Part shown: positions 1-64,000 of the stretch, piece after piece | Layout: each line of letters starts with the position of its first letter | Position numbering within the stretch: the stretch's first letter is position 1 | Assembly: GCA_963656105.1 (NCBI GenBank) | Contig: CAVKHW010000002.1 | Span: forward strand, 78,436 to 142,435 | Source: Eggerthellaceae bacterium | GTDB lineage: Bacteria; Bacteroidota; Bacteroidia; Bacteroidales; Bacteroidaceae | Direction of reading: 5' to 3' | Length of the DNA: 64,000 nt | The notes under the pieces: generated by a model | Told to the model about the DNA's origin: nothing | Seen by the model: only the letters and a program-made list of their open reading frames with translations | Databases searched by the model: none | Position numbers and translations under genes: made by a program

Positions 1-351
1 ACAGCTACGCTCGACTTCAATGTGGTGAAGGGGTTGCGCCCCACGCTTTATAGTGTGGCCGTGTCGCAAAACCCAGCCTCGACCTCCACCACGTTCATCA
101 TCAACCACGATTTCAATGGTTCGACTATGGATGTAAGGATAGAGGTGTACGACACAAGCGGTCGATTGTTGTGGACTCATTCCGAGAGTGGCGTGTCTAC
201 CAGTGGTGCTTACACTGTGGATTGGGATCTATGTCAGGACGGTGGCGGCCGATTGCAGACAGGAGTCTATCTCTATCGCGTCAGTGTGTCGAGCGATGGT
301 AGTTCCGAAGCGTCAAAAGCCAATAAACTCGTTGTCATTAACAATAAATGA
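1..351 (+). CDS. porU: T9SS sortase PorU, C-terminal fragment (5' truncated by window edge)
   Basis: Open frame from base 1. C-terminus is CTD-like (SQNPA...IEVYDTSGRLLW...WDL...GVYLYRV...KLVVI). Lies directly upstream of porV-ispF, the usual Bacteroidales order. Confidence 0.8.
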   Translation, partial: TATLDFNVVKGLRPTLYSVAVSQNPASTSTTFIINHDFNGSTMDVRIEVYDTSGRLLWTHSESGVSTSGAYTVDWDLCQDGGGRLQTGVYLYRVSVSSDGSSEASKANKLVVINNK

Positions 352-446
352 GCCTATATTGGCGTTTGAATAACAATTATAGATTTTGTCCGGTCCTTAC
401 GGTTCCGTCCGTTGTGGCCAGCAACCAAATACCAAAATATCAAAGC

Positions 447-1643
447 ATGAATAAGACCATGAGAATAATTGCGGCATGTCTTTTTGCCATGATTGTTGTG
501 CAAACCCGTGCACAAGACAAGAAGGACATATTTAACCCAGTCAACACGTCGGTAACTTCGCAGACCATTGCGCCCGATGCCCGTGCCGGTGGTATGGGTG
601 ACGTAGGTGCTGCTACCGACCCCGATGTGGTTTCGCAATACTGGAATCCTGCCAAATATCCGTTTACCATTAGCAGGGCTGGTGTGGCAGTCAACTATAC
701 GCCTTGGTTGCGCCAGTTGGTCAACGATATGGATTTGGCTTATCTTGCCGGCTATTACCGTATCGGTGACTACAGTGCCGTTTCGGGTTCATTCCGTTAT
801 TTCTCGCTTGGTGAGGTGATGATGGGCGACTACTCGTCGAGCACCAGTGGCAGTACGGCCAATGCGGGCAACACCATCAATCCGTATGAAATGTCGTTCG
901 ATGTGGCCTATTCGCTCATGCTCAGCGAGAAATTCTCCATTGCGGCTGCTGTGCGATGGATTTACTCCGACCTTACCTACGACTATACGCAAGACACCTC
1001 GCCCGGTTCGGCATTTGCTGCCGACCTCTCGGCCTACTATCAGAATTATGTCAACATCGGTTCGCACGAGTGTCAGTTGGGCTTGGGTCTTAACATTTCG
1101 AACATAGGTAGTAAGATCAAGTTTGGCGGCTACGACAACAGCGAGTTTATACCTACCAACCTGCGTCTTGGTGCAGCGCTGATGATTCCGGTCGACGAAT
1201 ACAACCGCTTTACCATTGCTGCCGATGCCAACAAGCTGCTTGTGCCCACCTACCCGAAGCAAAATGATGGTGAGACTACCGAGGATTACCAGCAGCGTGT
1301 GCAGAAGGATTATTACGATGTATCGAGTATTAGCGGTATCTTCAAGAGTTTCGGCGATGCACCGGGCGGTTTCAAGGAGGAGTTGCAGGAGATACAATGG
1401 AGTGTTGGCGCCGAGTACACCTACCATGACCAGTTCACCCTTCGTGCCGGCTATCACCATGAGAGCCAGAACAAGGGCAACCGCAAGTATTTCACAGTGG
1501 GTGGCGGTTTCAAGATGAGCGTGTTCTCGCTCGATGCCGGCTATGTTATAGCCACGGCCAAGAGCAATCCGCTTGACCAAACGCTTCGTTTCACGCTGAG
1601 CTTTGATATGGACGGAATCAAGGACTTGTTCAAACGCAGGTAA
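447..1643 (+). CDS. porV: T9SS outer-membrane shuttle protein PorV
   Basis: Signal peptide ending RA-Q; motifs IAPDARAGGMGD, WNPAKY, YTPWL, KGNRKYFT, NPLDQTLRF. Start reassigned to ATG 447. Confidence 0.92.
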   Translation: MNKTMRIIAACLFAMIVVQTRAQDKKDIFNPVNTSVTSQTIAPDARAGGMGDVGAATDPDVVSQYWNPAKYPFTISRAGVAVNYTPWLRQLVNDMDLAYLAGYYRIGDYSAVSGSFRYFSLGEVMMGDYSSSTSGSTANAGNTINPYEMSFDVAYSLMLSEKFSIAAAVRWIYSDLTYDYTQDTSPGSAFAADLSAYYQNYVNIGSHECQLGLGLNISNIGSKIKFGGYDNSEFIPTNLRLGAALMIPVDEYNRFTIAADANKLLVPTYPKQNDGETTEDYQQRVQKDYYDVSSISGIFKSFGDAPGGFKEELQEIQWSVGAEYTYHDQFTLRAGYHHESQNKGNRKYFTVGGGFKMSVFSLDAGYVIATAKSNPLDQTLRFTLSFDMDGIKDLFKRR

Positions 1644-1644
1644 G

Positions 1645-2130
1645 ATGACAAATATCAGAATAGGAATGGGCTACGACGTTCACCGTTTGGTGGAGGGGCG
1701 TGCCCTTTTTTTGGGAGGTGTCAAGATTGGCCACACCTTGGGTCTGCTGGGCCACAGCGATGCCGACGTGCTGATTCATGCGATATGCGACGCGCTGCTT
1801 GGCGCTGCCAACATGCGCGACATCGGTTACCATTTTCCGGATACATCGGCCGACACGTTGGATATGGACAGCAAGGTCATTCTTGCGCAGGTCGTTGCGC
1901 TGATTGCCACCAAAGGTTACCGGCTGGTTAACATCGACGCTACGGTATGCGCCGAGCGTCCGAAGCTCAATCCGCACATCCCGGCCATGAAGGCTTGCTT
2001 GGCCAGCGTGATGGGGTGCGATGAAGAGCAAGTGAGCATCAAGGCCACTACCACCGAACGACTTGGCTTTACGGGGCGCGAGGAAGGCATATCTGCCTAT
2101 GCCGTCTGTTTGGTAGAAAGGCAGGGCTGA
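1645..2130 (+). CDS. ispF: 2-C-methyl-D-erythritol 2,4-cyclodiphosphate synthase
   Basis: Motifs RIGMGYDVH, GHSDADVLIHAICDALLGA, KATTTERLGFTGREEG. Confidence 0.96.
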   Translation: MTNIRIGMGYDVHRLVEGRALFLGGVKIGHTLGLLGHSDADVLIHAICDALLGAANMRDIGYHFPDTSADTLDMDSKVILAQVVALIATKGYRLVNIDATVCAERPKLNPHIPAMKACLASVMGCDEEQVSIKATTTERLGFTGREEGISAYAVCLVERQG

Positions 2131-2315
2131 TAGTTTGCCGTCTGTAGCTCGTTCCCTATGCCTCAGCCGACAGCGGCTGTGGCCATTTGCCTTCGGGCGG
2201 TTCGGATTTTATTCTTCTCCTTATTGTACGATAAAAATGTTGCAACATGACTTGCCGTATGCAACATTTACAGGAAACCAATAATATTTAGCCGTCAATC
2301 CCATAATAGCGAAAG

Positions 2316-2361
2316 CAGAAGCCTCGCCGACAGGACATGTTTCCGTTGGCGAGGCTTTTGC
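2316..2361. terminator. Probable bidirectional intrinsic terminator between ispF and metG
   Basis: Inverted repeat GCAGAAGCCTCGCCGAC / GTTGGCGAGGCTTTTGC between convergent genes. Confidence 0.65.
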
Positions 2362-2397
2362 GTTGCGAGCCGTTGGTGTGCGGCCATTGCTAATGGT

Positions 2398-4473
2398 TTA
2401 TCCCACTTGGCTACCCGGTTTCACTTGTGCGAGCGTGGTGGTTACGTTGAGCGAACCGTCGAAATTGACGGCCGAGAGAATCATGCCTTGGCTTTCTATG
2501 CCCATCATCTTGCGTGCTGCGAGGTTGGCAATGAACAGCACGTCTTTGCCGATGAGGTCAGCCGGCTCGTAGAACTTGGCTATTCCCGAGAGGATGGTGC
2601 GGTCCTTTCCGCTGCCGTCGTCGATGGTGAACTGCAGCAGTTTGTTCGATTTCTTCACCTTTTGGCAGTCCTTGATGTGTCCGACGCGTATGTCGAGCTT
2701 TTCCCACTCCTCGAAGGGGACGTTGGGTTTCAGTGGCTGAGCCTTGTATTCCTTAGCGGCCTGTGCCTTCTCGTTGGCCTCCTTGGTGGCGGCCAGCTTG
2801 TCGAGCTGTTTCTGAATCTCTTCATCTTCTATTTTCTGGAACAGCAGTTGCGGTTCGTTGAGTTGGCTGCCCGGCTTCAGCAGGTCGGTGCGACCCAGTT
2901 GCGCCCAGTCGAATTCGTCCATGCCGATCATCCCACGGAGTCGTTTGCTCGAGAAAGGCAGGAACGGCTCGAAGGCGATGGCAAGGTTGGCCACCAGCTG
3001 CAGTGAGATGTAGAGTATGGTTTCCACGCGTTTCGGATCGGTTTTCCACACCTTCCACGGCTCGCACTCGGTGATATACTTGTTGCCGATGCGTGCCAGG
3101 TTCATGGCTTCTTTCTGAGCTTCGCGGAACTTGAAATTGTCGAGGAATTGTTCCACTTTCTCCTTTACGTCCTTGAACTCGTTGATGGCGTGGGTGTCGA
3201 CCTCTTGCAGCTCGCCACATTCGGGCACCACACCGTTCCAGTATTTCTTGGTGAGTTGCAGTGCGCGGTTCACGAAATTGCCGTAGATGGCCACCAGTTC
3301 CGAGTTGTTGCGCTCCTGGAAGTCGCGCCAGGTGAAGTTGTTGTCCTTGGTCTCGGGAGCGTTGGCCGTGAGCACATAGCGCAGCACGTCCTGCTTTCCG
3401 GGGAAATCCTTGAGGTATTCGTCGAGCCACACAGCCCAGTTGCGCGAGGTCGAGATCTTGTCGTTCTCCAGATTGAGGAATTCGTTGGCCGGCACGTTGT
3501 CGGGCAGGATGTAGTCGCCGTGCGCCTTGAGCATGGTGGGGAAGATAAGGCAGTGGAACACGATGTTGTCCTTGCCGATGAAGTGCACGAGCCGTGTTTC
3601 GGGGTCTTTCCACCATTTCTCCCACGAGCCCCATCGCTCGGGTTCGGCGTCGCAAAGCTCCTTGGTGTTGCTGACGTACCCGATGGGAGCGTCGAACCAT
3701 ACGTAGAGCACTTTGCCCTCGGCTCCCTCCACGGGCACGGGGATGCCCCAGTCGAGGTCGCGTGTCATGGCGCGTGGCTGCAAATCCATGTCGAGCCACG
3801 ACTTGCATTGTCCGTACACGTTGGGTCGCCACTCTTTATGGTTGCCGAGAATCCAGTCTTTCAGCCAACTTTGGTATTCGTTGAGTGGCAGATACCAGTT
3901 TTTGGTCTTGCGCACCTCGGGTTTGGCTCCGCTGATGGTGGAGTGTGGGTTGACCAGCTCCATGGGCGACAGGTCGCTGCCGCACTTTTCGCACTGGTCG
4001 CCGTAGGCGTTGGGGTTGCCGCAGTGGGGGCAGGTGCCCATGATGTAGCGGTCGGCCAGAAACTGGCGTGCTTCGGGGTCGTAATACTGCTCGCTCTCCT
4101 TTTCCACGAGCTTTCCGTCTTTATAGAGCTTGCTGAAGAAGTCGGCGGCAAACTGGTGGTGTATCTTCGATGTGGTGCGGCTGTATATGTCGAACGAGAT
4201 GCCGAACTCTTTGAACGATTCTTTGATAATCGCATGGTAGCGGTCGCACACGTCTTGTGGCGTGATGCCCTCTTTCTTTGCCCTGATGGTGATGGGCACA
4301 CCATGCTCGTCGGATCCTCCGATGAAGACGACGTCCTCCTTTTTCAGGCGGAGGTAACGCACATAGATGTCCGACGGCACATATACACCAGCCAGATGAC
4401 CGATGTGAACACCACCGTTGGCATAAGGCAGGGCGGCGGTGACAGTGGTACGCTTGAATTTCTTTTCTTCCAT
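2398..4473 (-). CDS. metG: Methionine--tRNA ligase
   Basis: [13 protein letters not shown] (HIGH motif), zinc knuckle CPHC...CEKC, KISTS, C-terminal tRNA-binding OB domain. TAATTTTG promoter on minus strand at 4504-4511. Confidence 0.97.
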
Positions 4474-4559
4474 CTGTTTTTATTCTTTATATGTAATGTA
4501 GTGCAAAATTACTAATTTTTATTCACTTAATAGGGTATGTAAAGGGGTAAAATGACAAT

Positions 4560-5618
4560 TTAGCGGTTTGTCGGTCGCTTGTTTTTCGCCTTGTTGAGTA
4601 GTGCCATCATTTTCTCCACAAGGCGCGGCACGGCGTAGCGTGTCACCGTGGCTTCGTCCACCCACACATAGTCTGCGGGAAGAGTGGGGGGCGTGTCGGC
4701 TTCGAGCACGAATAAGTCGGCCACGATAATGCGGTGGGTCAGCACATGGCGCACCCCCTGCTGCAGGGCTGTGAGCTGTCCGTCGAAGGCTGGCAGCTGA
4801 CAGTCTTCGTAGACGGGCGGTTCCCACAGCCCCTGCCAGATGTCGCCTGCTCCCCGCTGGTGCAGCGCCACCTTGCCCTGATGGTGCATCCATACGTAGG
4901 TCATACGTCGTGTCCGCGTCTTGGTGGCCTTTCGTTTCACAGGCAGTGAGCCAGTCTGTCGTTCGTGCCGCGCCACACAGTGGTCGGCCAGCGGGCAGAT
5001 GTCGCATGTGGGCGATTGGGGTGTGCATACTGTGGCACCCAAGTCCATGAGCGCCGAGTTGGCCTCGCGCCATGGTGCATTTCTTGGTGGGGTGGTGGCT
5101 TGCAGGCCGAAGAGCCGCTCGCCGGCCTGTCTGAACTCGCGCTTGCCCTCAGTGCTGTCGATGGGAGTGGCAATGCCGAGCAACCGTGCAAACACACGGT
5201 AAGCATTGCCGTCGATGGCCACGGCGGGCTGGTCGAAGGCAAAGGCGGCTATGGCCGAGGCAGTGTAGTCGCCCACGCCCTTCAGTTGTCTGATGTCGGT
5301 CAGTGTGTCGGGAAAGTGGCCCAGAGCCACTATCTGCCGGGCGGCGGCATGCAGGTTGCGTGCGCGTGAGTAGTAGCCCAGTCCTTGCCAAAGCTTCAGC
5401 ACCTCGTCTTCGGAGGCTGCGGCCAAATCGTCCACGTGCGGAAAGCGTTGCATGAACCGTTCCCAGTAGGCTTGTCCTTGTGCCACGCGCGTCTGCTGAA
5501 GGATTATCTCGCTGAGCCAGATGGCGTAAGGATCGCGTGTGCGACGCCAGGGTAGGTCGCGCCCCCGATGCCGATACCAGTCGGTCAGAAGCGACAAGAA
5601 AGCCGCAGCGTCTATCAT
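4560..5618 (-). CDS. mutY: A/G-specific adenine DNA glycosylase
   Basis: Motifs RDLPWR, WLSEIILQQT, WQGLGYYSRARNL, HhH LKGVGDYTA, Fe-S motif CTPQSPTCDICPLADHC. ATG 5618 overlaps the fur stop (ATGA). Confidence 0.93.
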   Translation of the reverse strand: MIDAAAFLSLLTDWYRHRGRDLPWRRTRDPYAIWLSEIILQQTRVAQGQAYWERFMQRFPHVDDLAAASEDEVLKLWQGLGYYSRARNLHAAARQIVALGHFPDTLTDIRQLKGVGDYTASAIAAFAFDQPAVAIDGNAYRVFARLLGIATPIDSTEGKREFRQAGERLFGLQATTPPRNAPWREANSALMDLGATVCTPQSPTCDICPLADHCVARHERQTGSLPVKRKATKTRTRRMTYVWMHHQGKVALHQRGAGDIWQGLWEPPVYEDCQLPAFDGQLTALQQGVRHVLTHRIIVADLFVLEADTPPTLPADYVWVDEATVTRYAVPRLVEKMMALLNKAKNKRPTNR

Positions 5619-6040
5619 AGGTTTCGGGCGCAAGTGGGGCAGATGCCCTTTATCATGTAGTTCACTGTGTGCGGCAAGTAGCCGCCGGGCAGTGGCACCG
5701 AGGGTATTGGCGTGTCGTGGAAACAGAATATGCGGTGGCAGTGCTCGCAGTAGAAATGCACATGCCGGTCGTCGTCTTCGTCGCTATTGCCGTGGCTTAG
5801 GCACAGTTCGTATTTCACTCCGCCGTCGCCGTCCTCGAGCTGATGCACGAGGTGATGGTCGCGGAAGATGACCAAGGCTCTGAATATGCCGCTTTTGTCG
5901 ATGGTGAGGATACGTTCTTCCAGTTCGGTCAGCGAGGCGGGATGCTCGTTGGCTGCCAAGGCTTTTGTCACCACGATGCGGTTGGCTGTGGGCTTGATGC
6001 CGTGGCGTTCGAGTAGTTTTACACAGGTTGTTTCATCCAT
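5615..6040 (-). CDS. Fur/Zur-family metal-dependent transcriptional regulator
   Basis: GIKPTANR, IDKSGIFRAL, HVHFYCEHC and C-terminal GICPTC. Start reassigned to ATG 6040; TAACTTTG promoter on minus strand at 6134-6141. Confidence 0.88.
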   Translation of the reverse strand: MDETTCVKLLERHGIKPTANRIVVTKALAANEHPASLTELEERILTIDKSGIFRALVIFRDHHLVHQLEDGDGGVKYELCLSHGNSDEDDDRHVHFYCEHCHRIFCFHDTPIPSVPLPGGYLPHTVNYMIKGICPTCARNL

Positions 6041-6247
6041 TTCGTTGCTGGGTTTCGTTGTTGTCGGGAGGTTGAGGCTGCGGCCGCCTGAAGAGACATG
6101 CCAACAGTTGCGACCCGGTGTTGCGTCGTGGCACAAAGTTAAGCATAACTATCGGGATGGACAAGAAATGGATGCATGTAAAACATAAAAATAAACACGA
6201 CAAAAAGTTGCTTCATTAGGGAGCGGCGTTCAGTTTGCGTCCTTTTG

Positions 6248-6585
6248 CGCGAAAAACGCTTGTTTTCGGATGATTTGCGTAAATGGTTGATATACCGCGT
6301 TTTATAGTCTTGGATTCCGTTTCTTGAAACGGGTCGTAATCTTCGGTTTTGCGATAGGCGCCGAATGACATTGCGATAAGTGCCCATTCGCGTTGCGGCT
6401 GGTGTCATACCGTGACGGGATTGGTACGCGCTCGCATTGCGGAAGATGGTCTATGGCAAGTTGAAGTGTTGCAAACGGCAGTTTTGCGGGACAGCCAGCG
6501 CCGTGCGATGGCGCAAAACCTACAGGTTTTCCGTTCTGGAACGCATGTGCGTGAGAGGTCTGTTTTTCAGAACTTTCCTGACAAA
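6248..6585 (+). repeat. Dispersed intergenic element, copy A (GTAA-N5-TGA motif + 22-bp-period palindrome array)
   Basis: Units begin at 6351, 6373, 6395, 6417, 6439 (and 6505). Motif spacing identical to copies at 29318-29683 and 41295-41658. Confidence 0.7.
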
Positions 6586-6665
6586 TAGGCGTGGCCGTTG
6601 TCTGTAAGTCTGGCTTTCCGGCCGATACATTTTGACGACAAAACACGGAAAACCATTTGTTTTCC

Positions 6666-6696
6666 TTTGCCGTTCCGCTCGTTTAAGCTACCTTTG
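6666..6696 (+). promoter_or_regulatory. Bacteroidetes housekeeping promoter for thyX
   Basis: TTTG (6666-6669), 19 nt, then TACCTTTG (6689-6696), matching -33 TTTG / -7 TAnnTTTG. Confidence 0.7.
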
Positions 6697-6717
6697 CAGT
6701 ATACAAAACAATAGGCA

Positions 6718-7623
6718 ATGAAAATCATCCAACCACAATTTGAGATATGGCCGCAAGGGCCGGGCCTCGACGGTCTGTACCGACAGATAGAGCGTGTGGG
6801 GCGCGTGTGCTACAAGAGCGAGGACCACTGTACGCCCACCTCTGCACGCCCCTTCGTGGAGCGCATGCTGAAAAACCGTCATTTGGCCATGCTCGAACAC
6901 GGCACGGTTTATCTGCAGACCGATGAGCAGAGTAGTTGCTGCGCCCGATATGCCGCCAACAAGTTCTCGATGGTTCATGTCGTCGACGGGGTGGCTTATA
7001 TAACCACCAACCTGAGAGTGCTGGCCGAGAACGAATGGATGGACGATCTGCAGCAGTTGTGCGAGCCCGCCGTGCACCACGAGCGCCGCGTCACCGTGCA
7101 CTTCACCACACAGATAGCTATCACGCGCGAGTTCAACCGCCATCGTGTCGACTCGATGGCCGAGCAGTCGACCCGCTACTGTAACTATTCGAAGGACAAG
7201 TTCGACAACGAGATAGCTGTCAACTTGCCTCGCTTTGTAGCTTCGCTGCCGTCCGACGGGCTGCAGCAGAGCCTCACCGCGGGTGCTGTAGCCCCGACAG
7301 GTGCCGACCTTGTGGAGATGGCGCGCAAGGTGGCCACGGGCGAGGCCTCCGACATGGAGAACTGGCTCTTTGCCAATATGGCCGCCGAAAGGGCCTACAT
7401 GAACCTCGTGGCCGCAGGCCGCAAGCCGCAGGAGGCGCGTGTGGTGTTGCCGCTCGATACCAATACCGAACTGGTGCACACGGCCTTCGTGGCCGACTGG
7501 AAACACTTCTTCGACCTCCGTGCGCTGGGTACGACGGGCGCACCCCATCCCGATGCCAAGGCTCTGGCACAGCCCCTCTACGAGCATTTTGTGGAAGAGG
7601 GATGGATAGCGGACAACCAGTAG
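6718..7623 (+). CDS. thyX: FAD-dependent thymidylate synthase
   Basis: ThyX signature REFNRHRVDSMAEQSTRY; also HLAMLEH, QEARVVLP, WKHFFDLR, AHP-like APHPD. Confidence 0.9.
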   Translation: MKIIQPQFEIWPQGPGLDGLYRQIERVGRVCYKSEDHCTPTSARPFVERMLKNRHLAMLEHGTVYLQTDEQSSCCARYAANKFSMVHVVDGVAYITTNLRVLAENEWMDDLQQLCEPAVHHERRVTVHFTTQIAITREFNRHRVDSMAEQSTRYCNYSKDKFDNEIAVNLPRFVASLPSDGLQQSLTAGAVAPTGADLVEMARKVATGEASDMENWLFANMAAERAYMNLVAAGRKPQEARVVLPLDTNTELVHTAFVADWKHFFDLRALGTTGAPHPDAKALAQPLYEHFVEEGWIADNQ

Positions 7624-7691
7624 CCGACACATCGGGCATGCAGCCCACAAGAACAACAATACATCATGCACCATAAAGCAACTTTGAAAAC

Positions 7692-9218
7692 ATGAAACGA
7701 CATTACGCATTGTTACTCGCAGCCCTCCTCGTCTGGACGGCAGGCACGGCAAACGCCATAACGCGCCAGCGCCTGGCCACCTACGCCGCATCGCTGAAAG
7801 GAAAGAAAAAGGCCGAACTCAAGACGGCTCTCTACCAACTCATGAACGACGGCAAGAGTACGTTAGCCTACGGATCGGGATCGGCCAACACCTGGTGGGG
7901 CTTCTATGTCACCGACCGCGACCCGAAAACCAACGAGGTCATCAACCGATATAGCGGCGCGACATTCTATTTCGGTGACCGAGGCTCGGCCGTTACGGGC
8001 ATGAACATCGAGCACTCGTTCCCCAAGAGCTGGTGGTGCAGTACGAAGAACGCGGCCTACTGCGACCTCTACCACCTCTACCCGTCGCCCTCCGACGGCA
8101 ACAGCGCAAAGAGCAACTACCCCATGGACGTGGTGGCCAACGCCAAAACGCAGGAAGAAGGCTACGACAAGGTGGGCACTGCCACCCATGTCAACGGCAG
8201 TGCGTGGGAGCCGGGCGACCGCTTCAAGGGCGAGTTTGCGCGCAGCTACATGTATATGGCCGTGACTTACTCTAACCTCACGTTCCAAAAAGACGGACTG
8301 AAGACCATGGAGAAAGACGCATCGGGCTATCCCGGCATGCTGCAGTGGGCCACCGACCTCTACCGTGCGTGGAGCAAGCTGGACAAGGTGGACAGCACGG
8401 AGGCAGCGCGCAACAACGCTGTGGCCGACATACAGCACAACCGCAATCTCTTCATCGATTTCCCCTTCCTGTGCGAATATGTGTGGGGCGACAGTGTGGA
8501 CGTGGCTTTCGACCCCGACAATGCCCTCTCGACGGCTTCCGATGACAGTCGCTACGGCTCCTTCTCGCCGTCGCCGGTGACCCCCGACGACTCTACCGAA
8601 ACGGGCGACGGCTATGTCTTTGCCAAGCTGCAGCAGGTGATGCCTACGGCTGGCAAGCGCTACCTCGTAGTGGTCAGCTATGGCAGCCGACTCTATGCCG
8701 CCAAGCCCGTGACACTCTTAAGTGGCCGAAACTATGGCTATCTCTACACCGATGGCGTGATCGACGAGGACGGCCGGATTACGGTCACCGACGACACCGA
8801 TGCCTATACCCTTGAGGAAGCCGACGGTGGCTTCTATCTGAAGGACAGTCAGGGACGCTACTATTATCAGGACGGCACCTACTCGTCGTTCACACCGACA
8901 ACATCGGTCAGCGATGCCGACGTGTGGGAGGTGACTGCCAACGCCGACAGTACCTATACCATCAAGGCTTCCGACTCGGGCAATGTCATCATGTATAGCG
9001 GCAGTCACGCTTCGTTTGGCAACTATGGCGCAGACAAGCAGTCGGGCAACATCCTGCCCTATCTTTATGAGGAGCAGAAGCAGACGGACGGCATCGCGCA
9101 ACCTGCACGGACAGAGGTTGTGGCCGAGGCGGTCTTTACGCTGCAGGGTGTGCGCGTCAGCAAGCCCACCCAGCCGGGCATCTACATTCGAGGCGGCAAG
9201 AAGTTTGTGGTGAAATAA
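7692..9218 (+). CDS. Secreted endonuclease I-family nuclease with T9SS C-terminal domain
   Basis: Signal peptide; MNIEHSFPKSW, DLYHLYP, WEP..FKGEFAR, RNNAVADIQHNRNLFID; short CTD (VFTLQGVRV...GIYIRGGKKFVVK). Confidence 0.85.
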   Translation: MKRHYALLLAALLVWTAGTANAITRQRLATYAASLKGKKKAELKTALYQLMNDGKSTLAYGSGSANTWWGFYVTDRDPKTNEVINRYSGATFYFGDRGSAVTGMNIEHSFPKSWWCSTKNAAYCDLYHLYPSPSDGNSAKSNYPMDVVANAKTQEEGYDKVGTATHVNGSAWEPGDRFKGEFARSYMYMAVTYSNLTFQKDGLKTMEKDASGYPGMLQWATDLYRAWSKLDKVDSTEAARNNAVADIQHNRNLFIDFPFLCEYVWGDSVDVAFDPDNALSTASDDSRYGSFSPSPVTPDDSTETGDGYVFAKLQQVMPTAGKRYLVVVSYGSRLYAAKPVTLLSGRNYGYLYTDGVIDEDGRITVTDDTDAYTLEEADGGFYLKDSQGRYYYQDGTYSSFTPTTSVSDADVWEVTANADSTYTIKASDSGNVIMYSGSHASFGNYGADKQSGNILPYLYEEQKQTDGIAQPARTEVVAEAVFTLQGVRVSKPTQPGIYIRGGKKFVVK

Positions 9219-9248
9219 CGCTTCGCCAACCGAAGCCATTCAAAAAGG

Positions 9249-9279
9249 GCCATCTCCGTCATGCCAAGACGGGGATGGC
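9249..9279. terminator. Probable bidirectional intrinsic terminator
   Basis: GCCATCTCCGTC-N7-GACGGGGATGGC between convergent genes. Confidence 0.65.
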
Positions 9280-9303
9280 TCTCAATCGTTTCCAAGTGTT
9301 TGT

Positions 9304-10749
9304 TTATTCGAATGTAACGTCCTCCACATGCTCACCGATGAAGAGATGGGCAAAGTCGGACGTCTTGTACCACTTGGGCTTGCCGGGCATCTGGTCGTAG
9401 ATGTGCTGACCGTTGATGCGTAGGTTCTTGAAGTGTATGCCACTGATGGTGCGCCCGGCATCGTAGCCGGTCATGAGCGAGAGGTTGGCGCGTGTGCCGT
9501 TGTAACTGATGTCTTCAAGCCGTATGTCGTGTATGCCGCCGCCCGGAGCGTGGCAGTATTTGCGGTTGTAGCACACACGGAAATTGAAGAGCATACCCTC
9601 GTCGATGTCTTCGATGCGTATGTTGCGGAACGTCATGTTGCGCACCACGTTGTTGTCGCCGTTGTTGATGGCTATGCAGCCCTGATAGTCCACCTGCTTC
9701 TCGCGCTGCTGCAGGATGTCTATGTCCTCATAGGTCACCTGCTCGATGACCTCATGCCGGTCGATGTCTCCGTGGAGGCCAATCATGATGGGGTGGGCCA
9801 CATCGGCCCAGTACACCGCATCCTTCACGCTGATGTTGCGGCAGCCGCCTCGATAGCCCTTGCGTGTGCAGTAGATGGTGGAGCAGTCGTCGCTGGTGCG
9901 ACAAAACACATGATTGTAACTCACGTCATTACTGGCAAAGACGTTCATGCCGTCGCCCCAGCTGTACCAGCTGATGACCTTGGCATTGCTGACACTGACG
10001 CGGTCGCTGCCGCCTACGGGTATCTGCGTGGTGACAATACCGTCTACGGCTACATCGTGCGAATATCGTACCATCACACCCTCTTGACGGCGCTCCGGGT
10101 TCACAATGCCGTGGCCCGCCACCTTGGCGCCCGTGGCCTGCCACACCGAGGCGTAGCCTTTGATGTAGGCTCCGCCAGCCACATAGAGCACCTGACCGCT
10201 ACCCACACGTATGGAATCGTTGCCGAGGTCGTAATAGCCAGGACCGTAATACAGCACGTTTCTGCGCTCCACGCCATAGGCCTTGGCCACCTGACGGGCG
10301 TTGGTGTAGACGGGCGTTGCGGCATTGGCAAAGAGCTGAAGGTTGTGGTAGATGTCGCCGTTGACCTCTATCGAGAGGTCGAGCGGACGGTCTATGCTGA
10401 AACTGACGGTATTGTCGTGAACCGATGCGGGGATGTTCTTCGACAACGGACGCACACGGGCGGTCTGCACTTTGCCCTTGTTCCACGTAACCTCCACATC
10501 AACGCGACCCGAAAAGTCGAAGTAGGCCACCGATGTTTTCTCTACGCAATGGCGCCCGTTGTCGGTGCGGTCCACGTTCCACGAGTAGGTATCGACTGCT
10601 TGCCAGTCGCCTCCCGCTATGCGCACGCGCACCGTGTAATCGGTGTTCAGGGGCGCACCGGCTGGTGCCGGGTAGGTAGTCAGCGTGTCGGCGAAAAGCA
10701 CAGATGCGAACATTTGCACCAATAGGATAATCAGCGAACGATGTATCAT
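9304..10749 (-). CDS. Secreted pectin-lyase-fold (GH28-like) glycoside hydrolase
   Basis: Signal peptide; YYGPGYY, YVAGGAYI, WGDGM, RTSDDC, WADVAHPI and beta-helix-like repeats. Exact family and substrate uncertain. Confidence 0.7.
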   Translation of the reverse strand: MIHRSLIILLVQMFASVLFADTLTTYPAPAGAPLNTDYTVRVRIAGGDWQAVDTYSWNVDRTDNGRHCVEKTSVAYFDFSGRVDVEVTWNKGKVQTARVRPLSKNIPASVHDNTVSFSIDRPLDLSIEVNGDIYHNLQLFANAATPVYTNARQVAKAYGVERRNVLYYGPGYYDLGNDSIRVGSGQVLYVAGGAYIKGYASVWQATGAKVAGHGIVNPERRQEGVMVRYSHDVAVDGIVTTQIPVGGSDRVSVSNAKVISWYSWGDGMNVFASNDVSYNHVFCRTSDDCSTIYCTRKGYRGGCRNISVKDAVYWADVAHPIMIGLHGDIDRHEVIEQVTYEDIDILQQREKQVDYQGCIAINNGDNNVVRNMTFRNIRIEDIDEGMLFNFRVCYNRKYCHAPGGGIHDIRLEDISYNGTRANLSLMTGYDAGRTISGIHFKNLRINGQHIYDQMPGKPKWYKTSDFAHLFIGEHVEDVTFE

Positions 10750-10752
10750 GAC

Positions 10753-13437
10753 TTAAAAGTTTATGTATTTTTTGCCATTACGGATAATGAGACCCTTGTA
10801 GTTGGCGTTTACGCGTTGCCCACTGGCATTGTAGCATTTGTCGTTGGCTATGCGGTCGTTGGCCGTATTGTGTATGCCTTCGGGCACGTTATAGGGTATC
10901 AGCTCAATGGGAAAGTTAGTGGGCGCAAAGTGGGTGGTATGGTCTATCTCGCCGTTTTCGCCTATGGTGAAGTAGCACGGACGCTTGTTGTGCATCTGAT
11001 ACCAGTCGGTGCCTGTGGCCTTACGGAAGTAATAGGGCGTGCGTGTGCTGGCCGTCATGCGCATGGTGAGAGCCAGGAAGCGTTGGTCGGCAAGGCTCTG
11101 TAGGTCGTAGCAGGGACCATCCGCATTCTCGTTGGTTATTTTCCACGCCTGCTGTTGCAATGCGTTGTCCTCTTTCTTTGGTGTGAACGTAGTATATGCG
11201 TACGTCGTTCCCTCTATGGTGTTGTTGGTAAGATAGGTGTCGTGGAAACGGTCGCGGATGAGATAGTAGCCGTCAGGAATGGCGCTGTCGAGGCTGTCGC
11301 TGATGTATGCCGCATAGCAGACCGTGTCGCTCTTGCCATAGATGGTATAGACCAGTGTGTCGATGACGCTCGTCTGAAGGTTGTCGTAGGTCACGCTGCT
11401 GGCTTCCGAACCGCTGCTCCACTGGAAAGTAATGTCCTTGAACGTGCTGGGAACATAGGGAGCGAACGACACCTTGTCGCCCGGTTGGCACACATACTCC
11501 ACCGTGTCGACCTTAACCTCGCCATTGACCGACATCTGCGGCCGGAAGTATTTCATGCGCACGCTAACAGTATCGTATGAGATGGCACCGCCTTGGTTCT
11601 TATATGCCACCACGAACACACTGTCCGAATGGATGTTCTTGGCCGTAATGCTGTTGCCCGTAGCGCCTGTGCTCCATGTGAATGTGCCGTAACCGCCTGT
11701 GGCTGACGCGCTCAACGTTATGGCATCGTCATAGAAAATGGTAATCGAATCGGTAGATGTTACACCGTCGTAAGTGGCCGAAGCGGTTACGGGTGACGCC
11801 TCACAGTCGCCCTGCACAGCTATGGAGAAACAGAGATGGCTCTTCACGCCATTCTGGTTGGTATAGGTGACGCGGTAAACATAACTCTCGTTGGCGGTAA
11901 TGGTGATGTCGCGTGTGGTCGCGCCAATGTTCCATTGCCACAGACCTGTGTCTTCGCTGTTGTCGCGAAGTTGTGGCAACAGCTTGACAACGGTTCCTTT
12001 GGTCACGCCCGTGTTGTTGTCGGTCTTGAACGTATTGGTCAGCCCTCCCAGTTCGTTATGGTTGAGTGTGTCGCCGTCTACCACCATTTTCGGGGCAAGC
12101 GGAGTGGGTATCTCCTCTGCCGTGGCCGAGTGGTCGCGGTAGTTCATCAGTACGGAGTAACCCAAATGGTCGTAACCTCCGCTGGTGGAACCTTGTCCGC
12201 CACCATCGGGACCGTCCTTGGTCATGTTGGCATAGGCCATTTCCGAGTAGGGCATCTTGGCTCCGAACACGCCTTCGTAAAGACCTATCACGGTTCCCCA
12301 GTAGGGACGTATCTGGTTGCCGAGGGCTGGTCCCGTCTGCGTCCACACACGGCTGTCAGTGTAGTAAAGACCATTGGTGCCGTACTTATAGTTGGTCCAG
12401 GGTAAACCTTCGATGCTTTGCGTCTGTGCAGCGACATATTCAATGCCTGCGGCCAGACGATTGTCCATGAACGAAAACAGGTCGTCGCCCTGATTCCAGG
12501 CCATGTGGGCAATGTCGACAGCCAGTCCGAGAGCCATCGTGGCGTGGCCGATATCGCGGCCGCTCTCCTGCATCTGGCCTATCTTACCATACGAAGAAGC
12601 CTTCAAACTATCGGGAGTGTCGCTAACCGTCACCACCAGATTGCCTATGAACTCGGTCAGACCGTCATTCAAAATGGGGTCGGCCGTGCGAGGGTTGACA
12701 AAAGTTCCCACTTGGTCGTACTTCAAATAGCTGAGGCCTTGGTTATAGATGAACACGTCGTCGCACAACACACCGATGGACATCACGCAGAGGGCGTTGC
12801 ACAATCCCCAGTTGCTCCAATAGTGGCCGGGTGCTTGCCACCACTTGCCAGTGTTCTCCCAAGTGCCGTTACGGGCGCGGAGAAAGCCTATGGCCGATGG
12901 ATACCACACCCGCAGCATCCACTGGCGGAACGTCTCGAAACGCTCGGGCGACCAACCGTCGAAGTCGCGGAGCAGCTCGGCGGCTTGCGCAAACTGATAG
13001 CCATAGAGGCCAGCGGCAAGCGCATAGTTGGAGTCGCCGCCTATGGCCTTGGTGGTGTTGGCCCACTGCATGAGCACATTGACAGCATGGGTAGCGTTGT
13101 CAGTGTTGCCCGTTATTTTCCAAACGAGGGCATTTTGGTAAGCTATCGTGGCGCCGCGGGCAGCGTTGATATAGTTCTCGCCCGACCCACCACCGCGCAC
13201 AATGGTTTGCACCGGATAGGTTTGGGCGGTCGACTGCGCATAGGCGGCATTGGTAAGCACATTGACTGCTGCAGTGATGGTGGCGTCGCCTTTGTCGAGG
13301 AGATGCTTGATGCGGTCGAAATCTTCTTGTGTATGCAGTCCTCCGGGATGCACAAATCCACGGTTTTTGTTATAAATTTGTGCCGTAGCACCTATTGTGA
13401 GGAACAGGACTGCAAGAAATAAGTAGGCTCTTTTCAT
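10753..13437 (-). CDS. Alginate-lyase-like family protein with accessory beta domains and T9SS C-terminal domain
   Basis: Signal peptide (ATA-Q); FVHPGGLHT, SNWGLC, QESGRDIGHATMALG; CTD CYNASGQRV...GLIIRNGKKY. Substrate unknown. Confidence 0.72.
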   Translation of the reverse strand: MKRAYLFLAVLFLTIGATAQIYNKNRGFVHPGGLHTQEDFDRIKHLLDKGDATITAAVNVLTNAAYAQSTAQTYPVQTIVRGGGSGENYINAARGATIAYQNALVWKITGNTDNATHAVNVLMQWANTTKAIGGDSNYALAAGLYGYQFAQAAELLRDFDGWSPERFETFRQWMLRVWYPSAIGFLRARNGTWENTGKWWQAPGHYWSNWGLCNALCVMSIGVLCDDVFIYNQGLSYLKYDQVGTFVNPRTADPILNDGLTEFIGNLVVTVSDTPDSLKASSYGKIGQMQESGRDIGHATMALGLAVDIAHMAWNQGDDLFSFMDNRLAAGIEYVAAQTQSIEGLPWTNYKYGTNGLYYTDSRVWTQTGPALGNQIRPYWGTVIGLYEGVFGAKMPYSEMAYANMTKDGPDGGGQGSTSGGYDHLGYSVLMNYRDHSATAEEIPTPLAPKMVVDGDTLNHNELGGLTNTFKTDNNTGVTKGTVVKLLPQLRDNSEDTGLWQWNIGATTRDITITANESYVYRVTYTNQNGVKSHLCFSIAVQGDCEASPVTASATYDGVTSTDSITIFYDDAITLSASATGGYGTFTWSTGATGNSITAKNIHSDSVFVVAYKNQGGAISYDTVSVRMKYFRPQMSVNGEVKVDTVEYVCQPGDKVSFAPYVPSTFKDITFQWSSGSEASSVTYDNLQTSVIDTLVYTIYGKSDTVCYAAYISDSLDSAIPDGYYLIRDRFHDTYLTNNTIEGTTYAYTTFTPKKEDNALQQQAWKITNENADGPCYDLQSLADQRFLALTMRMTASTRTPYYFRKATGTDWYQMHNKRPCYFTIGENGEIDHTTHFAPTNFPIELIPYNVPEGIHNTANDRIANDKCYNASGQRVNANYKGLIIRNGKKYINF

Positions 13438-13517
13438 GTTTTATAAGGTTTATCTTTGTGTAGGTACATAGTTCATGTCGCTGAAATATTCGGCTGGCGA
13501 ATGAGGCAGAAGACAAA

Positions 13518-14021
13518 TCAGAATCCAGCTGCTCTAAGTGATTGCCTTACCATCTTTCGTGTTCGGTAAAGCCTTCCTTCGACGGCGCGCAGCGAGTAGT
13601 GTGTGATGGTTGTTATCTCGCTTGGCGATTTGTCTTCGAATCGGCTCAGTTGGTATACCCATGCATCGCTCTTCGACATGCGGTTGACAACTTTCCGTTC
13701 AGCCTGCAACAGTTGGCGGCATTCCAGTTCGCAAGGTTCGGTGGCTGTTTGGGCAGTGTATTGTTTTTGCCTGCGGCAGCAATAAGCATGATGCCGTAGC
13801 CAGTCGACGCGCATTTGATAGGCTATGGTGACGATTAGGCCAGTGAGATGGTTGGGAAGAATGATATCTATTGTCATCAGTTTAACAAACACTTCTTGCA
13901 CGAGATCTTTCCCTTCTTCCTCGGGTATGTTGGCTTTTCGGAAGATGGCCAGAAGCATGGCGCGCTTGTTTTCGTACAGACGGCCAATGATGTCGTTGCG
14001 TTGTGCGGTTTCCGTAGGCAT
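13518..14021 (-). CDS. ECF-type RNA polymerase sigma factor
   Basis: Region 2 DLVQEVFVKL...VDWLR; region 4 LSRFEDKSPSEI...SLRAVEGRLYRTRK. TACCTTTG promoter (minus, 14052-14059) favours start 14021. Confidence 0.85.
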   Translation of the reverse strand: MPTETAQRNDIIGRLYENKRAMLLAIFRKANIPEEEGKDLVQEVFVKLMTIDIILPNHLTGLIVTIAYQMRVDWLRHHAYCCRRQKQYTAQTATEPCELECRQLLQAERKVVNRMSKSDAWVYQLSRFEDKSPSEITTITHYSLRAVEGRLYRTRKMVRQSLRAAGF

Positions 14022-14171
14022 TAAAGCAGGTTTAAGGATTGTTTTACGTAGCAAAGGTAACGAACAAAATCTTTTTCTGCAAGCGTTAAATGCCATGGTA
14101 ATGTCTACCCCGTCCAGATGATGTATTTATCGTAAAACCTACTGGGAAACAATGAGTTATGATGAGATTGT

Positions 14172-14201
14172 ATTTGCACTTTTCCATCGGAAAGTGCAAA
14201 T
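14172..14201 (-). terminator. Hairpin downstream of the AraC sensor gene
   Basis: ATTTGCACTTTTCC-ATC-GGAAAGTGCAAAT immediately after the stop codon. Confidence 0.5.
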
Positions 14202-14205
14202 GGCG

Positions 14206-16944
14206 TTATTTACCCAGGCGTTTCATATAGTCTTTTGGTGTCATTCCTGTGAATTTTTTGAAGGCCACGAGAAAGGGGTTGCGGCTTTTGAAACCGCACT
14301 GTTCGGCAAGAGCCGTAATGGTTAGATTGCGGTTGGCCGGTTGTTGTGCCAACTTTTTGAATGCCTTAATGCGATATTCGGCAATGAAATCATAGTAATT
14401 GCGGTGGAGTTGTAAGGAGAAGACTTGTGAGAGCGTGTGTGTGGAGCATCCGAGTGCGTTGGCAAGGTCGGCCATTTGCAGGTCGGGGTTGAGGTAAGGA
14501 TGTTCCTTTTCCATAAGTTGCAACAAGGCTTGTTGCATTTTTCGGCCTTCCTTTTCATCAAGGCGACTCTTTTGGTACTTCTCGGGTTGTGGTGCGAGTC
14601 GTTTCCAGAAGTAAGGTTTCCGATGGTAGCGGCACCATAGTATATGGGCCAGTAGTGTCCCAAGCAATGCCATGATGACAAGAAGCAGTATGGCATTGGT
14701 GGTCATGGGTACGTCGACAGTTAAGCAACCGCAAAGTTCGGGCATGCCTACGGCTTCGATGCGGAGTGTGTAACGACCTGGCCACAGGCCGCGATAGGTT
14801 ATGGTTCGGGTGCGGTCGGCCATCCGCCATTGTTGGTCGTGTCCTTCCAGTCGATAACGAAAATTCAAGTCGCGTGTGTTTCCGAAGGCCAGTGGCGTGA
14901 AACGTGCCGTGAACTCGCTGTTGTGACGGCTCAATGTGAGCAGACTGTCGAGTGTCACGGTGCTGACCTCTTGAGGTGTGAACCAGTGGTCAGTTTGTAT
15001 TTCCGACAGGATGATGGGAATGTGATGGAACAGCGTTTTTCCGATGTTGCTTAGCTTGGCGAAGACCAGTCCGCCGTTGGTGGCTGCCCAATAGGTACCC
15101 GACTTGCTGTCAATCCATATCGCATGCGACTGGAATTGCGAGTTGCTCAAGCCGTCGATGTGTCCGAAGCGTCGTAGCCGTCCGCCTTCACCGACCAGAT
15201 AGACGGCATCTGAACAGGTGACGATGTATCGTTTGTTGCCTAATGGCAGAATGTCGAGGAAAGTGTTGTTGCGTCCTAATGCTTCTAATGAAAGAGCGTT
15301 GAGACCGTTGTTGCCGGGGTTGAAAATGGCTGGATTTCCATTTTGTGGAATGAAAAGTAAGCGCCCGTCAGCCAGACTCTTGATGCTTCTCAGCAGCCCC
15401 AGTTTTACCACTTGTGGTATCATGCCTGCTGTAGTCACCATGTGTTGTTCGGGATTCCACATACATTGTCCGCCTGCCGTCGATACCCATCCTCGGCCGT
15501 CGTGTGTCAATCCCATACAGAACACCTCGTTGTCGGGCAGTTGTGAGTTGTGGGTGGTATAGATATTTAATGCTTCGGCGTTGGCTTCGTAGTGTCCCAG
15601 TCCTATTGACGAGCAAATCCATAGTCCTCCATGGCCGTCGTCCGTCATGTCGTAGATGTTGGCTTTGCCGAACGGGCCGAGTAGTGCCGAAGGCTTAGGT
15701 TTGAGTGTGGCGATGTCCAGACAGTGTAGGCCGCCCCCGATAGTGCCCACCCAATAGTTGTTCCCCACCTTGCGTATGCACGATATGATGTCGGATCCGA
15801 TGTCGTTGCGTCCCATGTGCGACACCGTCAGGCTTTTGCGGTCGACTACAAACAGGCCGTTGCGGGTGCCGAGCAATGTGCGGTTGCCATCGAGCAGGAA
15901 ACTGCGCACGGCGTGACCGTTGCTGTCGAACACGCCTGGCACGCCAAAAGTTTGGAAGATTCCGCGGTTCAGAAAACTGTAGTCGAGACCGAAAAACTTG
16001 TATCCTATCCAGTCGTTGCCGTTGTTGTCGCGGCTGAACAGCACGGCATTGTTGAAGCGTGTGCGTGTCACGTTGTCGGTCGAGGCTGTTGGTTGGCTGA
16101 TGTAACGGTGTGTAATCTTGTGGCTGTTGATGTCCATTTCCATACAGCCGTCGAACGCAGTGGCCACCAACAGATGCCCGTGGCGGTCAGCTGAAAGGGC
16201 CGACACGTTGCAGATATTGTTGGCGAACGGTGAAAATCGTTGCGACTTGGGGTTAAAAGAAAGGACACCCCGTTCGTGCGTTCCTAAGTAGACCAGTCCT
16301 TGAAGGTAGGCTATCGATGTGATGCGAGTGCTGGTAAGTGGTGTGGGAAGTGGGTGGAAGGTGGTCTTTTCGGGACTTTTTACCGGCATTGCAGCCAGCA
16401 AGTTGCCTGCGAGAAGATAGAGCGTTTCTCTGCCGAGAGCCAGTTTGTGTATGGTGTGGTTGGCTGTGGGTCGGCGTGCAAAGATGTTTACGGGCTCAAT
16501 GCGCCCGTCTGTCATTCTGAAAAGCCCCTTTGCGGTGCCGATGAAAAGCGTGCCGTTGTTGTCGTTTGCCATGTCGCACACTTCCACATCGATGGTCTCC
16601 TTGTGGATGCGTTGCATGGAGAGCAGTCGCCTGTTGAGTTGCCACAGACCGACTTTATTGCCCACGAGCAACGTCTCGCCGTCTTGTTCGGCCATCGTAT
16701 TGACCGCCATGTTGCGTTGGGCGTCGTCTGCAGGGAAGTTGATGTTGAGGATATTTGTACCATCGAAGCGCGACACCCCCTGTTCGGTGCCGAGGAACAC
16801 AAACCCGTGGCGGTCGCGCAGCACGCTCGTCACCGACGGGTCGCGCAACCCATCCTCTTGGGTCAGCGGTTCCAGCCGTCGTGTCTGTGCCAGCAGACAC
16901 AGGGGCAGCATCAGCAGCAGGTGTATTAGGCGTGTCGTTCTCAT
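14206..16944 (-). CDS. Membrane-anchored sensor-regulator: periplasmic beta-propeller + Y_Y_Y + TM + AraC HTH (no kinase/receiver)
   Basis: Signal peptide; repeated D..G.LWIGT-type propeller motifs; FRYRLEGHDQQW...YRGLWPGRYTLRI; one TM helix; PYLNPDL...LSQVF...CGFKSRNPF..AFKKFTGMTP. Confidence 0.85.
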   Translation of the reverse strand: MRTTRLIHLLLMLPLCLLAQTRRLEPLTQEDGLRDPSVTSVLRDRHGFVFLGTEQGVSRFDGTNILNINFPADDAQRNMAVNTMAEQDGETLLVGNKVGLWQLNRRLLSMQRIHKETIDVEVCDMANDNNGTLFIGTAKGLFRMTDGRIEPVNIFARRPTANHTIHKLALGRETLYLLAGNLLAAMPVKSPEKTTFHPLPTPLTSTRITSIAYLQGLVYLGTHERGVLSFNPKSQRFSPFANNICNVSALSADRHGHLLVATAFDGCMEMDINSHKITHRYISQPTASTDNVTRTRFNNAVLFSRDNNGNDWIGYKFFGLDYSFLNRGIFQTFGVPGVFDSNGHAVRSFLLDGNRTLLGTRNGLFVVDRKSLTVSHMGRNDIGSDIISCIRKVGNNYWVGTIGGGLHCLDIATLKPKPSALLGPFGKANIYDMTDDGHGGLWICSSIGLGHYEANAEALNIYTTHNSQLPDNEVFCMGLTHDGRGWVSTAGGQCMWNPEQHMVTTAGMIPQVVKLGLLRSIKSLADGRLLFIPQNGNPAIFNPGNNGLNALSLEALGRNNTFLDILPLGNKRYIVTCSDAVYLVGEGGRLRRFGHIDGLSNSQFQSHAIWIDSKSGTYWAATNGGLVFAKLSNIGKTLFHHIPIILSEIQTDHWFTPQEVSTVTLDSLLTLSRHNSEFTARFTPLAFGNTRDLNFRYRLEGHDQQWRMADRTRTITYRGLWPGRYTLRIEAVGMPELCGCLTVDVPMTTNAILLLVIMALLGTLLAHILWCRYHRKPYFWKRLAPQPEKYQKSRLDEKEGRKMQQALLQLMEKEHPYLNPDLQMADLANALGCSTHTLSQVFSLQLHRNYYDFIAEYRIKAFKKLAQQPANRNLTITALAEQCGFKSRNPFLVAFKKFTGMTPKDYMKRLGK

Positions 16945-16987
16945 GTGCTTTAGGCGGGTTGTGCGTGGTGAGGGCGTTTGCTGTGGT

Positions 16988-17953
16988 CTATCGGTTTCCG
17001 TTGCGTATGTTGCGTGGGTGGTGCATCAGTATTTCCTGTCTGAGCGACTCGTCGTCCATGTGGATGTAAATTTCGGTGGTTCCGATGTCGGCGTGTCCGA
17101 GCAACACCTGTATGATGCGCAGGTCGGCACCGCCTCTGAGCAGTGCTGTGGCGAAGCTGTGTCGCAGCGTGTGGGGCGAGATGGTCTTGCGGATGCCGGC
17201 TGCTTCGCCCAGTCGCTTTATCATGATGAGTATCATGGTGCGTGTGAGATGGTGTCCGCGTCGGTTGAGAAACACGTAGTCCTCTTCGCCCGGCTTGATG
17301 TTCATCTGTCTTCGGTCGTCGAACCAGAACCCCAGTTCGTTGACGGCTCGTTCGGAAATGGGCACCAGCCGTTCTTTGTTGCCCTTGCCCACGACGCGCA
17401 GGAAACGGTCGTCGAGGAACAGGTCGGACAGTTTCAGATTGACCAGTTCGCTGACGCGCAACCCACACGAAAAGAATACTTCCACGATGGCACGGTTGCG
17501 GTGGCCTTCGGGCGAGGTGAGGTCGATGGCCTCTTCGAGCCTGTCCACCTCTTCGGTCGACAGGTACTCGGGTATGTGTTTGGGCAGATGGGGCGATTCG
17601 AGCAGTTCGGTCGGGTCGATGTCGAGGTATCCGTCGACCAGCAGGAAGTGGTAGAACGACCGCACGCCGCTCAGTATGCGTGCCTGACTTTTGGCTCCCA
17701 CGCCTTTGTCGTGCAGCCAAGCGGCAAAAAGTTCCAGGTCTTCGAGCTTTACGTCGAGTGGTGTGAGGCCTTGTTCGCCGAGATGGTCGAGCAGCATGCT
17801 GATGTCGTGCTGATAGGCGTCAATGGTGTTGGGCGAGTAGCTGCGTTCCAGTTTCAGGTAACGCATGTAGCGGCGCAACATGTCTGGCAGAGCTGTTGTG
17901 CGAGCCGTTTTGTCGTCCCATTTTGTCAACGATTTGCTTTGCGCTTTATCCAT
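16988..17953 (-). CDS. xerD: Site-specific tyrosine recombinase XerD
   Basis: SPNTIDAY..D, GLRVSEL, GKGNKERLVP, SPHTLRHSFATALL.GGADLRIIQVLLGH.DIGTTEIY. True start may be 17881. Confidence 0.88.
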   Translation of the reverse strand: MDKAQSKSLTKWDDKTARTTALPDMLRRYMRYLKLERSYSPNTIDAYQHDISMLLDHLGEQGLTPLDVKLEDLELFAAWLHDKGVGAKSQARILSGVRSFYHFLLVDGYLDIDPTELLESPHLPKHIPEYLSTEEVDRLEEAIDLTSPEGHRNRAIVEVFFSCGLRVSELVNLKLSDLFLDDRFLRVVGKGNKERLVPISERAVNELGFWFDDRRQMNIKPGEEDYVFLNRRGHHLTRTMILIMIKRLGEAAGIRKTISPHTLRHSFATALLRGGADLRIIQVLLGHADIGTTEIYIHMDDESLRQEILMHHPRNIRNGNR

Positions 17954-18072
17954 TTTCGCTTACCTTTGCAGAAAAGAGGGTGCCAAGGGAAGGGCAGATA
18001 TATGGCCTGTCGGTGTCTTTTGTCCTCTTCTTAATGGCAAAATTAGCGAAAACGAAAGAAAAGACCAAGGAA

Positions 18073-18513
18073 ATGAAGAAAATTCAGATTGTGAACGGAC
18101 CCAACCTTAACCTGCTCGGAACACGCGAACCGGGCATCTACGGCAGTAGCTCGTTTGAGAGTTACCTGCCCGCTTTGCGCCAGCGTTATCCCGATGTGCA
18201 GATCGACTATTATCAAAGCAATATCGAAGGTGAACTTATCAACAAGATGCAGGAAGTGGGGTTCGGCTACGATGGCATTGTGCTCAATGCCGGAGCTTAT
18301 ACCCACACATCCGTAGCGTTGCTCGACTGCATCCGTTCGCTGCGTTGCCCCGTGGTGGAGGTGCATATTTCGAATGTGCACCAGCGTGAGGAATTCCGTC
18401 ACCACTCCATGATTTCGGCGGGATGCAAGGGCGTGATATGCGGGTTTGGTCTCGACAGTTACCGCTTGGCCGTAGAAGCGCTGCTGGCCCAAGCTGCACA
18501 ACACAAGGGCTAA
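18073..18513 (+). CDS. aroQ: Type II 3-dehydroquinate dehydratase
   Basis: NGPNLNLLGTREPGIYG, NAGAYTHTS, EVHISNVHQREEFRHHS. Confidence 0.96.
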   Translation: MKKIQIVNGPNLNLLGTREPGIYGSSSFESYLPALRQRYPDVQIDYYQSNIEGELINKMQEVGFGYDGIVLNAGAYTHTSVALLDCIRSLRCPVVEVHISNVHQREEFRHHSMISAGCKGVICGFGLDSYRLAVEALLAQAAQHKG

Positions 18514-18517
18514 GGCC

Positions 18518-19195
18518 ATGACCGTAGACGAGTATATTCTGGCCCACATTGAGCCGGAGGGCGACTATCTGCACCGCCTGTGGCGGGCCACCAACATACA
18601 CACCATCCATGGGCGCATGGCGAGCGGCCATCTGCAGGGGCGTCTGCTCAAGCTGCTGGTGCTCATGCTCAAGCCGCACCGCATACTGGAGGTTGGCACC
18701 TTTTCGGGCTATTCGGCTCTCTGCATGGCCGAGGGGCTGAAACAACTGCATCTTTCGCATGCTTCCGAAGGCCGCGATCCAGCTGGTGCGGCCGACCGCC
18801 CGATGCTTTATACCTATGAGATCAACGACGAGATGGAGGACTTCACGCGCCCGTGGATAGAGCGGTCGGCCGTGGCCGATTACGTCGATTTCCGCATAGG
18901 CGATGCCGTGGCCGAAGCCCCGAAGCTCGGCCTTACTTTCGACTTGGTGTTTCTCGACGGCGACAAGCGCACCTATGTGGAGGCATACGAGACATTGTTG
19001 CCGCTTGTGAACTGCGGAGGAGCCATTCTGGCCGACAACACGCTGTGGGACGGCCACGTGGTGGAGCCAGCCTACGACCATGACCAGCAGACCGTGGGCA
19101 TACGCCGTTTCAACGACCATGTGGCTGCCGACGCGCGTGTGGAGAACGTCATCCTGCCCGAGCGCGATGGCATGACCCTCATTATAAAGCGGTGA
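18518..19195 (+). CDS. SAM-dependent O-methyltransferase (caffeoyl-CoA OMT-like family)
   Basis: ILEVGTFSGYSA, FDLVFLDGDK, ADNTLWDG, RDGMT. Confidence 0.9.
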   Translation: MTVDEYILAHIEPEGDYLHRLWRATNIHTIHGRMASGHLQGRLLKLLVLMLKPHRILEVGTFSGYSALCMAEGLKQLHLSHASEGRDPAGAADRPMLYTYEINDEMEDFTRPWIERSAVADYVDFRIGDAVAEAPKLGLTFDLVFLDGDKRTYVEAYETLLPLVNCGGAILADNTLWDGHVVEPAYDHDQQTVGIRRFNDHVAADARVENVILPERDGMTLIIKR

Positions 19196-19235
19196 AACGA
19201 CAGGCCGCAGATAGCATGCCGTTTCGTCGTGCCCA

Positions 19236-19279
19236 TTAGTGTGGTTGCATAGCTTCGTTAGCGTGGTTGCATAGCCCCG
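19236..19279. repeat. 22-bp tandem repeat x2
   Basis: TTAGTGTGGTTGCATAGCTTCG / TTAGCGTGGTTGCATAGCCCCG. Confidence 0.75.
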
Positions 19280-19326
19280 AAGTAGCAATAGGCCAACGCT
19301 CTCATCCCGATGGTTATAGTATCGTG

Positions 19327-19390
19327 AAAAATAATAGCTTAAATTCTAAAAATAATAGCTTAAATTTAAAAAATTTAAGCTATTATTTTT
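19327..19390. repeat. AT-rich direct repeat plus perfect 20-bp-arm palindrome
   Basis: AAAAATAATAGCTTAAATT at 19327 and 19348; 19348-19367 is the exact reverse complement of 19371-19390. Confidence 0.85.
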
Positions 19391-19563
19391 TAATGCGTTT
19401 TTAATCTTTTGATTTTCAATAAGTTAGCTGACGGAGCTAAGCAGGGCAAAACCCCGGATGCACCATGGGCAAAGCCGGATGCCAAAAAATATTCCTTCAG
19501 AAGCTGAAAGACACCTATCTGATGTGTGGCTGACGGTTTTTCGAGCAAAGGCCGGATGTTTTT

Positions 19564-21135
19564 CTAAAAGGGAGCCTTAGCCGTGAAGGTGACCATCTTG
19601 CCTGTTGTGGGGTGGCGGAATGTGATTTGCTCGGCATGAAGGTATAGCCGGTCGGCTTTCATGCCATAGAGCTCGTCGCCCACGATGGGGTTGTTGAGAC
19701 CCTCGCGGTGTGCGCAGTGTATGCGGAGCTGGTGTGTGCGCCCTGTGAGCGGATAGAGGTTGACCCGCCTTTGGCCAGTCTTTTCATAGACCGACACAGC
19801 CTTCCGGCCGTTCACCGCATCGATTACTTGGCGCGGTCTGTCGTCGAGGTCGGGGCGTAAGGGCAGCGATATGGTTCCGGTTGGTTGCTCCACGTTGCGG
19901 CTCAGCAGCGCCACATACCGCTTGCGCACTTCGTGCCGGGCAAACTGTGCTTGCAGGCAGGTATAGGCATCGATGGTCTTGGTGATGACCATCAGTCCAC
20001 TGGTGGCCATGTCGAGCCTGTGCACGATGAGCGGGCAGGCGGCTTGTGGGTAGCGTTTGCGCATGACCTGCTCCACGCTTTCGCGTGCGCTCTTGCCCGG
20101 CACGCTAAGCATGCCGGCGGGTTTCACCACCACGCAGACGGCATCGTCTTCGTAAAGCACAGCAAGTTCGTGGTGGGTGGGTTGCTCCAGTGGGTTGGGC
20201 ATCACGTCGATGCCCTGCAGCATCCAGTTCAGTATAGGTTTGCACCGTTTGTTGCAAGCCGGGTAATATTGTCCTTGGTGGCGCACCTCGCATTTCGGGC
20301 TCTCGCCCCACCACATCATGGCCATGCTGACGGGGCGCATGGCGTGGGTGTAGGCATACTGCAGCAGTTTGGGTTCGCAACACTCTCCGCTGCCACTCGG
20401 TGGAAGCGTATCGAAGATGTGCAGCAAGTCGCAGCGCTTTCCCTGGCCGTTCGTCATAACGAAACGGGCAAAAAGCCACCGCTGCAGGTTGTCGCTTTTT
20501 TGTCGGCGCAGACGCTTGAGTGACAATATGCGGTCGTCGGCTTCTTTCCGCTTGGTTTGTTGTTGCTCTGCCTTTAACTTGTGGCGCAGTTTCCATCGGT
20601 GCAGTTCGGCATTTTCAAACTGTCGCCGTTTCGTGTATTCGTCGTTGGTTTCGTTTTCCTTTCTTCCTTTTGTGCAGACGGGGCGAGGGTCTTCGTCGTT
20701 GGTGTCCGTATCCGTTTCGCTGTCCTTTTCCCGTTCGTTTTCCATTCTGGCTATCTCCCGGTTCAGACCCACTATTTCGGCTTCGTGGCGCTTGAAGTGG
20801 CCGTCGGGTTGCAGATAATCGAACACGGCCGGCACGAAGTGGGGCCAGTCGCTGCGTCCGCCAAGCTGCCCGCTATATCCGGCGAGGTAGCCCAAGGCAT
20901 CGTCGGCCTCACGTCTCACCACCAACACGCCGAACATCTTGCCTCTGTTGGCCTCCTCCCGAAACGAGTCAGTGGCAGGCGAAGCCGCAAAAGGGCTGTT
21001 GTCGCCATGCAGCCATGCAGCCAGTTGGTCCATGGCCTGCCGGCAAATGGGGTGAGGCTCGTAGTAGAAAGGATTGTTGAACAGGTCGGGTAGCTGACCG
21101 ACCGTCTGAAGGGGATGGAAAACTGTGTGGTTCAT
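19564..21135 (-). CDS. Long-form RluA-family pseudouridine synthase with large N-terminal extension
   Basis: VVKPAGMLSVPG, VHRLDMATSGL, TGRTHQLRIH, IVGDELYG, RLYLHA. Start reassigned to 21135 to avoid overlap with the upstream gene. Confidence 0.88.
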   Translation of the reverse strand: MNHTVFHPLQTVGQLPDLFNNPFYYEPHPICRQAMDQLAAWLHGDNSPFAASPATDSFREEANRGKMFGVLVVRREADDALGYLAGYSGQLGGRSDWPHFVPAVFDYLQPDGHFKRHEAEIVGLNREIARMENEREKDSETDTDTNDEDPRPVCTKGRKENETNDEYTKRRQFENAELHRWKLRHKLKAEQQQTKRKEADDRILSLKRLRRQKSDNLQRWLFARFVMTNGQGKRCDLLHIFDTLPPSGSGECCEPKLLQYAYTHAMRPVSMAMMWWGESPKCEVRHQGQYYPACNKRCKPILNWMLQGIDVMPNPLEQPTHHELAVLYEDDAVCVVVKPAGMLSVPGKSARESVEQVMRKRYPQAACPLIVHRLDMATSGLMVITKTIDAYTCLQAQFARHEVRKRYVALLSRNVEQPTGTISLPLRPDLDDRPRQVIDAVNGRKAVSVYEKTGQRRVNLYPLTGRTHQLRIHCAHREGLNNPIVGDELYGMKADRLYLHAEQITFRHPTTGKMVTFTAKAPF

Positions 21136-21142
21136 ACGCAGG

Positions 21143-21172
21143 AAAAGGATGGCAGGCGCATCTGCCATCCTT
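21143..21172 (-). terminator. Hairpin between nucleoside kinase and rluA genes
   Basis: AAGGATGGCAG-N6-CTGCCATCCTT; short U-run on the minus strand. Confidence 0.55.
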
Positions 21173-21208
21173 GTTTGGAAAGAATGAAGATAATGGTTGG
21201 AATGCCGC

Positions 21209-22870
21209 TCAATACTTGAACGAACTGCCGCCGAGAAATTCGCGCAAGAGGCTTGTTGGCGGAATGTCTTTGTTGGGAATGGGCTGTATGTATCGCAGGA
21301 ACTTGCGCAACCGATAAGCCTCCGAATATTCTTCGCAGTTTTCGGGCACTTGCTCGAGCAGGGGCTCGGCCTGCTGCTTGATGACAGCCAGCTCGAAAAG
21401 CATGGCCGAGTTGAACATGGCATCGGCGTGTTCCTGGAAAGGGAAGATCCATTTGTTCTCGCCAGCCCTTACCGATGGCCAGCGGTGGATGGTCTCCTGC
21501 GCGTTGACACCGCGGTATTTGTAGTCGCGTATGATGCGGCGCAGCAGTCGGTTGTCGGTGGTGGGTATGTAGTTGTGGTCGTCGAGCAGGATGGTGGTGA
21601 GAGCCGATGCATAGACGCGAAACTTCTGCTGCTCGGGCACTTGGGCTGTCAGCACCGGGTTGAGAGCGTGTATACCCTCCACTACCAGCACATTGCTTTC
21701 GTCCATCTTCAGCCGTTTGCCGCTTTTTTCGCTGGTGCCTGTCTGGAAATTGTACTTGGGCAGCTCCACCTCTTCGCCACGGAACAGGGCATTGAACTGC
21801 TCGTTGATGAGTTTCAGATTGAGCGCATACACACTCTCGTAGTCGTATTCGCCATTCTCGTCCTTGGGGGTGAGGTGCCGGTCTACAAAGTAATCGTCGA
21901 GCGATATCTGCAGCGGCTTGATGCCGTTGGTAAGCAGCTGGATGGACAACCGCTTACAGGTGGTGGTCTTGCCCGACGACGAAGGGCCGGCCAGTAGTAT
22001 GAGCTTCACTCCCTTGCGGTTGGCTATCTCCTCGGCAATCTTCGATATTTTCTTCTCCTGCAAGGCCTCCGAAACGTTGATGATGCTGGTGGTCAGTCCG
22101 GCTTTCACCAGCTCGTTGAAGTCGCCCACGGTACGCACACCCATGATGTCTTGCCAGTGGTGATGCTCCTTGAATATCTCGAACATCTTGTCCTGATGCG
22201 TCATTTCGGGCAATACCCCAGGATTCTTGAGGTCGGGTATGCGTAGCAGCAAACCGTCGAAATACTTTTCGAGACCGAAGAGGTACAGTTTCGAGGTGTT
22301 GGTCAGCAGTGCCCCGTAGTAGTAATCCACATAGTCGCCGATCTGATAATAAGTGGTGTAGAGCGTGCCCGACGACCTTAGCAGCTTGGCCTTGGCTACA
22401 TGGCCTTTCTCTTCGAACATGCAGACAGCCTCGTCGGTAGGCACCTCAAAACGCCTCACGGGTAGTTGGGCGTCGATGATGGCTTGCATCTGCCGACGTA
22501 TGCGATCCACATCGTCGAGCCCTACGTCGTGGCCTATATTCAGGTTGACATAGTAGCCGTTGCTTACGGGTATGTCTATGACAACGCTACTGTTGGGATA
22601 GAGGTCTTGCACGGCCTTGCAGAGCACGAAAAACAATGTCCGTGTGTAGCTGCGCGAGCCCGAACCGCTGGTCATGTCCAGAAACTCCACATCCTTGTTG
22701 TGGTACAGCCGGAAATTCAGTCCTTCCACCTTATTGTTAACCTTTGCAACTACCGGGCCGTAAGGCATATCCAAATTAAACTCCTTGAAAACGTCAGAAA
22801 GTGTGCTTCCGATAGCTACTTCTTTAGTTTTTTTATTATTTTTGCAACGGATTTGAATTACTTGTTTCAT
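21209..22870 (-). CDS. Nucleoside (uridine) kinase family protein with ThrRS-like N-terminal region
   Basis: P-loop AGPSSSGKTT, ISLDDYF, VEGIHALN, TTDNRLLRR, LLREFLGGS. Confidence 0.85.
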   Translation of the reverse strand: MKQVIQIRCKNNKKTKEVAIGSTLSDVFKEFNLDMPYGPVVAKVNNKVEGLNFRLYHNKDVEFLDMTSGSGSRSYTRTLFFVLCKAVQDLYPNSSVVIDIPVSNGYYVNLNIGHDVGLDDVDRIRRQMQAIIDAQLPVRRFEVPTDEAVCMFEEKGHVAKAKLLRSSGTLYTTYYQIGDYVDYYYGALLTNTSKLYLFGLEKYFDGLLLRIPDLKNPGVLPEMTHQDKMFEIFKEHHHWQDIMGVRTVGDFNELVKAGLTTSIINVSEALQEKKISKIAEEIANRKGVKLILLAGPSSSGKTTTCKRLSIQLLTNGIKPLQISLDDYFVDRHLTPKDENGEYDYESVYALNLKLINEQFNALFRGEEVELPKYNFQTGTSEKSGKRLKMDESNVLVVEGIHALNPVLTAQVPEQQKFRVYASALTTILLDDHNYIPTTDNRLLRRIIRDYKYRGVNAQETIHRWPSVRAGENKWIFPFQEHADAMFNSAMLFELAVIKQQAEPLLEQVPENCEEYSEAYRLRKFLRYIQPIPNKDIPPTSLLREFLGGSSFKY

Positions 22871-22974
22871 CTTGATGACATTTAGGCAATTGCTGCCAGT
22901 TGTTGAAATCGGGTGTAAATGTAATCATTTCCCCCATAATCCCAAAGGTATCGCACAACAAAATATGTGAAAAT

Positions 22975-24663
22975 ATGTGGATTCTTCTTTTAAAAATTGT
23001 TGGAGCCCTTGCCCTTCTCATCTATGGCATGAAGGTCATGAGCGAGGCTCTGCAGAAGTTGGCCGGACCCCAGCTTCGCCATGTGCTCAGCGCCATGACC
23101 ACCAATAGGGTCTCGGGAGTGCTCACGGGTATGTTCACCACGGTCGCCGTGCAGTCGTCAACAGCCACCACCGTAATGACGGTATCGTTTGTCAACGCCG
23201 GGTTGTTGACCTTGGTGCAAGCCATTTCGGTCATTATGGGTGCCAATATCGGCACCACGCTGACGGCTTGGATTATGTCTGCCGGTTTCTCCTTTAAGAT
23301 CAGCAACTTCGTGTGGCCAGTTTTCCTCATAGGCTTGTTGCTTATTTATTCCAAGAAACGCCGGTACATAGGCGACTTTCTTTTCGGCATTTCCTTCATG
23401 TTTCTGGCCCTGACCACACTGGGCGAGTCGCAGGTGCCTCCCGCAGAAATGGCTATCCTAAAATCCTTTTTTGCCAGTTTCGATCCCAATAGTTTTGGCA
23501 CCATCCTGTTGTTCCTCCTCTTTGGCACCATCATGACGTGCATATTGCAGAGCTCCGCAGCACTGATGGCCATCACCATGATGCTTTGCACACAGGCCAA
23601 TCTGCCCATCTATCTGGGCATAGCGTTGGTGATGGGTGAAAACATCGGCACCACCCTCACAGCCAATCTCATAGCTCTGACGGCCAACACCGAGGCGCGC
23701 CGCGCCGCGTTCGGTCATCTATTCTTCAATGTCTTTGGTGTAATCTGGGTACTTGTCGTGTTCCGACTCTTTGTGAATGTAGCTTGCAGCTTGGTGGGTT
23801 TCGACCCATCCGACCCCAGTGTTGCACCGTCCTCTACCCAAATCACGTTCTCGCTGGCCGCTTTCCACACCTGTTTCAATATATCGAACACCATCATCCT
23901 GCTGCCCTTTGTGAAGCAAGTGGCCAAAGTCTGCTGCATGGTATGGAAGCCGAAACCCAACAAGGACGAGGACGATTTCCGCTTGCGTTTCATATCAACG
24001 GGTATCATGAAGACCCCCGAACTGTCGGTACTCGAGGCGCAAAAGGAAATACAGAGCTTCGCCGAACGCATCCAGCGCATGTTTGGCATGGTGCGCGAGT
24101 TGCTGGGCGAGACCGACGACGACAAGTTTGTGAAGCTTTACACGCGTATAGAGAAGTACGAGGGCATATCCGACAATATGGAACTGGAGATAGCCAAGTA
24201 TCTCGACAACGTGTCGAACGCCCACCTCTCCGACGAGACCAAAGAGAAAGTGCGCGCCATGTTGCGTGAAATATCCGAGATAGAGAGTATCGGCGACAGC
24301 AACTATAATCTGGCTCGAACCATCAGTCGATTGAAGAACAGCAAGGAAGGGTTCACCGAAGCGCAGTACGAACATATCCATCAGATGTTCGAACTGACCG
24401 ATGATGCGCTCTCGCAGATGAATGTAATGCTCAAGGGACATAAGGATGAGCTTGATGCCAACCGTTCATTCAACGTGGAAAACGAAATCAACAATTACCG
24501 CAACCAGCTCCGCACGCAGAATATCACGGACGTGAACGACCATCAATACACCTATACCGTCGGCACGATGTATATGGATATCATACAAGAGTGCGAGCGT
24601 TTGGGCGACTTTGTTGTCAACGTCGTGGAGGCGCGCATGGGTGTCCGGCAGACCGCCGCGTAA
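22975..24663 (+). CDS. Na/Pi cotransporter family protein with PhoU-like C-terminal domains
   Basis: Two QSS...GANIGTT / GENIGTT repeats; helical C-terminus ending ERLGD. Confidence 0.92.
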   Translation: MWILLLKIVGALALLIYGMKVMSEALQKLAGPQLRHVLSAMTTNRVSGVLTGMFTTVAVQSSTATTVMTVSFVNAGLLTLVQAISVIMGANIGTTLTAWIMSAGFSFKISNFVWPVFLIGLLLIYSKKRRYIGDFLFGISFMFLALTTLGESQVPPAEMAILKSFFASFDPNSFGTILLFLLFGTIMTCILQSSAALMAITMMLCTQANLPIYLGIALVMGENIGTTLTANLIALTANTEARRAAFGHLFFNVFGVIWVLVVFRLFVNVACSLVGFDPSDPSVAPSSTQITFSLAAFHTCFNISNTIILLPFVKQVAKVCCMVWKPKPNKDEDDFRLRFISTGIMKTPELSVLEAQKEIQSFAERIQRMFGMVRELLGETDDDKFVKLYTRIEKYEGISDNMELEIAKYLDNVSNAHLSDETKEKVRAMLREISEIESIGDSNYNLARTISRLKNSKEGFTEAQYEHIHQMFELTDDALSQMNVMLKGHKDELDANRSFNVENEINNYRNQLRTQNITDVNDHQYTYTVGTMYMDIIQECERLGDFVVNVVEARMGVRQTAA

Positions 24664-24712
24664 TCTATGCCTGTCTGCATCCTTGTCTTTGGCAAGCAAT
24701 GTTTTAACATAA

Positions 24713-24749
24713 CAAGCGCCTTCTCCTTACGAAAAGGAGGAGGCGCTTG
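24713..24749. terminator. Probable bidirectional terminator
   Basis: CAAGCGCCTTCTCCTT-N5-AAGGAGGAGGCGCTTG. Confidence 0.65.
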
Positions 24750-24765
24750 CGTTAGTTTTGTGCCA

Positions 24766-24836
24766 GAAAGATGTGTCAGACGGTACGGAAAGATATGTCA
24801 GACGGTACGGAAAGATATGTCTGACTGTTCAGAAGG
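24766..24836. repeat. 22-bp tandem repeat x3
   Basis: GAAAGATGTGTCAGACGGTACG / GAAAGATATGTCAGACGGTACG / GAAAGATATGTCTGACTGTTCA. Confidence 0.85.
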
Positions 24837-24854
24837 AGAGTTACAGACCTCCGT

Positions 24855-26207
24855 TTAGCTTTGCGGCTGTTCTTCGTTTTGCATGTGTTTCAGCCGCATC
24901 AGTGCTTCAAGATAGTAATAGTCGGCATAGATGATGCTTGCGTCGATTTCAGAACCGGCTGGATGATGTCCGGTACTGTGCAATAGGAAACTAACGTTTT
25001 TGTCGCCACTTTGGTAGGCAGGCGTACTCAGTTGGCGTAAACTTTCCACGGCAAAGCGGCGGTAGAACATGCCATGCGTGCCTTTCGCATAGCGGCTCAG
25101 CTCCAGCAGGGCGTCGGCTGCCACACATGCCGCGCTGGCATCTTTGGCCGCTTCAGGGTCAGGATCGTCGAAATCCCACTTGGGTACGAGGTCATAGTTG
25201 CTGAGTGCTGCGTCCTGCTGCTTCGTCTTGTTGCCTTGTACGCAATGGCCAGAAGGAATGAGCCTGCTTATGTAGGCATCGGCCACATGGCGCGCAAAGG
25301 ACAAAAACACGGGTAGTCTTGTCCATCTGTAGACCATGGTGTAGCCATAAATGGCCCAGGCTTGTCCACGAGCCCACATCGATTGGTCGCTATAGCCCTG
25401 GTGGGTTACACCGCGCAGGAAATGGCCGTCGATGGTGTCGTACACCGCCACGTGATAACATGATCCGTCAGCACGAAACTGGTGACGCATGGTTGCTGTG
25501 GCATGACTCACCGCTATGTCGCTCAGCAAGCGGTTGCCTCCGTTGTGTGCCGCCCAAAACAACAGGTCGAGGTTCATCATGTTGTCCATGATGGTGTTGT
25601 GTCCACCGAACAATTTTACGTTGCGTGGCCAGCTCAGCAATGTTCCAGATAGTGGATTGAAGAGTGTGGCCAGCGAGTCGGCCGAAGTCAGCAGCACCTT
25701 TTTGTAATCTTCGTTGCCATTAACTTCATAGCCTTTGCCGTAAGAACAAAACATGAGAAATCCGATATCGTGGTCGAATACGGGGCGATAGGCAATGTTG
25801 TGGAGGCTCTCCGTGTAGCCCTCGGCTGCTTTCCGCACCTGCTCCTCGCCTGTTAGCGCATAGTCCATCCATAGTATGCCTGGCCAAAATCCCGAGCACC
25901 ATTCTTCGGCAGAGACTCGACGGCAATTCCATCCCTGTTGTTGGTCGTTGGCAAGGATGTTGCGAGGCTGTAGGGAAAAGATACAGCCGGTGTGGGATTG
26001 TTGCAGGATAGTCAAGGCCTTCTTTATCTGTCGGTGGCAGTAGTCGAGCTCACGGTCTACCGAAAAAGCCTGTTTGGCTTCTGCGGTGTTTGCTGACAAA
26101 AAGAATGCAAGACTGGCGAAGGTACACAAAATAGGATGCAAAGAATCTTTGATATGAGATGTATTCATGTTGCAGATGTTGTTAATGCAGGTATTCCTGA
26201 TGTTCAT
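24855..26207 (-). CDS. Unsaturated glucuronyl hydrolase (GH88 family)
   Basis: WCSGFWPGILW, HDIGF, TIMDNMMNL, QGYSDQSMWARGQAWAIYG, KDASAA, YADYYYLEAL. ATG 26207 overlaps the upstream stop. Confidence 0.9.
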   Translation of the reverse strand: MNIRNTCINNICNMNTSHIKDSLHPILCTFASLAFFLSANTAEAKQAFSVDRELDYCHRQIKKALTILQQSHTGCIFSLQPRNILANDQQQGWNCRRVSAEEWCSGFWPGILWMDYALTGEEQVRKAAEGYTESLHNIAYRPVFDHDIGFLMFCSYGKGYEVNGNEDYKKVLLTSADSLATLFNPLSGTLLSWPRNVKLFGGHNTIMDNMMNLDLLFWAAHNGGNRLLSDIAVSHATATMRHQFRADGSCYHVAVYDTIDGHFLRGVTHQGYSDQSMWARGQAWAIYGYTMVYRWTRLPVFLSFARHVADAYISRLIPSGHCVQGNKTKQQDAALSNYDLVPKWDFDDPDPEAAKDASAACVAADALLELSRYAKGTHGMFYRRFAVESLRQLSTPAYQSGDKNVSFLLHSTGHHPAGSEIDASIIYADYYYLEALMRLKHMQNEEQPQS

Positions 26208-28534
26208 TTCACCACGCATCGGCCTTTAACGGTCATGCCGTTGTAACTCATACTGCTGTCATCGGCCGATGAGAACACGTAGCGAGTGTGTCCGTCCTTC
26301 AGGTCTATGCGTATGCCCACGGCAGCGGGGTCGGTGCTTTTAGGCTTGAAGAAACTCACTCCCGCTATTTCGGAAGGCTCGGAGGCCGATGTTGGTTCAT
26401 AGACAGCGACGAACGGGTGTGTCCAGGCTTCGCCCCATTGGCGTGCCACATAGGTCAGCACGGGTTGCCGGTCGATGTCGTACGGTTCATCTTTCATGCG
26501 TTCATATTCCCTGTTGACGGGTGCGAGGGCACTGAACACTTCGCGTGCGCTATCGCCCTGCATCCATAAGGTCATGCTGATGGTGTCTGTGGTATGGGCC
26601 AGGGCGTTGTTGTTGTTGGGTGTAATGGTGAACTGCACCTTTACGTCGGCTTCCGTCTTCACTCTCTTCTTGTTGTAGATGTAGGAGTAGGCGTAGAGAT
26701 GCCCGCCTGCGAAGGCCAGTTCGTCAGTAGGCTGCAGATTGAGTGCGGAGCCGTTGGCAGCCGTGATGTTCATGTCCTGTCCCAAGTTGTGGTAGAAGTA
26801 ATCGTGGAACTTGTCGTTGCCGTTGCGTCGTCGGCTTCTGAAGATGTCAACATAGAAACCGCCCGTTGGCGATGTTTTCACGATGGCATTGGTGCGTTGC
26901 TGGTCGCTCATTGTTTCGGGCTCTACAAATGCGACGACGCTGAAGATCGCGCGGTTGCCGTCGACCGTAGTTACCTGTCCGCTGTCGATCACCTCGAAAG
27001 CGTGTTGCGACATCATGATGGGGTAGCTTGAAATGCCGTCGACACACACAGTGTTGTGGGCTGGCATTTGCGAGTAGTACTCGGCATAGTCGAGGCCGTT
27101 GTACAGATGTTCTCCGATGCCGGCATCGGGTCCCAGCACCCATCCCTTGCCATAGAGCTCCATGGATATGCCGTTGGCGTGCTGGTGATTGCCCAACGAG
27201 CCGTTGAGCGAAACCATAAGGTCGTGCCGGCGGTTCATGCCTGTGCGCAAGGCAAGCCACGACACGTTGGCGGCATGAAAGATGGGCGACACGAAGCGAG
27301 CCACTTCGGTGTCGGCTGCAGTGGGGTGCACGGCCGTTTTCAGCTGATCCAGCGATTTGGCCAGCGACGTGTTGTGGTGGCGTATGGCATAGCTGGCGTA
27401 AGCGTCGATGGCCTTGGTGCTGAGATAACCGGGGTGCGTATCGCCGAAGCCCGCTATCATGCGGTTGGGGAAGAGATATTGCGGCAAGGCAAACACCGCC
27501 TTTCGCAAAACCGGCAACTGGTGGAAAATGTCGATGTTTGCCTCGCGGTCGAGCTTGTCGGCAAAGGCACAGAAGTCGCCCACCACCATCTGGCTGTAGC
27601 CAGGAGCCTCATACCAGATGCCTGTAGCGTTGTCGAATCCGAAATTGGCCAGCGGTTTCAGTCCCCACTGTCGTATGCTGCTCCGCTCCACGATTAGGTC
27701 GAGATAATATTCGTGTCCATGGCTGTCGGCGTAGTGTTTGTCGGTTTGCAGCACACTGGCAATCTTTTCCACAAACTCAGCTTGTATCAGGTTCCAGTTG
27801 TTGTGAGGCACTCCGTTTGCCACGATGTTGTCGGCCCATTTTTTGAAGGCAGCTTCGTAGATTTCTCGGTCTTTTCTGATGTACTTGCCCAAGAGCCGAT
27901 AAATTTTTACCAGAGGCGTGATGGCTTCCTCGTGAATGACCTCAAATGTGGTCATGCCGACCAGAGTCTGCTGGTGGCCATGATTGAGGTCGATGGGTAC
28001 GTTGCGGTAATAGATACCGCGCATGAACGTGTCGAATACTCCTAAGGCCAGTTGGGCGTAGCGTTTGTCGCCCTCCAGTGCGTAGAGCTGTGCGGCATCG
28101 GCTGCCAGCCCCAGTATCTGCCGGTTTAGGCCGTCGATGTTGCAGCCCGTCTTGGCTGGGTGCGCTTTTTCCATCCTGCCCGTGGCACGGTTCACGAAGG
28201 TGACGTTGCCCAAGCTGTCGTCGTCGTAGGGCACCACCTCGTCGAGCGCAGGACGGTTGTAGAGCGAGGCCGTACCGCGTGTGCCGTTGTACTTGACGGT
28301 GGGTGCGGGAGCCCGTAGGCCACCAGGATGATCGAATGCTTCGCCGCGCACAAATACATCGGAGGCATGTGTGGTCCAGTACATTTGCAGGCGCGAGAGG
28401 AGCCAGTCGGGTTGCCGCTCCACATGTTGCAGGATAGGATCCACACGTTGGTGCAGCCGGCTTGCGTCGTCCGGTTGCGCTTGCAGGCAGACAACAGCCG
28501 TCATTGACAAGAGGCAGAGAAAGAGTCGTTTCAT
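26204..28534 (-). CDS. Heparinase II/III-family polysaccharide lyase
   Basis: Signal peptide; HNNWN, GIWYEAPGYS, GFGD, GNHQHAN, PAHNTVCVDG, DYFYHN. PL family and substrate not resolvable by eye. Confidence 0.78.
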   Translation of the reverse strand: MKRLFLCLLSMTAVVCLQAQPDDASRLHQRVDPILQHVERQPDWLLSRLQMYWTTHASDVFVRGEAFDHPGGLRAPAPTVKYNGTRGTASLYNRPALDEVVPYDDDSLGNVTFVNRATGRMEKAHPAKTGCNIDGLNRQILGLAADAAQLYALEGDKRYAQLALGVFDTFMRGIYYRNVPIDLNHGHQQTLVGMTTFEVIHEEAITPLVKIYRLLGKYIRKDREIYEAAFKKWADNIVANGVPHNNWNLIQAEFVEKIASVLQTDKHYADSHGHEYYLDLIVERSSIRQWGLKPLANFGFDNATGIWYEAPGYSQMVVGDFCAFADKLDREANIDIFHQLPVLRKAVFALPQYLFPNRMIAGFGDTHPGYLSTKAIDAYASYAIRHHNTSLAKSLDQLKTAVHPTAADTEVARFVSPIFHAANVSWLALRTGMNRRHDLMVSLNGSLGNHQHANGISMELYGKGWVLGPDAGIGEHLYNGLDYAEYYSQMPAHNTVCVDGISSYPIMMSQHAFEVIDSGQVTTVDGNRAIFSVVAFVEPETMSDQQRTNAIVKTSPTGGFYVDIFRSRRRNGNDKFHDYFYHNLGQDMNITAANGSALNLQPTDELAFAGGHLYAYSYIYNKKRVKTEADVKVQFTITPNNNNALAHTTDTISMTLWMQGDSAREVFSALAPVNREYERMKDEPYDIDRQPVLTYVARQWGEAWTHPFVAVYEPTSASEPSEIAGVSFFKPKSTDPAAVGIRIDLKDGHTRYVFSSADDSSMSYNGMTVKGRCVVK

Positions 28535-28798
28535 GTTATTGGCGTATGGTGATGAAGGCCGTTTAGGCCGTCTTCCTTATTTTAATACGGCTGTGGCGGC
28601 CAAAACACTTATCTTTTTTTCGACAAGCAGTGTGCATATTTTTGTTTCATGCTATAGAAGAGGCATCTCTGTAGAGGTCTGGACTGTGGTGGCTGGCGAT
28701 AAGAAAAAACTGGCTGTGATGCACAATTATAGCCGTAGAAAGATGGTGTTTACGCCTTTTCGTGTTAATTTTGCATCAATAAACTACATATATTTTAT

Positions 28799-29212
28799 AT
28801 GCAACACGCAGTAAAGAGATACCTCCTCATGGCCGTTTTCCCACTCTTGTCAAGTATGGGTGTGAATGCCCAGTGCCACAATTGCTGCCAACCGACATCC
28901 AGTGCCGTTGACACGGCAGCAGCGCCTGCATCCGAAGTGCTCAGCGCCCTTCGCCAACAGATCGATTCGCTCGACAGTACGCTCATCGAAATTCTTGCCA
29001 AGCGCATGCAGGTGTGTCTTGCCGTGGGCGAGTACAAGAAAGCCCACGGGGTGGCCGTGGTGCAGACCGACCGTTACCGCGAAATCGTAGCCAAGCGCAG
29101 CCGACAGGGAGCCGACAGAGGATTGGACAGCGGTTTCGTCGGCAAACTGATGGATCTTATCCACGATGAGTCGGTGCGGCAACAGGAAGCGTTGCAGCAG
29201 CAGGGCTATTGA
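28799..29212 (+). CDS. Chorismate mutase (AroQ class) with predicted signal peptide
   Basis: LRQQIDSLD..LIEILAKRM....VGEYK...VQTDRY...IHDESVRQQ; N-terminus KR + hydrophobic + VNA-Q; TAATTTTG promoter at 28766-28773. Confidence 0.82.
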   Translation: MQHAVKRYLLMAVFPLLSSMGVNAQCHNCCQPTSSAVDTAAAPASEVLSALRQQIDSLDSTLIEILAKRMQVCLAVGEYKKAHGVAVVQTDRYREIVAKRSRQGADRGLDSGFVGKLMDLIHDESVRQQEALQQQGY

Positions 29213-29317
29213 CCCGTGCAGGCAATGGAGGAAACACTGAAGGATAAACCTCGAAAACAAGGAAAAGCCATGGGGCGGAAGCAAGTAAAAAACATTGAAA
29301 AGTAAGCTCGCGAGAAG

Positions 29318-29683
29318 GGCATCGTTTCGAATGCAGACTTAGTTGGATGCAAATACGCCCGTTTTTCTTTGTTTTTTGTAAATGGCTGAAGGCGAGATAG
29401 TTATCCCTGTTTAGTATCTTTTCAGCCGTTGCGGGTCGTCAGCCGTTCTGCGAAAGATGGCCTATGACTCGGCGAAAGCTATCGTATCGCGATCCCTGCG
29501 GTGTGGCAAGACCGTGCGGTGAAGCACTGCAGGCACTGCGATAAGGCATCTTTCGCGCGGCAAGCACATGGTTCGATCCTTGCGGCGAGGCGTTTTACAG
29601 CTTGTTATGCGCTTTGCGGCGCCCGCGGCTTAGCTGGAAGCAGCAGTTGCGGAGACCCTGTTTTTTCAGAATATTTCGGACAA
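29318..29683 (+). repeat. Dispersed intergenic element, copy B
   Basis: GTAA at 29378; units at 29450, 29472, 29516, 29538, 29560, 29582; TTCAGAA at 29665. Confidence 0.7.
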
Positions 29684-29707
29684 CCTTGGCACGAAGACGG
29701 CCAAAGA

Positions 29708-29739
29708 TTTGTTGCAATGCTTTTTATTTCTTACATTTG
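29708..29739 (+). promoter_or_regulatory. Bacteroidetes housekeeping promoter for the PEtN transferase unit
   Basis: TTTG 29708-29711 and TACATTTG 29732-29739. Confidence 0.65.
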
Positions 29740-29777
29740 CACAATTATTGTGGCATGACCCACCAAGAATACACCCG

Positions 29778-31655
29778 ATGAAAACCATGATACCAATAGT
29801 CCGCCTACTGACCAGGCCGATCGTAGCCAACGGCACGTTCTTCGTGATGATGTATGTGCTGGGAGTGCTCTGCGCCGTGCTGACGCTGCCTCATTGGCGG
29901 GGTGCTCATCTCTACGAAAACCTGTTTGCAGAGCTTTTTCTCGATACCTATGTGGCCTGTGCGGTGCTGACGCTCCTGCCCTGCAGGGTGCGCCGATGGG
30001 TGCGCCGACTGCTCTATGTGGTGCTCTACACGGTGGCCGTGGTCGATGTTTATTGTTTTTGGAAATTCGGTTCCACACTCAATCCCACCATGTGGCTGCT
30101 GGTGGCCGAGACCGATGCGCGTGAGGCCAGCGAATTTCTGCGTTCTTACCTGTCGGCCGACGTGGTGTTCTCGCCCGTGGGCTGGCTGCTGTTGCTCGCT
30201 GTGGTGCATGCTGTGTGGGCAGCCCGCCACCGTCTGGCACTGCTGGTGGCATCCGCTCGCCGCTGCCGTTGGCAAGCGTCGTTGGCAAGCGTGCGCGCAC
30301 GCGTGAACCGCCCAGCCGTACAATACGGAGCCGCTATCGCGGTGGCCGTGCTGGTTGTGGTGTCGGCTGCGGCAAGCTATAATAATAAGGTGGGCATGAC
30401 CCAGCTGATGACTGCCCAAAGCATTGGCAAGGTGGAGCATCTGCTGACACAGAAAAACTGCGGCAATATGTATCTGCCCGTCTATCGACTCGTGTTCAGT
30501 TGGAACAGCAACCGGTTGGCTGACAAGCAAGTGGGACAGTGCATCGAGTCGGCGCGCCGCGCCAGCGTCGACTCGTGTTCGTTCCGGTCGCCTACCATTG
30601 TGCTCATCATCGGCGAGAGCTACGGCAAGCAACACTCGCAGCAATACGGCTATTTTCTCAAGACCACGCCCCGACAGGTGAAACGCGCCGAGAGCGGACT
30701 GCTGACGAGCTTCAGCGATGTGGTGAGCTGTTGGAACCTGACGAGCTTCGTGTTCAAGAACATCCTGTCGATGCACGTGGTGGGGCAGAAGGGTGAATGG
30801 TGCGACTATCCGCTTTTCCCCGAACTATTCCGCAAGGCCGGCTACCGCGTGACATTTCTCACCAACCAGTTTTTGCCCAAGGCCAAGGAAGCCGTCTACG
30901 ATTTCTCGGGCGGATTCTTCCTCAACGACCCCACGCTCAGCGAAGCACAGTTCGATCTGCGCAACAAGAAGACACACCGCATGGATGACGGTCTGCTGAA
31001 GGACTACGACCAGCTGCTTAGCGACGGAAAAATAAACCTAAAGGGCGACTCGGCACACAACCTCATCATCTTCCATCTTATCGGACAGCACGTCAACTAC
31101 CGCACGCGGTGTACCAATGCGCAGCGCGTGTTCGGCCCCGAAGCCTACCAGGAGCGACGCCCGGAGCTCAGCGGCAAGCAGCGCCGCATACTGGCCGACT
31201 ACGACAACGCCGTGCGCTACAACGACTCGATAGTCGATGCCATCATATCGCGTTTCGAAAACAAGGATGCCATCATCGTCTACATGCCCGACCACGGAGA
31301 GGAATGCTACGAACCCGGCCGCAACTTCATCTGCCGCAATCATAGCGCAAAGGTCGACTGGCCGCTGGCTCACTACGAGTTCGAGGTGCCATTCTGGATC
31401 TATTGCTCGCACCGTTATGCCGTGCGCCACCCCGAGGTGTTCAAAGCCGTGAAAGATGCCAAGGACAAGCCCTTCATGACCGATGCCTTGCCCCATATGC
31501 TGGTGTGGCTGGCTGGCATAGGGTCGAGCGACTACCACGGGCGGTACAACCTCCTCTCGCCCGACTACGATGCCGCAAGGCCACGCATATTGAAGAACAG
31601 CGCCGACTACGATATCCTGCGTTCGAAAGCACTTAACAACAAAAAACATGAATGA
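29778..31655 (+). CDS. Phosphoethanolamine transferase (EptA/CptA-like)
   Basis: N-terminal TM segments; IIGES, CWNLTS (catalytic Thr position), HLIGQH, YDNAVRYND, PDHGE, VPFWI. Confidence 0.87.
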   Translation: MKTMIPIVRLLTRPIVANGTFFVMMYVLGVLCAVLTLPHWRGAHLYENLFAELFLDTYVACAVLTLLPCRVRRWVRRLLYVVLYTVAVVDVYCFWKFGSTLNPTMWLLVAETDAREASEFLRSYLSADVVFSPVGWLLLLAVVHAVWAARHRLALLVASARRCRWQASLASVRARVNRPAVQYGAAIAVAVLVVVSAAASYNNKVGMTQLMTAQSIGKVEHLLTQKNCGNMYLPVYRLVFSWNSNRLADKQVGQCIESARRASVDSCSFRSPTIVLIIGESYGKQHSQQYGYFLKTTPRQVKRAESGLLTSFSDVVSCWNLTSFVFKNILSMHVVGQKGEWCDYPLFPELFRKAGYRVTFLTNQFLPKAKEAVYDFSGGFFLNDPTLSEAQFDLRNKKTHRMDDGLLKDYDQLLSDGKINLKGDSAHNLIIFHLIGQHVNYRTRCTNAQRVFGPEAYQERRPELSGKQRRILADYDNAVRYNDSIVDAIISRFENKDAIIVYMPDHGEECYEPGRNFICRNHSAKVDWPLAHYEFEVPFWIYCSHRYAVRHPEVFKAVKDAKDKPFMTDALPHMLVWLAGIGSSDYHGRYNLLSPDYDAARPRILKNSADYDILRSKALNNKKHE

Positions 31656-32724
31656 CGGACTACTCACCCGCGCCGAGTGCGCCGCCCTGCGCGGACTGGC
31701 CATCATCGGCATCTTCCTGCACAACTACTGCCACTGGCTGGGGCCAGTGGTCAAGGAGAACGAATACACCTACTCGCAGCACAACGTGGACTGGTTCGAG
31801 GCCGTAATAGCCAACCCCGACAACCTGTTGGCCGCTCACCTGCTGTCGTTCTTCGGACACTATGGCGTGCCGGTGTTCCTGTTCCTCAGTGCCTACGGAC
31901 TCGAACTGAAGTACGGTCGCAGTCTCTATGTGGCACCTTGGAGGTTCGTGAAATACCACTGGAAGAAACTGTTCAGCATGATGCTGGTGGGGTTTGTCAG
32001 CTTCACGGTCATCGATGCCATAACACCCGGACGATGGCACTACACCTTCACGCAGGTGGTGGCACAACTGGCCATGGTCAATAATCTGCTGGCCGATCCC
32101 GACCATAATATCTGGCCCGGGCCGTTCTGGTTCTTCGGCCTTATGCTGCAGCTCTACATCGTCTACCGGTTGTTGCTTTATAAGCGGCACTGGGGCTGGA
32201 CAGCAGGAGCCATGGCAGTGTGTCTTGGTGTGCAGCTTGTGCTGGCACCCGAGGGCGAACTGCTCAACTGCTACCGTTACAATTTTATGGGCGGCATGTT
32301 GCCTTTCGGCCTGGGACTGCTCTTTGCACGGTATGGCGACCGCATCATCCTCACACACCTCAACACGCTGAGCCTGTTGGTATCGGTGGTGATGTGCGGT
32401 TTCCTCATCAAGTGGATGAGTGGCAATTTCATCCTCTGGTCGCTCGTTCCGCTGGTGGTCTGCGCTTTCAGCGTCTATCTGGTAAAACTCATTGCACAGA
32501 CTGCCCACACGGCCGTAGGCTCCCGGCTGATGGAGGCGCTGGTGTGGATGGGCGATATTTCGGCAGCACTCTTTGTTGTCCACCCCACGTTGCGCAAGGT
32601 GTTCATTCCCATTTCGCGCCACGGTGATGTCTACACCGGACTGCTGCTCTACACCATAGCGGCCATCGGCGTGGCTTGGCTCATCCGTTTGGTCATGACA
32701 AAGATACCTAAGCCGCACATGTAA
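31648..32724 (+). CDS. Acyltransferase-3 family membrane O-acyltransferase
   Basis: LRGLAIIGIFLHN, GVPVFLFLSAYGL, WFFGLMLQLY, MGDISAALFVVH. Confidence 0.85.
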   Translation: MNDGLLTRAECAALRGLAIIGIFLHNYCHWLGPVVKENEYTYSQHNVDWFEAVIANPDNLLAAHLLSFFGHYGVPVFLFLSAYGLELKYGRSLYVAPWRFVKYHWKKLFSMMLVGFVSFTVIDAITPGRWHYTFTQVVAQLAMVNNLLADPDHNIWPGPFWFFGLMLQLYIVYRLLLYKRHWGWTAGAMAVCLGVQLVLAPEGELLNCYRYNFMGGMLPFGLGLLFARYGDRIILTHLNTLSLLVSVVMCGFLIKWMSGNFILWSLVPLVVCAFSVYLVKLIAQTAHTAVGSRLMEALVWMGDISAALFVVHPTLRKVFIPISRHGDVYTGLLLYTIAAIGVAWLIRLVMTKIPKPHM

Positions 32725-32747
32725 TCCTGTCAACCACCTACCTTGCC

Positions 32748-33743
32748 ATGCGAATACCCGATATCGAACTACAGAACATCAGCCGCTACCGTGCCCAGCT
32801 CATGGGCGCGGCCATGCTCTTCATTATGCTCTTCCACATCGATTTGGCACGCTCCGACCTTTTCTTTGGCTTGCGGCGCATGGGAAACATTGGGGTCGAC
32901 ATGTTTCTCTTTCTAAGTGGCGTGGGGCTGTGGTTCTCATGGATGAAACATCCGTCGTACCGACATTTCTACACCCGACGACTGGTGCGTATCTATCCCA
33001 CATGGCTCGTCGTGGCTTGCCTCTACTACATCCCGCGTATCCCCGTACACGATTTTGCATCGGGGCTCAACCTTTTTATGGAAATAACCGTCAACTGGAA
33101 CTTCTGGCTACACGACGAACTCAACTTCTGGTACATTCCGGCTATCATGGCGCTCTATCTCCTGGCCCCTCCCTATATGGCTCTCATCCGCCGCCACCCC
33201 GTCTACCGGTGGCTACCGGTGGTCATGATCATGTGGTGCATACTGGTGCAATGGGTGACACCGATACACCGTGCTGTTGGCCATCTTGAAATCTTTTGGA
33301 GCCGTGTACCCATCTTCTTTATCGGTGTGGGCATGGGCGAAATGGTAAGGCAAAAGCGTACCATCGACGGACAAGGCATCTGGATGCTGTGGATCATGTT
33401 CCTCATGGCGTTGCTCTCCAGCCTTTTCCTCGAGCAGGTACGCCACGGGCAATTTCCTCTTTTCATCGAGCGCATGCTCTACATCCCGCTTACCGTTACC
33501 GCCGTTCTGCTCTTGAACCGCATCTTCAGACGGCTGCCCGGAGGAGTCAACCGCATCTTTGCCTTTGTCGGCGGATTGAGCCTGGAATGTTATCTCATAC
33601 ATATCCACTTCGTGCTCGACCGCTTGCCGCGCGCCTGGACCTACTGGCCCACGTTCCTCGTGTGCTTGATCGTTACTGTGCCGTTGGCCTGGATGTTGAA
33701 CAAAGCTGTGGGATGGGCTACACATCGCTGGACGCGACACTGA
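32748..33743 (+). CDS. Acyltransferase-3 family membrane O-acyltransferase
   Basis: LMGAAMLFIMLFH, GVDMFLFLSGVGL, RRLVRIYP, WYIPAIMALYLLAP, GGLSLECYLIH. Confidence 0.85.
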   Translation: MRIPDIELQNISRYRAQLMGAAMLFIMLFHIDLARSDLFFGLRRMGNIGVDMFLFLSGVGLWFSWMKHPSYRHFYTRRLVRIYPTWLVVACLYYIPRIPVHDFASGLNLFMEITVNWNFWLHDELNFWYIPAIMALYLLAPPYMALIRRHPVYRWLPVVMIMWCILVQWVTPIHRAVGHLEIFWSRVPIFFIGVGMGEMVRQKRTIDGQGIWMLWIMFLMALLSSLFLEQVRHGQFPLFIERMLYIPLTVTAVLLLNRIFRRLPGGVNRIFAFVGGLSLECYLIHIHFVLDRLPRAWTYWPTFLVCLIVTVPLAWMLNKAVGWATHRWTRH

Positions 33744-33805
33744 ACAGGGCTGTTGATCCGCAAAAAAAGACGGATGGATGAATGTGCGAAACGATATTTT
33801 TTAAC

Positions 33806-33813
33806 TAATTTTG
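33806..33813 (+). promoter_or_regulatory. -7 promoter element for the ubiA-HAD-gtrA/DUF6080 unit
   Basis: TAATTTTG in an AT-rich gap about 60 nt before the start codon. Confidence 0.55.
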
Positions 33814-33871
33814 CAATATAAATGTAAAAAAGGTGCGTGCCGCCCTTCAACGCACGAAAACAAGAATAACC

Positions 33872-34807
33872 ATGACAGAACCGCATAATCGTCCATCGGG
33901 TCACAATAGAAAGTTGCGCGCCTTAATACGGCTCATACGGCCTTCGCAGTGGCTAAAAAACATCTTTGTATTCGCGCCGCTGCTCTTTGGAGGTGCCTTG
34001 CTTGATGGGGGAGCCTTGTGGGCGGGGCTGGTAGCTATGCTGTCGTTTTGTTTCGCAGCATCGAGCATCTACTGCTTCAACGATATCCACGATGTGCCCG
34101 ACGACCGGCGCCATCCCGAGAAGTGCCACCGGCCCATAGCAAGTGGCGTAGTCAGCGTGGCCGAAGCCTATGGACTGATGGCGCTGCTGTTGTTCTTGAG
34201 TGTGGGCACGACGCTGCTGCTTCCTCTCACACAGGCCTCAGCGAATGGTTGGGCTGCGCTTTGTGTGATACTATTCTATTGGCTTCTTAATCTGGCCTAT
34301 TGTGCCAAGCTCAAGCAATACGCCATCATCGACGTGTGCATAGTGGCCTTCGGATTTGTGCTGCGCATGCTGGCAGGAGGTGAGGCCGCCGGCATCGAAC
34401 TGAGCCATTGGATAGTACTCATGACCTTTCTCATAACACTCTTTATGAGTTTTGCCAAGCGCCGCGACGACGTGCTGCGCATGGAACGCACCGGAGAGGC
34501 ACCACGCAAGAATACAATACGCTACAATGCCACCTTCATGGATCAAGCGCTTACCATCACGGCTTCTGTCACACTCGTGTGTTACATCATGTACACGGTC
34601 AGCCCAGAGGTGATGCAGCGTTTCCATACCGACAAACTCTATCTGACAAGCATCTTCGTGCTGCTCGGGCTGCTGCGCTATATACAAGTGGCTGTGGTAG
34701 ATAAACAGAGCGGAAACCCCACCAAGGTGGTGCTGCACGACCGTTTCATACAGCTCGATTTGTTGGCATGGCTTGTCACATTCATAATCATTATCTATGC
34801 AGCATGA
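33872..34807 (+). CDS. UbiA-family polyprenyl-phosphate phosphoribosyltransferase (DPPR synthase-like)
   Basis: RPSQWLKN, YCFNDIHDVPDDRRHPEKCHRPIASG, GFVLR, AKRRDD, GLLRY, SGNPT - hallmarks of the Rv3806c-like subgroup. Confidence 0.87.
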   Translation: MTEPHNRPSGHNRKLRALIRLIRPSQWLKNIFVFAPLLFGGALLDGGALWAGLVAMLSFCFAASSIYCFNDIHDVPDDRRHPEKCHRPIASGVVSVAEAYGLMALLLFLSVGTTLLLPLTQASANGWAALCVILFYWLLNLAYCAKLKQYAIIDVCIVAFGFVLRMLAGGEAAGIELSHWIVLMTFLITLFMSFAKRRDDVLRMERTGEAPRKNTIRYNATFMDQALTITASVTLVCYIMYTVSPEVMQRFHTDKLYLTSIFVLLGLLRYIQVAVVDKQSGNPTKVVLHDRFIQLDLLAWLVTFIIIIYAA

Positions 34808-34840
34808 GACAAAGCGCAGAAACGCAAATACTTCGGATGG

Positions 34841-35446
34841 ATGAAAAATAGGCAAACTCTCTACGTGTTCGATTTCGACGGCACACTCACCAAGTGCGAT
34901 ACGTTGTTGGCCTTCATACGCTATGTGAAAGGCACAAGACGCTTATTGCTGAGCCTGTTGCTGATGTTGCCCAAACTGTTGCTGATGAAACTTGGGCTGC
35001 GCGATAACGGACGAACCAAAGAGGAACTCTTTGCCCGCCATTTCGGAGACATGCAACTTGCCGAATTTAAGGCCTACGGCTCTACGTTTGCATGCCAGAA
35101 GCAACTGTTGCGCACAAAGGCTGTGGATGCCCTGCGCACTGCGTCAGAAAAGGGCGCGCGTCTCTTTGTGGTCAGTGCCAGCGTTACCGAATGGGTGGAA
35201 CCATTTCTTTGTGGGAAGGCTATTGTGTTGGGTACACGGCCAGAGGTGAAGGATGGTAAATTAACAGGTCGTTTCAGCACTCCAAACTGCTACGGCCAAG
35301 AAAAAGTAAACAGGCTCAAAGCGGCGGTCGAAGGTCTCGAAAGCCACAGGAGCGATTATTATATCATAGCCTTCGGTGATAGCCGGGGCGACAAAGAAAT
35401 GCTCGAATTTGCAGATGAATCACATTACAAACCATTCAGATCATAA
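34841..35446 (+). CDS. HAD-IB family phosphatase
   Basis: FDFDGTLT, VVSAS, NCYGQEKV, AFGDSRGDKEML. Confidence 0.9.
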   Translation: MKNRQTLYVFDFDGTLTKCDTLLAFIRYVKGTRRLLLSLLLMLPKLLLMKLGLRDNGRTKEELFARHFGDMQLAEFKAYGSTFACQKQLLRTKAVDALRTASEKGARLFVVSASVTEWVEPFLCGKAIVLGTRPEVKDGKLTGRFSTPNCYGQEKVNRLKAAVEGLESHRSDYYIIAFGDSRGDKEMLEFADESHYKPFRS

Positions 35447-37283
35447 CGCTCATCCTTCCCGTCGAATATTCGGAGCATCATGGGGAGAAATCGTGCGCTT
35501 TGCCCTTGTGGGCGCTATCGCAACTGCCATACAGTACGTCGTGTACCTTTTGCTGCTGCAGTTGGTTCATTGTGGGGTTAACGTGGCCAATACGGTAGGA
35601 TATGTTGTGAGCTTCGTGTTCAACTTTATCGCTTCCACGCGCTACACGTTTCGTGTGCAGGCCACAGCGGGAAGAGGGCTGGCCTTTGCCTTCTGCCATC
35701 TCGTAAACTATCTTTTGCAACTCTCCACGCTCAACATCTTTGTTGCTCTGGGACTCTCCAAGCAACTCGCACCACTGCCTATGTTTGCCGTGTGTGTGCC
35801 AGTCAATTTCCTGATGGTGCGCTATTTTCTAAAGCGCGCGGCATCGCTTCAGAATCCATTCTATATCTTCCGCATCAAGCCTGCAGAGCGTTGGGTGGCT
35901 GTGGGAGCCTTAATCTATGGCATATTGGCCAATGCTTTGGTGATGTGTGCCTATTGGATGGATCTCAGTCAGATAACAGGCAACTACCGAAAGGTGGTTA
36001 CCCGTGTGTTCCATATATCGGGATACGACCCTATAAGCTATCTTGTGCTTACCGATTGGAGTGCCGGTTATAACATCTATCGGCATCCGCTTTTGGCTTT
36101 TTTCATGTGGGTGCCTTGTCAAATAAACCAAGGACTGATGGCTCTTACGGGTGTTAACTGCTCGATGGCCGTAATGGCTGTCATCCTGATTTTCTGCTGC
36201 GTCTATAGCGCTGTGTTCCTATGGCGTGTCCTCAGCGAAATCATTGGGCTTTCGAAAACTGACTCAACGTTACTCACGGCGTTACTCTATTCGTTTGGTT
36301 ATACCATGGTTATTGTGAGCGTTCCTGACCATTTTTGCCTGTCTATGTTTATGCTCATCCTTACGCTCTATGTAGCAGGCAAGAAAATGAAGGCTGGCCA
36401 CCTTTATACCAAGTGGCAAACGGTGCTGTTCTTTATCCTTACGGCAGGTATCTCGCTTAACAATGGAATTAAGGTTTTCTTGGCAAGTCTATTTACAAAC
36501 GGACGTCGCTTTTGGCGCCCTGCTCATCTGTTGCTGGCCGTAATATTACCATCGGTGCTCATTTGGGTGGCCGCCCGGCAGGAGTGGAAAACCCTTGAAC
36601 GTCCAAACTATTTAGCCCGGCAGGCCAAGAAAAAGGCTCAAGCCGAGCGCGATAGGGCGCGCATATCTCAGGCTTTCAGAGATACCACACAACTAACCGA
36701 CAGTGTGCAGATTGCTCAAGGCATCGATCGTATTGTAAAACAGAAAATAAGGGCTAAGTATGTGCGTGACCATAAGAAGGCGTGGAATCTGCACAAGGGC
36801 AAGCCTATCAATCAATCGGAGTTCGGTTCGTGGACGGATATTTCCACGCCACGCGGTGAATCGCTGGTGGAGAATATCTTTGGTGAGCCAATACAGATAC
36901 ACCAGGACTATACGCTGCTTGATGCTTTAGTGAATCGTCCGGTAATTGTGAGCTACCGTTGGATATGGAACTATGTAGTAGAAGGTGTGGTAGCATTGTT
37001 GTTTTTGGTAGGTATATGGTATGGCAGGCATAGCCGTTACTTGTGGCTTGCATTGTCGTTTTTCGGTTTCGACATGGTTATCCATTTTGTTTTGGGCTTT
37101 GGTCTAAATGAGGTTTATATCATGTCGCCCCATTGGCTTTTCATCATTCCCATTGCGGTGGCTTACTTTGTGCGGCGAGTAGCGCCTACGCGGTGGTGCG
37201 TGCCGTTGCGTTTGTTCTTGGGATTGCTGGCGCTTTACCTTGTTGTTTGGAACGCTGTGCTCTACATAAGCTACATGGTGTAG
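35415..37283 (+). CDS. GtrA-family flippase domain fused to a multi-TM DUF6080-like membrane domain
   Basis: N-terminal 4-TM GtrA (RFALVG...ANTVGY..SFVFNF....YTF...VNFLMVRYF), then ~480 aa polytopic domain (ISGYDP, RHPLL, PDHF, LGFGLNEVYIMSPHW). DUF6080 assignment is from memory. Confidence 0.72.
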   Translation: MNHITNHSDHNAHPSRRIFGASWGEIVRFALVGAIATAIQYVVYLLLLQLVHCGVNVANTVGYVVSFVFNFIASTRYTFRVQATAGRGLAFAFCHLVNYLLQLSTLNIFVALGLSKQLAPLPMFAVCVPVNFLMVRYFLKRAASLQNPFYIFRIKPAERWVAVGALIYGILANALVMCAYWMDLSQITGNYRKVVTRVFHISGYDPISYLVLTDWSAGYNIYRHPLLAFFMWVPCQINQGLMALTGVNCSMAVMAVILIFCCVYSAVFLWRVLSEIIGLSKTDSTLLTALLYSFGYTMVIVSVPDHFCLSMFMLILTLYVAGKKMKAGHLYTKWQTVLFFILTAGISLNNGIKVFLASLFTNGRRFWRPAHLLLAVILPSVLIWVAARQEWKTLERPNYLARQAKKKAQAERDRARISQAFRDTTQLTDSVQIAQGIDRIVKQKIRAKYVRDHKKAWNLHKGKPINQSEFGSWTDISTPRGESLVENIFGEPIQIHQDYTLLDALVNRPVIVSYRWIWNYVVEGVVALLFLVGIWYGRHSRYLWLALSFFGFDMVIHFVLGFGLNEVYIMSPHWLFIIPIAVAYFVRRVAPTRWCVPLRLFLGLLALYLVVWNAVLYISYMV

Positions 37284-37344
37284 CCGTCGGCAAGGCTATT
37301 TCATGGTTTGGGACGCTTGTTGCTTGACGGCGTTGGGGTAGTGC

Positions 37345-37537
37345 AAAAAAATACGCTGAAACTCATCCGCGAGCTCCAACGTACAACTATGTTTAACTAA
37401 AAATCCTTTTCAAACGAAATGAAAACCTCACGGTCTCCATTGTTTTCCGTTAAACAATCTATCAATCTACCTTAAACCTAATAACTAAAAACCTAAATCT
37501 ATTACTACTAACCTAAACAATCTATTAACCTTTTGAC
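37345..37537 (-). ncRNA. Candidate small RNA (~190 nt)
   Basis: TAATTTTG -7 element (minus, 37542-37549), 85-nt C-free repeated-motif 5' part, GUGA-tetraloop hairpin 37418-37441, terminator hairpin 37352-37383 + U7. Confidence 0.7.
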
Positions 37538-37727
37538 GCTGCAAAATTACATCTAAATAGTTTTCCGTGCAATAGAAAAGATGCAATTTATTTTCAAAAC
37601 AACTCTTTAATTGATATAAATCAATAGTTGTGTTCGCACACATTATCTTTTTTCGCTTATTTTTAGGATTCGAACGGATTGTTTCAAGCTACTTTTATTA
37701 TCTTTGCATGAAAACAATATATAGTTT

Positions 37728-39002
37728 ATGCGGGTACTGATAATCAACACGAGCGAAAAGACCGGAGGCGCAGCTGTAGCTGCACACCGTTTGCTCGACA
37801 CGCTCAACAACAATGGCGTGAAGGCTAAGATGCTGGTGGCCGATAAGGTTACTGACAGTATAACGGTTGTAGAGGCACCCCGTCCGTGGCTTCGCCGCTG
37901 GAATTTCCTTTGGGAACGTTGGTGTCTGTTTTGGCATTTGCATTTCAACAGGAAGCATCTTTTCGAAATCGATATGGCCAATGCTGGTATTGATATCACA
38001 AATGTTCCCGAATTCAAAGAGGCTGATGTTATCCATTTGGCTTGGATAAATCAAGGTTTGTTGTCCCTATCGTCGATCCGCAAGATACTGGCCAGTGGTA
38101 AGCCAGTGGTGTGGACCATGCACGATTTATGGCCGGCTACAGGTATTTGCCATTTCGCCCTCGACTGCAAAGGTTATCGCGGTCAATGCCAGCGATGCAA
38201 GTTTCTGCCCCGTCACAGCACGCCGGTCGATCTCTCCACTCGCATATTCAACCGCAAACGCAAATTATACCGTGGCAGCGGCATCCATTTCGTGACATGC
38301 AGCAAGTGGCTTGGCGACCAAGCGCGCCAGAGTGCCTTGCTTTCTGGAATGCATGTCGAAACCATCCCCAATCCTATCGATACGCATGTCTATGCGCCGA
38401 GGGACAAACGTCAGGCGCGTCTTGCCGTTGGATTGCCAGAACATGGTCGCATTATCCTTTTCGTTTCGCAGCGTGTTACCATGGAGCGCAAGGGCATATC
38501 CTATCTTGTTCAGGCCATCTCCATGCTGGTAGGGCAGCACCCCGAAATGTGCCACGATACATCGGTGGCCATCTTGGGCGGTCATGCCGACGAGGTGGTG
38601 GAGCAGCTAAGACTTCCTGCGTTCCCATTAGGTTATGTCAGCGACGAGCAACAAATAGTGAACATTTACAATGCTGCCGATGTGTTTGTCATACCGTCGC
38701 TCGACGACAATCTTCCCAATACAGTCATGGAGTCGCTGGCGTGTGGAGTGCCGGCCGTAGGATTCAAGGTGGGGGGCATCCCCGAGATGATTGATCATCA
38801 GAAGAATGGCTATGTGGCGAAATACAAGGATGCCGCCGACCTGGCTGCCGGTTTGCACTGGGTGCTTAACGAGGCTGATTCCCATGCGCTCAGTCAGCAC
38901 GCATTGGCCAAGGTGCGCACTTGCTATTCGCAGCCTGCTGTAGCCATGCACTACATTGAGGTTTACAACCAGGCCATGGCTTTTAAGAACTATAACATCT
39001 GA
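37728..39002 (+). CDS. GT4-family glycosyltransferase (WcaC-like)
   Basis: GGAAVAA, KPVVWTMHDLW..TGICH, RKG, DNLPNTVMESLACGVP, GGIPEMIDH; TATCTTTG promoter at 37699-37706. Confidence 0.9.
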   Translation: MRVLIINTSEKTGGAAVAAHRLLDTLNNNGVKAKMLVADKVTDSITVVEAPRPWLRRWNFLWERWCLFWHLHFNRKHLFEIDMANAGIDITNVPEFKEADVIHLAWINQGLLSLSSIRKILASGKPVVWTMHDLWPATGICHFALDCKGYRGQCQRCKFLPRHSTPVDLSTRIFNRKRKLYRGSGIHFVTCSKWLGDQARQSALLSGMHVETIPNPIDTHVYAPRDKRQARLAVGLPEHGRIILFVSQRVTMERKGISYLVQAISMLVGQHPEMCHDTSVAILGGHADEVVEQLRLPAFPLGYVSDEQQIVNIYNAADVFVIPSLDDNLPNTVMESLACGVPAVGFKVGGIPEMIDHQKNGYVAKYKDAADLAAGLHWVLNEADSHALSQHALAKVRTCYSQPAVAMHYIEVYNQAMAFKNYNI

Positions 39003-39027
39003 TACATACCTTTGCCCCTTTTTTGGC

Positions 39028-39804
39028 ATGATAAAGTTTTCGATTATTACATGTACCTATCAGGCAGCCAGTGAGTTGCCGCGAACCCTTGAAAGTGTGC
39101 TCGGCCAGACGTATACCTATGTGGAGCATCTTATAATAGACGGGCTCTCGACCGACCGGACGGTATCAATAGCCAGCGAATACCAACGCCGTTCGGCGCA
39201 CGACACCGACGGCCATGAGGTCGTTGTTGTATCGGAGAAAGACCGTGGGCTCTACGATGCGATGAACAAGGGCATCGGCATGGCTACGGGCACCTATATC
39301 GTGTTTCTTAATGCAGGAGATGTGTTGCCTTCTTCCGACACGCTGGAGGTGATTGCCAGCAGTTTAGGCGATGGCGAACAGTTGCCTGGGGTGCTATATG
39401 GTGATACTGATATTTTGGATGCCGACGGCCATTTCCTGCGTCACCGGCGTCTGCAACCGTCCGAGCGCTTGTCGTGGCGATCGTTCAAGTATGGCATGCT
39501 GGTGTGTCACCAAGCATTCTATGCCCGTACCGACTTGGCCAAGCGCACCCTCTACGACCATTCGTACCACTATTCGGCCGATGTGGACTGGTGTATCCGC
39601 ATCATGAAAGAAGCTGAGCGTCAATCTTTGTCGCTGAAGAATGTGGGGGCTGTTATCGTGGGTTATCTCGATGGAGGCATGACGGTAAAGAACCACCGGG
39701 CTTCACTGCGTGAGCGGTTTCAGGTTATGCGACACCACTACGGATTGTTTACCACGCTGGTTATGCACGCTTGGTTTTTGCTGCGCGCCCTACTCAAGAA
39801 ATGA
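39028..39804 (+). CDS. GT2-family glycosyltransferase (WcaE-like)
   Basis: FSIIT, IIDGLSTDRT, SEKDRGLYDAMNKG, FLNAGD, HQAFY. Confidence 0.9.
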   Translation: MIKFSIITCTYQAASELPRTLESVLGQTYTYVEHLIIDGLSTDRTVSIASEYQRRSAHDTDGHEVVVVSEKDRGLYDAMNKGIGMATGTYIVFLNAGDVLPSSDTLEVIASSLGDGEQLPGVLYGDTDILDADGHFLRHRRLQPSERLSWRSFKYGMLVCHQAFYARTDLAKRTLYDHSYHYSADVDWCIRIMKEAERQSLSLKNVGAVIVGYLDGGMTVKNHRASLRERFQVMRHHYGLFTTLVMHAWFLLRALLKK

Positions 39805-39933
39805 CTTCAGCTTTTTTGCGCTTGCCTAAAGCGATTTGTTCGCGGCAGTGCGGCAGTGAGGTAAGTGTCGGTTGCTTGGTGCATTTGTGGTGTATGGCCA
39901 AACGTTCGATCATTAGCTCCATCCTGACGTAGG

Positions 39934-39989
39934 TATAACGAAAGCCCCCGCGAATCCAAACAATAGGATTTGCGGGGACTTTCGTTATA
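39934..39989. terminator. Probable bidirectional terminator
   Basis: TATAACGAAAGCCCCCGCGAATCC-N8-GGATTTGCGGGGACTTTCGTTATA. Confidence 0.7.
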
Positions 39990-40015
39990 AGGTTATGCTA
40001 TGCGATAGTCTCGGT

Positions 40016-40984
40016 TTATGAATATCTTACGATTTGTCCGGTTCTTACACGCTGGTTTTTTCTGAATCCGTTGAGTCGGTACAACTTGTCCATGTCCACA
40101 TGCAGTTTGTTGGCTATGCTCTCCAACGTTTCGCCGCTTTTCACCTTATAATATAGACGCTCGGGTGCGTTGATAGCGGCGTTGATGGTGGCTTCGGCTG
40201 TTTCGCTATGTCCAAGCTCGCCGCCCTGTACCATGTCGCGCGTGTAACCGCCGTTGCCAATTTTTCCGCGTTCGCGTGTGGCTTCAGCCGATTCGTTGTC
40301 GTAGGTGTGTTTGTTGAAGACATATTGGTCGCCCGTTACGTCCTGGTTGCGGAAGTCGAAGAGCAGTGCCGGGTTAAGTGCCACACCGCATAGGCGTGTT
40401 TCGAAATGCAAGTGCGAACCGGTGCTTCTTCCAGTGTTGCCGCCCAGTCCGATGGGTTCGCCTGCGCGCACCACTTGGTTTTCCTCCACGATCTGCTTGG
40501 AGAGGTGTCCGTAGTAAGTCTCCAGCCCGTTGGGGTGGCGTATGACGATGTATTTGCCGAATCCGCCGGGGTTGTATTTCACGATGCGCACTTTCCCAGA
40601 GAAGGCGGCGCGGATGGTGTCGCCCACATATACTTTGATATCCAGTCCCTTGTGTTGTTTGCCCCAGCGTGCACCGAAATTGCTGGTCACCACACGGCTG
40701 GGTGTGGGCATGCAGAAATGGCGTAAGTCGATGGTGAAAGTTTCGGGTAATTCGGTAGTTTTGTTGGTATAGGCGTTGCCCCATTCGTCGCCGTAGAGGT
40801 CGGCAGCCGGCGATTGTATGTTCTCTCTTTCGGCAAAAGTCTTGATTTCAATGGAATCAAGCTTTTTGGCACGTCGGTCGATGGGGGCCTGTCGGGCCAA
40901 CAAGTCTTGGCCAGCCACCGGTTCGGCTGCCAAGGCGAATAATAGTGATATTGTTAATGTCTTGATGGTTATTTTCAGCGTCAT
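40016..40984 (-). CDS. M23-family peptidoglycan DD-metalloendopeptidase with C-terminal LysM
   Basis: Signal peptide; HKGLD, YGHL, GNTGRSTGSHLHFE; YKVKSGETLESIA. TATCTTTG promoter on minus strand at 41093-41100. Confidence 0.92.
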   Translation of the reverse strand: MTLKITIKTLTISLLFALAAEPVAGQDLLARQAPIDRRAKKLDSIEIKTFAERENIQSPAADLYGDEWGNAYTNKTTELPETFTIDLRHFCMPTPSRVVTSNFGARWGKQHKGLDIKVYVGDTIRAAFSGKVRIVKYNPGGFGKYIVIRHPNGLETYYGHLSKQIVEENQVVRAGEPIGLGGNTGRSTGSHLHFETRLCGVALNPALLFDFRNQDVTGDQYVFNKHTYDNESAEATRERGKIGNGGYTRDMVQGGELGHSETAEATINAAINAPERLYYKVKSGETLESIANKLHVDMDKLYRLNGFRKNQRVRTGQIVRYS

Positions 40985-41294
40985 GAAGTTTGTCTTGTGG
41001 TTAGGTTTAGTCTTTCGAAACAGCGAGAAATGGTTATCTAGCTAGCATCATTGAGCATTAGGCTTGTTCAACGAATAATCAAAAAGACGTCGCAAAGATA
41101 ACAAAAAAACTGCAAAAACATTGTCATGTTAACACTTTTTGTTGCTAAATTAACTCAAATTGTTGCATTTTTGCCTGCAATTAACTTTTGCAAGGCATTA
41201 ATTACCATCGCTTAACGATGCTTGGTACACTTTTGGCCATGCGTTCACGTTATGTTCCGCACGATATAGCGTGGAGTGTACTTTCGGGTGTAAA

Positions 41295-41658
41295 GTAAGA
41301 TATTTTCTGCCCCCCCCCCCCTTTCCGCACTGTGTCATTTAGCGGGCCAACCTGTAGTTTTTGGCTGAAGAAATCGATGGAAAAGCGGTTTGGCGATGCG
41401 TTTTATTCATGCCGATGTTGCGATAAGCCCTGTATCGAGTTGGCTTTTGCGGTGTTTCGCGTTCCCTTTCAGCCCTTGTCGTGTCTTCGTTGGTGCCTTA
41501 TCGCAATGCGACAGGATATCTATCGCGTGAAAAACAAGATACGGAAACGTCTTTGTGGGCGTAATTATTACGTTAACCTCAGTGTATCAGCAAATTACGG
41601 AAAGTGTTTGAAAAATGCCGTATTTGCGGTCAATTGTTTGGTTATATGGAAAAAAGCC
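41295..41658 (-). repeat. Dispersed intergenic element, copy C (contains C12 tract 41310-41321)
   Basis: On minus strand: GTAA from 41598; units from 41526, 41504, 41482, 41460, 41438; TACAGG from 41356; CAGAA from 41309. Confidence 0.7.
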
Positions 41659-41741
41659 TTTTTGGGCAGTGCATTTGTTACCGAATTTCAGCATATTTAG
41701 GTATTTGTTGCCAGTGAGTAGAAAAAGGCGTTGTGCATCTG

Positions 41742-43841
41742 TCAGCTGATGGCTGCCCAGTTGATGTTGGTCTTTCGCAGTTCTTTCAGCCTTTCCCAGA
41801 GCAGTGCGTTTTCGGGTTTGTTGCAGTCGGGGTCGTTGTCTATGATGCGTTGTGCTTCGTCGCGTGCCATCTGCACGAGTTGTCCGTCGCGTGCAATGTT
41901 GGCAATCTTCAGGTCGAATGCCATACCGCTCTGTTGCGTTCCTTCCAAGTCGCCGGGGCCTCGCAGTTTAAGGTCGGCCTCGGCTATGCAGAACCCGTCG
42001 TTGGTCTGGCACATGATATCGATGCGCTTGCGCGTTTCCTGCGACAGTTCGTAGCCCGTTACAAGCAGGCAGTAGCTTTGCTTGGCGCCACGCCCCACGC
42101 GACCGCGCAACTGGTGGAGCTGCGAGAGTCCGAAGCGCTGCGCCTCCATGATGACCATGACCGAAGCGTTGGGCACGTTCACTCCTACCTCGATGACGGT
42201 GGTCGATACCAGAATTTGCGTCTCGCCGCTTACAAACTTCTGCATCTCGGCTTCCTTCTCGGCGGCCTTCATGCGGCCGTGTACTTTGCTCAGTTTGAAC
42301 TCGGGAAACACGTCGCACAGTGTCTTGTAGCCCTCTTCGAGGTTCTGCAGGTCGAGCTTGGCACTCTCCTCGATGAGCGGAAACACGAAATATACCTGCC
42401 TTCCCTCGGCAATCTGTTGGCGGATGCCGCTGTAGAGGCTGGTGGTTTGGTTGTTGTACTTGTGTAGGGTAACGATGGGTTTGCGCCCCGGTGGCAGTTC
42501 GTCGATTACGCTCACGTCGAGGTCGCCGTAGATGGTCATGGCCAATGTGCGCGGTATGGGTGTGGCCGTCATCACGAGTATGTGTGGCGGTCTTTTGCTC
42601 TTGGCCCATAGTTTTGCCCTTTGTGCCACGCCGAAACGGTGCTGCTCGTCGACGACAGCCATGCCGAGTTGTTTGAACTGCACGTTGTCCTCGATGACGG
42701 CGTGCGTGCCCACCAGTATGTCTATCGTTCCGTCGGCCAGTTCTTCGAGCACTTCCCGTCGTCGTTTACCTTTCACTATGCCCGTCAGCAGTCTTATGCG
42801 TACATCCATTCCCACCAAAAACGCCTGTAGCGTGGCCATGTGCTGCTCGGCCAGAATTTCGGTGGGAGCCATCATGCACGCCTGATAGCCGTTGTCGATG
42901 GCGATGAGCATGGCCATGAGTGCCACGAGCGTCTTGCCCGACCCCACGTCGCCTTGCAGCAGGCGGTTCATCTGCCGTCCTGAGCGCAGGTCGTCGCGTA
43001 TCTCGTGTACCACGCGTTTCTGTGCGCCCGTCAGCTCGAAAGGCAGGTTTTCACGGTAGAAATGGTTGAACGTCTCGCCCACGTGGGCGAAGATGTAGCC
43101 CTGATATTTCTTGTGGTGTTCGGTGGTGTAGCGCAGGATATTGAGCTGCACGTAGAACAGTTCTTCGAATTTCAGGCGCATTTGTGCGCGCTGCACGTCG
43201 TCGAGCGAATGTGGATAGTGTATCTTCCGCAGTGCATCCTCGCGCGAGAGGAGGTGAAGACGGCTCACTTGCGACGGCAGCAGCGTTTCGGGCAGAGCTC
43301 CTTCGGGAATCTTGCCTACCAGCGTCTTGGTGAGTTTGCCTATGGCGTGCGATGCCATGCCTTGGTTCTTCATCCGCTCCGTCGTCATGTAGTAAGGTTG
43401 CATCCCCATGTCGTTGAGACACAGGTCGGCCGCCCGTTCTATCTCGGGATGGGCAAACTGGTAGCGCCCCATGTAGGCTGTGGGCTTGCCGAAGACGATG
43501 TATTCCTCGCCCGTCTTGTATTGTTTCATGGCATACTGCCCGCCTCTGAACCACACCAGGTCGGCCACGCCGTGGCCGTCGGTGAAGTGAGCCACAATCC
43601 GCTTGTTGTGCCGGTCGGATGAAAACTGCTCGAAGCTCAGAATCTTGCCCTTGATTTGCACGAACGGCATATCGCCGCTTAGCTCGGATATGCGGTAGAC
43701 TTTGGAGCGATCCACGTATTTATAGGGATAATACTCCAAGAGGTCGCCCCATGTCTTGATGCCGAGCTGGCTGGCAAGCGTGTCTTTCCGTTGCGGTCCG
43801 ACACCCGAGAGGTACATGATGTCTTGTGAAAGGATGTCCAT
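41742..43841 (-). CDS. recG: ATP-dependent DNA helicase RecG
   Basis: MNRLLQGDVGSGKT, DEQHRFGV, MTATPIPRTL, QLHQLRGRVGRG, DLKLRGPG. Confidence 0.97.
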   Translation of the reverse strand: MDILSQDIMYLSGVGPQRKDTLASQLGIKTWGDLLEYYPYKYVDRSKVYRISELSGDMPFVQIKGKILSFEQFSSDRHNKRIVAHFTDGHGVADLVWFRGGQYAMKQYKTGEEYIVFGKPTAYMGRYQFAHPEIERAADLCLNDMGMQPYYMTTERMKNQGMASHAIGKLTKTLVGKIPEGALPETLLPSQVSRLHLLSREDALRKIHYPHSLDDVQRAQMRLKFEELFYVQLNILRYTTEHHKKYQGYIFAHVGETFNHFYRENLPFELTGAQKRVVHEIRDDLRSGRQMNRLLQGDVGSGKTLVALMAMLIAIDNGYQACMMAPTEILAEQHMATLQAFLVGMDVRIRLLTGIVKGKRRREVLEELADGTIDILVGTHAVIEDNVQFKQLGMAVVDEQHRFGVAQRAKLWAKSKRPPHILVMTATPIPRTLAMTIYGDLDVSVIDELPPGRKPIVTLHKYNNQTTSLYSGIRQQIAEGRQVYFVFPLIEESAKLDLQNLEEGYKTLCDVFPEFKLSKVHGRMKAAEKEAEMQKFVSGETQILVSTTVIEVGVNVPNASVMVIMEAQRFGLSQLHQLRGRVGRGAKQSYCLLVTGYELSQETRKRIDIMCQTNDGFCIAEADLKLRGPGDLEGTQQSGMAFDLKIANIARDGQLVQMARDEAQRIIDNDPDCNKPENALLWERLKELRKTNINWAAIS

Positions 43842-43883
43842 GAATGGTGTGAGAAAAAAGGGCGAGAGGGTGACAAGTAGCGT

Positions 43884-44555
43884 TTACCGACGACTAACGA
43901 TGAATTCGGCCAACTGCAGGTCGAACGGCGTGGTGAGCTTTATGTTCTCGCGGTTGCCTTCCACCATGTGAACTTGGCACCCCAGGTTCTCCACAACGGA
44001 TGCATCGTCGGTGAACGTGTCGCGGTAAGGCTGTGCGAAAGCTTGCTTGGCCAGCGAAATGTCGAACACTTGAGGGGTTTGCACTATGCGGTAGTCGGAG
44101 CGCGGCACGTTGCGCCCGGCACTGCTGCCACCGGTGAACCGCAGAGTGTCGGTAACCGGCATCACGGGCAGTGCGGCATACTCCTCGCGTGCGGCCTCGT
44201 AGCACCGGTCGATGGTGTCGGCCGACACAAATGGCCGCACACCGTCGTGGAAGCCCACCACACCCTCTTCGTCGGGCACGAGAGCCAGCCCGTTTCGCGA
44301 CGACTCGAAACGCGACGATCCTCCGTCGGCAATGTCGTGGGCGATGTGGAAGCCGCACTGGTTGCACAGTTGCCGCCAGTAGTCCTGCTGGTCGTGGGGC
44401 AACACCACGATGATGTGGAGCGCGGGGTCGTAGTCGTGGAAAGCCTGAATGGTGTGCATCAGCACCGGCCGGCCAGCGATGGGCAAAAACTGCTTGGGCA
44501 GATCACCGCCCATACGTGTGCCTTTGCCCCCAGCCACTATGATAATATAATCCAT
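43884..44555 (-). CDS. ispD: 2-C-methyl-D-erythritol 4-phosphate cytidylyltransferase
   Basis: VAGGKGTRMG..PKQF, HDGVRPF, QTPQVF, TDDASV, NIKLTTPFDL. Confidence 0.95.
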   Translation of the reverse strand: MDYIIIVAGGKGTRMGGDLPKQFLPIAGRPVLMHTIQAFHDYDPALHIIVVLPHDQQDYWRQLCNQCGFHIAHDIADGGSSRFESSRNGLALVPDEEGVVGFHDGVRPFVSADTIDRCYEAAREEYAALPVMPVTDTLRFTGGSSAGRNVPRSDYRIVQTPQVFDISLAKQAFAQPYRDTFTDDASVVENLGCQVHMVEGNRENIKLTTPFDLQLAEFIVSRR

Positions 44556-44566
44556 GTTGCCTCCGG

Positions 44567-45139
44567 TTAACCCTCAAGTCCCATCAGGTGGGCGTACTGC
44601 ATGTTGCGCTGCAAGGTGCGTGTGGCATCCTCGCCGATAAAATAGCTCAGTATGCGGTAGGCATACGGAAGAGTGGCTGCCGGTCCCTCGCCGGTGATGA
44701 TGTTGCCGTCTTCCTGGAAGAGCTGCGCGGTGTAGTCGGCGCCGGTCAGATATTTCTCGAAGCCAGGCGAGCAGGTGGCCTTCTTGCCATCGAGCAAACC
44801 GAGAGACCCCAGCACCATCGGCGCTGCGCAGATGGCACCTATGCGACGTCCGCCGTCGTACTGGCGTTTCAGGGCTTGGCGCACGCCCTCGTGCGCATTG
44901 AGGTTGGTGGCACCAGGCAGTCCGCCCGGAAGGAGCAGCATGTCGGCATCGGCAAAATCGCCAGCCTCTTCGAACACAAGGTCGGCCTTGACCGTGATGC
45001 CGTGCGACGACTCGGCCCATACCGAACCTGTGACGCTCACTGTTTTTACATCGACACCGCCGCGGCGAAGAATGTCGACAGGAGCCAACGCTTCGATTTC
45101 CTCAAAGCCGTTGGCGAGAAATTCGTATACTTTTGCCAT
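44567..45139 (-). CDS. DJ-1/PfpI (ThiJ/YajL-like) family protein
   Basis: GFEEIEA..PVDILRR, LPGGLPGA, AICAAP. Confidence 0.9.
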   Translation of the reverse strand: MAKVYEFLANGFEEIEALAPVDILRRGGVDVKTVSVTGSVWAESSHGITVKADLVFEEAGDFADADMLLLPGGLPGATNLNAHEGVRQALKRQYDGGRRIGAICAAPMVLGSLGLLDGKKATCSPGFEKYLTGADYTAQLFQEDGNIITGEGPAATLPYAYRILSYFIGEDATRTLQRNMQYAHLMGLEG

Positions 45140-45262
45140 GATTTGATGAATGGTTTCAATAAAAAATAGTATTTTTGCATCAAATAGTAGTTGCAAATTT
45201 ACCAATTCTTTGCCATTCTACGTCCCCTTTGGGGAGAAAAAGAAAATTATAAAACGAAAAAA

Positions 45263-46147
45263 ATGTCACAGCAGCACTTGCGGTTTGCCCTTTTCGGCAA
45301 CGAGTACCAGACAAAGACGGCAGTGGCCGTGGATCGGATCATCGACTATCTCCGTGCCCACCAAGCTGAAATCTACATCGACCGGCCTTATTACGACTTC
45401 CTGACCCGTCAGACTGGCGGCAAGGTGTGGTGTTCGGGCGTGTTCGACGACTATAATTTCGATGTCGATTTCGCCGTGTCGCTGGGAGGCGACGGCACCT
45501 TCCTGCGTGCTGCCAACAGGGTGGGGGCAAAGGGTATCCCCATTCTTGGCGTCAACATGGGACGTCTGGGATTTCTGGCCGACGTGCTTCCCACGGAGGT
45601 GGAGAAAGCCCTCGACGAAATCTATACCGGTCAATACAAGACCGAGCAACACGCCGTCATCATGATAGAGGCCGACGGCGAGCCTATCGAGGGCAGTCCT
45701 TATGCCCTCAACGACATAGCCTTGCTGAAGCGCGACGATGCCGCCATGATTACCGTGCGTTGTAGCGTAGACGGTCAGTATCTCGTGACCTATCAGGCCG
45801 ACGGACTTATCGTCTCCACGCCGACAGGTTCCACGGCCTATAACCTCTCCAACGGCGGACCGGTCATCGTGCCCTCGGCCAACATCCTCTGCCTTACGCC
45901 CGTGGCACCACATAGTCTAAACATACGCCCGATCGTGGTCAATGACGACAGTGTGATTGAGCTCCAAGTGGAGAGTCGCAGCCATAACTTTCTGGCAGCC
46001 ATCGACGGACGGTCGGAGAAACTGCGCGAGGGAACAAAGGTTACCATCCGCCGCGCACCTTACAAAACGAAAATAGTGAAGCGGCCTTCGTCACATTATT
46101 TCTCCACACTACGCGACAAACTGATGTGGGGTTTCGACCAACGCTAA
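45263..46147 (+). CDS. nadK: NAD kinase
   Basis: LGGDGTFL, GVNMGRLGFL, ALND, DGLIVSTPTGSTAYNLSNGGP. Confidence 0.95.
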   Translation: MSQQHLRFALFGNEYQTKTAVAVDRIIDYLRAHQAEIYIDRPYYDFLTRQTGGKVWCSGVFDDYNFDVDFAVSLGGDGTFLRAANRVGAKGIPILGVNMGRLGFLADVLPTEVEKALDEIYTGQYKTEQHAVIMIEADGEPIEGSPYALNDIALLKRDDAAMITVRCSVDGQYLVTYQADGLIVSTPTGSTAYNLSNGGPVIVPSANILCLTPVAPHSLNIRPIVVNDDSVIELQVESRSHNFLAAIDGRSEKLREGTKVTIRRAPYKTKIVKRPSSHYFSTLRDKLMWGFDQR

Positions 46148-46186
46148 CTTCTGGCAAGTCATCCCCACCCTCATTTGCTCATACAC

Positions 46187-47857
46187 ATGAACATCAAGAA
46201 ACTGCTGAAGATTCCACCATCGCAATATTCCGCCACCGACATCCTCAGATGGTTGTGGGCGGCATGGCGCGGCAACCGCCTGCAGGCCTCAATCAACGCA
46301 CTTATCGGACTGGCTTCGGTTGGCGTGTCGCTATGCCAGGTATGGGCCGTACAGCGAGCCATTGATGTGGCATCGGGCGCACGGCCCGGAACAGTTTATA
46401 CGGCTGTGGCACTGATGGGGGCACTGATTCTCTGCGACTTTGCACTGAACGTTGCCAGCACTTGGGTGCGCAACATACTCGGCGTGAAAGCACAGAACCG
46501 CATGCAGCAGCGCATGCTCGACCGTATATTGCGCTCGGAATGGAACGGGCGCAACCGCCACCACTCGGGCGATGTGCTCAATCGTCTGGAATTCGACGTG
46601 AACAATGTGGTGGGGTTCCTCACCGAGACCATACCGTCGACCCTCTCGGTCGTGGCCATGTTTGTAGGCGCATTCTGCTATCTGCTATCCATGGATGTGG
46701 TGTTGGCTCTGGTCACGGTGGCCATCCTGCCCGTCTTTATCGCCTTCAGCAAGATATATGTGGGGCAAATGCGCCGGCTGACACGCCAGGTGCGCTCGTC
46801 CGACTCGAAAGTGCAGAGCGTATTGCAGGAAACCATACAACACCGCATGCTCATCAAAACCCTTGAGAGCAACGACGTTATGGTGGGTCGACTGGAAGAC
46901 ACGCAGCGCGAATTGCGGCACAAGGTGGTCAGACGCACCGCGTTCTCGGTGTTCAGCAACCTCGTGCTCAACTTCGGCTTTGCTCTGGGATACCTCGTGG
47001 CTTTTCTCTGGGCTGCCGTCCGTATGTCCGAAAAGACACTTACCTTTGGCGGAATGACGGCTTTCCTGCAGCTGGTAAACCGCATACAAAGCCCAGCGCG
47101 GTCGTTGACAAAACTGGTGCCGGCCTTCGTGTCGGTCTTCACCGCAGCCGAACGGCTCATGGAACTCGAAGAGAACCCACTGGAGGAACAGGGCGACCCC
47201 GTCCGGCTGGCAAAACCTTGCGGTGTGCGGTTGGAAGGGGTGAGTTATGCCTACGATGCTGCCGATGGGCTGGTTCTCAGCAATCTCAGCTTCGATTTCC
47301 GTCCCGGTTCATGTACGGCCGTGCTGGGCGAGACCGGAGCCGGAAAGACTACGCTCATCAGACTCATACTGGCTCTCCTGCGGCCGCAGCAAGGACGGAT
47401 CGTCGTTTACACCGGCGCGACCACTCGCGAACTGTCGCCCCGCACGCGCTGCAACTTTGTTTATGTGCCGCAAGGCAACACACTGATGAGCGGAACCATC
47501 CGCGAAAACCTCCGGTTGGGCAAGCTCGATGCCACCGACGATGAGATGCGCGAGGCTCTCAGCAAGAGTTGCGCCGACTTCGTCATGCAACTTCCCGATG
47601 GGCTCGATACCCTATGCAGTGAGGCGGGCGGCGGACTCTCCGAAGGGCAGGCACAGCGCATAGCCATAGCGCGGGCCTTGTTGCGCAACAGGGCGGTGAT
47701 GCTCTTCGATGAGGCCACGTCGGCTCTCGATTCCGAAACCGAGCGGCAACTGCTCCACAATATCCTTGCCGCACACGACAAGACGGTTATCTTTGTAACC
47801 CACCGACCTGCAGTGGTCGACTATTGCGACCAAACGCTACGGGTGGACAAACTTTAA
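46187..47857 (+). CDS. ABC exporter, fused permease/ATPase
   Basis: TM domain, then GETGAGKTT, LSEGQAQRIAIARA, FDEATSALD, VTH. Confidence 0.9.
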   Translation: MNIKKLLKIPPSQYSATDILRWLWAAWRGNRLQASINALIGLASVGVSLCQVWAVQRAIDVASGARPGTVYTAVALMGALILCDFALNVASTWVRNILGVKAQNRMQQRMLDRILRSEWNGRNRHHSGDVLNRLEFDVNNVVGFLTETIPSTLSVVAMFVGAFCYLLSMDVVLALVTVAILPVFIAFSKIYVGQMRRLTRQVRSSDSKVQSVLQETIQHRMLIKTLESNDVMVGRLEDTQRELRHKVVRRTAFSVFSNLVLNFGFALGYLVAFLWAAVRMSEKTLTFGGMTAFLQLVNRIQSPARSLTKLVPAFVSVFTAAERLMELEENPLEEQGDPVRLAKPCGVRLEGVSYAYDAADGLVLSNLSFDFRPGSCTAVLGETGAGKTTLIRLILALLRPQQGRIVVYTGATTRELSPRTRCNFVYVPQGNTLMSGTIRENLRLGKLDATDDEMREALSKSCADFVMQLPDGLDTLCSEAGGGLSEGQAQRIAIARALLRNRAVMLFDEATSALDSETERQLLHNILAAHDKTVIFVTHRPAVVDYCDQTLRVDKL

Positions 47858-48097
47858 CCAAAGCCGAAAAACACCATCTCGTCCAGCCGTGCGAAACGGC
47901 TTGATTGCCGGATATATGACTACGGTCATCGGTTTGCTCACTTCCGTAAACTGCAATTTTCTGAAAACTTGTGCACATTCAGTGAATATTCAATTTCTTT
48001 TTCCTAACTTTGCATAAAATAGATTGCTCTCGTGAACGAGAAAATGGTGTTGCGCGACAAACGAATCTGCCGTCAGCACAATAGTAAGAAACATGAT

Positions 48098-48418
48098 ATG
48101 GAAATAGAAGAAAAGACAAAAATAGAAGAGCGCATTGTCGATGTACTGAAAACTGTCTATGATCCAGAGATACCAGTCAATATATGGGATCTTGGAATGA
48201 TTTATAAAATAGATGTGAAGGAAGATGCAACGGTCGATATTGACATGACTTTTACCGCACCGTCGTGCCCGGCTGCCGACTTCATTTTGGAAGATGTGCG
48301 CACGAAGGTGGACAGTGTCGAAGGGGTGAAAACCGCCAATGTGAATCTAGTCTTCGACCCAGCATGGGACCAAAGCATGATGAGCGAGGAGGCTAGAGTG
48401 GAACTGGGATTTGAATAG
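48098..48418 (+). CDS. DUF59/SufT-like Fe-S cluster assembly protein
   Basis: VYDPEIPVNIWDLGMIY, MTFTAPSCP, LVFDPAW..MMSEEA. Confidence 0.9.
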   Translation: MEIEEKTKIEERIVDVLKTVYDPEIPVNIWDLGMIYKIDVKEDATVDIDMTFTAPSCPAADFILEDVRTKVDSVEGVKTANVNLVFDPAWDQSMMSEEARVELGFE

Positions 48419-48476
48419 TGCGGATATGCCGCATGACGGCACCGAAGAACTCATACGCAACAATATCACTAAGCTT

Positions 48477-49256
48477 ATGGCAAAGAACGTGTATTTTCTG
48501 AGCGATGCCCACTTGGGGTCGCTGGCTATTCCGCATCGACGGATGCAGGAACGCCGTCTGGTGCGCTTTCTTGACAGTATTAAGGAGAAAGCGGCGGCAG
48601 TCTATTTGCTGGGCGATATGTTCGACTTTTGGAACGAATACCGTTTTGTCGTGCCAAAAGGCTACACCCGTTTTCTTGGCAAATTGTCGGATTTGACCGA
48701 CAATGGGGTGGAAGTACACTTCTTCACCGGTAACCACGATATCTGGACGTATGGCTATCTGGAGGAGGAATGTGGACTTATCGTGCATCGGCAACCTCTC
48801 ACTGCCGATATCTACGGCAAGGTGTTTTACATGGCTCACGGTGACGGTATGGGCGACCCCGACCGAAAATTCAAATTCCTAAGATGGATGTTCCATAGCA
48901 GGATGTGTCAGCGTTTGCTTAATTTCGTACACCCTTGGTGGGGCATGCAACTGGGACTCAACTGGGCCAAACACTCAAGGATGAAGCGAGTCGACGGAAA
49001 GGAACCGCCCTATATGGGCGAGAACCGCGAGCATTTGGTGCTTTGGACGCGCGAATACATGAAAACTCATCCCGACATCGATTATTTCATTTATGGCCAT
49101 CGGCACATAGAACTCGATCTTAACATGCCTCGCGAGAATGGCCACACGGCACGCATGTTGATATTAGGCGACTGGATTACGCAGTTTACTTATGCCGTCT
49201 TTGACGGCGAACACCTCTTTCTTGAAGAATATGTGGAAGGCGAGAGCCAGCTTTAA
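48477..49256 (+). CDS. lpxH: UDP-2,3-diacylglucosamine diphosphatase (metallophosphoesterase)
   Basis: SDAHLG, LGDMFDFW, GNHD, AHGD, GHRH, LGDW. Confidence 0.85.
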   Translation: MAKNVYFLSDAHLGSLAIPHRRMQERRLVRFLDSIKEKAAAVYLLGDMFDFWNEYRFVVPKGYTRFLGKLSDLTDNGVEVHFFTGNHDIWTYGYLEEECGLIVHRQPLTADIYGKVFYMAHGDGMGDPDRKFKFLRWMFHSRMCQRLLNFVHPWWGMQLGLNWAKHSRMKRVDGKEPPYMGENREHLVLWTREYMKTHPDIDYFIYGHRHIELDLNMPRENGHTARMLILGDWITQFTYAVFDGEHLFLEEYVEGESQL

Positions 49257-49387
49257 GCAGTTGGTGGGGATAATGTGCGGATGGTGCGTCTTTTCCCTAT
49301 GGCATTTCCCAATGACGAAATAGGTGCAACGGCACATCCGATGGCCTATGAGCGGATAAATGGCCAGTGACTTGGGTGGAAAACATT

Positions 49388-49422
49388 AAAGCCAAATGAC
49401 GCAATGCGCCATTTGGCTTTTT
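49388..49422. terminator. Bidirectional terminator between lpxH and tRNA-Pro
   Basis: AAAGCCAAATGACGC-AAT-GCGCCATTTGGCTTTTT. Confidence 0.65.
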
Positions 49423-49431
49423 CTCAATATG

Positions 49432-49504
49432 TCGGGATTACTGGACTCGAACCAGCGACCCCTACGTCCCGAACGTAGTGCGCTACCAACTGCGCTAAAT
49501 CCCG
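49432..49504 (-). tRNA. tRNA-Pro(CGG)
   Basis: Reverse complement CGGGATTTAGCGCAGTTGGTAGCGCA-CTACG-TTCGGGA-CGTAG-GGGTC-GCTGG-TTCGAGT-CCAGT-AATCCCG-A folds as a cloverleaf; CCA not encoded; promoter TAACTTTG (minus, 49560-49567). Confidence 0.96.
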
Positions 49505-49695
49505 ATAGTCTTTACGAATAAACGCTCCTCGAAGAGCCATCTCTATTCAAAGACGGATGCAAAGTTAATTCTTTTTTTTGTAACTCGTGCATTTTTTTTC
49601 GGAAAAATTTGTGCGTTTGGATAAAAAGCACTACCTTTGCACTCGCAAATGAGAAATGCGTTGCAAAGCAGAGCAATTCTCGTGCAAATATAGAG

Positions 49696-49768
49696 GGTAC
49701 CTTAGCTCAGGTGGTAGAGCAATGGACTGAAAATCCATGTGTCCTTGGTTCAACTCCAAGAGGTACCA
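49696..49768 (+). tRNA. tRNA-Phe(GAA)
   Basis: GGTACCT/AGGTACC acceptor stem, ATGGA-CTGAAAA-TCCAT anticodon arm, TTCAACT T-loop; promoter TTTG 49608 / TACCTTTG 49632-49639. Confidence 0.96.
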
Positions 49769-49785
49769 CTTCCTCCTTTCATTCT

Positions 49786-49818
49786 GTCCGGTTCTCGTTT
49801 TGCGAGGCCGGACTTTTT
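49786..49818 (+). terminator. Intrinsic terminator after tRNA-Phe
   Basis: GTCCGGTTCTCG-N5-CGAGGCCGGAC-TTTTT. Confidence 0.7.
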
Positions 49819-49892
49819 GATTCCGTATTTCCTATCGGCACAATATGAACTCAATCCATTTCAATGCAAGCTTTGCATGATTCAAATGTGAT

Positions 49893-50046
49893 TGTTGTGC
49901 TATTGCGACGCCAATATTGATTTGTTGCAACGTCATTATTGAACCGTTGCAAAGCTGATATTGATTTGTTGTGACGTCATTATTGAATCATTGAGATGCT
50001 CGTATTGATTTGTTGCGCCGCAATTTAGAGGTTGTTGCAATGCAAA
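49893..50046. repeat. Degenerate 22-bp tandem repeat x7 with 44-bp superperiod
   Basis: TATTGA at 49915, 49937, 49959, 49981, 50003; units alternate TATTGATTTGTTG and TATTGAAYCRTTG. Confidence 0.85.
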
Positions 50047-50094
50047 CGGGGACGTTTGCGTTGTACTATCTGGCACAACGTAAACGTCCCCGTT
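50045..50094. terminator. Long hairpin downstream of murF
   Basis: AACGGGGACGTTTGCGTTGT-N10-ACAACGTAAACGTCCCCGTT. Confidence 0.65.
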
Positions 50095-50110
50095 CGTGTA
50101 TTGTTGAGGC

Positions 50111-51472
50111 TTACAGCAATTTTGGTAATTCGAAAAGTTTGGTTCCGTTACTGCCTTTTATGAGTATGCATTTGCCATGGGGCTTATTTTGGGCGATGGC
50201 TGCTTTCACTTCTTCCACGTTGTTGAACTTACGGAAACGGGTAATGGTCTTGGCAAATTCTTCGCCTACGAGCCACACATCGGTCAGGCCGGCTTTTTCA
50301 AGGTTGTCTACCACATGTTGGTGCTCGTCGGCGCTGGCGGTTCCCAACTCTCGCATGTCACCGAGAATGGCCATTTTGGGCTCGGCTACACTGATGCGGT
50401 TAAAGTTATCGATGGCCGCTGCCATACTCGATGGGTTGGCATTGTATGCGTCGATAATGAGCAGATTGTTGGCGGTGCGCTCCAGCTCGGAGCGATCGTT
50501 AGTGGGGTGATAGCCAGCCAAAGCCTCGTCAATCAGCTGAGGTGCTACGCCGTTGTGCAGTCCTACGGCAATGGCGGCAAGCAGGTTGTCGGCATTGTAG
50601 GTTCCTACAAGTTGGGTTTGCACCTCATGTCGTTCGTATTTGACGGTTGTGGTGCCTACCTTTGGCGCATATTCCCATTGCAGTTTTACATAAGGGTTGC
50701 AAGCCACAACACGTCCGGTAATTTCGTAGCGTAGAGGCTCGTTGCTCTGTCCGTACGACAGGCAATGACTTATCTGTCTGTCCTTGAGCATTTTTACTAA
50801 GTAGGGGTTGGCCAGGTTGGCTAAAACCAGAGCTTGATGTGCCTTGAGCCAGTCGTAGAGTTCGCCTTTAGTCTGCATCACGCCCTCGAAAGATCCGAAG
50901 CCCTGCAAGTGTGCGCGGCCAACGTTGGTTATCAGTCCTTGGGTCGGTTCCACATATTCCACGAGCTTGCGTATGTCGTCAGGGTGTGAGGCTCCCATCT
51001 CTACGACGGCAATCTCGTGCTCGGACGAGAGTCGGAGCAATGTTTTTGGCACTCCCACATCATTGTTGAAGTTGCCCTCGGTGTGCATTACCCTATATCG
51101 TTTGGCCAATACTGCCGACACCAGTTCCTTGGTAGTGGTCTTGCCGTTGGTGCCTGTGATGCCCACTACCGGTATGTTGTAGTGTCGTCTATGCTCGCGA
51201 GCCAGTTGCTTGAAGGCTTCCAATGCGTCGTCGACAAGGATATATCGCTTGTCGCCTTCAACCATGTATTCCGCTTCGTCGATAATGGCGTAGCTGCAAC
51301 CCCGTTCCAATGCCATGGCCGCAAATTTGTTGCCGTCAAACGATGCACCCTTCAAGGCGATGAAAATTCCACAATCGCTTCCGTCTTTTGGTGCCGTGGC
51401 CGGAAGGCTACGACTGTCGGTCGTTACCTGCGGGTGTTGCAGGTAGATGTTGTACAAATCAGATGCATTCAT
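50111..51472 (-). CDS. murF: UDP-N-acetylmuramoyl-tripeptide--D-Ala-D-Ala ligase
   Basis: TDSR, GITGTNGKTTTKE, NFNNDVGVP, EMGASH, DAYNANPSSM, LGDMRELG, IKGSNG. Start 51472 or 51484. Confidence 0.95.
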   Translation of the reverse strand: MNASDLYNIYLQHPQVTTDSRSLPATAPKDGSDCGIFIALKGASFDGNKFAAMALERGCSYAIIDEAEYMVEGDKRYILVDDALEAFKQLAREHRRHYNIPVVGITGTNGKTTTKELVSAVLAKRYRVMHTEGNFNNDVGVPKTLLRLSSEHEIAVVEMGASHPDDIRKLVEYVEPTQGLITNVGRAHLQGFGSFEGVMQTKGELYDWLKAHQALVLANLANPYLVKMLKDRQISHCLSYGQSNEPLRYEITGRVVACNPYVKLQWEYAPKVGTTTVKYERHEVQTQLVGTYNADNLLAAIAVGLHNGVAPQLIDEALAGYHPTNDRSELERTANNLLIIDAYNANPSSMAAAIDNFNRISVAEPKMAILGDMRELGTASADEHQHVVDNLEKAGLTDVWLVGEEFAKTITRFRKFNNVEEVKAAIAQNKPHGKCILIKGSNGTKLFELPKLL

Positions 51473-51562
51473 TTTCTTATCCATATATTTAATGCAAAGA
51501 TAGGAAAAATACATAAAATGAATTTGATTTTCCAATTAATATTATTATTTTTGCCACGAATT

Positions 51563-52366
51563 ATGAACTACACACTGAACATTCGCGGCCGTCTGCTATC
51601 ACTGGAGACACCATTGGTAATGGGGATCATGAACGTGACTCCCGACTCCTTTTATGCTGGCAGCCGTGCTATGAGCGATGAGGATATTGCTCGGCGTGCC
51701 CGGATGCTTGTGGGCGAGGGGGCTGCTATCATCGATCTTGGCGGTTGCTCCACGAGGCCTGGCGGAACCCTTGCTTCCGAATTGGAAGAGGCTGACCGCG
51801 TGAGAAGGGGCTTGGAGATACTGAAGGCTACTGTTCCCGATGCTATCGTTTCTATCGATACGTTCCGTGCGTCAGTGGCTCGCATGGCCATCAGTGAGTT
51901 CGGTGCCGACATCATTAACGATGTGTCGGGTGGTGAAGACCCGGAGATGTTTGCCCTTACCGCCTCGACAGGCACTCCCTATATCCTAATGTCGCAGCAA
52001 GCTACGCTCCGTGGTATGCTGCTGGAATTTGCCGCGCGCGTGCAACAATTACGTGCCTTGCACCAGAAAGATATCATTCTTGATCCGGGATTTGGCTTTG
52101 GAAAAACTTGTTCCGACAATTTCCGCATCCTCGACGAAATGGATAAGCTGCAAGTGCTTGAGTTGCCAGTGCTGGCCGCCATGTCGCGCAAGCGTATGAT
52201 ATTTGAGACCTTGGGAAACACTCCCGCTGAGGCACTCAACGGCACTACCGTGGTCAACACGATGGCATTGATGCGTGGCACCTCCATTATCCGTGTTCAC
52301 GATGTGAAGCCTGCCGTAGAGGCCGTGAAAATCTATAAGGCATTATGTTCTTCGAATTTGGCATAA
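51563..52366 (+). CDS. folP: Dihydropteroate synthase
   Basis: MGIMNVTPDSF, STRPG, SIDT, INDVSGG, DPGFGFGK, SRKR, RVHDV. Confidence 0.95.
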   Translation: MNYTLNIRGRLLSLETPLVMGIMNVTPDSFYAGSRAMSDEDIARRARMLVGEGAAIIDLGGCSTRPGGTLASELEEADRVRRGLEILKATVPDAIVSIDTFRASVARMAISEFGADIINDVSGGEDPEMFALTASTGTPYILMSQQATLRGMLLEFAARVQQLRALHQKDIILDPGFGFGKTCSDNFRILDEMDKLQVLELPVLAAMSRKRMIFETLGNTPAEALNGTTVVNTMALMRGTSIIRVHDVKPAVEAVKIYKALCSSNLA

Positions 52367-53121
52367 AAGACATCATCGACATCTTCCTTGTCGCGTTGAT
52401 GCTCTACTACCTGTACCGTCTGATGAAGGAGAGCCGCTCGCTCAACGTCTTCATCGGCATTATGGTGTTTGTGCTGGTGTGGCTTTTTGTGTCGCAAGTG
52501 CTTGAGATGCGACTGCTTGGCAGCATCATGGACAAGCTGGTGAGTGTGGGTGTTATCGGACTTATTGTGCTTTTTAAGGAAGAGATACGCAAGTTCCTCT
52601 ATCAGCTTGGTGCCCATCAACGGGTAAAGAACATCATGCGTTTCTTTTCGTCGAAGAAAAGCAAGACTCCCGAAGAGGACAAGGCCACTATCCTGCCCAT
52701 CGTGTGGGCTTGCATGGACATGGCTCGCGGCAAGATAGGCGCGCTCATTGTCATCGAACGTGCCACACCGCTTGATGACATTGTGCAGACGGGCGAACTT
52801 ATCGGAGCTAATGTGAACAAGCTGCTTATCGAAAACATTTTCTTCAAAAATTCTCCCCTGCACGATGGTGCTATGGTCATCTCGCAGAAGCGTATCAAGG
52901 CCGCAGGTTGCATCTTGCCCGTGAGCCACGCTATGGATATTCCCAAGGAGTTGGGTCTGCGCCACCGTGCCGCGTTGGGCATAGCGCAAGACAGCGATGC
53001 CATAGCAATCATTGTTTCGGAAGAGACGGGTCGCATCAGCGTGGCTTTCAAGGGACAGTTCAGATTGCGCCTGTCGGCCGAGGAGCTCGAGGGCATACTG
53101 GCCAAAGAGATGACAGGATAG
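52345..53121 (+). CDS. cdaA: Diadenylate cyclase CdaA/DacA
   Basis: Three N-terminal TMs; SPLHDGA and GLRHRAA catalytic motifs; VSEETG. Confidence 0.92.
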   Translation: MFFEFGIKDIIDIFLVALMLYYLYRLMKESRSLNVFIGIMVFVLVWLFVSQVLEMRLLGSIMDKLVSVGVIGLIVLFKEEIRKFLYQLGAHQRVKNIMRFFSSKKSKTPEEDKATILPIVWACMDMARGKIGALIVIERATPLDDIVQTGELIGANVNKLLIENIFFKNSPLHDGAMVISQKRIKAAGCILPVSHAMDIPKELGLRHRAALGIAQDSDAIAIIVSEETGRISVAFKGQFRLRLSAEELEGILAKEMTG

Positions 53122-53204
53122 GTTGTCGGGCAGGCAACGGCTTGGAAAACACCGGTGACACAAGCGGTCTACAACAGATTTTAATCGATTAAAAACATAC
53201 ACTT

Positions 53205-54251
53205 ATGAGTTTATTAGAGCAAATTGTCGCGCGTGCCAAAGCCGACAAGCAACGTATTGTTCTTCCCGAGGCTGAGGAAGAACGCACACTGAAAGCAGCC
53301 GACAAGGTGCTGGCCGACGATCTGGCCGACCTTATTCTCATCGGCAACCCCGAAAACATTAAGAAAGAGGCTGAGCAGTGGAATCTGGCCAACATTGACA
53401 AGGCTACCATCATCGACCCGCTCCATTGCGAGAAGACGGAGGAATATGCTGCTCTGCTGGCCGAGCTTCGCAAGAAGAAAGGCATGACGCAGGAACAGGC
53501 TCGCGAGCTGGTGACAAAAAACAATCTGTATTTGGGTTGCATGATTATCAAGACGGGCGATGCCGACGGTCAGATATCGGGTGCCCTTTCCACGACGGGC
53601 GACACGTTGCGTCCTGCTTTGCAGATCATCAAGTGCGCCCCTGGCATTACATGTGTGTCGGGTGCCATGCTGCTCATCACCGACCAAGAGCAGTATGGCG
53701 AGGACGGTGTGGTTGTGATGGGCGATGTGGCTGTGACACCCAACCCCACGGCCGACCAGTTGGCTCAAATCGCTTTCACCACCTCGCAGACCGCCAAGAG
53801 CGTGGCAGGCTTTGCCGAGCCTCGCGTGGCCATGCTGAGCTTCTCGACAAAGGGATCGGCCAAGGATGCTAAAGACAAGGAGACTGGCAAGAGCGTCTAT
53901 ATCATCGACAAGGTGGTCGAAGCCACCAAGATTGCCAAGGAGAAGTATCCGGAGCTGAAGGTCGATGGCGAGCTGCAGGCCGATGCCGCCCTTGTGCCGT
54001 CGGTAGCTGCAAAGAAAGCTCCCGGCTCAGATATTGCCGGACAGGCCAATGTGCTTATTGTGCCTAATCTGGAAGTGGGCAACATCGGTTACAAGTTGGT
54101 GCAGCGTCTCGGCGGAGCCACAGCTATCGGCCCCATTCTGCAGGGCATAGCACGTCCCGTCAACGACCTCAGCCGTGGCTGCTCGGTCGACGACATATAT
54201 TATATGGTGGCCATCACGAGCTGTCAGGCACAGGACGCCAAGAAAGCCTGA
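53205..54251 (+). CDS. pta: Phosphate acetyltransferase
   Basis: IVLPEA, AMLSFSTKGS, DGELQADAA, GNIGYK, PVNDLSRGC. Confidence 0.96.
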   Translation: MSLLEQIVARAKADKQRIVLPEAEEERTLKAADKVLADDLADLILIGNPENIKKEAEQWNLANIDKATIIDPLHCEKTEEYAALLAELRKKKGMTQEQARELVTKNNLYLGCMIIKTGDADGQISGALSTTGDTLRPALQIIKCAPGITCVSGAMLLITDQEQYGEDGVVVMGDVAVTPNPTADQLAQIAFTTSQTAKSVAGFAEPRVAMLSFSTKGSAKDAKDKETGKSVYIIDKVVEATKIAKEKYPELKVDGELQADAALVPSVAAKKAPGSDIAGQANVLIVPNLEVGNIGYKLVQRLGGATAIGPILQGIARPVNDLSRGCSVDDIYYMVAITSCQAQDAKKA

Positions 54252-54316
54252 AACGAAAACGCGGCGCGCCAGAGCAGTATGCCATGCGCTATGTATAACG
54301 AACAAAAACAAAGAAA

Positions 54317-55525
54317 ATGAAAATATTGGTTTTAAACTGCGGCAGTAGCAGTATCAAGTATAAGCTCTACGACATGGACGGCGAGAAAGTTCTTGCACAA
54401 GGTGGTGTGGAACGTATCGGCCTCGACGAGGCTTTCATCAAGGTGAAGATGCCCGACGGTTCGAAGAAACAGATTATGGCCGACCTGCCTACCCACAAGG
54501 AGGGCGTGCAGCTGGTGTTCAAATGTCTGCTCGACCCCGAGCTTGGAGCCATCAAGAACCTCGACGAGATCGGTGCCGTAGGCCATCGTGTGGTGCAGGG
54601 CGGCGACCTCTTCGAGAAGAGCTGCATTGTCACCCCCGAGGTGGAAAACGGCATTGAGGGACTTATCGACCTGGCACCCGTGCACAACAAGGGTCATTTG
54701 GCCGGACTGAAGGCCGTCGACGAGCTCATGCCCAACGTGCCGCAGGTGGCAGTATTCGATAATGCCTTCCACAGCACCATGCCCGACTACGCTTACCTCT
54801 ACGCCATTCCCTACGAGTGGTACACCAAGTACCACGTGCGCCGCTATGGTTTCCACGGCACCAGTCACCGCTATGTGTCGCAGCGTGTGTGCGAATATCT
54901 GGGTGTAGACATAAAAACCCAAAAAATCATCACTTGTCACATCGGTAATGGCGCATCGGTAGCTGCCGTGAAGTACGGCAAGGTCATCGACACCTCGATG
55001 GGTCTTACACCGTTGGCCGGACTGATGATGGGCTCGCGTGCGGGCGACATCGACGCCTCAGCGGTGACCTACATGATGCAGAAGAGTGGCATGACCCCAC
55101 AGGAAATGTCCGACTATCTCAACAAAAAGAGCGGTGTGCTCGGCGTGGCAGGCATCTCGAGCGACATGCGCGACAACGAGAATGCCGACAACGAGGGTAA
55201 CAAGCTGGCCCATTTGGCTTTGCAGATGTACAACTACCGTATCAAGAAATACATCGGCGCCTATGCCGCAGCCATGAATGGTGTAGACATCATTGTGTGG
55301 ACGGCCGGTGTGGGCGAGAACCAGGAAGGTGTGCGCTGGGACAGCTGCAGCGATCTGGAGTATCTCGGTGTGAAGATGGATCGCGAGCGCAACCACTGCC
55401 GTGGTGTGGAGCAAGTGCTCTCGGCCGACGACTCGAAGGTGAAGGTGGTAATGATTCCTACCGACGAAGAGATTGTCATTGCGCGCGATACGTTGGCGCT
55501 TGTCAGTGGCAAGAGTCTCGACTAA
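54317..55525 (+). CDS. ackA: Acetate kinase
   Basis: LNCGSSSIK, VGHRVVQGG, RRYGFHGTSH, CHIGNGAS, TAGVGEN, PTDEE. Confidence 0.97.
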   Translation: MKILVLNCGSSSIKYKLYDMDGEKVLAQGGVERIGLDEAFIKVKMPDGSKKQIMADLPTHKEGVQLVFKCLLDPELGAIKNLDEIGAVGHRVVQGGDLFEKSCIVTPEVENGIEGLIDLAPVHNKGHLAGLKAVDELMPNVPQVAVFDNAFHSTMPDYAYLYAIPYEWYTKYHVRRYGFHGTSHRYVSQRVCEYLGVDIKTQKIITCHIGNGASVAAVKYGKVIDTSMGLTPLAGLMMGSRAGDIDASAVTYMMQKSGMTPQEMSDYLNKKSGVLGVAGISSDMRDNENADNEGNKLAHLALQMYNYRIKKYIGAYAAAMNGVDIIVWTAGVGENQEGVRWDSCSDLEYLGVKMDRERNHCRGVEQVLSADDSKVKVVMIPTDEEIVIARDTLALVSGKSLD

Positions 55526-55546
55526 TCTCGTATTGTAAACTCTACG

Positions 55547-55581
55547 AAACGCCGTTCCAAGTTGTTGGGACGGCGTTTTTT
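55547..55581 (+). terminator. Intrinsic terminator after ackA
   Basis: AAACGCCGTTCCAA-GTTG-TTGGGACGGCGTTTTTT. Confidence 0.75.
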
Positions 55582-55662
55582 ATACCTTTACGCTTTGCGC
55601 TTTCGTGCGAAAGGCTTACTTTTGCACAACCAAACAACACCAACACACAAGTTTTTCAGCCC

Positions 55663-56700
55663 ATGAAGATAGTTACTTTCGGAGAGATAATGCTGCGCCT
55701 TTCAAAACATGCCGGCCAGCGCTTGTTCCAAACTGGCCCGTTCGATGCCGCCTACGGCGGTTCGGAGGCCAATGTGGCCGTGTCGCTGGCCCAGCTTGGC
55801 GATGATGTGGAGTATGTGACCCGTGTTCCCGACAATGCCATTGGCGATGCGGCACTCATGCACCTGCGCCAGCTGGGGCTCAATGTGCGCCGTGCCGTGC
55901 GTGGCGGCCAGCGGCTGGGCACCTATTATTTCGAGCCATCGGCAGCCATGCGGGGGTCGCGCGTGGTCTACGACCGCGACAACTCGGCGTTCAATACCAT
56001 GGCTTATGGCGACATCAATTGGGAGCCCATTTTCCGCGAAGCCGATCTCTTCCATTGCTCGGGCATCACTTGCGCCACCTCGCGTGCCGCACTCGAAACG
56101 ACCATGGAGGCCGTCAGGATGGCCGATGAGCGGGGGGTGGAGCTGACCTGCGACATCAACTATCGGGGCAACTTGTGGAAGTATCCCGGTGCCAACGCCC
56201 AACGGTCGCTGCGCGAGCTGATGGGCTACAGCTCGTTTATCTTCGGCGATCAAAATGAGTGGTGCGTGGCGAGCGGCATGCCCCCCATCCCCTTCACCGC
56301 GCTGGGCGAGGACTACGAGTTTGACAAAGAGGCTTACCGCCGCTATTTCGACCGTCTTCATGCCATGTTCCCACGATGCCACCGCATGCTCATGGCTCAC
56401 CGCAACATCCTCTCGTTCCAGCACCATGTGAACTGCGGCGTGCTCTGGGTGGATGGCGACATCTATTATTCGCGCATCTACGACATCAACGACATAGTGG
56501 ACCAGATGGGAGTAGGCGATGCTTGGGTGGCTGCCTATATCCATGCACGTCTGAAGTGGCCCACCGATGAGCAGCGCTGCCTCGACTTCTCGGTATCGGC
56601 ATCGGCGCTGAAAAACACCATTCCCGGCGACCAGAATCTCGTCAGCGAACAAGAAATTTTGGCCAACATGACCTCACGCGGCGGGCGCATCGACCGCTGA
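55663..56700 (+). CDS. PfkB-family sugar kinase (2-keto-3-deoxygluconate kinase-like)
   Basis: VTFGEIMLRL, GGSEANVAVSL, VVYDR, DINYR..LW, VDQMGVGDA. Confidence 0.85.
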   Translation: MKIVTFGEIMLRLSKHAGQRLFQTGPFDAAYGGSEANVAVSLAQLGDDVEYVTRVPDNAIGDAALMHLRQLGLNVRRAVRGGQRLGTYYFEPSAAMRGSRVVYDRDNSAFNTMAYGDINWEPIFREADLFHCSGITCATSRAALETTMEAVRMADERGVELTCDINYRGNLWKYPGANAQRSLRELMGYSSFIFGDQNEWCVASGMPPIPFTALGEDYEFDKEAYRRYFDRLHAMFPRCHRMLMAHRNILSFQHHVNCGVLWVDGDIYYSRIYDINDIVDQMGVGDAWVAAYIHARLKWPTDEQRCLDFSVSASALKNTIPGDQNLVSEQEILANMTSRGGRIDR

Positions 56701-56787
56701 TGGCTTTCAGCGACGGCCATGGTTGCAGGGTGCAGGGTGCCCCATGGCTTTATGATGCGTTAACAGTGCGTTTACCTCCAGTTTTCG

Positions 56788-56964
56788 ACCGCCGCGCGAT
56801 AGGTGTTCTATCGCGCGGCGGTTTGCCGTCTATCGCACCGCCGTTCGATAGCTATCGCAGTGCGGTTCGATAGCAACCGCATGCCCATAAAATACCTATC
56901 GCAAAGCAGTGCTCGTTTTAAGCCAAATCGCGCCGCCGTTGCCTCGCGATAGATGTGCTATCGC
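56788..56964. repeat. 22-bp-period GCGATAG/CTATCGC palindrome array
   Basis: CTATCGC at 56808, 56830, 56852, 56896 (CAACCGC at 56874); perfect hairpin 56788-56822; further palindrome 56946-56964. Confidence 0.8.
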
Positions 56965-57151
56965 ATGTCTGGACGGTGCAGCGACAATGCTGCCGTGTTA
57001 CAAACCGATGAAAATATCAGCCTTGCAGAGCTCATTTTTGAGCGCTGAAGACTTTTTTCCCCTTTTGTGCGTTTTTTTTTGGAAAAAAAGGTAGGTTGAC
57101 ATGGATTTGTAATATAAATGCTTTATATTTGCATCGATTAAAACAAGCCCA

Positions 57152-58510
57152 ATGAAGCGAACCTTAACCATCTTGCTGCTTTTGTTAACCGTGTTGCTGA
57201 GCCTTCAAGCCCAGTCGCAAGTTTATGATGTCATGTCGTTCGGAGCTCGTGGCGATGGCCGTACCGACGACGCTGCGGCCATACAGCGCGCCATAGACCA
57301 GTGCAGTGCCGACGGCGGAGGAATGGTCTGCTTCCCGCGAAACCACACCTTTCTGGCTGGCCCTATACAAATCAAGTCGAATGTGGAGCTCCACCTCGAC
57401 GCTACGGCCACACTGAAAGCCCATCCCGATGAAAGTCTTTACCGCCTCAGCGCCTTCGGAAAAAACGAGGGCGAGGGCATGTTGTGGCTATGGGCCAAGG
57501 GTTGCACCAACCTGTCGTTCAGCGGACGGGGTGCCATCGACGGCAACGGAGTGGCTTTCATGGGGCGCGAACTGGCCGACTCCTACGAGTTGAAACCAGT
57601 TACCACCTTCGACCCACGCCCCCACGTGCTGACACTCTATGGATGCTCGAAAGTCAGCATGCGCGACCTCACCATCCGCGAGGGTGCCTACTGGACCGTG
57701 CATCTGGTGGGATGCGACGATGTAGTCATCGACGGCATCGACCTGCTCAACAACCTGAAGATACGCAATGGCGACGGCATCGACATCGACCACTCGTGCA
57801 ATGTGCGCATATCCAACTGCCATATCACCTCGGGCGACGATTGCATTTGTCTCAAGAACCGGCGCGAGTTTGCCCAATATGGGTCGTGCCACGACATCAC
57901 CGTCAGCAACTGCACCATGACTTCGCGGTCGTGCGCCGTGAAACTGGGGTCGGAAAACATGGACTCTATATATAATGTAACCATAGCCAACTGCATCATC
58001 ACGGCCAGCAACCGCGGCCTTGGCATACAAAACCGCGATGAGGGAGCAGTGACCGACGTGTCGTTCTCCAACATCATCATGGACTGCCGCCTCTGGTCGG
58101 ATGTGTGGTGGGGTAAAGCGGAGCCAATCTACGTCACATCCTATCCCCGTGCCGACGGCAACAATAAGGATGCCAACTGGCGGTTTCCCGAAGGTCAGAC
58201 CGAGGGACGGTCGGGACAGGTGAGCCGTATCTATTTCACCGATATCTTCGCCACGTCCGAAAACGGTTGTTTCATTGGCGGCGACACCGACACGAAGGTC
58301 AGCAACATTGTCCTGTCCAACGTGCATCTCAACCTGCGTCCGCTCACCGCCTACAAGGGCGGCATCTACGACAAGCGGCCTTGCAAGGGCGAAGGCTTCG
58401 TGCGCGACAAGGTGTACGGGCTTTATGTCGACAAGGCCACAGCCGTCAGTTCCGAGCGACTGCATGTCAATGCGGCCCCGGGTGTCGACTTCGCAGGTCA
58501 GCGCAACTGA
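57152..58510 (+). CDS. GH28-family glycoside hydrolase
   Basis: Signal peptide; FGARGDG..DD..AIQ.AID, RP, NGDGID, GDDCICLK, beta-helix. TATATTTG promoter at 57124-57131. Confidence 0.88.
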   Translation: MKRTLTILLLLLTVLLSLQAQSQVYDVMSFGARGDGRTDDAAAIQRAIDQCSADGGGMVCFPRNHTFLAGPIQIKSNVELHLDATATLKAHPDESLYRLSAFGKNEGEGMLWLWAKGCTNLSFSGRGAIDGNGVAFMGRELADSYELKPVTTFDPRPHVLTLYGCSKVSMRDLTIREGAYWTVHLVGCDDVVIDGIDLLNNLKIRNGDGIDIDHSCNVRISNCHITSGDDCICLKNRREFAQYGSCHDITVSNCTMTSRSCAVKLGSENMDSIYNVTIANCIITASNRGLGIQNRDEGAVTDVSFSNIIMDCRLWSDVWWGKAEPIYVTSYPRADGNNKDANWRFPEGQTEGRSGQVSRIYFTDIFATSENGCFIGGDTDTKVSNIVLSNVHLNLRPLTAYKGGIYDKRPCKGEGFVRDKVYGLYVDKATAVSSERLHVNAAPGVDFAGQRN

Positions 58511-58580
58511 CACCTCATTCTTGAACACATTATACAAAAACACACAATAATCTATAATTTTAACCCAATCAAATACGCTT

Positions 58581-61500
58581 ATGGAAAAATGTAAGAAACA
58601 ACTGAAGGCAGGATTGCGGCGACCGCTGCTATCTGCCGCTTTGTTGCTTTGCGGTGCCACGGCCATGGCACAAGGTCTGCGGACGGGTGTTATCACCGAT
58701 GCTCATGGCGAACCGCTTGTCGGCGTGAGTGTTCTCGAGCAAGGCACCCAGAACGGAACCACGACCGACAGCAACGGCCGTTATAGGCTGACCACCACCA
58801 AGGCCAACGCCAAGCTGAAAGTATCCTATACAGGCTACGAGCCCCAAGTCATCACCCCCGGACAAAACGTGCAGCTGAAAGAAAGCGATCAGATGCTCAA
58901 TGAGGTAGTGGTGGTGGGCTACGGCACCATGCGCCGCAAGGATGTCACGTCGTCCATTACCACCGTCGAGGCCAAAGACCTTAACCAAGGCGTGTTCACC
59001 GACCCCGCACAGATGCTGCAGGGCAAGGTGCCCGGACTCGTCGTAACCTCCACAGGCGATCCCAACGGCACACCAAGCATCTCGCTACGCGGTGCCTCGT
59101 CGCTCCGCACGGGCGAGGCCATGCAGCCCTACTATGTCATCGACGGCATTCCCGGAGTGGACATCTCCATGGTAGCTGCCGACGATATCGAGTCGATCGA
59201 TGTGCTGCGCGATGCCACCGCCACCGCCATCTACGGTTCGAAGGCGGCCAACGGTGTCATCATTATCACCACAAAGAAAGGAAAAGCCGGCCGAACCAAC
59301 GTCAGCTACAACGGATACGTGGGCTTCGACCAAGTGGCTAAAACGCTCGACATGATGAGTGCCGACCAACTGCGCCAGCTGGGACAGGCCACAGGAACAA
59401 CTATCGACGACAACGGCGGCAACGTCGACTGGCAGAAGGAAGTGCTGCGCACGGGCGTCAGCCATAACCATAACGTCAACATCAATGGTGGCAACGACAA
59501 GACCAAGTACATGGCCAGCGTGAGCTACCACAATCGGCAGGGTATCGTAAAGGGTAGCAACATGAGCCGTCTCAACATCCGCTCATTGCTCACCACATCG
59601 GTACTCAAGGACCACCTCGACCTCTCGGTGGGTGCCAACCTCATGTACGGCAAGTATGCCGGCGTAGCCATGTGGAACGAGGGCGCATCGGTCATGGATG
59701 CCATGAACTACTTCTCGCCGCTCAATCCCGTCGACTGGTCTGGCAACGACAAGAACTACAACCCCCTGCGCATGATCAACGAGGATACCGAGGAAAACAA
59801 CTGGAAACGACAGCAGTTCACCGCCAAGGCTACAGTGCACATCATCGACGGTCTCGACCTCAATGCCAACTACTCGTTCGGCAACCGCCAGCGCACCTCC
59901 AGCAGCTATCATTCGCACCAGTCGGAAATATACGTCAGCAAGAATGGACAGGCCAACCGTAGCACATACATGGGTCACGAACACACGTTCGAGGCGTATG
60001 CCAACTATAGCCATACCTTCAACAAGGTGCACAGCCTTTCGCTCATGGCCGGTTACTCATGGGAGGAGCGCGTCAACAACGACGGATTCGGACTCACCGT
60101 GTACAACTTCTACGACGACCATGTGAAATGGAACAACCTTACTTATGCCAGTATCATCGACGGCATCGAAGGAGTGGAGAGCGGAACCAAGGAAATCGTG
60201 CGCAACATATCGTTCTATGGACGTGTCAACTATTCGTTCAACAGCCGCTACATGCTACAGGCCACCATTCGACGTGACGGATCGTCGGTCTTCGGAAAAG
60301 ACAACCGCTGGGGTACCTTCCCGTCGGTCAGCGCAGCATGGAACATCACCGAGGAGCCTTTCATGAAGAACCAGAACGTGTTCTCTAACCTGAAGCTCCG
60401 CGTAGGATACGGTGTCAGCGGAAACGCACTGGGCTTCGGTGCCTACTCGGCTGTGACCACTTATGGCGCAAGCGGTTATTTCGATTATACCAACGAACAG
60501 GGACAGGTCATTTCATACCATACACTCGCTGCAACGAAAAATGCCAACGCAAAACTCAAATGGGAGTCTACAGGCATGTTCAACGTGGGCATTGACTATG
60601 CTTTCCTCAACGGGCGTATCAACGGAACCATCGAGTTCTATAACAAGAAGACATGGGACCTCATCTGGAACTATCCCGTGTCCGCCGATGTCTATCCTTA
60701 TGGCGAAATCAATGCTAATGTGGGCGAAATCACCAACCGTGGCGTGGAGTTCACCATCAATGCCGATGTCATACAGAAGAAAGATTTCCGTTGGAACACC
60801 TCGCTCAACCTTTCACACAACATGAACCGTGTGGACAAGCTCTCCAACGACATCTACCACACCGACAAGTTTATGCAGGGCGATCCCATGGTGGCCGGCG
60901 TCTCCAACAACGGCTACACGCAGCGCATCCTCGAGGGCGAACCGCTTGGCACGTTCTATACCTTCGAGTATGCAGGCTTCAACGACAAGGGTGAGGCCAC
61001 CTATTATGTACACGACAAGAATGGCAAGCGCACAGGCGAAGTAACCACCACGCCCGATGATACGCGCGACCGTACAATTACTGGCAGCGCACAGCCTAAG
61101 CTCAACCTCGGATGGAACAACTCGCTGACCTACAAGAACTGGTACCTGACAATGTTCTTTACCGGAGTCTTTGGCAACAAGATCTACAATGGCGCACGCG
61201 CCAGCTATATGGCCACCTCCAATTTGGCTTCGGCCAGCGGCACCAAGAACGTGCTCAGCGACTTCGCTACAGAGCAAATCACAACGCTCAGCGACGGTTC
61301 GAAGGTTGTCAACACTATGCCCAACTATCCTTCCGACCGTTGGATTGAGAATGGTAGCTATTTCCGCCTGCAGACGCTGACGCTGGGCTACACCTTCCGC
61401 AACTGCTTCGACGGATGGATCAATGATGCTACACTCTACTTCACTGCAAACAATGTGTTCACCATTACGGGTTACAAGGGACTCGACCCAGAGGTCGACA

Positions 61501-61589
61501 TGGGTGGAACATCGCCCGGCGTAGACTATCGCTGGAGCGTCTATCCGCACACACGTACCTACATGGTCGGCGTGAAAGTGAACTTTTAG
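58581..61589 (+). CDS. SusC/RagA-family TonB-dependent outer-membrane transporter
   Basis: N-terminal extension, EVVVVGYG, IESIDVLRDATATAIYGSKAANGVIIITTKKG, FPSVS.AW, LKWE, C-terminal YP..R...GVKVNF. Confidence 0.96.
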   Translation: MEKCKKQLKAGLRRPLLSAALLLCGATAMAQGLRTGVITDAHGEPLVGVSVLEQGTQNGTTTDSNGRYRLTTTKANAKLKVSYTGYEPQVITPGQNVQLKESDQMLNEVVVVGYGTMRRKDVTSSITTVEAKDLNQGVFTDPAQMLQGKVPGLVVTSTGDPNGTPSISLRGASSLRTGEAMQPYYVIDGIPGVDISMVAADDIESIDVLRDATATAIYGSKAANGVIIITTKKGKAGRTNVSYNGYVGFDQVAKTLDMMSADQLRQLGQATGTTIDDNGGNVDWQKEVLRTGVSHNHNVNINGGNDKTKYMASVSYHNRQGIVKGSNMSRLNIRSLLTTSVLKDHLDLSVGANLMYGKYAGVAMWNEGASVMDAMNYFSPLNPVDWSGNDKNYNPLRMINEDTEENNWKRQQFTAKATVHIIDGLDLNANYSFGNRQRTSSSYHSHQSEIYVSKNGQANRSTYMGHEHTFEAYANYSHTFNKVHSLSLMAGYSWEERVNNDGFGLTVYNFYDDHVKWNNLTYASIIDGIEGVESGTKEIVRNISFYGRVNYSFNSRYMLQATIRRDGSSVFGKDNRWGTFPSVSAAWNITEEPFMKNQNVFSNLKLRVGYGVSGNALGFGAYSAVTTYGASGYFDYTNEQGQVISYHTLAATKNANAKLKWESTGMFNVGIDYAFLNGRINGTIEFYNKKTWDLIWNYPVSADVYPYGEINANVGEITNRGVEFTINADVIQKKDFRWNTSLNLSHNMNRVDKLSNDIYHTDKFMQGDPMVAGVSNNGYTQRILEGEPLGTFYTFEYAGFNDKGEATYYVHDKNGKRTGEVTTTPDDTRDRTITGSAQPKLNLGWNNSLTYKNWYLTMFFTGVFGNKIYNGARASYMATSNLASASGTKNVLSDFATEQITTLSDGSKVVNTMPNYPSDRWIENGSYFRLQTLTLGYTFRNCFDGWINDATLYFTANNVFTITGYKGLDPEVDMGGTSPGVDYRWSVYPHTRTYMVGVKVNF

Positions 61590-61613
61590 GGTAAATAATT
61601 AAATGATTACAGT

Positions 61614-63230
61614 ATGAAAAAAAGTATATTGTTCATCTGTGCGGCCGGTATGCTGGGCATGGCCACAGGCTGCACCGACCTGGATGTCTCCGTCGATTCC
61701 CAATACACGAAGTATCCTACCACAGAGATAGCACGAGAAGCTATGCTCGCCGATGTCTATAACCAGCTCTTGGGCACATGGGGACGCCGCTACATGGAGG
61801 CGCAAGCCCTTTCGAGCGACGAATGGGTTGGTATCAGCTTCGGAGGCGACTACTATGACTCGGGTACCTATGCCAACGCCTGCCAACACAACTTCTCACC
61901 CGACGATGCTTCCATCGGCTGGTACGAGGATGTCTCTCGTGGTATCGTCAAAGCCAATTCGGCCATCCGAGACCTTGGTGGTAACGATGCCGGTACGTAT
62001 GTGGCCACAGCACGTGCCATGCGCGCTTTCTTCCACTTTGTGCTGATGGACAGCTATGGCGACGTGCCAATTCTCGACCACCCCATGAGCGAGACCGAAG
62101 TGTCTCAGCGTCAACCCCGCGCCAAAGTGGCGCAGTTCATCGCCAATGAGTTGGATTCCGTCATCCCGTTGCTTCCCACTGATGTTACCAACAATACCTA
62201 TGGCAAACCAACCCGGTGGATGGCAGAGGCTTTGCTCGCAAAACTCTACATCAACTGGTCGGTCTATACCGCCGCCAGTGTCGATGCGTACGATGCGGCC
62301 AGCTACACCAACGACAAGCTGAACCGTGTGGTGGAGCTTTGCGACGACATCATTAAGAGTGGAAAGTTCGACCTTACCGACGCTTACCTCTCTAAGTTCT
62401 ATCCCAACAATGGGTCACAAATCAAGGACTTCATCTATGCCATGCCCTACGATGCTATCAGAAACACGGGCATGCAGTACGGACGTCCACGCACATGGCG
62501 TAAGGCCAACGATAGTGGCGGAAGTTATTACGGTACAACGCTGTCCAAGTCGGTCGGCGGCAATTTCTCTATTACGCCAGAGATGTCCGACTTGCTCTTG
62601 GCATTGAGTAGCGACGACCGTCAGGGACATGTCTTGGCCGACACCATCCACCTCTACAGCCCCACCACCTATGAAAAGACGGCTTCTCCGTGGCTCTACA
62701 AAGGCAACCCAGTGGTGCTGAGCAAGACAATCACACTTGTGAACGAGGGTAGCCTCGATGTCGGCAATAACCTCAACGGTTACAACCAGGGCTACAAGTC
62801 GGTAAAATGGTTCATTACCGATAGCGACTTCAAGAACGACCGCAACCAGGGCAACGATGTGCCTATCTTCCGTTTGGCAGATGTTATTCTGATGAAGGCC
62901 GAGGCTATAACCCGTGGTGCTACCGCTACCAACGGCGATACGCCGCAAAGCCTCTTCAATCAGATACGTTCTTATGTCCACGCTCCTAACATCGACCACG
63001 CCCCGTCGTTGCAGGAAATATACGATGAACGTGGCCGTGAGTTCTTCGATGAGAACTGGCGCCGTAATGACATGATACGTTTCGGTCATTTCGAGGATGA
63101 GTATGGCTTCCACATGCATAAGTATGCCAAAGCTCGTTTCGACAAGACTTGCCGCGTGTTCCCCATTCCGACAACTGTGCTGAACAAGAACGGTTGGAGC
63201 CAGAACCCCGGCTACGCTACATCTAAGTAA
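61614..63230 (+). CDS. SusD/RagB-family glycan-binding lipoprotein
   Basis: Lipobox ATG-C; RAFFHF.LMD.YGDVP, LLAKLY.N, FRLADVIL..AEA, ERGREF..E.WRR.D.IRFG, QNPGY. Confidence 0.94.
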   Translation: MKKSILFICAAGMLGMATGCTDLDVSVDSQYTKYPTTEIAREAMLADVYNQLLGTWGRRYMEAQALSSDEWVGISFGGDYYDSGTYANACQHNFSPDDASIGWYEDVSRGIVKANSAIRDLGGNDAGTYVATARAMRAFFHFVLMDSYGDVPILDHPMSETEVSQRQPRAKVAQFIANELDSVIPLLPTDVTNNTYGKPTRWMAEALLAKLYINWSVYTAASVDAYDAASYTNDKLNRVVELCDDIIKSGKFDLTDAYLSKFYPNNGSQIKDFIYAMPYDAIRNTGMQYGRPRTWRKANDSGGSYYGTTLSKSVGGNFSITPEMSDLLLALSSDDRQGHVLADTIHLYSPTTYEKTASPWLYKGNPVVLSKTITLVNEGSLDVGNNLNGYNQGYKSVKWFITDSDFKNDRNQGNDVPIFRLADVILMKAEAITRGATATNGDTPQSLFNQIRSYVHAPNIDHAPSLQEIYDERGREFFDENWRRNDMIRFGHFEDEYGFHMHKYAKARFDKTCRVFPIPTTVLNKNGWSQNPGYATSK

Positions 63231-63237
63231 TCCAGCG

Positions 63238-63303
63238 AGTCTCCCGCTGATAGGGACACCCATTGCCCGTCGTGTCCCGTCAGTGGGAGACTTGTCGTTT
63301 TTT
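63238..63303 (+). terminator. Long hairpin + U-tract after susD
   Basis: AGTCTCCCGCTGA..GGGACAC / GTGTCCC.TCAGTGGGAGACT followed by a T-run. Confidence 0.6.
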
Positions 63304-63371
63304 AAAGGAGCAAACCTTACGAAAGCCTTTGCGGGACGATAAGGATTTTGCCTTGTTTTTCGTTTTTTTTG

Positions 63372-64000
63372 ATGCGCAGACTTCTGTTTTTTTTCATCCT
63401 GTTGTGTCATCTGCCAACACAGGCCAGTGTTCATGAACTATGCAGTTGGGTCGATCCCCGTATTGGCAGTGAGGGGTTGGGACGTACGTTTGTAGGCCCG
63501 TCCATGCCTTTCGGTATGGTAAAACCAGGCCCTGACTGTCTTTCGATGCCTAATGCTGGTTGGGCGCCCATGCCCGAGGTTGTCAAGGGTTTCACGCAGA
63601 CACACGTCAGTGGCACCGGCGGCGGCCAAAAGTATGGTAATGTGCTCATCCAGCCCATTCTGCTCAGTGACAAGCCAACCTTCCAACCCTTGCTGATGCC
63701 TGACGGAAGCGTCAGGCACATCCCCATCTATGCTCAGCGCCGCACTGCCGAGAGCTTATCGTTGGGCTACTATCGCTGTTCGTTCGAGAATGGGATCACT
63801 ACCGAAATTACGGCATCCGAGCGTTGTGCGCTCTATCGTATCACCCGTGCCGATGGATTGTTTGTTGATGTGGCATCGTTCCTTGGCATGGATTCCATAC
63901 CCGAAAAGCGTGAGGCGCAGCAATATGTTGGTTCTTCTCTTCGTCTTGTCAATGCCCATGAGGTGACTGGATATACCACTATTAGAGGCGGATGGAACAA
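63372..64000 (+). CDS. GH92-family glycoside hydrolase (alpha-mannosidase-like), 3' truncated by window edge
   Basis: Absent from the ORF track (no stop in window). Translation MRRLLFFFILL...WVDPRIGSEGLGRTFVGPSMPFGMVKPGPD...GFTQTHVSGTGGG.KYGN is the typical GH92 N-terminus. Confidence 0.88.
   Translation, partial: MRRLLFFFILLCHLPTQASVHELCSWVDPRIGSEGLGRTFVGPSMPFGMVKPGPDCLSMPNAGWAPMPEVVKGFTQTHVSGTGGGQKYGNVLIQPILLSDKPTFQPLLMPDGSVRHIPIYAQRRTAESLSLGYYRCSFENGITTEITASERCALYRITRADGLFVDVASFLGMDSIPEKREAQQYVGSSLRLVNAHEVTGYTTIRGGWN

What the first reader, a model, noticed from the sequence alone, without database searches (positions are those of the whole stretch)
6248..6585. Dispersed ~340-bp non-coding element: three diverged copies with identical motif spacing (copy A; others at 29318-29683 + and 41295-41658 -)
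Seen: the intergenic blocks A (+), B (29318-29683, +) and C (41295-41658, -) share one ordered architecture. Each has an AAA(A/T)ACG motif starting 27 nt before GTAA-N5-TGA. The first unit of a 22-bp-period array begins exactly 72 nt after the start of GTAA (6279->6351, 29378->29450, 41598->41526). The unit is a degenerate 19-bp palindrome GCGAWAG-N5-CTWTCGC plus 3 nt, and units 1, 2 and 5 are best preserved in all three. TACAGGTT lies at +170 from unit 1 in A and C; CAGAA lies at +217 in all three; GACAA lies at +229 in A and B. Sequence between the motifs is heavily diverged, yet no net indel separates them. All three point toward a downstream gene with its own TAnnTTTG promoter (thyX, PEtN transferase, M23 peptidase). 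Established: 22 bp is about two helical turns, so the sites lie on one DNA face; the GTAA...TGA block loosely resembles an IHF/HU-type site. Inference: selection acts on geometry rather than sequence, as expected for a multi-site nucleoprotein platform (nucleoid-organising or recombination site, or enhancer-like element). Alternatives are an old non-autonomous mobile element or a structured RNA. I recognise no named family for it, and the 22-nt period argues against a protein-coding repeat.
Basis: partly seen in the sequence, partly recalled or inferred. Interest (0 to 1): 0.8.

Follow-up and report, generated by a model that had tools for sequence, protein, structure and literature searches.

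The report
Chromosome-wide 22-base register in Prevotella
The three look-alike intergenic blocks are copies of a roughly 390-base non-coding element, and their 22-base arrays are the strongest spots of a faint 22-base rhythm that runs in step through genes and spacers across this bacterium's chromosome, which points to an unknown way of organising bacterial DNA.

Summary
Observation confirmed and much enlarged. The blocks belong to a ~390-bp intergenic element (77 end-to-end copies, 141 loci in 3.1 Mb; median identity 42%, length nearly fixed), built like the 188-bp PINSR repeat of P. intermedia. No RNA structure, inverted ends or target duplication. The larger result: the arrays lie on a chromosome-wide 22-bp register. 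The window's four arrays, 50 kb apart, agree mod 22 within 2 bp. DNA 0.45-6 kb away, codons included, carries a faint copy of the array consensus in phase (r 0.50-0.64). AA/TT shows a sharp line at 11.00 bp over 200-kb contigs. Against a relative, 58 of 94 indels of 12-600 bp are within 2 bp of a multiple of 22 (21 expected). The line appears in 16 of 24 Prevotella genomes sampled and in none of 15 genomes from other genera. Best reading (0.5): a two-fold symmetric protein coats the chromosome at one dimer per 22 bp, as phage GA-1 p6 does locally, and selection keeps its register. The protein is unidentified; the signal does not weaken away from arrays; how elements spread is unknown.

The parts
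6189..6585 (+). Copy A, end-to-end element, between fur (divergent) and thyX
   Evidence: profile hit columns 4-400, E 6e-47; neighbours by Pfam; same site and length in G110, absent in G228
6189..6212 (+). Left end site, A-rich N8 then ACA (6200-6202), quasi-palindromic
   Evidence: ACA 96-99% conserved in 75 copies
6252..6258 (+). AAA(A/T)ACG box
   Evidence: also in G002, G047, G187, G202 elements
6279..6305 (+). Two-fold TAA-N5-TGA-TA-ATCA-N5-TTA site, IHF-type
   Evidence: column profile; 29 of 75 copies match WATCAR-N4-TTR in at least one half (the IHF consensus is recalled)
6351..6457 (+). Five 22-bp units (19-bp palindrome GCGAWAG-N5-CTWTCGC + 3 nt); unit-1 centre 6360 sits on the chromosome register
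6535..6583 (+). Right module: CT box, T-tract-CAGAA, GAA-N8-ACA (ACA 6581-6583, 381 bp from left ACA)
   Evidence: C, T, A, A, C columns 99-100% conserved; same GAA-N8-ACA end in PINSR
29284..29685 (+). Copy B, end-to-end; array 29450-29556, unit-1 centre 29459
   Evidence: E 3e-38; present in G110, which lacks the upstream chorismate mutase gene (offset 574 = 26x22+2)
41292..41692 (-). Copy C, end-to-end, between recG and an M23/LysM gene; array 41526-41420, unit-1 centre 41517; right T-tract replaced by a G-run
   Evidence: E 8e-38; G110 orthologue has the normal right end
56783..56907 (-).
   Evidence: E 2e-18; shared with G110
1..64000 (.). Faint 22-bp register running through genes and spacers of the window
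   Evidence: array centres 6360, 29459, 41517, 56893 have contig positions 6, 5, 7, 5 mod 22; window 1-40000 best period 22.008, score 67 against 40 elsewhere in 19-25 bp

Best explanation
The chromosome is organised on a 22-bp lattice. Shown: a palindromic 22-bp consensus recurs faintly and in phase through coding and non-coding DNA for tens of kb, the arrays are its strongest expression, and fixed insertions and deletions are mostly +-1 bp or multiples of 22. Inferred: a two-fold symmetric DNA-binding protein (11 bp per monomer, 22 bp per dimer) forms a continuous, registered coat on the chromosome; weak selection or protected-site mutation writes its preferred sequence into synonymous and spacer positions; out-of-register indels are purged. 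The elements are high-affinity stretches of that lattice with added sites (IHF-type palindrome, ACA end sites) for a second factor; they are gained and lost between species by an unknown copying route and are kept only in register.
For: Whole-contig AA/TT line at 10.99-11.00 bp in 11 of 14 large contigs, C1 power 66 against control maximum 11.5. Neighbouring array centres differ by about 0 mod 22 on either strand (R 0.43, n 66, p about 5e-6; under 12 kb R 0.66, n 24). DNA 0.45-6 kb from arrays correlates with the array matrix at shift 0 (r 0.52, 0.50, 0.64, 0.56 for codon positions 1-3 and non-coding; at most 0.30 at other shifts), on both sides of the element. Coding DNA alone gives 2.71 against 1.41 after synonymous shuffling, 378 windows. 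G000/G110 offsets of 12-600 bp: 38 of 53 and, in an independent 396 kb, 20 of 41 within 2 bp of 22n. Three filled/empty sites differ by 414-418 bp although the remaining spacer shows little or no homology, which fits selection on net length. Element-poor contigs C118, C10, C120 lack the line. In Prevotella sp. oral taxon 299 the flanks follow that genome's own array (r 0.55) better than G000's (0.42). GA-1 p6 binds one monomer per 11 bp (PMC10899789).
Against: No protein was found: HU (31 of 31 genomes), HU-HIG (31 of 31) and DUF2582 (20 of 20) occur equally where the line was not detected; p6 family 0 of 5 with a blank control. Local 11-bp power does not fall with distance from arrays (2.2, 2.7, 2.7, 2.1), so nucleation by the arrays is not supported. 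+-1 bp slips are common (127 in 789 kb) and periods are non-integer in some lineages (21.93-21.95). G187 and G227 carry elements without a clear line, G002 shows it in 1 of 2 stretches, and G018 has a strong line with no array of this type in 40 kb. In OMA14 the PINSR spacing test is clear only to 5 kb (R 0.75, n 20) and within the scan-wide null at 8 kb. Sequence alone cannot separate selection from phase-dependent mutation.
Confidence: 0.5

Rival explanations
1. Mutational ruler: a structure on the DNA (or a repair or recombination process working in 22-bp steps) biases both substitutions and indel lengths; the register is a footprint, not a selected trait.
For: Signal is present at codon positions 1 and 2 as well as 3; many unrelated 22-bp tandem duplications occur (42 arrays of period 22); clean 197-198 bp insertions of unrelated sequence.
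Against: Net 22n differences across spacers whose sequence has wholly turned over and across gene gain (574 bp) are easier to explain by selection; conserved motif columns in resident copies show purifying selection. It still needs a physical ruler.
Confidence: 0.18
2. Protein-free DNA-DNA register: the lattice lets any two duplex segments (plectoneme arms, sister chromosomes) pair or pack in phase, like the 21-22 bp interspersed homology that is read as paired in Neurospora meiotic silencing.
For: bioRxiv 10.1101/573907 reports 21-22 bp periods as pairable and models quadruplex contacts at 22 bp; the lattice is palindromic, so it matches in both orientations; no candidate protein found; no decay from arrays.
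Against: Amplitude outside arrays is only a few percent per base, far below the 4-6 bp identity tracts used there; lineage-specific consensus words and fixed-spacing accessory sites look like protein recognition.
Confidence: 0.12
3. The elements are ordinary non-autonomous mobile units (minimal att-type circles or MITE-like) whose arrays bind a recombination accessory protein; the chromosome-wide rhythm is a separate or secondary effect.
For: Subfamily with 65-91% identity; 3 of 17 mapped G000 loci empty in G110 and 2 G110 loci empty in G000; patchy distribution; direct ACA end sites and an IHF-type site resemble recombination sites; a quarter of PINSR sites differ between two strains (PMC4755523).
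Against: No inverted ends or target duplication, no IS110 enzyme, only a resolvase fragment, no tyrosine recombinase enclosed by element ends; resident orthologues keep motifs and length; it does not explain why copies 6-50 kb apart are in register.
Confidence: 0.13
4. Local regulatory platform (enhancer-like) for the neighbouring gene.
For: The three window copies precede a TAnnTTTG promoter; promoter-like -7 boxes are rotationally phased to the lattice (R11 0.30, n 100).
Against: Orientation to genes is near background, 11 of 64 fully flanked copies lie between convergent genes; neighbours are functionally unrelated; copy A is absent in G228 with fur-thyX intact.
Confidence: 0.05
5. Structured non-coding RNA.
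For: Palindromic units could form hairpins.
Against: No Rfam match other than two tRNAs in the window; RNAalifold gives 0 pairs on 23 copies; pairing in units 1, 2, 4, 5 does not exceed shuffles, unit 3 does (3.08 against 2.61 +- 0.13, probably subfamily structure).
Confidence: 0.02

Closest known systems
[quoted passage not shown] 2016, PMC4755523)
   Same: High-copy intergenic non-coding repeat of near-fixed length; copies recovered in G166 with the paper's primer show an IHF-type site, 22-bp-period palindromes and the same T-tract..GAA-N8-ACA right end; its host also shows the lattice line.
   Different: 188 bp against about 390; different unit words; left end inverted (TGT-N8-TTC) rather than direct; profile cross-hits are weak (best E 3e-5, reversed control 7e-3). 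The text and supplements I read give no function and mention neither the 22-bp period nor a register.
Classical 10-11 bp A-tract periodicity of prokaryotic genomes (PMC3372288, PMC3940949, PMC4132750)
   Same: AA/TT period near 11 bp, carried mainly by third codon positions.
   Different: Those signals are described as about 100 bp long and not extending beyond about 150 bp in many genomes. Here the line is narrow, phase-coherent over 10^4-10^5 bp, has a 22-bp fundamental with a sequence consensus, and goes with quantised indels. The broad 10.5-11.5 band is not raised in G000 (ratio 1.04).
Protein p6 nucleocomplex of phages phi29 and GA-1 (PMC10899789)
   Same: Dimers repeat every 24 bp (phi29) or monomers every 11 bp (GA-1) along DNA, phased by sequence from recognition regions.
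   Different: Known on a small phage genome; reads bendability, not a palindromic word; no p6 family match in 5 genomes (control blank). A works-like analogy only.
BrickBuilt MITE of Porphyromonas gingivalis (PMC4596501)
   Same: Dispersed intergenic element with an internal array of about 22-23 nt units in an oral Bacteroidales.
   Different: 23-nt direct units, variable unit number, IS5-family terminal inverted repeats; none of these here.
REP/BIME with IHF site (RIB/RIP) of enterobacteria (recalled)
   Same: Intergenic palindromes combined with an IHF-type site.
   Different: No conserved hairpin pairing, fixed 381-bp frame, and copies in long-range register.
21-22 bp interspersed homology in Neurospora MSUD (10.1101/573907)
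   Same: Same period; duplex-duplex register.
   Different: Eukaryotic, engineered test sequences between homologues; not a genome-wide imprint.

Membership tests
PINSR | 188-bp length and consensus | tested here: not met
   381 bp ACA to ACA; PINSR profile gives 8 hits at E<=1 in G000, 5 in elements, best 3e-5
PINSR | High-copy, intergenic, non-coding | tested here: met
   141 loci, none inside a called gene
PINSR | Shared architecture (IHF-type site, 22-bp palindrome array, GAA-N8-ACA right end); my derivation, not the paper's definition | tested here: met
MITE | Terminal inverted repeats | tested here: not met
   end sites are in direct orientation
MITE | Target-site duplication | tested here: not met
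   no within-copy excess identity at 28 positions round ACA, 76 copies; copies are old, so a trace could have decayed
MITE | Empty orthologous sites | tested here: met
   boundaries could not be resolved
MITE | Cognate autonomous element with the same ends | tested here: inconclusive
   no left/right end pair around a gene in G000; 0 matches in viral contigs; DDE families not searched; draft assembly
IS110/IS1111 | DEDD recombinase (PF02371) in the genome | tested here: not met
   0 matches
Bacteroidales MTn / tyrosine-recombinase att site | TTAC-N5-AA att site and linked integrase | tested here: not met
   att words from Table S3 are not the consensus at either end; 8 integrases, none enclosed by element ends
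Bacteroidales MTn / tyrosine-recombinase att site | Excised circle | not testable with these tools
   no sequencing run was listed
BrickBuilt | IS5-type TIRs and 23-nt unit | tested here: not met
Structured RNA family | Rfam match, consensus structure, covariation | tested here: not met
REP/BIME-RAYT | GTAG-type REP hairpin and linked RAYT | not tested
   no GTAG in the consensus; RAYT linkage not searched
Classical A-tract periodicity | Short range (about 100-150 bp), broad band | tested here: not met
   normalised power keeps rising from 1-kb to 40-kb windows (2.3 to 7.4) at exactly 11.0
p6-type nucleocomplex | p6 homologue (PF17548) | tested here: inconclusive
   0 of 5 genomes, nothing rang in controls
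p6-type nucleocomplex | Periodic footprint on DNA | not testable with these tools
   needs footprinting

The most novel reading that the evidence does not exclude
Part of the genus Prevotella packs its whole chromosome in a regular, phase-locked chromatin with a 22-bp repeat, so strict that it has written its binding word into synonymous codons and quantised indels and even gene gains to multiples of 22 bp; PINSR and the many 22-bp array repeats of Prevotella are its high-affinity sites.
Probability: 0.5. Interest if true: 0.97.

Novelty: categorically new. Interest (0 to 1): 0.9.

Why it matters
Bacterial chromatin is thought to lack a regular repeat, and known 11-bp signals fade within about 150 bp. 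A register coherent over 10^4-10^5 bp, with indels quantised at 22 bp, would be a new level of genome organisation and a new constraint on genome evolution (indel spectrum, codon choice, acceptance of foreign DNA). It gives PINSR and similar unexplained Prevotella repeats a common reading. It is directly testable: cultured P. intermedia-group and oral taxon 299 strains give a predicted footprint period and phase at every base, and +11 versus +22 bp insertions are a clean genetic test. The element by itself is a new variant of the PINSR kind; the 'categorically new' rating is for the register.

Tried and rejected
Structured RNA. TSD and inverted ends. Autonomous partner: IS110 none, resolvase fragment only, integrases unlinked; viral contigs 0 and 0 matches; phage records no match. 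Sequencing runs: none was listed, so circles, strain polymorphism and expression are untested. Candidate proteins: codon-based expression ranking put HU and the DUF2582 winged helix on top among small basic non-ribosomal proteins, but these and HU-HIG occur in genomes with and without the line. Gene starts and stops, stop-to-stop distances and two other repeat families show no clear phase (R at most 0.06 for starts and stops). IHF-type palindromes outside elements: no clear phase, and my matrix was off-centre. The 21.14-bp line in G453 is local to one window and was dropped. One search used a wrong anchor column; one search corrects it and is the one cited. Five of the six single pattern hits were not elements. 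In one search I dropped 20 offsets above 600 bp, 15 of them back-and-forth jumps between paralogues; with them the count is 60 of 114 (25.9 expected). A matched control pair without the line (G010/G288, 75-87% identity) could be read only from one hit table: 0 of 10 offsets of 14-118 bp within 2 bp of 22n (2.3 expected; worked by hand), too few to be more than consistent. The sigma-70 scan found no promoter in 6100-6750 and does not cover Bacteroidetes promoters.

Full report
OBSERVATION. The three blocks are real. Ungapped, they share 40-44% identity (20-31% shifted) and 77 of 337 triple-identical columns against 20.6 +- 4.5 in shuffles. Leave-one-out profiles recover A and B well and C weakly. 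Iterated nhmmer on the 3.12-Mb, 131-contig genome gives 138 loci at E<=0.01, with a best E of 0.5 on the reversed genome. The full model gives 141 loci, 77 end-to-end, 66 of them 399-404 columns long. Median pairwise identity is 42% (31-91%). None lies inside a called gene and orientation is near background (my own simple gene caller). The host is in the same genus as PINSR-bearing genomes and its recG is closest to a Prevotella record.

ANATOMY. Left end site with ACA; AAA(A/T)ACG; a two-fold TAA-N5-TGA..TCA-N5-TTA site (IHF-type; the label rests on a recalled consensus, 29 of 75 copies match it exactly in one half); five 22-bp palindromic units; a CT box; T-tract-CAGAA; GAA-N8-ACA. The two ACA are in direct orientation, 381 bp apart in 29 of 76 copies and 379-385 in 68 of 76. 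There is no target duplication, no consensus RNA structure, no Rfam family.

RELATIVES. The right-end pattern occurs in 11 of 401 genus genomes (22 in G000, 16 in G228, 6, 4, 2, and six singles of which one is an element). The array junction occurs in 44 of 401, seven or more times in 12. G110 (81-85% identity in flanks) has A, B and C at the same sites and lengths; across 8 orthologous pairs (some partial) identity runs from 39% at low-information columns to 93% at high ones, with four-fold sites at 62%. G228 lacks A. Of 17 G000 loci mapped in the first 393 kb of G110, 13 are shared, 3 empty and 1 of another form; 2 G110 loci are empty in G000. PINSR copies found in G166 with the published primer have the same right end, IHF-type site and 22-bp grammar but an inverted left end. 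G187 and G227 have both end sites in the other orientation relative to the interior (read by eye).

THE REGISTER. The control for indels gave the lead: 78 element-free intergenic gaps differed between G000 and G110 by 0, +-1 or multiples of 22. Along syntenic contigs the offset mod 22 drifts slowly. Offsets of 12-600 bp lie within 2 bp of 22n in 38 of 53 cases and, in a second 396 kb, 20 of 41 (58 of 94; 21 expected; 20 larger offsets dropped). Three filled/empty pairs differ by 417, 418 and 414 bp although the remaining spacer shows little or no homology. With elements masked, AA/TT has a narrow line at 11.0; power grows with window size to 40 kb; 11 of 14 large contigs peak at 10.99-11.00 (weakly in three), C5 at 11.04, and the element-poor C118 and C10 not at all. 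Neighbouring arrays are in register (R 0.43, n 66), the window's four within 2 bp over 50 kb. Folding DNA 0.45-6 kb from arrays on 22 bp returns the array matrix at shift 0 in all four site classes (r 0.50-0.64; A at third positions swings +9/-8%), on both sides. Coding DNA alone carries it, mostly through synonymous choice.

DISTRIBUTION. A harmonic score on 20-50 kb samples peaks at 21.93-22.04 in 16 of 24 Prevotella handles (G002 in 1 of 2 stretches) and in the named record NC_022111.1 (score 141); it does not in 8 others, in 15 genomes of other genera, B. finegoldii or E. coli. Two cautions: many positives were chosen because they had arrays, and 20-kb samples can miss a signal as weak as G000's. 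Array words differ by lineage. In the published OMA14 table, same-strand PINSR neighbours within 5 kb give a best period of 21.96 over an 8-40 scan (R 0.75, n 20 of 177 copies' neighbour pairs); at 8 kb the peak is within the null.

MECHANISM. Shown: register, imprint, quantised indels, purifying selection on resident motifs, turnover of copies. Inferred: a physical ruler with 22-bp step and two-fold symmetry, most simply a protein dimer coat, as GA-1 p6 (11 bp per monomer) forms on phage DNA. Against a simple nucleation model, local power is flat with distance from arrays. The protein was not found. Rivals are a purely mutational ruler, protein-free duplex-duplex register, and an independent mobile element.

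LITERATURE SEEN. PMC4755523: abstract, passages, sections 13 and 14, supplement S2 rows, S3 whole, S6 part 1 of 2; its figure with the consensus and the .doc/.ppt supplements were not readable and could bear on what the authors noticed. PMC4596501, PMC3940949, PMC4132750, PMC3372288, PMC10899789, 10.1101/573907: passages only. Searches that found no report of a long-range 11/22-bp register in Prevotella: searches (0 papers; 0; listings, nothing relevant apart from the Neurospora preprint), plus 15, 29, 52, 88, 93. Most subscription papers are not in this library; Mrazek's 2010 survey is recalled, not read. Earlier notes of this scan describe 22-bp arrays in other genomes but, in the lines shown, no register.

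VERDICT. Observation confirmed; element a new variant of the PINSR kind; chromosome-wide register very probably real (about 0.93) and without a precedent that I could find; protein-coat mechanism 0.5. Interest 0.9.

Noticed in passing
window 41309-41320: Run of 12 G (minus strand) replaces the conserved T-tract of copy C; the G110 orthologue is normal, so this may be a sequencing artefact.
   Followed up: partly
window 28799-29212: Stand-alone chorismate mutase gene upstream of copy B is absent in G110; the offset is 574 bp (26x22+2).
   Followed up: partly
window 40985-41741; L236:25118-28793: B. finegoldii has recG-ndk-M23; here copy C stands where ndk is.
   Followed up: no
G000:C118 (115 kb), C10, C120: Element-poor contigs without the register; C118 is AT-rich with phage-like genes by eye.
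   Followed up: partly
G000:C16:27704-27994 (L210): DUF2582 winged-helix protein with a K/A/T-rich N-terminal tail and ribosomal-like codon use; a likely abundant nucleoid protein, divergent in Prevotella (36-49 bits against 50-97 in other genera).
   Followed up: partly
G000 genome: Promoter-like TAnnTTTG boxes are phased to the lattice at 11 bp (R 0.30, n 100).
   Followed up: partly
G000 genome (e.g. C2:97630 region): Other repeat families: a 21-bp AT-rich tandem unit (about 30 arrays), ISPi2-like IS4 ends and REP-like hairpin units, often beside the elements.
   Followed up: no
L105 (G110) against G000:C2:33311 and L123 against C30:18217: Clean 197-198 bp insertions of mutually unrelated non-coding sequence; indel sizes cluster at 22, 88, 132 and 198.
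   Followed up: partly
L222 (G453), L232 (G447), L226 (G436): 21-22 bp tandem arrays in other genera of the family, without a detected long-range line.
   Followed up: partly
genomes G010, G288, G370, G417: Prevotella genomes without the line have 19-22 HU-HIG matches against 2-13 in those with it (G437, no line, has 6).
   Followed up: no
window 49432-49768: Two divergent tRNA genes (Rfam).
   Followed up: no
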